Source: Raillietiella orientalis (Eukaryota). Taken from it: 64,000 nt of DNA. Numbering within the stretch: position 1 is the stretch's first letter; the number at the start of each line of letters is the position of its first letter. The DNA lies in the NCBI GenBank assembly GCA_036172245.1, contig JAYWIR010000006.1, positions 3,720,001 through 3,784,000 of the forward strand, written 5' to 3'. Below are positions 1-64,000 of this stretch, in pieces. The notes under the pieces were generated by a model that was not told where the DNA came from, did not search any database, and saw only the letters and a list, made by a program, of their open reading frames with translations. The position numbers were made by a program, and so were the translations under genes.

Positions 1-507
1 TGCTTCCGCACATGCAGCATAACGAAGAATAAAATCTCGACAACGAGTTGTTTGTCCAGTCTTAACTGTAGAAGTTAAATCTGTTAAGGGCAATCTTAAA
101 AATGGGTTAATATCCATATTTCTGCAACTAATTTACCACGGTTGGGTCTTAAAATACGTCCCGCACGATTACCAGCTGACGGGCAATATAATTATTCATT
201 GAGATGAAACTTGTTTTAACAATTGTAGCGATCGTTATTTCATCGTCCTAACTGGGCTCAACAGGTTCATACAGTTAAATAAACAACTACTTCGATATTG
301 CGCCCACTATTTTCAGAGGTTTTCATCCATGTGGAAACAATTTACAACTTTATCACCTACTTTACTGTAACAGCAAACATCAAACCAATGCTCCAATAAT
401 CGCGCATGGCTTAACCTTGCTGAAAATCAGTAGCAGTCCAGGAAAATAGGAAAACTCTTTCGACTATCTAGTACGAAAAGACAAATAGAACCAAACAAGA
501 AGTACAC

Positions 508-3500
508 TAGGGCGTTGGTGTTCCGCATCTTTGCCCTTCTTATCACGATACTCGTGAAGGGAGCGATGGTAATGCCCACCATGGGAACGGGTATCGGGGA
601 ACGTTCCCGTTCCTTTCAAACATTACCTCCAAGATCCTCATCTTTGTTTTCGCATGCAGGCCGGGCACCACCTTCTGCTTTCTCTAATTTTGATACAGCA
701 TAGGGCAGGTGAGAACGTGAAGCTGGTTTACCTGTCTCCACATGACTTGCAGAGCTCATCTTGGCTGTTGCCTGTCCAATATTTATGTCTGGAGCCACTG
801 AGAATTCCTCCGTGGTAGAACATGAGAACGTCATCCTGAGTGTCCGATAGTAGGTCGCTCCTCCATATCGTTGTGCTAACCACTAGCAGGTTCACATTCC
901 GAATCATCCCATAGCAGTTGGCAGCCTTGCCCAATGAGTCATTTTCTTTTTGCTTGTCCTTCATTTTCTCGCGGATGTTGGCCATGGTAATCAGACACCA
1001 CGTATTGGTTGCCTGATGAGTCTAGAGTTTGTGGGTACTCTGACTGAATCTTCCCGTTATTCTTGTGATGCAGCAGTGCAGTCGCGTTCTGTGACAGCTG
1101 CTACTCTGGACGAAGTGTTCGTAGTCATGGATGGTCATTCTTGGCCTTTGGAATATGCATTTCCAGGTGTTCCAGGAACCTTATAAAGTGCGGGATCACC
1201 ATTACCGGTTCTTTCTGCCACCATTCCTTGATTCGAGGCACGATTTTGAAGCGTTGAGCCATCACCAGTGCCTGCTTGCTCTTCTAGGTGGGGTCGATTT
1301 CCCCCCAGTCTCCATGTTTGCCTATGAGGACTCACGCCAGAACTTTCGACTTGTTGACCAGCTTCGAGTAGGCTCTCTGGCCCCAGTCGTTGATGAGATC
1401 CAGGAGTTGTGACACATCCACGTCGTCCATAGATTGTTGCTGCGATTTCAATCCCGGTCCCCTCTTCCCTCAGGCGCACAAGAGTGTGAGCCTAGCCCGC
1501 AGTTTGAACTTCTACAGAAGCTTCCGCTACATCTGTTCCACTTCCATGCTTGTCTTGTTCATTCGTCAGAAGGCGACCCGAAGAATACCTTCGGAAGGAG
1601 CACGTTGTTCCAAAAGCTAGTCCTCTGCTTCATGGTGAAGTCGATGTGGATGTTTCTTGTTGCTTCCTTTCCGAGTTTTCCCAAGATTTCTTTTCACTGG
1701 ATTGACAGAGCGGATGCAGCCCCGATGTGGATTTTCAGGTACTTGATGTCGTCCACCACTTGGAATCCTGTCTCCATTAATGTGGAGAGGTACAGGGCAG
1801 CAGTTGTGACTTCTGAGCGTTGATCTTCAAGTCCAATCCGTTTTCCATGGACTCGACTACACTGAAGAACGCATGTCGATCCCTCTCACCCTTCAGGAAG
1901 AAGGGAAGATTGTCCGCATACTCCAGGTGAGTGAGTCTCTCGTCGTCAATGACGATGCCTAAGGGGCCGCTTCTGTCGATCAGGGACAACACGGCCTCCA
2001 TGTAGCTCATAATCAGCATATGATTCCCCTTTCCATCTGAATTGCGTCTGTGTCTTCCATCGACTGAATCTTGCATTGCTGGTCTTACAATGTCATGGTG
2101 CTGTACTTGCTGAAGCATCCTGGGTAGCGCAGTTTCCTCAATATCTTCGGCAAAATTCCGTGATCGACGCTGACGAAGGCATTCCCTATAGCGGTGAAGC
2201 CCAGCACCAGGTTGTCGCTGAGGTATCACATGTAAACTGTGATCGCCTGGGCACGCCTCACGCTGTCAGACACGCGGAGTCCGGACAACGCGCATGTCTG
2301 CATTGGAGAGATCGTCGATTGCAACGTCGCACTTAAGCGGTTGACCCGGATCTTTGCTAGTCACTTGGCGCCCGTGTTCAGAATGAAGATTGGCTTCCAA
2401 TGAGTGACCTTCGACAGGTCGCCTCTCTTGGACAGCAGTCGCATCCTGCTTCCCGTGGAACGATTCCGGGAGCTTCCGTTCTTTCTGCACGCGAGGCATG
2501 AGCTCGTGGAACAGGCTTACAAGTAACGCTGATCGTGCGAAGCGATACGCTATCGGGGCCTGCTGCCACATCTTTGTGGAGTTCCGTGAGAGCTCTCTTC
2601 ACTTCATCAATGAACGTTTTCTCTTCCAGCCGTTCTTTCTTCTGGAGAGATAGTCGTTCTTGCAGGAATCGCAAAGAGACATCCTACTCTTCCCTTGACA
2701 GGTTCTGACTTCGGAAGTGGAAGACAGTGATCTTGGAATGTCCTCCACGATAACTTCCGACGTGTGGCGCAACTTGTCTTCGTACTGGATGCAGAAGATG
2801 TTTGTTGGCAAAGTGCGGAGAGAGACATGAATGAGGCGTGCAGGAGGAGAACCTCCTGCACGCCAACTTCTCTTTTGACAGATAGGAAGAACTGCTGTCT
2901 CTTGTACTGATTTCATGACCTCGAGAGGGAGTAGTCTGGGATGTTCGACTCTCACTACGCTTCCTGCCGTATTGCATGTTTGTAAAGAGATGGATTGTGT
3001 TTCAACCGGTTCCAGTCGTCGACTCTGCGGATGATAGTGTCCCGCAGGATCTCCTTGATGAGTTGCCAGTGACCGGGAAACGTGGCACACCATTCGAGCA
3101 TGCAGATGACCACTGTCATGAAGCCACTGTTCCGCCGAGGGTTTTCTATCTTCGAGGTGAACCGCAGCAGTGAGTGATTTGAGAGCAGGGTTTGAGTATC
3201 CCGGAAACCCTGAATGCAGGCCCCTACGTCCTCACTGTACAAAACTTGGTCAATCGGCTTGTGGCTGGTTGTTAGACACTGCAGTCCGAACTCGCCGTAC
3301 TGCGGCCAATACGTCCCTCCTCTAGCCCATGTGTCCTGCGTTGGTCTGCATGTCTTCGGGTGTTCAGGTCTCCCATGTGACGACGATGCGTGACTCTGCT
3401 GCGCAGCAAACATCTGCACGGCTTCCGCGGATCTATGTTTTTCGTAATGTGGCCCGTACACGTGAATCAGGAACAGCTGGACCTGACCAGGACATCAGAA

Positions 3501-3797
3501 CTCCGACGATGCAGTCGGGCCACAAGGAAAAGGACACCAGGACGGTGGACGCCATGTCGTTCTTCACGAGGATAGGCCCTCCTTTCGTCTTCTCTTCCGG
3601 GCTCATGAACAGCTGCTCGTCCAGACGTCCATCCAGTTCGAGGCTGATTTGGTGCCCATCTCGTGGGTTTCCTGCAGACACACGATGTCGTCGCTCTCGA
3701 TGTTCTGTGTGATCCTTTTCTTCTCCTGGATCCACAATCCACTGATGTTCCCGGAAGCGATTTTCGGACTCCTGCTGACGACGGGAAGGAGTTGATC
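508..3797 (-). pseudogene. ORF2 of element A (APE endonuclease + reverse transcriptase + zf-RVT), disrupted
   Basis: Fragments in track ORFs 2955-3461, 2378-2674, 1777-2229 and 728-985 are collinear with, and clearly homologous to, ORF2 of element B. Confidence 0.88.
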
Positions 3798-3804
3798 GGG
3801 ATTT

Positions 3805-5250
3805 GAAGGAGAAAGCTCCTAATCTTCTTTTTCTTCTTGGGAGGAGTCGATTGGTTGCTCCCAGCAGATTTTTCATCCGCGATGTTACTCCCAAACTCCT
3901 CAAAGTCGGATGTTTCTTCGTTATCCTTCTCCCGGACTAGACGGGCAGCACTGGTTCCTCTCCGGGAGTAAGGTAAGTCGAACCAGCTCAACTATTTTGT
4001 CTTTTGTCATGTCCAGCATGTGCTCAGCTTGCATCCGCATCTTCCCGTTCACTATTGTTTTTACGATTTCGTCGTGAAGCGCGAAGATGCGGAACCGAAC
4101 CTTTTTCCGCTTTATCCGGACGAGAAGCTTTTACGAGTATGGCCAATTCTTGCTCATACTCGGACGTTATGCTTATGCTTCTCCTCTTCGGTCGCGACGC
4201 TTTCCGCCGCCGCTACTAGAGGAGAAGTTTTTCCCCTACTTGCTGCGCCCTCTTGTGTTTGTTCTTCTTCTTTGGCTGGGCTTCTGGGAGACCTGGGTTA
4301 GTGGCGGCTCTAAGGAGCTCCACTTTTTTTTTGTTCTGCTCCTCTTGTTCCTTCGACAACAGTGCAGGCAGAGGAGTCAACTCCTGCGCCACAAGACACG
4401 CCGGGTACTTCTGGCATTCACGCTTAACGTGCTTCGATATTTTGCAGCGGTACCACTACGGAGGCCTCGTGCAATCTCGAATAAAGTGGCCCTATTGGCC
4501 CCACTTGAAACAACGTGCCTCCTGCTAAACGCTAAGCCTGTGTTCGAACTGCTTGCAGCCCGTGCAAAACATGCAAGAGATATCAGACCTGCACGTGTTG
4601 GGACTGCTGGTCGATGAACACTACCCCTGGGATTTTGGCATCGTCGAATAGCTCGATGCGGACCACGGCTTCTCCGACGATCTTCTTCATGTGGTTTCGA
4701 AACACAACCTTTTGAACTTCGCCGCACTGGGGGGAAAATTCCCACACGTCTTCCTGGTCGGAGAAGCCGTGCACACCGGTCAGGTAGGGTGTTGTGGCAA
4801 AGAGTTCTCCCACGCCACGCAAATGCCTCCCATCTAATATAATGCCCTGTTATATGAGACCTCTTTCAGTTCTTCGTGCGCGATGTAAACCGCGAAGCCG
4901 ATCGCGGACGGAACGATGACCTCAATCAATTTGAAATCCACATATTTACTGTGGAGCACGACGTGGACGTCTTTCACGTTGGATAGATACATCATCCCCA
5001 TCTTGAGGATCTGCTTTACTCCAGGGTCAGTGTCCGTACCAGTTTCTTGACCCGGGAAATTTCGAACATGGCGAACTTCGTCGACCTCGCCATTGTCTCC
5101 ACAGCTGCCTTCAGCATTGTTGGCTGCAACTCTGCTTCCTTCGCGTAAGACAAGAGCGGCGGCAGCGGTGTTGCCATAGCTGGCGCGGTTACATCCTTGG
5201 AGGCAGTTGGCTGGAACACTTCCACTGGTGGGGGAGGTGGAGCCATGCAG
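3805..5250 (-). pseudogene. ORF1 (gag-like nucleic-acid-binding protein) of element A, disrupted
   Basis: N-terminal Pro/Ala-rich stretch with LSYA; RRM-like segment (GEVQKVVF...GEAVVRIEL...IPGVVFID); degenerate knuckles CTGCKQFEH and CFKWGQ*GHFIRDC near 4470-4575; basic C-terminus PPKKKKK just before ORF2. Confidence 0.75.
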
Positions 5251-5391
5251 TGTCCTGTTCATCGAGGGAGTACCTTCAATTGTTTCTCCTCCAAACTACA
5301 GGCAGTCCAGGGAGAGTCCGGAGCAATGGGGATACTGTCCAAGGGAAAGAAATGTTCACACACTTCAGAACTGTCCTTTTTCACTTTTTTG

Positions 5392-5555
5392 CAGGAGTCC
5401 GCGCGAAAGCATTCTCTCAACCTAAAAATTATATTTCTTAGTAACCTACGTTGGGGGTTATCGCAGAGATCAGTCCAATCTCCGTGCAATGATCGAGCCT
5501 CACTCTGGAGGAATTTTCACCATGACCAAGATTGTCCCCATTTCCGACAAGCGGT
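5392..5555 (-). ncRNA. U1 snRNA-derived sequence (variant or pseudogene) forming the 5' head of element A
   Basis: Minus strand reads ...CCTCCAGAGTGAGGCTCGATCATTGCAC...CTGATCTCTGCGATAACCCC...ATAATTTTTAGG...GCTTTCGCGC...CCTG. It has the U1 stem-loop II with the ATTGCAC loop, SL III, an Sm site, a terminal TTCG-type SL IV remnant, and a span of 164 nt. The canonical 5' ACTTACCTG is not preserved. Confidence 0.85.
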
Positions 5556-5992
5556 GGGGTGAATTTATTAAACCAACAAAAGTCCTTACTCACTAATCAT
5601 GTACATTCACAATTTCACACTGTTTCTTGTCTTTGGAGTTCAATGCTTCTCCTCTTATACTATCTTTTCACTTTAGTTTTCGGGAGGTTAGGGGGCGGAG
5701 GGGTTCGTCCTTTGTGCCTGGGAGTACTCGTCCATCTTCATCAGGATGTAACGGTACTTCCAGGCGGCGATCCTGCCGCAGCTCCTGATCCCGATTTCCT
5801 TCCGAACAAGGCCACTGAGGATGTCCCAAGCCGGCAATTGTCGTCGCAGGGTATACATCTTAGCCCTTCTTATCACAATAGCTGTGATGAAGAGGGCCAG
5901 CGTAGTCAAAACCATCGGGTTGTAGAGGGGAACAACTCCTCTCCCCTGATACAATCCCCACAGGATCTCCATTACAGTCTTCCTCTGCAGGC

Positions 5993-6008
5993 ACGTCACC
6001 GCCTTCAC
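5993..6008. repeat. Left 16-bp target-site duplication ACGTCACCGCCTTCAC
   Basis: Identical to 6938-6953. Confidence 0.95.
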
Positions 6009-6937
6009 AAAACATTAGGAGCAGCAACGAGAGGGCAACGTGGGAAGTGTCCTGCCTCATCCGAGGCAGGAGAAAACCTTTAAAGGCGTGGACGACTCGG
6101 GAGCTAACGGACGCTGCCACCCCGAGCGTCCCGCCTCACGGACTTGCGCGCTGGGGAGAGCTGCTCGCAATACCTCCGGAGGAGATGAAGTGGCCCCCAG
6201 CGTGTTGGGATATCGGCACCCTTCCGTTAAAGTGGCAGGAGACGACGTTGCTATTTCTGCACTGGGAACTGTTAAGCAGAGCACACCTGTCTCACTGGAA
6301 ACTGGGGAATGTGGATGCCCGCTGTGTCGAGTGTGGTGAAAGGGAAACCTTCCAGCATCTCACCCTCGAGTGTGTCGCCCTGGTTGGACTCTGGAGTCGA
6401 ATCGCCCCAATCCTCCATCTTCCAGTAGGCGACCCAAAGGAAATTTACCGCCGCCTCTTTCTGCGTGACGGCCTGCGCCCCGCAGCGTCTCTAGCAGTCC
6501 TCTGCTGCGTGCGCGGCATCGTGCAAAGGTGGCACGCGAGAAGAAGAGGCCCAAGATGCAGGGACGCCATCCACTGGACGACGATCTCTTTGGAGACGGT
6601 GACAAGATGGCGTCTACCTCCAACGATAAAAGATGAACTTGACTGCATCCTGAATAGGAAGCGGAGGACCGACCCAGGCGCCCAGTGATCCCTTCCCTGC
6701 CCCCCACTCCCCCATATAACTGTTTCCCTCCCCATTATTTCTCTTTTTGTTTCTTTTTGTTCCAGTTTCCCCTTCCCCGCGCCTCGGGAAAGGACCTAGC
6801 CGGTGTCGGCACCGGCTCCCGACACGTCTGCCAGCGTAGGAAAACCAAGAGTTTTCCCACAAAAACATATGATTGACTTTATTAACTAATTTAATATTAA
6901 TTAGATTAATGAATGCCCCGGCATATCCGGGTGACAA
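6009..6937 (+). mobile_element. 5'-truncated non-LTR retrotransposon (ORF2 C-terminus with zf-RVT plus 3' UTR), inserted antisense into element B
   Basis: Flanked by exact 16-bp direct repeats. The frame is open from about 6011 to the stop at 6688 and encodes CVECGERETFQHLTLEC...W. A pyrimidine-rich, hairpin-containing 3' UTR follows. Confidence 0.9.
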
Positions 6938-6953
6938 ACGTCACCGCCTTCAC
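6938..6953. repeat. Right 16-bp target-site duplication ACGTCACCGCCTTCAC
   Basis: Identical to 5993-6008. Confidence 0.95.
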
Positions 6954-9900
6954 CGCGTTCCAATCAGGTCGCAGCGTGGGGCAGGTGAGTACGTGGAGTT
7001 GAGTTTCCACTTCTCCACACGCCCTGCAGAATCCGTCATGCTGTCTCCCGGTCCAGTGCCTCAGTCTGGAACCACTCAGAATGCCTCCGTCGTAGAACAA
7101 CAGGAGGTCGTCCTGAGTGTCCGGGGGTAGGTCACTCCTCGTGAGTGCAGCCCCACGGCCAGCACATTGGCATGCGCCGGGCCGTAGCGGCTCGAGGCTG
7201 CGTTGAGGGCATCAGGGTCTTGGTGCTTCTTCGAGGTTTCCACCCTGATGCTATCTTTGGTCATGAGCAGCCACGACTGATTCGGCTGCTCCTTCCAAAG
7301 TTCCCGAGTGCGATGATGAAGGAACCCCGCAAGGTCGTGGTCAGGCGATGCAGTCTCAGTTAGTGCCTGCTGGCACTTTTAGCGAACTGCTCGCACCGTC
7401 GAATGTTAAGTCTTGGCCTTTGGTTCAACCAATTCACTGTCTCCCGTGGGATTGGGATAAAGCGAGGTATCACCATGGGCAGTTCTTCATCACAGATTTC
7501 GCAGCTCCGAGGCACGATTTTGAGCCCTTGGGTTCTCACCAGTGCCTGCTTGCGCTTCCATGTAGGGTCGATGCAAAGCCACTGTTCAGTGGCGCCTATG
7601 AGCGCTGACATCAGGCCCCTCGAGCTGTTCAACAGCTTGGAGTACGCCCGGTGCGCTGCATAGGGCCAGTCTTCCCAACTTCTGGTGAGATCCAGGAGTT
7701 GCGCGCATCCATGCTCTCCACGGAGTGTTGCAGCAGCTTCATCCCGGTCCCACTGTGCTCGCGAGGGCGGCACAGAAGTTTCAGCCGAACTCTGGGTCGA
7801 TATTCCCGCCAAAGGATCTTCCTCTGTAACCTCTCCAGTTCCGCCTTTGTCTTCTTGTCGATTCAGCAGAAGACCGCTCCGTAGAACTCGGACTACCTTG
7901 GGAAGGAGAACTCCATTTCACAAGGCAGCCCTCCGCTTCATGTTGAAGTCGACGCGGGTGTACTTGGTGGCTTCATCGGTGACCTTACCCAGGATCTCCT
8001 GCCACAGGCAGCGAGACGCGGTCTCGTCGCCTAAGCGGATTCCCAGGTATTTGACGGTGTCTGCCTCTCGGAATCCGGCCTCTTGCAGTGCGGAGAGGTC
8101 CATGATCCCGATTGGCAGCAGGTGGCTCTTCTGGATGTTGATTTTGAGTCCGAAACCTTTCTTCATCTGCTTGATCACACCTCGGAATGCTTCTTGATCT
8201 CGTTCGTCCTTCAGGAAGAACAGCAGATCGTCCGCCTACGCAAGGTGGGTCAGCTGTTGGCCGTGGATTCGGATTCCTTGGAGGTGGCTGCCCCGATCTA
8301 CAATCGCGGACACCACCTCCATGTAGAGCACGAACAGCATCGGGCCCAGGGCGTCGCCTTGGCGAACACCCCTTTCCATCCGAATTGCTGCCGTCTCCAG
8401 CCCGTTCACCTTGATCTTCACATGTTGTTCTCTCAAGGTTCATTCCAGGTAGTGCATGAAGAAGCTTGGGAAGCCCAGTTTCCTAAAGATCTTCAGCAGC
8501 ATCTCGTGGTCCACGGTGTCGAACGCCTTCTCCATATCCGTGAGCCCTAGAACCAGGTCTTCGCCTACGTATCGGCAATAACCGATGGTGGCCAGGGCGC
8601 ACTTCACATTCGCAGACATGCTTCATCCGGGCACCGCGCATGTCTGCTTGGGAGACACGACGGATGGCATCGCCATGCTTAAGCGGTTGGCCCAAATCTT
8701 GGTCAGCCACTTGGCATCCGTGTTGAGGATGGTGATCGGCCGCCATTGGGTGACTTCCAGGAGGTCGCCCCCCTTTGGCAGCAGTTTCATCCTTCCCTCG
8801 TGGAACGATGCAGAGAGTCTTCCTTCTTCCTGGATGGCGATTGTCAGTTCGTGGAACAAGCGAACGTAGGCGTGCAGGTACCGCCGATAGTGCGTGATGG
8901 GAACACTATCGGGTCCTGCCGCCACATCCTTGAGCAGTCCAGCGAATGCACTCTTGATTTCCTCAGGGGAGATCTTCTCTTCCAACTTCTCATGGTGTTC
9001 CTTCTTAACTCGCGGGTGCAGGTACCGCAGGATGTTCGCTTGTTCCGTCGGGCACAGATAACGCCGTCGGAATTGGGAGGCGTAATGGTGGTGGAAGGCC
9101 TCCGCGATGCCTTCCGACGTGTGCCTGACTTCGTCTGCGTGCCGGATGGAGAAGACGTCGCTGACGATGTTTTTCCTTTCCAGCACTCCAACTTCCCCTT
9201 TTACAGTCTTGAAGACGTACCGGTTCTCGTACTGGGGCCAGTATTTCGAGAGCGAGCGATCTTGCTGTCGTTCCAGCTCACGGTACGCTTCCGACCTCAT
9301 CTTTCTGTCGCCGAACTGCATGTTGCTAAACAAATGGATTGTCCGCTTCAACCTGTCCCAGTCGGTGACCCTGCGAATGGTGGTGTTGCGCAGGATCGCC
9401 TCGATCAAATCCTGGTGACAGGGATGCGTCTCGAACCATGCGGGCATGCATACTAATGCAGCCCGCGCGCCTTTCTTCCTTCGGGGGTTCTCCGTTTTCA
9501 ACGTGAATCGCAGCAAGGGATGATTCGAGAGTACGGATGGAGGCTCTCGGAAGCCCTGCACACGAATCGCGATGTCCTCGCTGAACAGGACGTGGTCGAT
9601 CGGCTTGCTGCTGGCGGTCAGCCATTGCAGGCCGAACTCGTCCGACAGCCACCGATAGGCCATTCTTCCCCGTGCATCTTTGGTCTGGGTGATGTTTTCC
9701 AGGATGTTGAAATCTCCCACGACGATCACGATGTCCTTTGCCGAGGCCTTGCTGCGTAGCAGAACCTGTACGGCCTCCACGCAGCGATGTTTGCCTCGGT
9801 GCGACCCCTACATGGTCACCAGGAACAGATGAACGTTTCCGGACCAGGACGTGCCTACTCCGACGATGCGGCCGGGACAAGGTGAAAAGGTTTCTAGGAT

Positions 9901-10164
9901 GGTGTGTGCGATCTCGTTTTTCACGAGAATCGCCACGCCTTTGGTCCTTTTGTGGCCCGGGCTCAGGAACAGCTGGGCGTCTAGTCGTCGTTCCAGCTCT
10001 GGGATGGTCCGATGTTCGAGCTCGTGGGTTACCTGAAGGCAGATGTGGTCACGCTCGATGGTCCGTGTGACCATCCGTCTCTTCTTCTGGTTCCGCAATC
10101 CATTCACGTTCCAGGAGATGATGTTGACGCTCCTGGCAGTCGACAGGAAGGTGGCCATCGGGGA

Positions 10165-10949
10165 TTAGTTGGAGGATCTGCTCTTCCTCTTGCTCCTCGT
10201 CTTCTTGGGGGACGTTGTCGTCCTCCTCTCTTCTCCATGCTGGTCACCCAAGTCACTTTCGGACCCGATATAGTCGGTGCTGTCGGCGACCGAGTGCCTC
10301 GTTTCGTTGTTAACGCTTTGCGGAATTGCATAAGGCAGCTCCTCAAGCTCCCAGCTGGCGTAGCGCTGTTTGATTTCCAGCATCCTGCTTTCCAATTCGA
10401 AGCGTTTGGCCTCGTCTGGAACGCGCTCGTTGATGGAAATCTCCACCCGGCAGATGCCTTCCAAAGTTTCCGCTCTTGCTTCCCTGGTTACTGCTTCCTG
10501 CACCATTTTCTGTACTTCTGCTACTTCTGCTGTCACGTTGGCAACTTCCGCCAACTCTGCAGCTGCTACTCCCACCACTTCCTTGGCTGGCTCGGCAACT
10601 TCCGCCGGCGCTTCCACTGTAGGTTGTGGTGCTGTCTTTCTTTTCCCCTTGGTGGGCTTCTTTTTCACTTCAGTGGGTTCTGCCGCCTTCCTGGCAGTCA
10701 GCTCGGCCGAAGGAGCCTTCTTTTTCTCTGCTGTTTCCACTTCTGGTTCCACCTGTAGTGGTGGCAACCTGTAGTGGCGGCTGCATTCGAATTGTAAGAT
10801 GGCGCCGCCGCTGCTGCCGCTGCGTACGACGACGGGTGGGTCGCTACGGGCGTCGCCGCGGCCGTTGAGACGGACGCCGCTCCCGCGCGCGCTGCATGCG
10901 GGCCTTCCGCCGATGCCGACGCAGGAGTGGAGACGTCCATCGCTTCCAT
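10165..10949 (-). pseudogene. ORF1 of element B, apparently internally deleted
   Basis: The N-terminal MEAMDVS...SSYAAAAAAAP frame joins out of frame near 10760 to an Ala/Glu/Lys-rich C-terminal frame ending KRKSRSSN* just before the ORF2 ATG. The RRM/knuckle core seen in element A is absent. Confidence 0.7.
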
Positions 10950-11094
10950 GTTCCCCCGGCGGGGCGAGTCCACTCTGGCAATGTCCTCCTCCGCACTCTG
11001 GGTTGTCGGGGAAAGTCCACTGTCTGTACGGGAAACAACACTTCTCACTCCACACTCAAAAACACTCTTTTATTCGAAACTTTATTCGAAACTC

Positions 11095-11241
11095 CGCAGT
11101 CTTCCAGCCTAAAAATTATGCTTCCGAGTAACCCAAGTTTGGGGTTATCGCAGAGGTCAGCCCTATCGCAGTGCAATGATCGAGCCTCACTCTGGAGGGA
11201 TCTCCACCATGACCAAGATCGGCTCGAATCCAGATATTTAT
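11095..11241 (-). ncRNA. U1 snRNA-derived sequence (variant or pseudogene) forming the 5' head of element B
   Basis: Minus strand begins ATAAATATCTGG (canonical U1 ATACTTACCTGG). It continues with a GATCT/AGATC stem I, CCTCCAGAGTGAGGCTCGATCATTGCAC, CTGACCTCTGCGA, SL III, GCATAATTTTTAG (Sm site) and GACTGCG, then loses similarity at the SL IV loop. Confidence 0.87.
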
Positions 11242-12350
11242 TTCAGCAAACAACAATGTGAAACTATGAAATTTTTTCAATCAACAATTCGATTTATAAA
11301 CCATAGAGATCCTTTTGTTTAGTTACTCTGCTTTTGAATTTTATTAGAGCCGATAGTTTCCAGTCATAGTTCCACTCTTCCAATCTGTTACAAAAGTGAG
11401 CAACTATGATTCCTACTCTGGCCTACTCTTCAATTGTGTCTTTTAACGGGAAACACTAATCATTTAATAAGTATTTAAGTAATTAATGTTTTTAGAACTT
11501 TCCGTTACTCATTCTAAATTTTCCAAGTTAAAAGTTGAAAGGAAGGCATAAAAACAAATCATTCATTCAAAAAAGCATTATTGAACAAGGCTTTTTCCTC
11601 CAAATTCATTTTCTTAATGGCCTTTCTTCGGAATTTAAAGCAGAAACATTTTCAAGATTTGGAGATTTGGGGGGGGGGGGGGTTAAACTACAAAAGTCAT
11701 GAGTCAGTCTTTACATGCATTTTGTATTTCCAATTCCCGAAGTTTTGTCATCGTTTAATTTTTATATGGATTTTCCCTTGGATCCATGGTTCTTGAATGA
11801 TAATATTTCTGAAATGTGGCAAAATTGCGGAAAACTTTTGTTTCGATCATTTTTTCAAAAATGCGTGCGCGTTATTTGGCACTCGGCAGCGCTCATTTCA
11901 AATAAATGCGCTGCGCGTTTTCGTTGTTAGACGTTTACGTATTTGTCATCTTGGAAACACGTAAGTTTCGAATAAGTTCTCGATAAGATTAAAGTGAGAA
12001 GGAAATCAGAAAACAAAGTTGGAATGCAGTCTGTTAGATCTCAATTTGATCCTTAAATGAGAGATCGTGGTATTTAAACTGTTCTACATCGCTGTGAAGC
12101 AATTAATTCCATGAATTAAAAATACATGAATGGAGAGGAAAACCATTTCATTATAGTTTTCAATTAATGTTTTCCTTGAGTTTTTAGGTATGCTTCCTTC
12201 ATTATGCATGGAATTGCCACATAGCTCAAAGTGTTAATCAATGTTATGTAGAATTTACAGTTTTTCATAAGAACTTTAGGGTTTTGAAGAATAATGCATT
12301 TTTAAGGCTCATCATAACAGCTCGATCTGAAATACTATATTGTAGAAAAC

Positions 12351-14852
12351 ATGTCCCCAAACAAAGGTTCTGCCACATCTTTGGGATTGAATAAAGCAAT
12401 CAAAACTCCTGGAAAGGGAATGAAACATCAATCTGAAAAGTAATTTGCCAGAAAGTTAAAACTGCTACATCTTGCATTGTAAAAATTCAGTAGGGTCAAA
12501 AGAATCCCAAGTGGCTATTTTTCCAAGAAGAATGTGAAAGCTTGCACTCCTTTATCTGAGTCAAACCATCAATATGGTGTGTGCAGTGAATATTCCATAA
12601 CACATGCAAAAAAAGAAATTAAAAGCTGTAGTACCCCAAAAAGTAGTAAGAGGTAAGTTTCAGAGCATTGGTGTTTCACTGGGGTTACACTGCTTAGTCA
12701 ATTAAAAAAGAATTCAATAAACCTTATATTTAGCCATAAGTATCATATATTTAATTGTAAATTAATGTGCAGGATAATTTCGCTTTGAAGTGATATGTTC
12801 ATTTTGGTTTCATGCAATTTTCCTTGATGCTTAACATATTCATTTCTTCTAAAAGGAAAGCTGGAATACTTCATGCAGGAAATCCATGTAAAAGTTATGA
12901 GTTAAATTATAAGATAAGAAAACCAAATGCACAATTAGCACCTACAATAGCTACTGAAAATGTGAAGGCTGATCAAGTAGGTGAAGTGGGGGGATGATCT
13001 CTGGAATCATGGAAAACATTTTTATTTAGAAAATGCAAGTTAAAAAGCTGAGTAAACTCACAACCTCTAAAGAAAGTGAGGAGTTAGTCACATTTCAAGG
13101 AGCACCAGATCATGATCAGCAGATGGTTAGTGTATAGGGTGTAATATACGATTTGTGATTTGTTGCAAACAGAATGATGGAATGTGCATCAATGCAGAAT
13201 TTGAAAATGGTGCTCAACTGGGTACTGCTTATAGTCCATGTTCACTGGATTCTTTGAAAATGTTTCAAGCAAGCAAGGAGCACTCACAAAAGTAGTTTCT
13301 CAAATCAAGTATTTCTTGCATTCCACAATTCTTTTCAAGTGTTCGTAATTTTGGGGGTTTATTCATATTTTGATCTATTTCCTTTGTTTCTGCTGAATTG
13401 CAGTATGACACTTGTATTTGTTTATTCTCCCCTAGAACCAGCGAAGAACTAAAAAGTATTCTGGATGATTTGATTCATCAACAAAAACAAATGCATACGC
13501 TACCACTAGCCAGTGAGCATGAGGTCATGGTGCATAAGTATAAGAGTGTAACTAATTCCTTGGTGCAGTTGATTTTAAAATCAAATCTGCATCTCATTTC
13601 ATTGACACAGGTCAGTATTGGATTAAAGTGAGAATAAAATCAGAAAACAATGCTGGAGTGCAATCTGTCAGACAAAGAAGTATGCATTTCATTTGATGCT
13701 TCCAGGAAATCTTTAATATGTCTGAAGCAAAGAAACAGCAATGTCTGAACATTGCATCAGAATGGGAAACCACAAAATTGCTCAGATCTCATTCGGAATC
13801 AAAAAATAAGGAAAATCGAGAAACAAATTGCAGTAGTAGCAGTTTGCAAAGCCTTGTGCCAAAAACTCATGATCAATGCAAACGGCAAGAACAGGACTTA
13901 AAAGGTGAAATAGCTGCCTTGAAGCAGGAGATAGAGGAATTGATTTCCAAACATGAAAAAGAGGTTGATCAAAAGATAAAGACTCTGTTTTAATAAGCAA
14001 TCATTAGACCCAAGAATGGAGCCAATTCAAAAAAGACTTGTTGACTACTGTTCAGGCTGCAAATAAGAATCAACAAGAAGAAGAAGAAAAGGTAAAACAT
14101 TTAGAGGCCAAAATTAAGAGCTTGCAAGAGGCTCAAATGCAGGAACCTAAAGATGGAGGCAATGCAACACCAATGAAACAAGATTCACCACATAAAGGTT
14201 TGAGAATTTAGATTTAATTAGTTTCATGCATGTATTTGTCAAATTTCTTTGGAAGAGGCAATATGATTTTTACTACCAAAGTAATTACCCAGTTCATAAT
14301 CATTATTGTTAGTTCCAGAAAATAAAATTTTATACATCTAACTGATAAGTCTTAGATACTGATATTTATTAATTAGATGCTATTCTCTTCCAGGCTGCAA
14401 AGACTCGATTGTCTCTGACAGTGATTCTGATAATGCTCTACTTACTTGGGTTCAAGAAAAACTAGTGGGTTACAAGGTTACAGTAAAGGATTTCAGCAGT
14501 GGTTGGAATGATGGTCTAGCCTTATGTGCACTTCTGCACTCTTGTTTTTCTGGAACAGTTTCAGAAATTCTTCTCCATAAACCAAATCTGCAATCAGCAT
14601 TGGCTATTACAAATAGCTTGGGTATTATGGTGTGTATGCTCATGAGTAAATATCTTCCTCACAAGATTTTAGGATCAAAAAGATACAATGGCGTTCGATC
14701 AAAGAAATATCAAGACATATGTTGGAACTATTCATAAATATTTTCACAATTTAGAGAACCAGAACTTGCATGCCCAAGCTGATAGGTCAAAAATGAAACA
14801 AAAGGCACTTGAGGAAATTTCTCTGCAGGGTGACTGCAAAACAAAAAATTAA
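12351..14852 (+). CDS. Cytospin/SPECC1-like coiled-coil + C-terminal calponin-homology protein, multi-exon; 5' exons uncertain
   Basis: A coiled-coil exon (~13707-13963) splices over a 44-nt intron to [19 protein letters not shown], resembling the SPECC1-family EWxQFQxDL..V..AN motif. The CH exon reads [37 protein letters not shown]. The last exon reads ...[12 protein letters not shown]... with TAA at 14850-14852. The ATG at 12351 is tentative. Confidence 0.7.
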
Positions 14853-17800
14853 ATTATTCTAGGATGTATTCGAAGTTTGCTTTTCAAATCTTAAGGATGT
14901 TTAAGTCTAAATGAAATATATCCCTTTATATGATTATAATCTACATAAATACATGTGTGTAGTAATGATTTGATGTGTATGTGTATGGATATAGGCACAT
15001 CATAAGACAATGATCTGATGAAGTTTTGGTCTGTCTCACTTGATTGCTTCCACATCCCCTGTGGTAGGGCTGTTAATCACCAAAATGAGATAGTACCTAA
15101 TAAAATGCATGCTTCCAATTTTGCAGGGTTTTACCAGAATTCAGTCACATGTCTGCTGAGCAGCATTTTGTTCCTCTATATTTGTTGCAGAAAATATTGT
15201 TCTGACACTGAAGTTCTTTGGAATGTCAATTAATAAAATTACTTCAGAGTTGAGAAATTAGGGTACAAATTCAATTTGAATGTTCATTGAAATTGAACAT
15301 ATTTGGTCAAGAATTAGCAATATAAGTTTTCCATTTATCGCTGATTGAAGAATTGTAACGTTCATCTTTCACCTTTTTCCTCAATCTAAAACTCAAGCAG
15401 ATGTCATAAAAACGATTTTTTTTGTTGGTTGAAAATGCAATTGGTTGACACTGCAACAATATTTTATTGGCAGTTTTGTTTAGAGAATGCAGCTCTTGAC
15501 CTTAATTCAAAGCAATGAGCTTGTTCGACAAAATAATGCATTTATTATAGAAATTTGCTAAGAGGACCATGTATCCTGCAAGCATCAGTAACCATTCAAA
15601 CTTAACTTACGCACAGCCCAGATTTCGATGCAGCAGATTCACATTCCTTCAGCTGCCCTGACGCAGTCAGTGTTTAAAATGGTATACGACAGAGAAGGGC
15701 TATCATAGCTTCTAAAGGAGAAACAGAAAGTAAGGAAAGAAGGCTCACAAAATTATGCAAAGGTGTCTCCAAAGACTTGTGCAGATGAGAAGTGAGGAAC
15801 ATCTAAATGTCAGAAGAAACGTGTGATATCGGTAAAACGAGGGAGCACCAACCTGAATGACGACTTGGAGGCTACCCAACGAAGGCCCCATTACGTGCAA
15901 CGTACTCAAAAACTTCACTCGAAGGCAATCGCTTGTCATTTCCAAGCTCAACTGGAGAGCCAACTTCAAGGTGTTTCGCGCGATAATTTCAGAGCTCCCA
16001 CAAATTTGTGGAGACTGCGGCATCTGCAAGCTTTCTATCATCCACTATAAAAAATTTATAAATCAAGTGATAAGTGGTTAAATTAATTGTGAAAGCTTCG
16101 GTCTTGTGCCATGCGAACTTGCTGTGAAGCACGTTTCCTCTAATGTTGTTTCTTCCTTCTTAAGGTCATCAAGAGTTCTTTTCGATTTCTGCTTTTTACG
16201 CATGACCACAAACGAATGATTTCGTCGATTTTTCATCTGTCTTCAAAAAAGCTGAATTTTGAAGACAAAGGGATAAAAAATGCATGAGACCTTGAGAATA
16301 TACATAAAAAACTTTTTCCGATGTGACTTTTTCTGGGAAATCGCTTCTTTTCCCAACTTTATATGCAACTTTCAGATAGCATTCACATTATAAATATAAG
16401 TCACTAATAATCTTCATTCCACTGCAATGTGCGCCAGCAGATATACTTCTTATTTGTTGCTCAATTGAGATGTAATAAAGGACTAATGATCTAATAAATG
16501 ATCCGAGAATGGAAAGCTGATATTATGTAATAATTCCTATGATTTCATAGATGGCGTCTCTTTTAAGCCGAACTATGTGCGAGTTTCGTATGCAGCAACA
16601 TCTCTGAGTATCCCTCAAAATCATGGACTAATACAATTTCCAGTTAATAAATTATGTTTTAAACTAATTTACTCAATAAAAGAAGATCAAGCTAAAAACT
16701 TTCAGACTGATAATCTGGAAAATATTTGATCATATTTCATTCTTATCATCTCATACATTTGCAGTTTTTCAGAAAAGCGGGCTGTGAAGTATGGGGGAAA
16801 AAATACATACTTAGGAGAGTTGCTTTGTATAATTTACAGGAATCTGTAATCATATCGGGTGTCCGCTAACAAGGACTAATAACAACTTTCCATAGTCACA
16901 AATGCATTGGAAATTACGGTGTCAAGCTATACTGCATCTTTGTAGTAGCTTGTGGAAAGTTTCTTCCCATGTGTTTCCTCACCCCAAAGTTGAATTCCCA
17001 GAAATATAAAATGAGAATTTGTGAGATATACTACATAAGCGAATGTTTGTTTTGAAGCATTAAGTAATTACACTATAAGGAACAAGTCATAAATAAATAA
17101 GGACTACATTCAAATGTATGAGTCTTCATCATTTTATGTCTTACGTCTACGTACGATTCAGTAATATGACCATTATTTAAGAATAATTATGAGCCTATTT
17201 TTCCGGGAAAATCAGTTTCTGAATCCGAATTTCCAAGTCAGTTTCCTCTCGAGAGCATTATGTTCTGATACTTTTTTTCAGAGACACTTATGCAAATTTC
17301 AACTTTGCTCAACAATGCAAAACAAGCAACCATTTTAGTCTTAATTGAACAAAAGCAGCACTGTACATGAGCAGCAAATGTTGTAATCAACTTATAATAA
17401 TCGAAAACATTGGTAGGTTTGTAAAGAAAAAAAATCAAGTGTACTTTTACAAGTACACTTGTACAAGTGCAATATTGTACTTGCACAAGTGCAATATTGC
17501 AATGCTGTCGCATTGCAATATTCCTATATCGATAAGATGCAATCAATCGGATAAAAAGAATGATATCAAGTTGATTTTCCGATCATAACAACCAGAGGAT
17601 GATATCGGTGAATGGTAAGGTAGATAAACTATAAAATAAAGAAATTTCAAGTTTTCAAAATTGAATAGCATTCGAAGACAAGATTATCACATCCATTTAG
17701 GTAACTGATAAAGAAATAAAGCAAAAAATATCCTTGTAAATACCAGTATGCTTCCTTCTGTGTTTCTGTAAAACGATGATTCGAATTTTAGCTAACATTG

Positions 17801-18618
17801 GCTTGGCATTTATTGATTGCGTATGTTGACAATCATCTCACAGCAAACTTAAGCAAATGTGAATTAATGGATACACTGCTTAGAATTCTCGACTTAAGGA
17901 GACAATACAAATAATTCTAAACAAGACTTTTCACTTTTGTGTTGTATGTTTTACCATTCTAAAACATGTCATTTTAGTTCAAGTATTACAATATTTGAAA
18001 ATCAAAAGTTCGTGTGTTTAGTGCCAAGATAAATGCACATCAGAATTATTTGCAGTTGTTCAGTTATGATCCTCCTATGGGAGATGAAAATATCTAGCGA
18101 TGAAAATAATAAATAGGAAATAATATTTTTCGCTGTATCAACGAAAGATGAGTAAGTAATGAATGATTCGATAAATAACTGAACCTTGCGCCCCAAATTC
18201 TAAATTTAAAGGACGTTTTTAGTTATGATTCGTAGGTGATTTTTTACTTGGCATTCATGCTTTTGATTGGATGCCGCTTATGTTGATGTGGTGAGTTGGA
18301 GTATATTACGCGAGGATTGTATGTCTGTCAACGTTGTCGTTGTGGTGCGTGTTACTGCTACAAGCTTTGACTTAAAAGCTCAGAATCTACATTGTGCAAT
18401 AAATTGCAAATAGCTTGAGCCAGCGAGTAAAGCTTTTTTTACGCAATTCTTTTATTGTGCTTTCACTAGTAACCAAGTTTAAAGACTTGAACCTGTGTTC
18501 GACACAGGTTCGAACCATGTGTTTCATTTGTAATATAATGCTGTTTTTAGTGTTCCTTGCTACTGTGAGTTTTCAGAACCCTTCCTCCTTTCAGGATTAA
18601 AATCTCGTAAATTTGAAA

Positions 18619-21600
18619 ATGTCAAAAAAAGATTCGAATCAAATATCTAGGGAAGTAGAATTACTACTTCAAGATTTCAGTCGTTCTGTCACCGTGAAAT
18701 CCCAGGCGCTGTTTTACGGAAATGCACTCATTGTATCTGCAGTTCCGATATGTAAGTTTTTATATGGAACTTATACTGATGCATAAGTGAAAGATTCAGT
18801 GTTGGAGATCAGGTGATGCATTAGAGCAAGCACAAGATTATGCAAAAGGTTTTCAACCAAACAATGCGTGTTTTGACCATTTCAGATAATGTATTGTGTG
18901 TAGGGTTAAATTTGGATTGAACTGAGCTGTTTAATAATTTTGTGTCTGATAAACATAAGTGAAAATAAAGTAGTAAGTGTGCCTCTACATTATCTTGAAA
19001 TAACGTATACCAGTACGTAAGCTGTTGGTGAATAATCAGAGTAATTCGCTGTGAGGAATTTGGTTACTGATTCTTGTAGTATGGTAAATGTAATTTCTAA
19101 TTTGGTTTATCGTACCTTTTTACTTATGCTTTATAAGAAAGCAAATTTTGCCCCGAGTTTTAAAACTTAATTAGATTGTCAACATCAGAAACAATAGCAG
19201 CTTTATTTTTTTTTACTGGTACATCAACCCATAAGTAACTACATACGTACTTGGATGATGCTACATGGGATTATTGTATCATTCTCATAAAACTAAATTA
19301 TATAGATGAAAGTAAGATTTGGAACGATTTTGCCATTAATCATTTGTTATTTTGGTCAATGCAATTGGTTGCAGAAATTATTATACGCTTTCAAATTTCA
19401 GTGATATGTCGTGGAGTATTGCATGTGTGCATTTATATCTGATGGCATTATTTTTAAGTTAGTTACTTCAGCCACTTTTTGTATGAAGCCTTTCTGTTTT
19501 CCATCATGAAAAATGTTTCTTCAGGTGTTCATTATTCCTTGATAAGCATGTATTTGTTTTTCTTGAATAAGCTTTTACTGTGATTGTTTCCCATGGCTTT
19601 AAGGTGAAAAGTAGAATCAAGAAAACTTATTTCCGATTGTGTAGCTTATTTTAATTTCGAATGATATAAATAATTTAACAGTAACATTATTTTACAGCTT
19701 TTTGCTTTGGTCTTCGAGATTTATTTGTTTCAAAGTGAAATTATTGGTAACTATTTGCAAGTCATGAGTTGGATTTCAGTTTCAGAATGCAATCTTGGTA
19801 ACATGGTTTAGTTTCCTAGAGTAACCTCCTAATTGTGTAGAGAGCAAGGATCAGCAAAGTTTTCATGAGAAATCATAAAAGTATTAGCGCTTGAACTCAG
19901 TAACCGTGCTTTTCAAGGCACAGTCATAAACTTTTCTTTCCAGATTTTACAAGAACATTTCAATATTGAACAACAGTGTGTAATTTCTGCATGTGATTGG
20001 AAGTGGTGGTGTTTTGGTTGATGTGCAATTCTGTGACTAATTGCATGTAATTTCTTATACTTCTCTGTTTCTGGCAGGTATCAAAGAGAATTCTCTTTGG
20101 TAGCATTTTCTGTATCTTTCATGCATTGCTGTTATTTCAAAATCTCTAATGAATGTCTTTATGAGGAAGTTTTGAAGACAGCATTCATCAGTAATCATAT
20201 AGCATTCATAAATATTATCCACTTTGTGCTTTAAGAATTTGTACTTAATTAGTTGACATTTTTAATATACCATTATAATTTCTTTCTTGCTGTGCCAGGT
20301 TAAGTTTTGTTCTCCTCAATGCAGATTGCATTATTTGGAGGTCCATCATGTTTACAGTATGCATTTGGTACTAGTGTGAACCACTAATGTTCAAGGTCAT
20401 TTTGGCGCTCCTTCTCGATTGTATACATTTTGTTTCAAAACATTTCTTTATTAGTGTTTCAATCTCATGGATGAACTGGCCTTTTTAATTTCTGTTAAAT
20501 TTGTACACCTGGTAAATGTAGTAAATAAAATAATGATATGGATGTTAATTTTTTGACACAATTTTAGTAATGAAGGACGAATTTCTGAATTCATCAGCTA
20601 AGAAGCATGAAATTTATATCTTTATACGGCATACTTCTGTGAAATTTGTAAGACTAGTTTGTTTTTAGGCTAGTTTTGTTTTTGTGCTCAGCATGCCGTA
20701 GGTATTTTAAAGAATTAGAACTACAGATTATTTAGTCACCCACAAGGATTGTGCTTTTGTTTCTGTTCTTTTAACCTTGATTCGATTGCATTAGAGTTTG
20801 TACTTCCCTTCGTTCACTTTTTTTGCACAGTGTTTTAGATTATTTTGGCTGAAATATTAAATACCGACATTTATTGTGAATTGGAGGTTTATATGTAACT
20901 TGAGGTGCAATTCCTTGTAATTGTAATTCTTGAGATCTAATCTTGAACATCCTTTTATTGCCTCAAAACACCAAATCTTAAGCAACAAATGCACCCTGTG
21001 ATAAATGTAACAAAATAAATTATTTTAAGTAGTTGATCATGTGTTTATTGATTTAAAAAGTGAATGGATTCTTTACTACAGGTGTTAACTATTAGCTTGT
21101 TGTTTGCAAAATTAAATTTACAAGACGTGGTTTTTACTTATTTCAGATCAAAGTTATACCCTACAATTAGTTTTTGTTTGATTGCTAGGGGTTGAACTTT
21201 TCCCTTCAAAGCACTCTTGAAAGATTCTGTCTTGAAATAGATTTAGATTTCATTTTCAACTGTGGGCTTTTTACAAGTTGCATGTATTGAATGTTTTGCA
21301 TGAACATTTTGAATAATTGTCTTTGTCGTCAAATACTATGTTTTTTTTTTTTTCTTCTTTTAAATTATTTAGGGCTCTTTTGGAGAATACATTCCATGCC
21401 ATTGACGGAATCATCAATTTTATTTACTTTAGTGACCTTAACAAGCACGTACTTTGTAGCCACTGCTTACAAAAATATGAAATTCTACTTGAAACATAAA
21501 ATTGCCCAGAAGCATGAAGATGCAATCATAAGACATATACATGCTAGTTTTGTTGAAGGAAGCAAAATGACAAAGAAGGAAAAAGATGAGAGGTTTGTGT

Positions 21601-22584
21601 TTAGTTTGATTGATTTAATTTGATTTGTGAGAAATTTGAATTTCACAGGATACTTTGGAAGAAGAATGAAATTGCTGACTATGAAGCCACCACATTTTCA
21701 ATATTTTACAGCAATACTGTATTTTTATTGCTTATAATTATAGCATCATTTTATGTCTTCAGTTCTTTTAAACCTCCACTGTATCCTTGGCATTTGTCAA
21801 TTTTGTGCTCATGCAAATTTTTGTGCGATGTTTCATTACTGTTCTTTACCGGAATTGAGGTTTTTGGAGGAGGCCACTTTGAACACTGATATATCTTTGC
21901 ATTTATAATCCACAAATGGACTGGCATATCCATTGTAACGAATCAGATAATTAAGTTAATGTCGTTGTAAAATCTTTCGAGCAGTCTTTTCCTTTTTTAT
22001 AAGAGAGGAAGCTTGATTATTTTTTGTATTCGACTCGTATGTTTTTTTTTTATTTATTTAATGCACATTTATTGAGACAGACTTTTGCAGTCAGCACAAG
22101 CGTCGCCATGGAAAACGCATCGAAAATTGATCGTTTTGGATGTTGAATTCCCATCCCTAAACCATTATTTTCACTGAAAATATTTGTTGTGCCACTATAG
22201 AGTTTCGTGTTTTGGCTTCATGCAAGGTACATTACATGAAAGGACGCGGAGCATTCTGTTGTCCCGTGTGTTTAGAAATCGGGTGTACGATATTTATGTA
22301 TTTCTCATGAATTTCATAGCTGCTGACTTGCGTTCATGTGCCATACAGTACAGTACCTGTGCGAAAATCCATTCAGTTTCCTATTTAATGACTTGACTAC
22401 ATCTACATAACCTGTATTTTTCACGCAGTTCTCAACTGTGTGTGTGTGCGTTTTTTTTTCTTTGGCAATGTGTCGCATCCATTGTGTATACACAGTTTTA
22501 TCCTTAATGGTACTCAGAAACTACACGTTGTCAGTGGGAGGAGCCGGCGTTTTGCTCGCGCTGTTTTCGACAGGCAGCGAGTGA
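18619..22584 (+). CDS. SSR3: Translocon-associated protein subunit gamma (TRAP-gamma); exons 18619-18751, 21373-21592, 21649-21780, 22518-22584; 183 aa
   Basis: The spliced translation contains [71 protein letters not shown] and [21 protein letters not shown]. Exon lengths sum to 552 nt, in frame. Confidence 0.96.
21781..22517 (+). other. U12-type (minor spliceosome) GT-AG intron in SSR3
   Basis: 5' site GTATCCTT at 21781. Branch-point-like TCCTTAAT at 22501-22508 lies just upstream of the CAG acceptor ending at 22517, with no polypyrimidine tract. Removing the intron restores the conserved SSR3 C-terminus. Confidence 0.92.
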
Positions 22585-25500
22585 GCAGGCCTTTTCGTCC
22601 AGTAAGCAATAAAACCTTATCAAATGCACCGTGAGAGTCGCCCTCCCCAGTCCGGAGCTCAGCTAAGAAGGAAAAGGATCATTGGGGTAGGGGGTGGTGG
22701 GGGTGAGGAAGGAAGTCGAGACGTCTGTCGGACGCACCGCTCTTGAGGTCATCCTCTGTTGAGGTTGCAAAGAAGGAAGAGCGTTCATAGCAACGGTTGC
22801 AAGGCTCTCCAGAAGTACCATATAAAGTTTTTTTGTTCTTTTTCTTTTTGTTTTTATTTGCGTTGCTCATTCATTTCAAGCGTGCATTTCCTAACTTCTT
22901 CCAAAACAAGTTCAAACAAGCACGGCTTCAGCATCAGCTCGCACAAGTAGGTCACTGTTTTTTTTTTTTTTTTTTTAAAAAAAAGTACACCATTTTTACC
23001 CCTGAACACTTGCGTATTGGCATAAGTGTTCGCGAAACGGTTGTACGTTGCCGTTGGAACGAGGAAACGGCTGAATCGTAAAGCATTGCAGGAAACTTTA
23101 TGTGGTAAGGTACTAAGGCTGCGATTAAACGAGTTCTAATGAAGCGCGTAAGGCCGATACATCATAAACAATAAAATGGCAGCGATAAATAAAATCAGGC
23201 GTCGAAGGACACTGCCACGAAGCTTCAGAACGCCTGCGGGTGCCGTGTTGACGGGTGTCGCCGCAGCTCCTTCTCCAGGTCAAAGGAACAACAGGCACGC
23301 AGGCGTGAACCTCGAGCAGTGCAAATATAGGTCATCATCGCACGTTTTTTCGTACACGAATTCCCTGTAAACTGCAGGGAAGCGCCCACACCCCATTTAT
23401 TGCAAGTGCTGCTACCTCGACACGAATTATCTCCACGCTGGTCACGTGAGCAGAACACGAGATCGGCACGGATACGAAAAAGGCCCGAAGCACAACTTAA
23501 TCCCCAGCATTTCTTATATATTTATACTCCTCAAGGGCGTGCACAGGGAAGAGGCCGATACGACACGCTCGAATTTCCAAGGTTCACCGTTGTTCAAAAA
23601 AGCAAAGACATTTCTGGAAGGGAGCCTAAATTTAAAGCCACCTCTTTTTGCAGGGCAGCCAACGTTCAAGCGCTCCTACCGTTTATTAATTTGCAGTTGT
23701 TGCGGGAGATGCTTTCCTCAATCTCGTGGTGTGACGAGCAGCATCGGTAAGATTATTATTACTGCCTCCCCATTTTTTGTGCGCGTTATAAGAAACTTCT
23801 GGATGTCTTGGGGAAATGTCAGTCGTGACGGCGAAGGAGCCGCGGATGTATTTTTAGTGTCGAAACGTTTTGCGGTTGCATTCACGGTTGATGGCGGAAA
23901 ACACGAATGAATGCTCAGTGCTCGCGGTTCTTGCGCGAGCTGCTTCCGGGGTGTCGGCGGTCGACACCTCGGGGCGGCGGCGGCCCTCAAGCCGCGGAAC
24001 ACGCGGGTGCTCCACGCAGAGTCGACGGGCGTTCCGTGGATAAAGCCGTGGAAATTTTGCACAGTTGGAATCCGAGAACGAATGCCCGTTTCGTGTTCTC
24101 TCGACTCTTGTCAGATCTACTGGCTTCGTTTACTTCCACCCCCAGCCCTATAAAATAAGCCGGGGGAGGGGGGGGCACTCCGTCGAAATGTCGGGATTTG
24201 CGAAAGTGTTCCGTCATGGGAAAGGTTTGGGAGACGCTACCTCGATGTGTGCCGTTGGGATTGGATGTCGGTGGTTCTTAGCTGTCGACGGTTCAGGTCG
24301 CATCGCCGACGCATCGTGCGGAGCTTTCAAACTGTTCAGCAGTGTCCCGGTGCACAAACACATGGAAGGAGAGTATGGAACAGGGGAATGAGTGAACCCG
24401 CGTTCATCATCCTGGATCTCTAACCAACGGTGGCATCCGTGATGTCACAGCAGCGTCAAGTGTTGCACCCTTGTTGCCAGTTACCTACAGTTGCGTGGAA
24501 GCCAAGTGGTGTTGCCGCCCTCGAATTTGCCCGAGGGCTTTCCAGGAACGAAAGGTCTAGGTGGGAAGCGGAACTGCCCGAACTGCGGTCACCGGTCGAA
24601 AAGGCACCCGTCGGCTGCTTCTTCTTTTTGATGTAATAAACGATTTCCTCGAGTGCTTCTTTGAAGGCATCGGAAACCGGTTTCTCTAAATGCCTTCTTT
24701 GTGTAGACCACCACGGCATTTAGAGAGAGACAGGAAACACAAGGAACGCGATGGAGCTTTGATGCAACACTTGATGGAGCTTGTACATGTACAAAGTCGA
24801 TGTGCAGACTTGATAAGAGCGTCTCGAAAAATTATGGATTTTTTTTTTTTTTTAGTAGGAAATTCCAATCCCTACGGAATCATAGCACTGCGAGTTTCAG
24901 GATGCAAAACTTTGGGAATTCTCAGGACTCTGATAGCCAAGTGTGGACACACACACACATCCTTGGTGAACTGTCCCCGCTCTCCGTTGGTTCACCTGAA
25001 AGGGACTTTACACATCCATTGACAAGTAAAAAGTTGTCGAGGTGCGATTCCAGCCGAGTCTCGTTAGACCTGTTGTTCCACGTAATTCAATGAACCCGAA
25101 GAAGTTCCGAGTTTCGCGTGCACGGAAGGAAAAACACGACTTCTGGAATTTTCCAGTTGTTTGTTTACTGTGGAATTAGCAGCAGCTGAGTTCGTACAGC
25201 GTGGTGATGTGATCGGCATTTCGTGCGCGCTTCGTGGTTTGGTTCTTTGCGGTGTACAATCTCAGGTAGGAGAAAAAAAGAGGAGGGGGGGGGGATATCA
25301 CAGATTCATCTCAGCAGTTCCGCATCTTCATGTGTTTGTTGGACCATTATCACGTTTGTGATGATTTCGCGATTTTTCTGGTTATCAGCGAGTACATTAA
25401 TTTCGCACGCTGCTCGACGGTCAATTTGTTTCTTTCAAAGTCGCAGGTAGGATTTTTTTCGACCTCAACAGGCCCTCGCTAAGAGTACGTGCAACTTTGC

Positions 25501-26714
25501 TGTACACGTGTGAAAATGGATGTGCCTGAATCTTCAGGATTCCACTTGCAAAATTCATCCGTTAGCACACAAGTAAATCACGCTGGGTTTTTTTTTTTCT
25601 TTGGATCCTTAAGCTTCGAGGAGTTTTCCTTGGAATTCCCCTCAGTATTCGTGCAGGCATTTTTTTTTTTTTTTTGCTCGAGGGTGGTCGAAAATTGGGT
25701 TCAAGATACCGATTTCTTGGAAATCCATGCAACCGTGGCATCAGGGGATGAGAGGAAGAAGTTGTTATTCCGGGGAAAGAATACTTTTCCAGGCCGAGAA
25801 ACCATGCAGACACACACACCAATGGCAGTGTTTGAATTCTCTTTGCCGAGTGTACGCGGGTCGCCAGCCTTTGCGTAACTTATAAATGAACTGCGTTTTT
25901 GGCACTGCGTGCAGAAAGCACCGTAAGCGTGAGGAACCGTCTCACCCACGTGATCGAAATCTCTTTGCCTCGGTACGCTTCGTATTGACTTCCCTTCTGT
26001 CCTGTCACCTGAGTGAAGCTTGCTGATGTGAACCCGTGGTCAAGGTAAATCTGTTTCCTGAAAATATCTTTTGCTTGCCTTTGTCCAACCCGCGGAATCT
26101 GCTCGATGCTTTTCCACCTTTTGGAATCCGCGCTATAATTCAAAACCCGAGTGGTGGGAGCTCCGCAGTAAATCTTCAAAGGCTGCTGCATGCGTACTTC
26201 CCGTCAGCAAGCTCAGGCGAATGGTCCTGCGGCTGCAAAGAGGAAAAAAAATTCAGTTGAAATAGTTGAAAATTCGGGGTCATTCGGGTATCGTTCGGCG
26301 TCTTCTTGCCTTGTTCCCGTTGCCGTCGGGTTCCCCCCGAAATGGGGCAGAAGAAAACCTGACGAGGTTTGGTGGTGCGGGGCAGCAGGCTGCTTCGACA
26401 TCGCAAGCATCCTAACAAAGTGTGCTCTCGAATGTTTCGGATTGAGATGCTGCAACTCGTAGGTGTGTGCCTGCCTAGGGACGTAAGTGTTCTTTGGCCC
26501 GCATTTTTCAAATGGCAGAGAGTTTCGGCAGTATGAAATCCCAGTCCCTTTGGTCCCAGCCGTTCTTTGTTTCTTCCAGAAATTGTTTTGCGGGCGAATT
26601 CATGCTTTATCGTAGGGGAAAAAAAAAAAAAACAAAAGTGACAGAGGAAGAAGAAGCTGACAGAAGTTTCTGGAGATTCAATGGCATTTATCCAAAATGC
26701 AAGATTTTTTTCCC

Positions 26715-26726
26715 GTGCGTGCGTGC

Positions 26727-26779
<53 letters not shown>
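26715..26779. repeat. Compound (GTGC)n(GT)n microsatellite
   Basis: Seen directly in the sequence. Confidence 0.97.
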
Positions 26780-26780
<1 letters not shown>

Positions 26781-29700
26781 TGTGTATCGGTGTGTTTCGG
26801 TGCACAGCATAGATTCGATATATTCTTAGATCCTCAAATGTCCCGTGAGTTCAAGTACCGCTGCCAATTTTGGTTCTCCTTTCTTTCTTCCTTCCTGCTT
26901 CAGGACTAAAAGCATTGGAAAAAAAATTCAAGACATGCCAGCACCAACTAATTGAAAGAATGCTGCTTTGCAGGAGCAATTTTGCGCTCACAGGATGTTT
27001 TTTTTTTTTTGTTTTTTCTTTTTCCCTTTAGCCTTGTAAAAAAAAAAATAAAGTGGTTGTTCTCCGTTTTCTCCATTTGCTATCGTATCTTCCGAATGCA
27101 TTAGTCAGGATGTTATGTATGTGACGGTGTTGTGCTTCCTTGCTCGTATCCCGTGAGTTTCTCGTACTGCGGTAATTGATCTCTGGAGTGCAATTGCTGC
27201 TGGTGTTCGGCCAGTCCTCACCGACTAGACCTGCTGCTGAGGAATGTCACCGTGAGACGCATTTTTCTTTCTTCCTTTCTTTCTTTCTTTGTACCGAACA
27301 CAAAGTGCGAGCTGCACTTCGTGCTCGGCAGTGAAAGAGTTCCGGACAGCCGGTGCACGAAATTGGAAGCATCCACCGGGGATGTCTGCTTGCGGTAAAT
27401 GGGTTGGTGCTTGGGAACACGTCTCTCCAATGGCGTACTCCGCTGCTGCCTCGGAGGATTTTTAAAAGTGCCAGCAACCGGGGATGTTGCCACATGCATC
27501 TGAAAGTCGGCAAGCAACGGCACAGGAAACCCACCCGAGCAACGTTCGAAATCCCGCGGATGCTGTGACCTGGGGTCCACGCCTGGGTAGGTGATCGCCA
27601 GTCGAGCGTCTTTGGTGCGGCGAAAATAACGGAGAGCGGAAAAAGCAACTTTTGTGGGAGGAAAAAAAAAAGAAAAGAAAAAAGAAACTCCGGAGGAATT
27701 ACGTGTTTCGTGTGCAGTGCGTGGACTCTGAGGATCGAAGTAAGGAACTCATCGTTACGATTGCCAGTAGTGAGGGGGCATCACGTTGCCGGATGGTTTC
27801 GTAAGGAGTGCCGTGGCCCCGTGTATCCTTTGAGATTCCGTCGTGTTCATTGGATTGTGTTTCGTGTTCTGCCTCGCCGCTTTCATCTTCCCCGTTCGGA
27901 GTTGGCGTAACCGTTGGATCGTCCCGTGGGAGCACCCTGCGGACGGCGTGTTCAAGCGTAGGTGAACCTGCGTGTGAAGGCTTGTGCTCCCTCCTCTTAG
28001 GTGTCACTGCTGATTTGTCTTTTTGGGCGAAATTTCAATCTTAGCCGAAGATCCTCACGCTTTGCTTCTCGGTGACAGGATGCAGAAAGAATCTCTGCAT
28101 CTCATTTGCCTCCGTGGTGCAATTCTTTGCTCCTGCTCCGTTAGATATGGCGTTTTCACTACTCTTCACTCTCTCTCCATCTTTGACTGTTTCCAAGTGC
28201 ACATAAAACCGAAATCGTCTTTTTTTTTTTAAAAAAAAAAAAAAAAAATGCATTCATCTGTTTGCTGGAACGACTAATGTTTGTTCTAGGACTCGCTCGG
28301 CTGAGTGTTGTTTTTTCCTTTTAGACGATTTTCCAAAAGCTTCTGGCTGCACAAGAATCCCAACACGCGCGGAGGTCAATCGTTGACCTTCGCATCCAAT
28401 GTGACCTTTTCGACATGTACACTTTTTAAATCAGGAAGCAGCCGCTGCTTTTCAAGCATAACCTTGTCGTATTTCGAGGCAGCTTTATTGTTTTCCCTCG
28501 TGGATAGGCGAATTCTGATGCGCTGATGATGATGGAAGCAGAATTTTCAATGATGGATATAAAAAATGCAGATGGAAACTTGTCCAGGGAACACACCCGG
28601 TAGCTTTGCGAGCCAAGTGTCGAGCCGACTGTAAGACGTTCGTTTCTCCAACGGAACATGGCAGGTTCATGAGCACTTCACGGTTCCCCTGGAAACAGCT
28701 CCCTGATGCGCAGAACATCGTAGTTTATCATCTTAGTAGATGAATGGGTCAAGTGATTTCTCGGAGCGGCAGATAGTTCTCTTGAGAGAGAGGAGACTTT
28801 GTTACCCGCCACGTCCCTTTACCGGGAAAATAAGAGTCCCAATTTCTTTTCTTTTTTTTTTTTATTAAGCATTCTATTTAAACTAGCTGATTCTCCACTG
28901 ACGAGACCTCTTCGTTTGAAAATTATTGCGAATGAAATGGCCAGCACCTTTCTGAGGTCAGATTCCTTTTACCTCAGCTCGGTGTGTTGTGCCAGAACCA
29001 CCGATGGCCCTAGGGCGCGCACGGCACCAGGCGGTTGCATGGAAACGCTTCTTCTGAATGAATGCCTCCAAACCTACGCGAGATACATCCCGTGCGTTGT
29101 GTACGTCTGTACCTGCGTTGTTTCCAAGAAGAGAGCCAACGGATAGGAGAAGCCAATAAATTTTCGTTTCCAATTTACGCGACACTTCGATTGCCTGCAC
29201 TCGTACTGCTGTGATGTCGGTTAATGGGCACAACGTGTGGTGTGATGCATTGGCACTTCGTATTCAGTGGCCTCACAAAGTCGTAACCTCTCAAGTAGTG
29301 ATAATTTTTTTCTTTTTCTTCATTTTAGGCAGTTATGTATATATTTTTCCTTCCTATGAATGCAACTTCCACGGAGGTACAAATGACTCTTCTGCTGTGA
29401 GTTATTTCTCCAGAATACGATCTGCAGTCATTTCCTCCCGTCGGTCGCTATGGGGACATCCTGCCTGTGCACAGTGTTGAATAGTGTAGGAAGTTAGTGA
29501 AAATGACGTTGGGGAGAAAAAAAAAAAAAATTGGCAAGCGTGTAGGTGGCACAGATTCTCGAAAGGAGCTGTCGAACAGATTTTGTTGACAGTAAACGGT
29601 TTCAGAGAACAGCACTGATTTTTTTTTTCTTTTTCCTTTGCCTTTTTTAAGCAATGGGACTCGACGCTCTTTGCGTCATCTGCAGCCTTTGTGTATTACA

Positions 29701-30578
29701 TTTTCGTTCAGGCACTTCTGCGGGCACCGTTTATTACGTGCTGCAGGAAGTACCACCCCTTCGCTCAGACGAAGGATATAATCCTTTGGATGCCTGTGTC
29801 TTTCGGGGGCATCTTCGATGCCAATCTCTTCCGCATCAGAGACGCGATTCCCGGAAAATCATCTTCGCGAAAATTCTCCATGCTCAGTATTTTAATTGCT
29901 GATTCTCCCGTTTGATGAATCGAACTCGGATCACTTCAGCTCTATCGGGCGTGTGGCGGAGAGCGTTCACGGAAACCTCAGGTGTTCCGTTCTGAAACAA
30001 CGCGCGATCCAACCCTTCGTAGCTCGTAGAAACATTCCATTGGATTGCGCCGGGCATTCCAAGGAATGCTGCTTTCCCCTTTCCATTCCTTGTGCTCCCC
30101 CAAGTGCGCCCGCGGGGGCGGCGAACCTTTCCTCCCGCTTAACCCCCTCCATCCAGGAAGAGTGCGCACCTCCATCTTCTCGGTACTTGGGTTGCCCGCG
30201 TTTACCGACTGTTCTTCATCTGATGAGAAAGAGAGGCAACAGCATGGGATGTGGCTCGTCGCTGATCCAAAAGAAAAAGGGAAGCATAGTGACACCTCGG
30301 TTCTCGTCGGCAGTTCGTTCCGGAACTCGTGACGAGTGCCGAAAGCGACGAGTAAAGAACGCGTTCCTTCCTAGGCTTCGTGGTATCATATTTAACCATT
30401 TTAAGACCCACGATGAACGCTCAAAATGCACAGAAAGCACCAAAAAAAAAAGAGGAACGATTCGGGAGGCACTGATTCGGGAAGTGTTCGGCACTGTTCG
30501 CGAGCCGCCTCCATGAGATGAAATCGTTCACTTGTTTCATCATGACAGTGGGGTGTCGAGTACCGAGGTACCACTCTG

Positions 30579-30582
30579 TATA

Positions 30583-30613
<31 letters not shown>
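30579..30613. repeat. Interrupted (TA)n microsatellite
   Basis: Seen directly in the sequence. Confidence 0.9.
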
Positions 30614-33600
30614 TCGTCCTGAAATTCCAACAGGTTTTCAATTTGTTCCGTGGTCCGCTATGCTGATCCGTAGTCGGGCACCTGGCAAGATCAGGCTGTG
30701 GGACACCAGCAAAGAGGTGTTTGCCCAAGGGAAAACCTACATCTCCGTTTTCATTGGCCGTTTCGCATGCACTCCACGGCGATGCCTGCAGCCTGCCGTA
30801 GGTGGCGAACGTGGGGCACACGTGCCCTGTGCAAGACGCGCACCCCACATTTCGAGTTTCGCGTAACGCAAAGCTTCCCGCCTACTCCCCCGCCTCTTTC
30901 CGTATGTACGGAAGAGAACCTCGGCTTCGGTTTCGGTACGGAAGAGCGGCGGACGCAATCCTCCACATTCCCGTGGATGTTGGAGACACGCAATGATGCG
31001 TCTGCGATGATGTCGTGACATGGAAATGTAACTTAAATAACCGATTCCTCGGGATCTTTGAAGATTTTTCGGAAGATATGAAAAAAAATAAATAAAAATG
31101 AAAATAAAGATGGCACGCTTGGCGGTTTTCCAGGTTCGGCTTCCTCGGTGAGCGGTTTCCGTGATTTGCGATGCGATGCAGCTAAATCGAAAGAACTGTA
31201 TGCCAACGACCTATGCCTCCAAGGAAGAAGAATATTTTCTGGTGACTGCATAAGAGTTCTTCTGGTAAGCCCCCTCCGCCTTTTCGTTGCGTCTCGGGGG
31301 ACGCGGCCTGCAGGCAGGCTCGTACGAATGCCCCTTCAGTAGGGAGGGCGCAAAATCACCCCATCCACCCCCCTGCTACCTCCTCCTGGTTCACTCGCCC
31401 AGGTCCCCTCCATGGCAACCGCGCAAGCGATGCTCGCGGTCGGAACTGCTGAGCGAACGACAGCCACGATGACTTGAGCCTGGGTGTCGAAGCAATCAAG
31501 GCGATCGACCAAGGCAGGGCTTCCCGTTCAAAGTGGCGATCATTCGTTTCACTTCGCTTCAGAGATGGGGATTCGGGTGCTTCTTCCAGATTCAGCAAAA
31601 TTGCAGAAAGTCTTCATTATCCAGAGGTGCTTTTCGTAAGCTCTTTCCGCGAGCAGTCAGCCGCAACGAAAAGTCGGGCGATTCAGTTCTGGTGTGTGTC
31701 ACGAGCCGCTCTGGTGTTCTAGCGTTTTTTTGTTTCTCCTTTGAATTCCCTCCCCCTCCCCCTACTTCGTGAACCGGGGGCATGGACTGCTGCTGCTCTA
31801 GCCTCTGGCCTCCGAGCTGGGCCGCAAGAAGAAAGAAGGCCTTTCCCATGCACCACCAGCACGGCCTCGCTGGTCTCGAACCGAAAATTCGGCCAACGGA
31901 AACCCACGCTTCGCAGGTCCCTGGCGGGTCATTCGGCTGCAGGACGGCCAGCGGCGGAACCCTGAAAGGAGCGCTCCCTGCGTCCTCAACGACCGTCCAC
32001 TGTGGGATCCCTCGTCGTCCACTTCCCGCGCGCCTCCCTCGCCCAATCGAGCGCCCGGTTTGCCCTCCCGGAACCTCGAGGAGGAATTCCCGCTTTCGCG
32101 CAATCCAAGGTCACCCAGAAATCGTGCGCGTTTTGTTTTGGATTTCTGGACTGCTATGTTTGTAGTTCGGGGAAAGGCGGAAATTCTTTGGCAGGAAGGG
32201 ACTCCCAAGGTCTTCTTGCCGCACTGGTTTCATTTGGAAACAAAACAGTTTGCCAATATCAACCTGTGTATCTGGAAATGGGCTCTTTTCCTCCCCCTTT
32301 TGGCTAGACTGCGCACAGGAAGCAATCCGTGTGTGTGTGTGTGTGCGCGCGTGTTGTTTCGTGTTCTGTTTACATCTTCCCGTAGTCTGTTTCGAGTTTA
32401 CGATTATCTAATGACAGCCGATCGCGTGTTCGACGGCGTCGTTCGGACTTTTGTTTCGTCTTCGACTCTTCTTGCTTGCAGCTTCCGCGTCGGAGCCGAC
32501 CCTTGCCCGACAACAGACCGGTGTGGCGTGTGGATCACAATTCGCCGCGCTTGCTCCCTTTTTTTTTTTTTTTTTCAACCCGGTGGTTTCACCGCGTGGC
32601 TAAACATCTCCAAGCTTACTCCGATCCAGCGTCTTGGGATGTTTCGCGTCGCCAGGGTTTTCCCAAGGGGCGTGATCTTTACCGACTTTCCTTGCGCAAA
32701 GTTCCCCCCCGTGCAAGGAAAGAGGAGGACTCGAACCCCAATATCTTGTCTATTTCTCGCACACGGGAGGTGGCTCGGGGGCACACGTGGCTTTCCCGCG
32801 AATCCGCCCTAGTGGCAAAGGGCCCGTGTTCCCCCCTCCCGGTGTTCGCTTTCATGGGGGGTCGCCCTCACCGCTCTGCGAGCACGCCGGAGCGCTTTCG
32901 ACCCGAATACGTGGGGTCGCGGCAGAGGCTCATCCAGCATCTCTTGATGCATACAGATGTGTCACACTCAGGGCTCTCGAAACAAATGGACTCTTTGTGA
33001 ACTTTGGACTGCGCGCCGGCCATCCCTTGCGTGCCAAAAAAGACCTCCGCAGGACGCGGGCGATTCGTTCGGGGTTGCACGAATCCGCTCAATATGGGTT
33101 ATCCAATATGGTGACAGTTATAAATCTTGAGCGTTAGCACAGTACAACATTTCACTTTAAAGAAAAAAGGGGGGGGAAGGCGCGGTTTAATGTATTTTTC
33201 ATTCAACCTCACTTTTCTCGCGATTTCGAATGTCTTTTTTTCTTAGAAAAAAAAAAACGAGAAAAAGCGGATTTGCTTTTTAACGTGAAAACAACAAGAA
33301 AAAATCCGACCTACTTGGATTCTTTTTTGTTTTTTTCAAAAACAGATTAATTGGCGCTGTGGCTCAAAATGCAAACGTATCCACAGCGTCGTCGCGTACG
33401 GCTGATTCGCCGCGTTCCACTATGACCGCCGCCGCCATTTTGTTTTTGTTTGTTTTTTTTCCATCGCCGCGGCTTCTCCGTATTTGTTTACCGCAAACAG
33501 GGGAGAGAGAGAAAAAGAGAAGAAGAAAAACACCATCACGGATGATCCGGAAAATTCGGTGCTGAAGAGGCGGCGGTGCCGTGCACGGGTGAAGGCACGA

Positions 33601-34329
33601 GAGCCGAGGCGCCTTTTTCTTTCCGGCTGAAGGACACCGGGCGTCCCTCCGGCACCCGAAGGCTGTCGCGTGCGGAGATGCCCAGGGGCGGGCGGAAGGA
33701 TGCGCAGGAGGACGCGTTCGCGGTGGAGACGGGATGCGTGCCATCCTTCGCCGCCGCCTTTCACGGGCGCCGCGCGTTGCCGTCAGGGTCAGGTGCGGCG
33801 CGGCGACCGAAGGGCAAACCGGAAGCTCTCAGCCGTCTGGCGGCAAGCGCCGCGAGGCGACAACGCAAACCGGGTCCCTGGCGTGCGCGTCCGGGCGACT
33901 CGCCCCGCCCGTGCCCCTTTCGCCAGAGCTCCTCGCGCGCGGCCAAGCAGGCGGCCTGCCGCTGGACCGCTGCCCCGCCCTTGCCCCCCGTCGCTGTCCT
34001 CCCCTCTCTCGTGCCCGTCGTCGGGGCAAGTTGGCTCGGGACACGGAAGCGAAGGCACGACCCTTCCGTGGCGCCCCCTCGCCCGGACAAGAGGAACGTC
34101 CAGGGTGAATGATCTCCGGCAACTTTCCTTCCTTCCTGTGCCGCCCCGCGCTCTGTTGCCACCGCGTCTCGGTTCGACCCGGCGGAGTCGGCCTCCTCCC
34201 TCCTTCCTCCTCCTGCCCGGAGAGTCTGCCCGCCGGCCGCTGCGCGAGACGCCGCCGGCCGGCCGGGGTGCCGACGTGCTTCTCTCTGTTCTTGCAGCAG
34301 CGGCAGTGCCGCGCGGCGACGGCGGGAGC

Positions 34330-37300
34330 ATGGAACAGTTCGACCAGCTGCTCACGTGTCCCATCTGCCTGGACCGGTACCGCAACCCCAAGCTGCTCCC
34401 GTGCCAGCACTCCTTCTGCATGGAGCCCTGCCTGGAGAACCTGATCGACTACATCCGGCGGGAGATCAAGTGCCCCGAGTGCAGGGCGGAGCACCGCGTC
34501 CCGTACAACGGCATCCAGGGCTACCCGACGAATGTCACGCTGCAGCGCTTCCTGGAGCTGCACATCGAGATCACGGGCGAGCTGCCCGACCCGACGGCCA
34601 ACTTGGTCATGGAGCGGTGCGGCGTCTGTTCCGAGAAGGCGTACTGCACCCCGTGCAGCCACTGCGACAAGAAGGTGTGCGGCGAGTGCAAGGGCAACCA
34701 CCTGGAGATCCTGAGACGGGAGATCGCCAGGATCAATAACCAGATCCGCCGCAGCCTGCAGAGACTGCGGGAGGGCGTGGAGTGGGCGGACCGGGCCGTG
34801 GCGCACCTGCGGCAGAACGCCAGCTGCGCCGCGGAGGAGATCGACGACGTATCCTGCCGCCTTCAGAAGGCCGTCGAGGAGCGGACCAACCAGCTGAAGA
34901 TGGAGATCGAGGAGTTCGCCTCGAGCGAGGGCAGGGCGCTCAAGGCGCTGCGAGACAACATCGAGCAGGAGCTGAGCAACATCGAGAGCAACTGCGAGCT
35001 GGCGGAGAAGTACATGCGGGCGGAGGACAGCACCTGCGACTGGGACGACAGGGAGCTCATGGACGCCAAGGACATCTACCTGAAGACCATGGAGTTCCTG
35101 CGCAACTTCGAGTACGACTGCTCCGTGTCGGAGCAGCACGGCCGCAGGCTGCGCTTCCACATGAGCCCCGATCTGAACGGGCTCGTCCACACGCTGTCCC
35201 AGTTCGGGGACGTGACCTACTCGTCCAGCTTCGGGGGCCAGACGTCCTCGTCCTCGGCGCTCATCCGCAGCAAGAGCGACCACCGCCTTGCGTCTGCCCT
35301 GTACCGCCAACAGGAGGAGAGGAACAGCGGCGTCTTCTCGTTCAGCGACGCCGAGGCCAGCGGAGGCGGACAGAGGCGGATGTTCGGCGAGCGCATCGGC
35401 AGCCGCGACCGCTACGGGATAGGCGACAGGTGCGCCGGCGGCGGCGGCGGCAGTGACCTGGACTACGACACCTCGGAAGGGAGGGGCAGCCGCAGGTACC
35501 GCAGCAGGTACTCCCGGAACCTGGACGTCTGCGACCTCGACCTCGACCTGCCGCGGTCCTCCGCCTCCTCCAGGCACCACCTGCAGGAGTCCGCCGCCGC
35601 CGCCGCCGCCGCCTCGCAGCAGGCCGCGTCGTCGCAGGGGCAGAGGAACCGGCTGCTGGACACTGAGGACGTGGCCAGGGGCCCTCTGAGCGGAGTCGGG
35701 CGCCTCCTGGATTCCCCGAGGGTCATGGAGAAGCTGCAAGACAGCCAGAACGCCCCCCGGAAGAAGGAGAAGGAGGCCGCGGCGCCCAAGACCGTGGCGG
35801 CAGCGCCGGTGAAGTTCGTCAGCCCCTCTCTGAGGAAGGCCAGTCGCCAGGTCAGCGAGGAGGACGAGATCAAGGCCATCAAGAGGCAGAACAAGCTCCA
35901 GGAGCAACAGCAGCAGAAGAAGAAGGAGGAGGGCGAGGAGCAGCAGGGGGAGGAGGAGGAGGAAGTGGGCGCCTCGGCGCGGGCGGTCGCCGACCGGACG
36001 GGCGTCAAGAAGAAGTGCAGTGGCAACCGGACCGGCTCTCCAAGAAGCAGCCAGCCGCCGACGCCAACGCTCGCCAAGTCCAAGGAGGAGGCGAACGCCG
36101 CGTTCTCCAGGGCCAAGGCCGCCTCCGAGCGCAAGGACGATGCGGAGGACGGGCGCCGGAAAAAGACCAAAGTCCTTCCCCCGCTCCAGGCGGCCGCCGC
36201 CCCCTTCCGCTCCGGCGCCCCGGGGGCCCTGTCCAGCGACGAGGGCTCCGACGACGACGACGCGGCGGCAGCGGCGACTTCCGCCGACGGCATCGCTGCC
36301 CCTCCCAAGTCGACGGCGACCTCCCCTGGCGCGCCCGGAGGCAACAGGAAGCCGTCCTTCTCCCGCTCCTCGTCGCACGCGTCCTTCGAGGAGGGCGACT
36401 CCGCGAAGTCCGCGCGGGTCAGGAAGGCGGACGGCGCGTCCTCCTCCACGTCCCCTCTGCGCGAAGGCGCTGCGGCGAAGGCGTCCTCGGAGCTGCCCCC
36501 CCACCAGAGGCTGCGCTTCCATGCGCGCTTCCTGGGCCGACCGTCCACTCCGACCGCCGAGACCCGGAAGGGGTCCGGCAGCGAGGACACCACGGAGACG
36601 GAATCCGAGGAGACGGAGGACAACGAGGAGGAGGAGGAGGAGGAGGAGGAGGCGGGGGAAGAGGAGGAGGAAGAGGAGGAGGAGGAGGAAGCGGAGGGAG
36701 CGCGCGTGACGACCGGGCGGAGCAGCGCCCAGCGCGAGGAGGAAGGCGGCGGGGGGCAGGTCAGGGCCTCCGAGGCCGCCTCCGTCGTTAAGGGTCAGAA
36801 GCCGTTGTCTTCCGAGGCGGCCCTGAAGAGCTCCGAGCCAGCATCCTCGTCGCCGTCCTCCGGCGGTTACGGCGGCGGCTCGCACAGGGAGTCGTCCCTC
36901 CTGCCGGACGGGAACGCCTTCTACAGCAGGTCCCGCACCGTGGGCAACCTTTTCCCGAAGAACAGCGGCGGCGGAAGCAGCAGCTGCTACCCTTCCGCCG
37001 CCTCCTCGTACGTGAGTCCCAGGAGCAAGGCGTACTCTTCCGGGCGGGAGTACAACCACGGCTACCACCCCCCTCACCACCACTTCGGGCGGGAGAAGGA
37101 CTCCGCATCGCCGTACAGCAAGGCGAGCCTGGTCTCGTCTTCCTCCTCGCCGTCCTCCAGGGACTGCTCGTCGTCGTCGGCAGGGCTGTCAAGCCGCTTC
37201 TCGAAGCGCCCGTCCGGCGGCTACTCCGGAGGGGCGGGGACGACCCTGTTCGGCGGCGCCGGGGGGGCGGGCGATCCGGACTCCCCCTCCGACAGGTACT

Positions 37301-38828
37301 CCGTCAGCCGCTACCTGTCGCGGCACAGGGGCAGCGCCTGCGGCGACTCGGACGACAGCAGTCCTCGCAGCAGTGTCGCCGCCGCTGCCCCCTCCTACAC
37401 GAGCCGTTTTTTAAACCGGTCGAAGAGCTCTGCCGCGATCGCCGAGGTGGAGGACCGCCTGGCGAAGAGCAAGGCGGCGGAGGACTGCTGGCAGCCGCCA
37501 GGTAGATCGAGATACGGGTCCCTGAAGGAGCGCAGGTCTCGATTCGCCCGCAGCAAGAGCTCGGCCGAGATGATGGAGAACGACGAGAACGACCAGGAGC
37601 AGGCGGGGGAGCCCGGGGCGGCCGCTCCTCCCCTTTCCTCTCACAGGAGGGGGAGCGGGGAGGACCCCCTCGACCCCAAGGACGCGGTCACGTCGTGGGC
37701 GAGCTACCTCAAGAGCAGATACGGGGGGGGGAGGTGCGCCGTCGGCAGGAGCCACAGCTCCGCGGCGCTGCGCTCCTCTCAGGAGATGAGCTCGGACGAT
37801 AACACCTCGGACGGCGAGGACGGCGGCCCTCCCGGCGCCTCGGTGCCCTGCAACCACTCCCAGTACCTGGCCAAGAAGAAGATGCTGTTCAAGTTCGGGG
37901 GAAGAGGCAGCGAGCGGGGCCACTTCACGTGGCCCCGGGGCATCGCGGTCGGACCGAAAGACCGCATCGTCGTTGCCGACTCCAGCAACCACCGCGTGCA
38001 GGTCTTCAGCCCGGACGGCACCTTCATCAAGGAGTTCGGCTCCTACGGGACTGGGGAAGGGGAGTTCGACTGCCTGGCCGGGGTCACCGTCAACCGTATC
38101 GGCCAGTACATCATCGCCGATCGGTACAACCACCGCATCCAGATCTTCGACCCTTCGGGCCGCTTCCTGCGGACCTTCGGCTGCCAGGGGAGCACCGACG
38201 GCAAGTTCAACTACCCCTGGGGGCTGGCCACCGACAGCCTTGGGTTCATCTACGTCTGCGACAAGGAGAACCACCGCGTGCAGGTCGGTCGGTCCCTCGC
38301 TCCGGCGCGCGCGCCCCCAGCTGACCGACTGCCTCCGGCCGCAGGTCTTCCAGTCCGACGGGACCTTCGTTGGGAAGTTCGGCACCTTCGGGAACGGAAT
38401 CGGACAGCTGGAGCACCCCCACTACATCGCCATCAGCAACGCCAACAGGGTCATCGTGTCGGATTCCAGCAACCACCGCATCCAGATCTTCGACGTCAAC
38501 GGGCAGCTGCTGTTCACCGTCGGCAGGGAGGGCTCGGACGAAGGGCAGTTCAAGTTTCCGAGGTATGCGCGCCGCCCTGCCACCAGCGCCCCCTCGAAAG
38601 GGCGTCCCTTGCAGGGGGATCGCCGTCGACGATGCCGGCTACATCATCGTGGGCGACGCCGGCAACAACCGAATCCAGATCTTCTCCTCCGATGGGCAGT
38701 TCGTCCGGTGCTTCGGCACATGGGGCAACGCCGACGGGGAGTTCAAGGGACTCGAAGGAGTGGCGGTCAACTCGTCCGGAAACGTCTTCGTGTGCGACCG
38801 CGAGAACCACCGCATCCAGATGTTCTGA
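34330..38828 (+). CDS. tn: TRIM-NHL E3 ligase (RING, B-box, coiled coil, long Ser/Glu-rich linker, NHL repeats), thin/abba/nhl-1 type; exons 34330-38283, 38345-38562, 38615-38828; 1461 aa
   Basis: The N-terminus [34 protein letters not shown]...LQRFLELHIEITGELPDPT matches Drosophila thin/abba as I recall it. NHL repeats include FTWPRGIAV...DSSNHRVQVF. Two short GT-AG introns join the three frames; total 4386 nt. Probable 5'UTR intron at 34105-34297. Confidence 0.93.
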
Positions 38829-41800
38829 AGAGGTGGGGAGTGCGACCGGGAGACGCGCGCCCCCTGCGAAGGGGCGCTGTCGGCGATCGAAGAAGCTTTC
38901 GTGCGACGCTGGTGTTGCCATTGGGGGTTCGTCTTGTCGGCCGCCGGGCCGAAAGCAGGAGGGTGGAAGGGGGGGGGGGGAGAATGCTGGTTTCCTCGCC
39001 ATCCGGAAGGAGGGATCCCCTTCTTCCCCCCGTCGCCGTCCAAGGCCGGGAGTATGGGAGTTCGCGCCGTCGCCGGGATTGGAAGTGGACCCTCCGGTTG
39101 TGAAACCGAGAAGGAAGAAGATCCCCCTCCACCGCGTACCACGGGGGGCGCCCTCCGTTGGTACCTCCCTAGGGAGACCGGGTCTTCCTTTGGGGAGCGG
39201 ACCCTTCAGAGACATTGGGAAGCACCTCTTCAGGATTCTTTTCTGAGGAGGAGGAAATCAGGAGCGGTCCCCTTGCGAGTCCCTCCGGAGAGAACAAGAG
39301 GGGCTTTCCCTTCGGGGTTCCCTTCTGGGACAACCAGGGCGGAGGGTTCCCGTCGGGACCCCCTCCCAAGCGTCAGAGAGGGACGGACTCGTCCTCCCTC
39401 CTGAGCCCTTCCTGAATTCATAGGGTGGCCCCCTCCCGGGGTAGCCCTCCCTACAACCTGAAGAGCTGCACGCACCCTCTGATGGCGTGTCAAAGAGTTT
39501 CGCGAGCCCCCGGGAGAACAGTTCTTCGGCGCCTGGCGGACCAAAAGGAAGAACAGGGAAGAGAAGGAAGACGCGTCGGAAATGGACACGCGAGAGTGGG
39601 GCGGCGGAGCGCTGCCTTTCTGTCGTCCCAAGTGCGGAGGCAAACGGACGAGTTCGCACGCTCCTCCCGCCTAGTTGCTTGGTGCGAGCCTCAGATGGCA
39701 CGCGACTCCGCCAGTCGCGCTTTCCAAAGCCAAGTGCGAAAAGACGCACCAATGAGGTCGGGGGGAGGGGAGGGGGGGGGGGGCTCACAACCTTCCGGTC
39801 CGGAGGAAAAGCTGGCAAACCGCGCGGAGAGGCGCGCCTGGCCGTCTCGCCTTCTGCCACGCGTTGGCCGTAGAATCTCTCCAGCGAAGACTCGGGTCTG
39901 TTGCAACCTTCCGGCTCGACGGTTGCCACGGACGAAGCTGCTCTCCGCGCACCCCATTGAGGCGCGCCGCCTCGCATCGTGGCTGCTAGTGACCAGGAGG
40001 GCTCGGCGACCGCTTTCGCAACGGCAGACCCACCCGGAAATTCGGACTCGTCGCCCCCGCCCCTTTCGGTGGGAAGGCCCACGAGCCCTCGGCAGCGGCT
40101 TGAATAGCCGACGGTGCCTACGATTCTGGAATCGCACCTCGTGAACGGTGAGTGTGGGAATGAACAGGATTCGGGCGTGGACGCCTTGCACCCGCCACCG
40201 CACCGGCGCCTCCTCCCGAAGACACGACAGTTTCGTTCTCGGACGAACGGGGTTCAAGATGGCGTCCGACGCGGCGCTGCCATGGCTGCAAGCGAAGTCG
40301 GACTCGGCTGCTTTCGCGTCAGACGATCGTGGGAAGCACGACGAACGCCTCCCGGTTTGCTGCAGGTCCTCGCTTCGAGAGGAAGCTGTCGTAAGAAGCC
40401 AAGGGACTCCAGGACATAAACAAACAAGGTGCTTTGAAGCTGCGGAATTCTTGCAGGCGGAAGCTGGCAGCGGCGAGGCAGAAACACGGCGCGTGGTCAG
40501 GTGGCGGCTGAAGAAGGAACGCTGAAAACGCCGCGAATCGACTGAAGAGAAAAATCGTTTTTGCCGACGACGTCACTCGCCGCAGGCCAGCAGCAAGCTG
40601 ATGCGAATTTCCGACGTATGCCTTTCTGACATCAAGCAGGGGAAGAGTTCACCGCAGACTTCTGGGGTCTCGTCCGACCGCCCCGAGGCGGCTGGCAGGA
40701 AGCACGAAAACTCGTCCCAACTCGTCTCTGAACTGGAACTGGTCCTTGAACTGGGAGGCGAAATACAACATGAACGACAAAAACGCCCCGGGAGGCCGCG
40801 GGAATCCTCCAAGAGTGGTCCAGTCTCTGCTGTGGGGAGAGTGAGGCTCCCAAGTAACCGCATACCACAAGCGGCGTTGTGGTCTGGGTGACGCTGCGGC
40901 CAACCATGACAGCTGCGAGCTCGTTGAGGTGATTTTCTTGTCATTCGGTGCGACTTCTTGCTTCGCCTGGAGGATGCGGACGTCGCGCACATCTCCAGGG
41001 CTCAGCTGTTAGCAGGGCGGTTCAACTCAAAGACTTATCAAGGAAGCGGATAATGGCAACAACTCTCGTGAAACGAATTTCGGCATGGATACCAATTACA
41101 ACGCCGCAGGGCAAGACTTCCAGAAGTAAGGAGATACGGGATTTCGGCATGAGCGATGTAGGGAAAAGGTCTATTAACAATCCTGAAGAATTTTACGATG
41201 CCGGATATTCACAGAGCTGCTGTGAGGACGGCGGAACAAGCAGCTTCCGAAGAGCAATGAAGGTGTGGCGGTGGTAGAATTTCTGGAGGCGGCCACTGGC
41301 GCCACGCGCGGAACGAAGCACACCCACGGACGAATCCAGAAACACCTCAAGGGTGCGACGCCAGCTGGGCTTTCCAGCTCGCCGCCAGCAGCGACCGCAA
41401 AGTCTCGGTGCGAACCGCTTCTCACGGATAGCGGAATCTGCCGACAGGAGGAGAACCGGTGGACACCCGCCGCTGCCAAGAACCACCACATCCGCAGCGC
41501 AGGACGATGCCTCTGCTCTTGCAAACATTTGCCTAAGGGTGCTTACTACCGGGCAAACCTTACGAGACTCCTGAGGGAGAGGACGACGACCCCGTCTCCG
41601 GATGACCGCCGCCCTTCTCCCGAGAGGCCCATCCACCTCGACTGCGTCGCTTTTGCCGCCGCCACCTTTGGAGCACCCACCGCGCCCGCCCGCCCTCCTA
41701 CTCCTGCCGATCAAATAACACCGCGCGGTGGCGCCGAGCGTAATCGTGCGCGATGGCAGCGTATCCAACACGGTTCGCCAAATATATCCCGTGTTGCCGT

Positions 41801-43899
41801 GTCTCCGGTTTCCATCCCTGATTCTCGCGGAAAAACCTGGTTCTGACGTGCGCCATTTAGCGCAAAGTTCTCCGGGAACAGCGCCGAACTCGCGCGCGCA
41901 GATCAGGATCCTGCTGGAAGGTGGTGGTATGTGTGTGTGTGGGGGGGGGGGGGGAGGGGGTTGCTCCGGCCCTGCCGCCACCCGAGTCTCGCAGTCTCCC
42001 GGATTTATAAGTCATGACGCGTTTTTAAGCCAGGAGGAGGAGGAGGAGGAGGAGGGGGGAGGATTGATGCGCTCCCTTTTCTCCAAAAATAGGAGCAGCT
42101 CCGCATCATACCACAAATCGTCACTACGCGAGGTTTCGTTTCGCCTCAAATCAACGCCGAAGCACACTTTCGTGGGGCAGCAGCCACACCTCCCACGAAA
42201 CCACGAGCACGCCGGAAAATGAAAAAAAATTCCTCTGCGGTTGGCGCTGCGTAGGAACGTGGGGACACTTTTGAACGCGGAAGAGTTCCCTGGAAGGGGG
42301 GAGGGGCAAACCTGCGTTGTTGCCAGCGGGTCAATGGGTTGGAAAAGGGTGGAGGTGGAGCGGGTCCGGCACCACGACCCGCACCAACTCCGCCGCTCGG
42401 GAGGCGCCCGCCCGAGCCAGGCGAACGGACGCGGCGCCGCAGGTATCCCTTCGGCAGGGAACTGTTCGCCTCCGTCTCGCGCCTTCCGCGCGGAGAGCCC
42501 CCGCGTCCTCCCTTTCCCGCGTGGCCTCGCGCCACCGCGCGAGGAACGCGTGCGACGGTCAACGGGCGACAGCGCACGGACGCCCGTGTCTTCCTTCCTG
42601 CCTCGCCGACCCTCGCGTTCACCCTCCCTCTGGCTCTGGCTTCGGCGAAGAGGTCGAGGCGCGGTCCGGTCGGGGGAAGCTGCGGGCGCCTCGCGGATCG
42701 CCACCGCCACGATGGGGGCCCGGCGCAACCCCGCACGGCCCACGCCCTCCGGATGACCGCTTGGCTTTCCGACCCCGCCCTGGGCGCCGCTGAGCGGCGA
42801 CGGCGGGGAAACACGAGGACGAGCCAGTCGGCGGCGGCAGCAGGAAACGCGGTCGTCCTCACCATCTGCGGGATGCTCTTCGAAAAGCTCACGGCTTTTG
42901 GAAAGATCACAGCCGACCTTTTGGATCGGAATTCTCAGAGCGCTTCGCTCGAATATTTCTTCTTTTCTTTTCTTTCCCTCTTTGCTTTTATTTTGAATTG
43001 CCAACACGCACAAAGTCGTCAGTTAGAAAAGCATTTGAAAGGTTGCAATTTACCTTCATTTTGCATTTCTCCTATTAATTGCTTTCTGAAATGAATTTTT
43101 CGTTAGAATGCAAATAACACTTCAGGCCTGTAAAGTAACAATTTTATTTAACTGCGCACATTCCAAATCACAGTGATAATTAAGAAACAAGGTACTCTCA
43201 CAAAGAGTCAAGCAAGCACAATTGAACACGAAAGTTCCAACGGCAGAAGACCCGATCCTGGACCTCGTCCGACCCGGGGGCGTTCGGTCGCTGAAGGTGT
43301 GCTGCACAACGAGCGGGAAAAGCAAGGGGGTGCGGGGCGGGGCGGGAGGACTGCGCAAGCAGCCCTTGCTCGGCTCTCCCACGTGGGATTCACATTTCGG
43401 GGAACGGGGCGGTTCCGCACGTTCGGGCAAGGAGCGACCAAGGGCGTCCGAGATGCGCAGGAGCAGTCAGCCACACGACCACGTTGGCCGCTGCCTCCAT
43501 CAGATCACGGCACTCAAGATCTCTTTCCGGGTACGGATGTGATCTGCAAGCATCGGTTTACTTGGAAAGATCCACTGCGGGACAGAGAGGCCGCTGCTGC
43601 AAAGCAAACCACTGACTGCTGTCTCTTTTGAAACAAGAAGAAACGCAAAGCACTCTTCTGGGGTTCCGTTTCACCCTTCTGGGGGTCGGTTCAGCTCCTC
43701 GGCCTCGGTGCTCGGGGTGAAACGGTACTCAAGTGGAAGAGAATGCTGGTTCGATGGTGCACGGCGGCAGCAACAAAAGACAGTTCCGCCGTGTATTCTG
43801 TACGGTGGTCCCGGTAAAATACACAAACAACGAAACTCGCAACGAACGGCGAAGTGTGGAGCGTGCTTTCGTCCCCCCCCCCCCCCTCCCCCACAAGAG

Positions 43900-43935
<36 letters not shown>
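43900..43935. repeat. Poly(A) run of about 36 nt, preceded by a poly(C) run
   Basis: Seen directly in the sequence. Confidence 0.9.
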
Positions 43936-43937
<2 letters not shown>

Positions 43938-44499
43938 AACACGCATGCGACGTGAGAAAAACGGCCTAAGGCGAACCACCCTATTCACGTGCCACGGTCG
44001 CACGTGCTGCGTCTTCTGCTGCGAGCGACTCGTGCTGTCCTTCTGGGACGGGGAAGGTCTTCCAGGTTCCCGTGGAGCCGCTTGCGCCTTTCAGGGACCT
44101 CCCCCTCCGAGGGAGCTTGCGTTCGTGGAGAGGGCATGCAGCAGGTGGTACGCAAGAAGACCAACGTGCGTGTGCGTACGTACCCATCGCAAGATGGTGC
44201 GGAACGGCCTCGCAACAGAAACCTGCCGATGGGGGACTTCCGGAGAGACTGAGCCGACCTCCGGATTTTCGATTCACCGATGCGCAGGAGCCCTCGAGGC
44301 GATCGGGGAAGATTCGCCTTACGGGAAACCCCGCAGATCCTCTGACGTTCTGGAGGCACGTTTCAGGCGTGGTTGTGGAGAAATGCAACACATGAGCTCG
44401 GCGCTCTCAGCTCAGGTGATCCTCGGTTTGCACGAGGAGGGAGAGACAAACAAAACAAAACCAAAAACAAAAACAAAAAAAGCTCTGGTGGAGATCCTT

Positions 44500-44685
44500 T
44501 GACAATTTTATTGAAAAATACTGTATGGACGTACATTCAAATAAAAAATACATTTCTCGAAATTGTATATTTACTGTATATTTCAAACTGTATATATGAT
44601 CATCACCATTGTATAATGTGTGAATGATAAAAATTTTTATGACGAATTAAATAAAATAAACTTTAATCAATACAAATAACTTGCT
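44500..44685. terminator. AT-rich island with polyadenylation signals on both strands; probable 3' end of Mi-2 and of a plus-strand transcript
   Basis: Minus-strand AATAAA (tttatt) near 44507-44512; plus-strand AATAAA near 44540 and 44650-44660. The island sits in GC-rich DNA just downstream of the last recognisable Mi-2 exon. Confidence 0.5.
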
Positions 44686-45153
44686 TTTTGCTCAGATCTT
44701 GGACTCCGGGAACTAAAGCTGAGTTGTGTGCAGAAGGGAAGGATCCTAGAAAATCATCACGGGTAAGCAATTTCGACATACAAAATTGGTCATCCGGGAG
44801 ATGCAACTCAGTCCGGGAGGCAATCAAACTGCTCCGCGTGCCTTTTGCATCACGGCGCGCGCGCTCCCCCGCTCGCCACTCACGCTGCGCACGCACTGCT
44901 TTCGTGCTTCGTTTCGTCTTCCGAAGAACACGAAAAGAACAGCGGAAGGGCACGCGAGCTCTCGGCCTGCGACCCTCAATTACAGTATGTAAATTTACAG
45001 CACGCATAGAAAGCCAGTGCGCTAAACAAATAAGAGTGAGAGTCGGCGATTTTCCTCATTATTCCCTTCCCCCCCCCCCCCTTTTCTTCCTCCTCTTCTC
45101 GGAGAGAATGCTCAGTAACGTGAAAAGAAATCGTTGGGAAAAAAAAAGGTTAC

Positions 45154-63814
<18,661 letters not shown>

Positions 63815-64000
63815 CTATAAAATGAAAGAATTAAGAAACAGGCAAGGCAGACCAATGGTAACTCAAAATACACCACACAGATGCATTAAAGATGACACCA
63901 CAACAATAATGTTGATAGGATTCCCAACATTATGAACTTTTTAATAGCATCACTTTCACAAGTATCCACACAGCTACCAGATTGAATACTGTTACACAGA

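Follow-up and report, generated by a model that had tools for sequence, protein, structure and literature searches.

Two tandem L1/Tx1-type LINE copies carry a U1 snRNA-derived head within their retrotransposed unit

Several mobile elements are associated with the small nuclear RNAs of the spliceosome. Namely, Keno (Tx1 clade, U2), Utopia (U2) and the DNA transposon Dada-U1 interrupt the snRNA gene at a fixed site, where pieces of the gene form their flanks; target-specific insertion is common, but not universal, in the Tx1 clade. A different arrangement, in which the snRNA sequence forms the 5' terminus of an autonomous LINE, is on record for the crocodilian Tx1-Mar elements in a two-sentence remark of Kojima 2015 (PMC4494074), which gives U1 heads for Tx1-2_Crp, Tx1-2B_Crp and Tx1-4_AMi and a U2 head for Tx1-11_Crp. 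In its passages on these and related elements, the same paper names Mariner-N4_AMi as the preferred target of Tx1-Mar, proposes template switching as the origin of the heads of Tx1-Mar and of the crocodilian SINEU elements, a mechanism known for L1 with U6, and describes mammalian snRNA-L1 chimeras as dead, one-off copies that join the snRNA to pieces of L1, Alu or processed pseudogenes (PMC4494074). The initial annotation of the DNA studied here had taken the U1-headed layout to be undescribed, which the crocodilian families contradict. The layout has been reported earlier only in crocodilian Tx1 LINEs, and what we describe is a further occurrence in a distant invertebrate host.

The window analysed here, a stretch of 64 kb, holds one such locus with two copies, one per family, lying in tandem on the minus strand and referred to as element B (11241-5555) and element A (5554-384). 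Their features are collected in Table 1. Both elements are old, inactive and decayed: over the part of ORF2 that was covered, B (2730 nt) has 5 stops and 2 frame changes, and A (1140 nt) has 6 and 3.

Table 1. Features of the B-A tandem and its flanking duplication, in the reading direction of the elements.
Feature	Position	Strand	Evidence or remark
5' target-site duplication copy, TTGTTGTTTGCTG	11244..11256	-	12/13 match to 383-371
Filler AA between 5' duplication copy and U1 position 1 of B	11243-11242	-	
B U1 head, less decayed	11085..11241	-	RF00003, full model 1-166 (cmscan)
B remaining 5' UTR	10951..11084	-	homologous to A UTR (global alignment)
B ORF1, ATG 10950, at least one frameshift	10165..10950	-	ORF list; no Pfam domain
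B ORF2: endonuclease of APE type, reverse transcriptase and a candidate CCHC motif; in-frame stops, frame changes	6938..10164	-	
Nested 5'-truncated 3' fragment of another LINE in the B ORF2 C-terminus	6009..6937	+	
B ORF2 C-terminal remainder (stop 5688-5690) and 3' UTR (5687-5555)	5555..6008	-	
A U1 head, more decayed	5392..5554	-	RF00003, 53.3 bits
A remaining 5' UTR	5263..5391	-	global alignment with B UTR
A ORF1 region, ATG 5262, broken, ~675 nt longer than that of B	3801..5262	-	no Pfam match
A ORF2: endonuclease, reverse transcriptase, putative CCHC remnant; heavily decayed	427..3800	-	
A 3' UTR, without poly(A) tail	384..426	-	sequence reading, bounded by duplication
3' target-site duplication copy, TTGATGTTTGCTG	371..383	-	

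The Rfam covariance model of U1 (RF00003), which the initial annotation had named as the check to be made on both heads, gives significant matches in each. In particular, the head of B scores 83.9 bits (E 2.7e-19), above the gathering score of 69.5 bits, while the head of A stays below it at 53.3 bits, with E 2.9e-12 in a 1-kb search and E 1.9e-10 when the whole 64-kb window is searched. Across the 64 kb, Rfam returns two matches in all at E<=0.01, and these are the two U1 heads. Both are minus-strand matches in the sense orientation of the LINE ORFs, and the claim that U1-like sequences stand upstream of ORF1 in both elements is in this way borne out; the distance from head to ORF1, put earlier at about 150 nt, comes to approximately 134 nt in B and 129 nt in A when the ATGs are read from the sequence. 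Over their cores (5409-5532 and 11096-11219), blastn aligns the two heads at 84.7% identity, 105/124 with zero gaps, which is exactly the figure previously reached by hand count.

What has been kept in both heads is the Sm site, stem-loop 2 with its loop and stem-loop 3, and what is absent from both is the end that pairs with the 5' splice site. The loop of stem-loop 1 reads GGUCAUGGUG in both heads, against GAUCAaGAAG in the Rfam consensus, and the 5' end of the B head has 3 mismatches to the 12-nt consensus AUACUUACCUGG. The start of the A head (its first ~15-22 nt) is barely U1-like or alignable, and over positions 1-22 the two heads match at 9/22. Since the stem-loop 1 loop is off consensus in both heads and the 5' end is off consensus in B, the source was not a standard working U1; the host's own U1 could itself carry the odd loop. 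Neither head shows the 5' end and stem-loop 1 loop that the consensus gives for a working U1, and neither has an external promoter, as the duplication adjoins the B head, 2 nt upstream, and the 3' UTR of B adjoins the A head, leaving no space for a U1 promoter at either. Judged by these sequence features, the head is a splicing-dead derivative of U1, the odd loop of which is conserved between the two families even though its source was not a standard working U1.

Of the 36 Rfam pairs, 31 are canonical in the B head and 27 in the A head. There are 19 differences between the head cores, and in 14 of them B has G/C and A has A/T. Fifteen differences were polarised by eye against the Rfam consensus line, the consensus state being found in B for 11 and in A for 2, and five of the differences disrupt pairs in A alone. 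The G/C-to-A/T bias, the predominance of consensus states in B and the broken pairs in A indicate that the divergence of the heads is mostly post-insertion decay of A, and consequently that the heads of the two families were nearly identical at insertion. Minimum-free-energy folding of the heads is no better than that of shuffles (z 0.01 and -1.10), and RNAalifold on the two heads gives a non-U1 fold with 1 compensatory pair. Note that snRNAs often give minimum-free-energy folds and z-scores that lend no support to the true fold.

Beyond the head, the two elements are considerably further apart. The DNA of ORF2, compared by blastn between 696-3800 (A) and 6972-10162 (B), is 64% identical over 3276 alignment columns, the range being 64-70%, with 82 gap openings at the 70% maximum, and at the protein level tblastx finds pieces that are 40-63% identical. 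The UTRs that follow the heads reach at most 72% identity with 17 gap openings, and their global alignment has a z of 9.1, a score reached by 0/500 dinucleotide shuffles. Between the two ORF1 regions tblastx detects no similarity. The earlier description of UTR and ORF1 as unalignable thus stands for ORF1 and falls for the UTR, and as homologous UTRs come after the heads, the architecture of head, UTR, ORF1 and ORF2 is common to A and B. The head core is better conserved than both the UTR and the ORF2 DNA (Fisher p 0.01 and 3e-4), and the head is the best-conserved part of the elements. A 25-nt match of 92% joins the B remainder (5880-5856) and the tail of A (550-526).

A target-site duplication with 12/13 matching positions encloses the whole B-A tandem, one copy stopping 2 nt short of U1 position 1 of B, the other standing directly after the 3' end of A. 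It is located in T-rich host DNA, and a match of this quality was reached by 11/2000 and 6/1000 shuffles and by 0/90 decoy host segments. On either side the host DNA is AT-rich, and neither a LINE nor a transposase signal was seen there. Within the tandem, the sequence of the B 3' UTR passes straight into the A head with no gap. As the duplication encloses both elements and the B 3' UTR abuts the A head, the heads lie inside the retrotransposed unit; they belong to it, and are neither U1 genes in place nor a split target. The initial annotation had held that duplications placing the U1 outside the element would speak against its proposal of an autonomous LINE lineage with a U1-derived 5' module; the outcome was the opposite, and at this locus the proposal is supported by the 12/13 duplication and by the junction of the B 3' UTR with the A head.

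Several other boundaries were tried and rejected. The best separate duplication for A alone is 9/10 at offset 12, reached by 438/1000 shuffles, and that for B alone is 8/10, reached by 144/1000 shuffles. An insertion of B into the A head with a duplicated U1 segment was likewise discarded, since positions 7-22 of the two heads, compared by eye, match at only 8/16, and what could be a degenerate third duplication copy at 5581-5568 is no better than chance. As for the tandem itself, the enzyme, on reaching the 5' end of an A RNA, may have jumped onto the 3' end of a B RNA in the course of one insertion, or a second insertion may have taken place into the same target site. That A is more decayed than B fits a single co-insertion poorly, unless a copy that was already dead supplied the A RNA. 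The B-A tandem within one duplication is also a candidate for natural RNA-to-RNA template jumping between two LINE families.

How did two LINEs come to share such a head? The best reading, in which our confidence is about even, is that the head has been inherited in the LINE lineage and kept by selection. We hold with similarly middling assurance that A and B represent two related families of L1/Tx1-type LINEs whose transcripts begin with the U1 head, followed by a UTR of ~130 nt, ORF1 and ORF2. The head would have been captured once, in the ancestor of both families, by a template switch in which the reverse transcriptase left the LINE RNA at its 5' end and continued on a U1 snRNA from its 3' end, and the U1-LINE chimera would then have become a master copy. 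Since then, selection may have retained the head as an snRNP-like 5' module, which would probably supply binding of Sm-core or U1A-type proteins to the LINE RNA and in this way affect its stability, the definition of its 5' end or its nuclear trafficking, with no role in splicing. The Discussion of PMC4494074 states that U1 genes have no known internal promoter, and for this reason the head does not explain how the LINE is transcribed. A further-reaching version, possible but doubtful in our view, is that an invertebrate LINE lineage has turned a captured U1 into a splicing-dead module, by means of which its RNA enters snRNP assembly and nuclear import, independently of the crocodilian Tx1 elements; if true, LINEs would have adopted the capture of snRNAs repeatedly, as an adaptive strategy and not by accident.

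That said, purifying selection at nearly all 124 positions is a strong demand, and two sequences give almost no evidence of covariation, with 1 compensatory pair (12/122) between the heads. What is more, heads that were nearly identical at insertion once the decay of A is discounted, on bodies that differ by ~30%, are also expected from repeated capture of one host RNA. Namely, each full-length insertion could have received a new head, with the reverse transcriptase habitually jumping from the 5' end of the LINE RNA onto an abundant variant U1 and no inheritance in the lineage. An end-to-end jump always yields the same junction, so that the common junction of A and B does not count against such re-addition; the B-A tandem in one duplication suggests a jump-prone enzyme, and recurrent 5' addition of U1 and U2 to SINEU has been inferred by Kojima 2015 in the part of that work dealing with SINEU (PMC4494074). 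However, given the non-consensus loop in both heads and the off-consensus 5' end of B, one would have to assume an abundant splicing-dead variant, and the A head is decayed like the A body, which argues that the two travelled together throughout the decay of the body. On balance, we consider re-addition at each insertion to be unlikely.

A residence in U1 genes, where master copies would sit downstream of a U1 or variant U1 and be co-transcribed with it, the copy in the window being an off-target insertion of read-through RNA, strikes us as quite improbable, even though it would provide the promoter that the head alone does not and would explain a conserved head if the U1 array were homogenised. 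Many Tx1-clade families are described as target-specific, with Keno and Utopia targeting U2 genes (PMC4494074, PMC4640811, in their accounts of these families), and R2 is known to be co-transcribed with its target, a possibility discussed for SINEU as well (PMC4494074, in the corresponding passages). At this locus, by contrast, there is no U1 3' of A, and the duplication leaves no place for a promoter ahead of the B head; with these and with two U1 matches in the whole window, the earlier suggestion that the elements target variant U1 genes has found no footing here. In addition, the 3' end of B joins the A head at, or close to, its 5' end and at no fixed internal or 3' site, and a non-splicing head outside the element should drift, whereas the head is the most conserved part. 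There is, finally, the question of whether the association is one of chance, with ordinary U1 genes or pseudogenes lying in place upstream of unrelated LINEs, or with a spurious similarity to U1. One locus was observed and the score of the A head, 53.3 bits, is under the gathering score of 69.5 bits; but the E-values of the two heads (2.7e-19 and 2.9e-12), the orientation, the distance to ORF1 and the homologous UTR junction that both elements have in common, the duplication 2 nt from U1 position 1 and the position of the A head directly after the B 3' UTR make a chance association barely credible. Inheritance of the head within the lineage is the reading that we prefer.

Compared with crocodilian Tx1-Mar, as that group has been described, the present elements are likewise autonomous APE-type LINEs with a sense U1-derived sequence as the 5' terminus, the origin of which is thought to be template switching, and in both cases transcription is unexplained. 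They differ in their host, here an AT-rich invertebrate genome whose CHD gene looks like that of an arthropod, in the best relatives of the A and B ORF2, which are only ~30% identical, in the insertion into AT-rich DNA with a 13-bp duplication, which is not Mariner-N4_AMi as far as seen, and in the presence of two families ~30% diverged with a nearly identical head. SINEU also is a retroposon with an snRNA-derived 5' head, possibly added repeatedly; it is, however, short and non-autonomous, whereas the head here stands on full-length elements with ORF1 and ORF2. The mammalian U6/L1 chimeras share with our locus an snRNA copy fused 5' of LINE sequence within one duplication, and the same mechanism is proposed for the capture here and perhaps also for the B-A tandem. 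One-off chimeras are arbitrary and usually truncated fusions, while here two full-length elements of different families have homologous UTRs and an equivalent junction, with a head that is a splicing-dead U1 derivative. As with Keno, Utopia and Dada-U1, a mobile element is associated with a spliceosomal snRNA, but no snRNA gene is split: the U1 lies whole inside the duplication, full length at the 5' side of each element and there only, with no U1 3' of A.

Searches for further occurrences gave nothing within their scope. A 22-mer identical in both heads has 0 matches in metagenome contigs and 0 in genome contigs, and a 29-nt pattern of stem-loop 3 with 3 N has 0 matches in metagenome contigs. 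At the level of titles and abstracts, none of the papers listed in a literature search describes an snRNA-headed LINE from arthropods, and PMC10886601 does not mention snRNA. The informative points of this locus are the distant host, the position of the head inside a target-site duplication, and a head that has been conserved far better than either the UTR or the coding DNA of the two families. They make testable the question of whether an snRNA head is a selected module, which might serve for instance in RNP assembly, stability or return to the nucleus, or only the by-product of a reverse transcriptase that is prone to jumping.

As regards the class of the elements, ORF2 has the order of endonuclease and then reverse transcriptase that is typical of L1/Tx1-type APE LINEs. 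Fragments of the B ORF2 match Pfam Exo_endo_phos (E 1e-4 and 0.0048) and RVT_1 (E 1e-4), and the A ORF2 matches RVT_1 (E 0.0066), all of these matches staying under the curated cut-offs owing to the broken frames of the fragments. An exhaustive HMMER search finds 280 relatives of ORF2 at E<=1e-10, none of them beyond ~30-41% identity, the best, from turtle and teleost, being ~30% identical. The PDB matches to ORF2 are exclusively to L1 ORF2p (E ~1e-14), and the ESM Atlas returned generic endonuclease and reverse transcriptase clusters only. Accepting these similarities of the predicted proteins as a guide, the elements fall in the L1/Tx1-type group of APE-endonuclease LINEs, and the assignment is to nothing narrower than that group. 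A C-x2-C-x7-H-x3-C motif can be read in the B ORF at 6906-7211, where Pfam zf-RVT has no match. For ORF1, Pfam has no match in A or in B, even with the threshold relaxed to E<=1; by eye, ORF1 of A shows a candidate RRM-like stretch in the minus-strand ORF 4583-4849 and a candidate degenerate CCHC knuckle in the minus-strand ORF 4216-4455.

Every tblastn match obtained with 60 ORF2 homologs falls inside A, B or the LINE fragment nested in B, and the other GC-rich islands of the window have no match from these homologs. The nested fragment lies at the breakpoints of the homology between A and B, has a tblastn match on the plus strand at 6137-6418 and shows zf-RVT (E 7.6e-6) in the ORF at 5906-6688 (+). 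In a repeat search it proved to be flanked by an exact duplication of 16 bp, 5993-6008 and 6938-6953 (100%).

Both U1 snRNA-like heads that the initial annotation had placed at the 5' ends of two Tx1-like LINEs (B, 11241-5555, and A, 5554-384, both on the reverse strand) are real, since Rfam cmscan of the window at E<=0.01 returned two matches only, both significant matches to the U1 covariance model (RF00003), on the reverse strand and covering the full model (see the table). Behind each head there follow, on the same strand, a 5' UTR, ORF1 (ATG at 10950 in B and at 5262 in A) and ORF2, the last with endonuclease and reverse-transcriptase signatures that are fragmentary and below the curated Pfam cut-offs (E 1e-4 to 7e-3) because the reading frames are broken. 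Both elements are dead copies; 5 stops interrupt the frame and 2 frame changes occur over the 2730 nt of B that could be tracked, as against 6 and 3, respectively, over 1140 nt of A. HMMER gave 280 relatives of ORF2 at E<=1e-10, none closer than about 30-41% identity; the closest with named hosts are unnamed or hypothetical proteins from a sea turtle and a deep-sea fish, and the only solved-structure relative is human L1 ORF2p (E about 1e-14). In the window, tblastn detected no LINE-like coding signal beyond A, B and a small forward-strand fragment inside B.

A and B can be aligned in three stretches: the heads (positions 23-146 of each, without an indel), ORF2 (A 3800-696 with B 10162-6972, 64% DNA identity) and a tail motif (A 550-526 with B 5880-5856). 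The 929 extra bases of B that constitute the nested fragment lie exactly at the breakpoints of this homology and are bordered by an exact 16-bp target-site duplication (5993-6008 and 6938-6953). Past the fragment, ORF2 of B continues to a stop at 5688-5690, and the ensuing 3' UTR of 133 nt ends at 5555, directly adjoining the first base of the A head. The ORF1 region of A is about 675 nt longer than that of B (10165-10950, reverse strand); by eye, an RRM-like stretch and a degenerate CCHC knuckle, both absent from B, can be made out in the former at 4216-4849 (reverse strand), and the latter looks like a short coiled-coil or basic protein only, with neither reading confirmed by Pfam.

Features of the two LINEs, their flanks and neighbouring host genes
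Feature	Position	Strand	Details
Head of B	11085-11241	-	RF00003, 83.9 bits (gathering score 69.5 exceeded), E 2.7e-19
Head of A	5392-5554	-	RF00003, 53.3 bits (under gathering score), E 2.9e-12 (1 kb), 1.9e-10 (64 kb)
5' duplication copy	11256-11244		TTGTTGTTTGCTG, 13 bases; then AA, then U1 position 1 of B
3' duplication copy	383-371		TTGATGTTTGCTG; directly past the short 3' UTR of A
Nested 5'-truncated 3' end of a third LINE, in C-terminal region of B ORF2	6009-6937	+	zf-RVT E 7.6e-6; tblastn
Calponin-homology exon	14363-14734
TRIM-NHL-like frame	33631-39243	+	1871 uninterrupted codons; RING finger, NHL repeats
CHD3/4 (Mi-2)-type chromatin remodeller exons	47404-59908	-	PHD, chromo, SNF2, DUF1087, CHDII_SANT-like, CHDCT2

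Do the heads belong to the inserted DNA? The two copies of a target-site duplication, one before B and the other behind A, match at 12 of 13 positions. When the 520-nt 3' region was shuffled, 11 of 2000 runs reached this score, as did 6 of 1000 in a second series, and none of 90 host-DNA decoy segments reached it. Candidate pairings for a separate duplication of A alone or B alone were no better than chance. The simplest reading is, therefore, that a single duplication brackets the entire unit, from the head of B to its 3' end and on from the head of A to the 3' end of A. It follows that the B head is the start of inserted DNA and that the A head is preceded by the 3' UTR of B, with no promoter, which together rule out the heads being U1 genes in place. 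What is more, cmscan found no U1 in the window on the 3' side of A, so that the split-target-gene pattern is absent, unlike in Keno and Utopia, which split U2 target genes. Of the two origins originally proposed for the heads, a U1-derived 5' module is accordingly supported at this locus by the duplication, while targeting of U1 genes is not supported here, although master copies elsewhere could still fit it.

The tandem itself may have arisen from two insertions into one site or from a single one, with the enzyme reaching the 5' end of an A RNA and switching from there to a B RNA at its 3' end. If true, the latter would be a direct sign that both RNAs started with the head; the heavier decay of A is a mild argument against it, unless a copy that was dead beforehand supplied the A RNA. 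A short motif, TTGGTTT(R)AT, is common to the 3' ends of A and B (5570-5579 and 379-388, reverse strand) and resembles the start of the duplication (11244-11256, reverse strand), albeit without statistical support, and may represent microhomology for priming at the target.

The head is far better conserved than the remainder of the two elements. In particular, its core (positions 23-146) is identical at 105 of 124 positions with no gap opening, exactly the hand count reported initially, as compared with 9 of 22 at head positions 1-22 (Fisher p = 4e-5; gap openings not applicable), 72% of ungapped columns in the UTR with 17 gap openings in about 180 nt (p = 0.01), and 70% with 82 gap openings in an optimised global alignment of ORF2 DNA (p = 3e-4). 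The UTRs had been described as not alignable by eye; they are in fact homologous (z 9.1, with 0 of 500 dinucleotide shuffles reaching the score), and are nevertheless much less conserved than the heads. At 14 of the 19 core differences, B has G or C and A has A or T, and of the 15 that could be polarised by eye against the Rfam consensus, the consensus base is found in B at 11 sites, in A at 2 and in neither copy at the other 2. Of the 36 pairs in the Rfam structure, 31 are canonical in B and 27 in A, with five pairs broken in A only, through G-to-A or C-to-A changes, and one compensatory pair. Such polarity, along with the pairs lost in A alone, shows that the heads diverged mostly through neutral decay of A, the copy that looks older. 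At insertion the heads were therefore nearly identical, although between the two families the UTRs and ORFs were roughly a fifth to a third different.

Where could such a head come from? Both copies keep, as identical runs, the Sm-site stretch (AUAAUUUUUAGG), the loop of stem-loop 2 (CAUUGCAC) and the stem of stem-loop 3. That said, the loop of stem-loop 1 common to both, GGUCAUGGUG, departs from the Rfam GAUCAaGAAG, the first 12 bases of B differ at 3 positions from the Rfam consensus AUACUUACCUGG, which may not match the host's own U1, and the first 15-22 bases of A are barely U1-like. Judged against this consensus, the off-consensus 5' end and loop argue that the heads descend from a U1 derivative unable to act as normal U1. 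Near constancy of such a head across LINE families that have otherwise diverged is what one would expect of a module under selection for a LINE-specific role, and because it is a non-normal U1 that is so held, we rank inheritance with selection first. However, the same near-identical, non-consensus heads would be predicted if each were copied afresh at insertion from an abundant variant U1 RNA, or if master copies were transcribed jointly with variant U1 genes of a homogenised array. The common U1-LINE junction does not separate these readings from inheritance, since a template jump from end to end would in every case link the 3' end of U1 with the 5' end of the LINE. All of these conclusions concern one locus and two copies.

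The initial annotation knew of no description of the arrangement, but U1-headed LINEs have been published before, among the Tx1 families of crocodilians, in Kojima 2015 (PMC4494074), where snRNA heads are ascribed to template switching and transcription is left unexplained, U1 and U2 genes having no internal promoter. According to Kojima and Jurka 2015 (PMC4640811), reports of snRNA-gene-targeting elements had up to then been limited to Keno and Utopia (U2), Dada-U1 and Dada-U6. Among the literature matches listed, at the level of titles and abstracts and with most subscription journals, Repbase and Dfam outside the coverage, none reported snRNA-headed LINEs outside crocodilians. The present host, judged by its CHD3/4 gene, is an invertebrate and probably an arthropod, not a crocodilian, and A and B represent a second, probably independent occurrence. 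What is new is this occurrence in an invertebrate, the direct evidence from the duplication that the head moves together with its LINE, and a conservation of the head far above that of the other parts of the two diverged families.

GC-rich islands intersperse the otherwise AT-rich window (background about 31-36% GC). The RING-NHL frame is 65-70% GC, as opposed to about 32% for the genome background, and the 1119-codon open frame on its opposite strand (33832-37188) is probably a by-product of this richness. Islands of 45-60% GC at 22000-33000 and 39000-47000 are rich in long open frames on either strand; those scanned with Pfam gave no match, and none is similar to LINE reverse transcriptases. 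These islands may represent further repeats, or the RING-NHL locus may extend into them. Finally, the large CHD3/4 exons suggest an intron-poor invertebrate gene; for one of them, the top two matches are marine eukaryote transcripts (71-72% identity), and the closest named relatives are arthropods (ostracod, mite, millipede, centipede and insects).

What the first reader, a model, noticed from the sequence alone, without database searches (positions are those of the whole stretch)
11095..11241. Selective retention of U1 modules: U1A loop and Sm site kept, splice-site arm and 70K loop changed
Seen: both heads keep ATTGCAC (loop II) inside an identical 28-nt block, and both keep ATAATTTTTAG (Sm site). 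Both replace the conserved loop I GATCACGAAG with GGTCATGGTG. The 5' ACTTACCTG is eroded (AAATATCTG in B, barely recognisable in A). Known: loop II binds U1A, loop I binds U1-70K, the Sm ring drives cap trimethylation and nuclear import, and U1A can inhibit polyadenylation. Inference: the shared loop I change predates the split of A and B. A splicing-dead U1 mimic could recruit Sm/U1A to stabilise the retrotransposon RNA, import it into the nucleus or prevent premature polyadenylation.
Basis: partly seen in the sequence, partly recalled or inferred. Interest (0 to 1): 0.8.

Follow-up and report, generated by a model that had tools for sequence, protein, structure and literature searches.

The report
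U1 snRNA-derived heads on LINE retrotransposons
Two decayed jumping genes in an arthropod genome each begin with a copy of the spliceosomal U1 RNA, an unusual arrangement, but two copies cannot show that parts of it were kept or discarded by selection.

Summary
Two U1 snRNA-like sequences lie on the minus strand: B at 11241..11085 (Rfam U1, 83.9 bits, above the cut-off) and A at 5554..5392 (53.3 bits, E 1.9e-10). Each is fused at its 3' end, at the same junction, to the 5' UTR of a broken LINE with endonuclease and reverse-transcriptase domains. Both share loop II AUUGCAC, the Sm heptad and the odd loop I GGUCAUGGUG.

The main new fact is a contrast in conservation. The U1 core is 97 of 113 identical with no indels. 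The LINE bodies are 64% identical and the 5' UTRs much less.

The differences between the heads look like neutral GC-to-AT decay of the older copy A. There is one double change among 36 pairs, and the 28-nt identical block is not significant (p 0.12).

My best reading is that a U1 sequence was captured by reverse-transcriptase template switching and is now carried as the element's leader. The nearest knowns are crocodilian SINEU and U6/L1 chimeras.

I could not reach the host's own U1: no genome is held, no sequencing runs were listed, and 0 matches came from four collection scans. So the claim that loop I changed after capture stays open, and Sm/U1A recruitment is untested.

The parts
11085..11241 (-). 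Head B: complete U1 snRNA-derived sequence (157 nt), the first bases of LINE copy B
   Evidence: Rfam U1 83.9 bits, E 2.7e-19, model 1-166. 31 of 36 pairs of helix H and stem-loops 1-3 are standard pairs. GC falls to 25% directly beyond 11241.
5392..5554 (-). Head A: U1 snRNA-derived sequence (163 nt), more decayed, the first bases of LINE copy A
   Evidence: Rfam U1 53.3 bits, E 1.9e-10, below the gathering score. 27 of 36 pairs, plus 7 of 10 in stem-loop 4.
11205..11214 (-). Loop I of head B, GGUCAUGGUG. The same word is in head A at 5518-5527.
   Evidence: Exact in both heads. 6 of 10 match the Rfam consensus. It holds an AUG that opens a 7-codon uORF in both heads.
11171..11198 (-). 28-nt stretch identical in both heads (A: 5484-5511): end of stem-loop 1, 5' strand of stem-loop 2 and loop II AUUGCAC (B 11171-11177, A 5484-5490)
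   Evidence: A run of this length is not significant (p 0.119).
11109..11119 (-). Sm site region AUAAUUUUUAG of head B (A: 5422-5432)
   Evidence: Exact in both heads. The first seven bases of the nonamer are as in U4. The eighth is A where U1 and U4 have G.
11069..11092 (-). Perfect 12-nt tandem duplication across the 3' end of head B
   Evidence: Both 12-mers are identical. Together with a missing loop, this explains the poor alignment of stem-loop 4.
10950..11084 (-). 5' UTR of LINE B between the U1 part and the first ATG (A: about 5263-5391)
   Evidence: Homologous between A and B: alignment score 18 against a shuffle maximum of 7 (0 of 300 shuffles reach it). Only 88 matches in 162 alignment columns.
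5555..10949 (-). Body of LINE B: ORF1, endonuclease, reverse transcriptase, CCHC region, 3' UTR. It is broken by in-frame stops and frameshifts. Its last base abuts the first base of head A.
   Evidence: Pfam Exo_endo_phos and RVT_1, all below the curated cut-offs. Human L1 ORF2p is the only PDB match (5.5e-15).
384..5262 (-). Body of LINE A, more broken and more AT-rich. Its 3' end is not defined (somewhere in 380-520).
   Evidence: tblastn of B pieces gives 36-64% amino-acid identity. blastn gives 64.3% over 3276 columns. GC is 0.51 against 0.57 for B.
5906..6688 (+). Fragment of another LINE (C-terminal zinc-knuckle region) nested in the 3' part of B in the opposite direction. It accounts for about 0.9 kb that A lacks.
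   Evidence: Pfam zf-RVT E 7.6e-6, 26.9 bits, just under the cut-off of 27.5. tblastn match of B's own CCHC piece on the plus strand at 6221-6412.

Best explanation
Two old, broken copies of two related but well-diverged LINE retrotransposons lie head to tail on the minus strand of an arthropod genome. They are of the endonuclease plus reverse-transcriptase type and probably L1/Tx1-like.

Each starts with a whole U1 snRNA sequence. The mature 3' end of that U1 is joined, at the same point in both copies, to the LINE's own 5' UTR.

Most likely the LINE reverse transcriptase reached the 5' end of LINE RNA and jumped onto a U1 RNA. That is how U6/L1 chimeras and the U1/U2 heads of crocodilian SINEU arise. 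The chimera then became a source copy, so the U1 sequence is now the first 160 nt of the element's RNA and is inherited with it.

The head is not a working U1: its splice-site arm and loop I are altered.

What is shown: the fusion, the common junction, the shared odd loop I, and a U1 core far better conserved than any other part of the two elements.

What is inferred: the template switch, the inheritance of the head, and any role. My estimates are:
- About 0.25-0.3 that the head is preserved because it acts in cis as the element's 5' leader, defining or driving the start of full-length transcripts.
- About 0.12-0.15 that it recruits Sm or U1A proteins.
- About 0.15 that it is simply re-copied from one host source.
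For: Two U1 matches lead two LINE copies. Head A runs to the end of the U1 model and is followed at once by the 5' UTR. That UTR is homologous in A and B (0 of 300 shuffles reach the score). Once B's 12-nt duplication and loop deletion are allowed for, the junction is the same in both.

The element boundary coincides with U1 nt 1. GC drops from about 50% to 25% beyond 11241, and the two upstream regions are not alike.

The U1 core is 97 of 113 identical with no indel. The bodies are 64.3% identical over 3276 columns (p 6e-7) and the 5' UTRs give 88 matches in 162 columns (p 3e-8). Matches per 30 columns are 27, 25, 24 and 21 in the core. They are 10-14, with one window of 20, from the junction through the 5' UTR.

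Both heads share the same 4 departures from the Rfam loop I consensus.

Precedent: recurrent addition of U1 or U2 sequence to the 5' ends of SINEU by a Tx1-type LINE machinery (Kojima 2015, PMC4494074, abstract and passages).
Against: Only two copies could be seen.

The host's own U1 is unknown, so the shared loop I may be the host's. The heads may then be fresh copies of host U1 made at each insertion.

Heads that were nearly identical at insertion, on bodies only 64% alike, fit re-copying from one slowly evolving source at least as well as inheritance.

No target-site duplication supports the boundaries. The best candidate, 12 of 13 bases at 11244-11256 and 371-383, is reached by 65 of 500 shuffles.

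U1 genes have no known internal promoter. How a head would be transcribed after insertion is unexplained, and the same question is left open for SINEU (Kojima 2015, section read).

B's 3' end sits exactly on A's first base, which a random second insertion does not predict.

Free-energy folds of the heads do not recover the U1 fold (z 0.01 and -1.10).
Confidence: 0.5

Rival explanations
1. The heads are not inherited. The reverse transcriptase of these LINEs often ends reverse transcription by jumping onto a host U1 or U1-variant RNA. Each head is then a fresh retrocopy of that RNA, and the odd loop I and Sm eighth base belong to the host RNA.
For: The heads seem to have been nearly identical at insertion while the bodies are 64% alike. 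Of the 16 core differences, 12 are G/C in B and A/T in A, as expected from decay after insertion. End-to-end jumps give the same junction every time. Recurrent 5' addition of U1 is documented for SINEU-2 (26 copies; Kojima 2015, passages).
Against: Both full-length copies in the window have a head, 2 of 2, which needs a very high jump frequency. Loop I and nt 1-10 are conserved positions of U1 (Rfam consensus; Kondo 2015 passages), so a host U1 with 4 loop changes is unlikely. B differs from the consensus at 3 of the first 10 nt although its core is well kept.
Confidence: 0.15
2. The LINEs are target-specific for U1 genes or U1 sequences, as Keno and Utopia are for U2, and are co-transcribed from the U1 promoter. 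The heads are then target genes or homology arms rather than cargo.
For: Tx1-group LINEs include families that target U2, U5 and 5S genes (Kojima 2015, figure legend; Utopia paper, listing only). B's 3' end lies exactly at the first bases of A's U1. The younger, better-kept copy B has the complete head, and the older A has lost its 5' arm. Co-transcription would explain how a head without an internal promoter is inherited (argument in Kojima 2015).
Against: Neither element interrupts a U1. B is followed by a whole head, not by a U1 3' part or 3' flank. No U1 follows A (only 2 U1 matches at E up to 1 in the window). The two upstream regions share nothing significant. Upstream of B is 25-30% GC DNA. 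I saw no T-C-N-C core of the insect PSEA near -55 (read by eye against Hernandez 2007, PMC1761439, passages; the host's own element is unknown). Clade membership in Tx1 is not established.
Confidence: 0.12
3. One reading: the head is a selected, splicing-dead U1 mimic. Its Sm site and loop II recruit the Sm ring and U1A to stabilise the LINE RNA, import it into the nucleus or restrain polyadenylation. The 5' arm and the U1-70K loop were discarded.
For: Loop II matches 9 of 9 (B) and 8 of 9 (A) conserved consensus positions, and the Sm heptad is intact in both. Loop I is changed at 4 of 10 positions, including C33, which U1-70K embraces (Kondo 2015, passages). The core is much better conserved than the flanks.
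Against: There is no covariation: 1 double change in 36 pairs, and 6 pairs are broken in A only. Intact short motifs are expected by chance at 86% identity, as the 28-nt run shows (p 0.12). The eighth Sm base is changed. Stem-loop 4 next to the Sm site is damaged in B. From my own knowledge, not tested here: a trimethylated cap would hinder translation of the LINE ORFs, and U1A blocks polyadenylation near the 3' end, not from a 5' leader.
Confidence: 0.12
4. The head has been turned into the element's internal core promoter. The loop I change created a downstream-promoter-element-like word at +28 to +34 from U1 nt 1, so RNA polymerase II restarts at the first base of the head, as in insect LINEs.
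For: GGTCATG occupies head nt 28-34 in both copies. Insect LINEs (jockey, Doc, G, I, F, SART1, TRAS1) carry such an element with core CGTG about +28 to +32 from the start (PMC4748587, passages). Against the 7-base form RGWCGTG (recalled, not from a call), the heads match 6 of 7 and the Rfam consensus loop 4 of 7. The host is an arthropod. Conservation looks like sequence blocks, not pairs. Any inherited head needs a start at nt 1.
Against: The idea came after seeing the sequence. My rough estimate of such a match arising by chance is about 0.04, before allowing for other motifs I might have noticed. There is no initiator-like word at nt 1-4. Two of the four loop changes lie outside the element. 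The CGTG core itself is matched only 3 of 4 (CATG).
Confidence: 0.08

Closest known systems
SINEU (crocodilian SINEs with U1- or U2-derived heads; Kojima 2015, PMC4494074)
   Same: A U1-derived sequence forms the 5' head of a retroposed element. It is thought to have been added by template switching of a LINE reverse transcriptase of the L1/Tx1 kind. The same question is open in both cases: how a head without an internal promoter is transcribed.
   Different: SINEU elements are short and non-autonomous and were described from reptiles. Here the head leads full-length autonomous LINEs with ORF1, endonuclease and reverse transcriptase, in an arthropod, and is shared by two diverged LINE lineages.
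U6/L1 and other snRNA/L1 chimeric retrocopies (as cited in Kojima 2015; Doucet 2015, PMC4476161, listing only)
   Same: A full-length snRNA is joined by its 3' end to LINE sequence in the same direction, made at the RNA level.
   Different: Those chimeras are one-off dead products, each with a differently 5'-truncated L1 part. Here both LINE parts are full length with one common junction and shared derived changes in the head, which suggests a propagating lineage.
snRNA-gene-targeting LINEs (Keno and Utopia in U2 genes; Tx1 families in U5 and 5S genes)
   Same: LINE and snRNA sequence are physically associated, and co-transcription from an snRNA promoter is possible.
   Different: Those elements split the target gene, with snRNA sequence on both sides. 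Here a whole U1 precedes each LINE, and no U1 part follows as a target remnant.
Canonical U1 snRNA gene (Rfam RF00003)
   Same: Overall fold, loop II, Sm heptad and length.
   Different: The 5' splice-site arm and loop I are altered. No promoter or 3' box was recognised. The U1 runs directly into a LINE 5' UTR.

Membership tests
U1 spliceosomal snRNA (RF00003), functional gene | Covariance-model score at or above Rfam's gathering score | tested here: inconclusive
   B scores 83.9 bits against a cut-off of 69.5 (met). A scores 53.3 bits (not met; E 1.9e-10).
U1 spliceosomal snRNA (RF00003), functional gene | Invariant 5' single-stranded arm, nt 1-10, that pairs with 5' splice sites | tested here: not met
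   B matches 7 of 10 and A 4 of 10 positions of the Rfam consensus. Invariance from yeast to human is stated in Kondo 2015 (passage).
U1 spliceosomal snRNA (RF00003), functional gene | Loop I sequence bound by U1-70K | tested here: not met
   6 of 10 match the consensus in both heads. The changes are at nt 29, 33, 35 and 36.
U1 spliceosomal snRNA (RF00003), functional gene | Loop II AUUGCAC and the Sm site | tested here: met
   The loop II heptamer is exact in both heads. The Sm heptad AAUUUUU is intact, and the eighth base is A instead of G.
U1 spliceosomal snRNA (RF00003), functional gene | Upstream snRNA promoter (PSE) and 3' box | tested here: inconclusive
   The two upstream regions show no similarity to each other. 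LINE 5' UTR stands in place of a 3' flank. The host's promoter element is unknown.
SINEU | 5' head derived from U1 or U2 snRNA | tested here: met
SINEU | Short, non-autonomous element without coding capacity | tested here: not met
   Each head is followed by 5-kb LINE bodies with endonuclease and reverse-transcriptase remains.
snRNA/LINE template-switch chimeras (U6/L1 type) | Complete snRNA joined at its mature 3' end to LINE sequence in the same direction | tested here: met
   Head A reaches model position 166 and is followed directly by the 5' UTR. B is the same once its duplication is allowed for.
snRNA/LINE template-switch chimeras (U6/L1 type) | Independent one-off events with variable LINE breakpoints, flanked by target-site duplications | tested here: not met
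   Both copies have the same junction and full-length LINE parts. The candidate duplication is not significant.
snRNA-gene-targeting LINEs (Keno/Utopia/Tx1 group) | The element interrupts the snRNA gene, so that target sequence flanks it on both sides at one fixed site | tested here: not met
   B is followed by a whole second head, and A by no U1 at all. Only two loci were seen.
APE-type LINE of the L1/Tx1 superfamily | Apurinic-type endonuclease, reverse transcriptase and C-terminal CCHC motif in ORF2 | tested here: inconclusive
   Pfam Exo_endo_phos scores 22.6 and 17.1 bits and RVT_1 scores 22.5 and 16.6 bits, all under the cut-offs. Human L1 ORF2p is the only PDB family matched (5.5e-15). 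A CCHC word is read in ORF 6906-7211. No phylogeny was made and the clade is not resolved.

The most novel reading that the evidence does not exclude
The U1 head is a domesticated, selected 5' module of an autonomous LINE lineage. It has been kept almost unchanged in two lineages whose reverse-transcriptase genes have drifted to 64% nucleotide identity. It has been stripped of its splicing parts. It is used either to load the Sm ring (snRNP-style cap modification and nuclear import of the LINE RNP) or, after loop I was remodelled into a downstream promoter element, as the internal promoter that restarts transcription at U1 nt 1.
Probability: 0.2. Interest if true: 0.8.

Novelty: new variant of a known kind. 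Interest (0 to 1): 0.5.

Why it matters
snRNA-derived heads are known for dead chimeric retrocopies and for one group of reptile SINEs. In five full-text searches I found no report of an autonomous LINE that carries a whole U1 as its leader.

If the head is inherited and constrained, two things follow. It would be a natural case of a retrotransposon borrowing part of the snRNP pathway or building a promoter out of an snRNA. It would also give a handle on the open question of how snRNA-headed retroposons are transcribed.

If instead the heads are fresh copies of a host U1 variant, the locus records a very jump-prone reverse transcriptase and an unusual host U1. The host genome assembly alone would decide between these.

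Tried and rejected
- Whole genome of the window: none is held, so the host's U1 genes and other family copies could not be searched.
- Sequencing runs for 5300-11500: none was listed, and no RNA holder was listed. No reads could therefore be laid.
- Collection scans for exact words of the head found nothing: metagenome contigs 0 and 0, prokaryote genome contigs 0, viral contigs 0.
- Protein routes to relatives gave little. The word-indexed search found 1 protein (37% identity). The exhaustive search found 4852 proteins at E up to 0.001, but none above 41% identity among the best 150, so there is no close family member whose 5' end could be inspected.
- Earlier notes of this scan hold nothing on this genome or on U1-headed LINEs.
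- Single-sequence folding does not recover the U1 fold. I rejected it as uninformative and counted pairs on the Rfam structure instead.
- I considered whether another element's 3' end lies upstream of B, which would suggest a tandem array. Rejected: the alignment score is 36 against a shuffle mean of 31.4, sd 5.5.
- Target-site duplication: the best candidate is not significant.
- ORF1 of B: no Pfam family and no usable Atlas hit.
- I considered a single multi-jump insertion event that would have made B and A together. A's greater decay speaks against it: 12 of 16 core differences are AT in A, and body GC is 0.51 against 0.57. It is not excluded, since A could have been copied from an already old source.
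- The literature search for the loop I word found nothing about U1 among the 10 of 166 papers listed.

Full report
**What is there.** Rfam's covariance models find exactly two U1 snRNA matches in the 64-kb window, both on the minus strand.
- Head B lies at 11241..11085. It scores 83.9 bits against a gathering score of 69.5, with E 2.7e-19 over model positions 1-166.
- Head A lies at 5554..5392. It scores 53.3 bits, below the gathering score, with E 1.9e-10.

- The Sm-region word is exact in both heads.
- The loop I word is exact in both, with one further unrelated exact match at 13523-13532.
- The loop II heptamer lies inside a 28-nt stretch without any difference between the heads.

Against the Rfam consensus printed:
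- Loop I matches 6 of 10 positions in both heads, and 3 of the 4 mismatches are at conserved positions.
- U1 nt 1-10 match 7 of 10 in B and 4 of 10 in A.

**Surroundings.** Each head is followed by about 130-145 nt of untranslated sequence and then a LINE body.
- Pfam gives weak Exo_endo_phos and RVT_1 matches. All four are below the curated cut-offs, as expected for frameshifted remains.
- The 394-aa piece of B matches only human LINE-1 ORF2p among solved structures (best E 5.5e-15, 5 distinct chains).
- A CCHC word is readable near the C-terminus.
- Both copies are dead. The ORF pieces change frame several times and are interrupted by stops.

B also holds about 0.9 kb that A lacks. This is a fragment of another LINE in the opposite direction.

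The host is an arthropod. A Mi-2 exon at 52.8-53.5 kb is 80-84% identical to insect and decapod Mi-2. The window also carries a RING-NHL gene.

The LINE has no close relative in the libraries. The exhaustive search gave 4852 proteins at E up to 0.001, but the best 150 are only 24-41% identical. The few named ones come from a sea turtle and a deep-sea fish.

**Anatomy of the two 5' ends.**
- The boundary of B coincides with U1 nt 1. GC falls from about 50% to 25% directly beyond 11241.
- The DNA upstream of B does not resemble the DNA upstream of A (score 36 against a shuffle mean of 31.4, sd 5.5).
- The DNA upstream of A is the 3' UTR of B, so B's last base abuts A's first base.
- Head A runs to the last position of the U1 model and is followed at once by the 5' UTR.
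- In B the same region carries a perfect 12-nt tandem duplication (11069-11092) and lacks the loop of stem-loop 4. Allowing for these, the junction between the U1 3' end and the LINE 5' UTR is the same in both copies.
- The 5' UTRs are homologous (score 18; 0 of 300 shuffles reach it).

The U1 sequence therefore belongs to the element, or at least to the unit that was inserted. In its present state it is not a U1 gene.

**The main quantitative result.**
- The U1 core, from the top of stem-loop 1 to the Sm site, is 97 of 113 identical with no indel.
- The bodies are 64.3% identical over 3276 aligned columns.
- The bodies are 36-64% identical at the protein level, piece by piece.
- The 5' UTRs give 88 matches in 162 alignment columns.
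- The core is significantly better conserved than either (Fisher p 6e-7 and 3e-8).
- Matches per 30 columns are 27, 25, 24 and 21 across the core. From the junction through the 5' UTR they are 10-14, with one window of 20.
- The first 22 nt of the heads match only 9 of 22 (p 2e-5 against the core).

Differences are therefore not evenly spread over the head.

**Is this selection on RNA modules?** Here the evidence is weak.
- On the Rfam U1 structure, B keeps 31 of 36 pairs. A keeps 27 of 36, plus 7 of 10 in stem-loop 4.
- Of the 36 pairs, 15 differ between the heads.
  - In 6, B pairs and A does not.
  - In 2, A pairs and B does not.
  - In 3, neither pairs.
  - In 3, a one-sided change keeps the pair.
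  - Only 1 is a double change, G-C to A-U. That is also what two GC-to-AT transitions give.
- Of the 16 core differences, 10 are transitions. In 12, B has G or C and A has A or T, against 3 the other way.
- A's body is also more AT-rich (0.51 against 0.57 GC) and more fragmented.

A therefore looks like an older copy decaying towards the 33% GC of its surroundings. The two heads were probably almost identical when inserted.

The 28-nt identical run is within chance (p 0.119). At 86% identity, intact 7-nt and 11-nt motifs are unremarkable.

The Sm site is only partly canonical. Kondo et al. 2015 (PMC4383343, passages) give the nonamer for U1 and for U4. The heads have the first seven bases of the U4 form but A instead of G at the eighth.

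The same paper shows U1-70K contacting loop nt 28-37, with C33 and G34 embraced. The heads differ at nt 29, 33, 35 and 36.

**What it most likely is.** A complete snRNA joined by its mature 3' end to the 5' end of a LINE is the signature of reverse-transcriptase template switching. This is known from U6/L1 chimeras and from crocodilian SINEU. In SINEU, U1 or U2 sequence was added to the 5' ends repeatedly by a Tx1-type machinery (Kojima 2015, PMC4494074: abstract, passages and the transcription section).

My best reading (0.5) is that such a chimera became a source copy and that the head is now inherited as the element's leader.

The puzzle is that near-identical heads sit on bodies that are far apart. 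Either the core is under strong constraint, or both lineages drew the head from one slowly evolving source. Such a source could be a host U1 variant (0.15) or U1 genes used as targets and promoters (0.12).

The exact abutment of the younger B on the first base of the older A hints at targeting or at end-to-end template jumps. One case proves nothing.

I noticed a second reading. An inherited head requires transcription to start at U1 nt 1. In both heads nt 28-34 read GGTCATG. That resembles the downstream promoter element of insect LINEs, whose core CGTG lies about +28 to +32 (PMC4748587, passages). The match is 6 of 7 to a recalled 7-base consensus, RGWCGTG, against 4 of 7 for the consensus U1 loop. 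This idea came after seeing the sequence, and I give it 0.08.

The same loop change also creates an AUG that opens a 7-codon upstream ORF in both heads.

**What could not be done.** The decisive check is loop I of the host's own U1.
- No genome is held.
- No sequencing run was listed.
- Four collection scans found nothing.

Covariation analysis needs many copies, and only two exist in the window.

**Literature.** Five searches of open PMC papers and bioRxiv found no paper describing an autonomous LINE with a U1 head. Subscription journals and Repbase reports are not covered, and no supplementary files were consulted.

**Verdict.** The finding is a real and unusual structure, a new variant of the known snRNA-headed retroposons. 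The claim of module-by-module selective retention is not established, and the proposed mechanism is untested.

Noticed in passing
window 5555/5554: The 3' end of LINE B, which has no poly(A) and carries an AATAAA word about 15 nt before the end, abuts the first base of head A exactly. This could mean targeting of U1 5' ends, or an end-to-end template jump.
   Followed up: partly
window 11210..11187 and 5523..5500 (minus strand): The altered loop I contains an AUG that opens a 7-codon upstream ORF ending at the same UGA in both heads (MVEIPPE and MVKIPPE).
   Followed up: partly
window 11069-11092: A perfect 12-nt tandem duplication spans the 3' end of head B.
   Followed up: yes
window 5906-6688 (+): A fragment of a different LINE (zf-RVT-like C-terminal region) is nested in reverse direction in the 3' part of B.
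   Followed up: partly
window 11244-11256 and 371-383: A 12 of 13 match lies two bases upstream of head B and again just past the last recognisable part of A. It is a possible target-site duplication around the whole B+A tandem, but it is not significant (65 of 500 shuffles).
   Followed up: yes
window about 34350-39250 (+): A RING plus NHL-repeat (TRIM-NHL type) gene has coding DNA of 65-70% GC, in a window whose non-coding DNA is 31-35% GC. This is a striking compositional contrast.
   Followed up: partly
window 48120-53459 (-): Exons of a Mi-2/CHD3-4 type chromatin remodeller, 80-84% identical to insect and decapod proteins. They place the host among arthropods.
   Followed up: partly
window 16401-16548: Sub-threshold Rfam matches on opposite strands: snoR31 (29.6 bits against 44) and mir-205 (26 bits against 55). 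Probably chance.
   Followed up: no
window 11668-11683: A run of about 15 G in AT-rich DNA upstream of head B.
   Followed up: no
window 13523-13532: A third exact copy of the 10-nt loop I word lies on the other strand, outside any U1 match. With up to 1 mismatch the word occurs 11 times in the window, against 3 expected.
   Followed up: no
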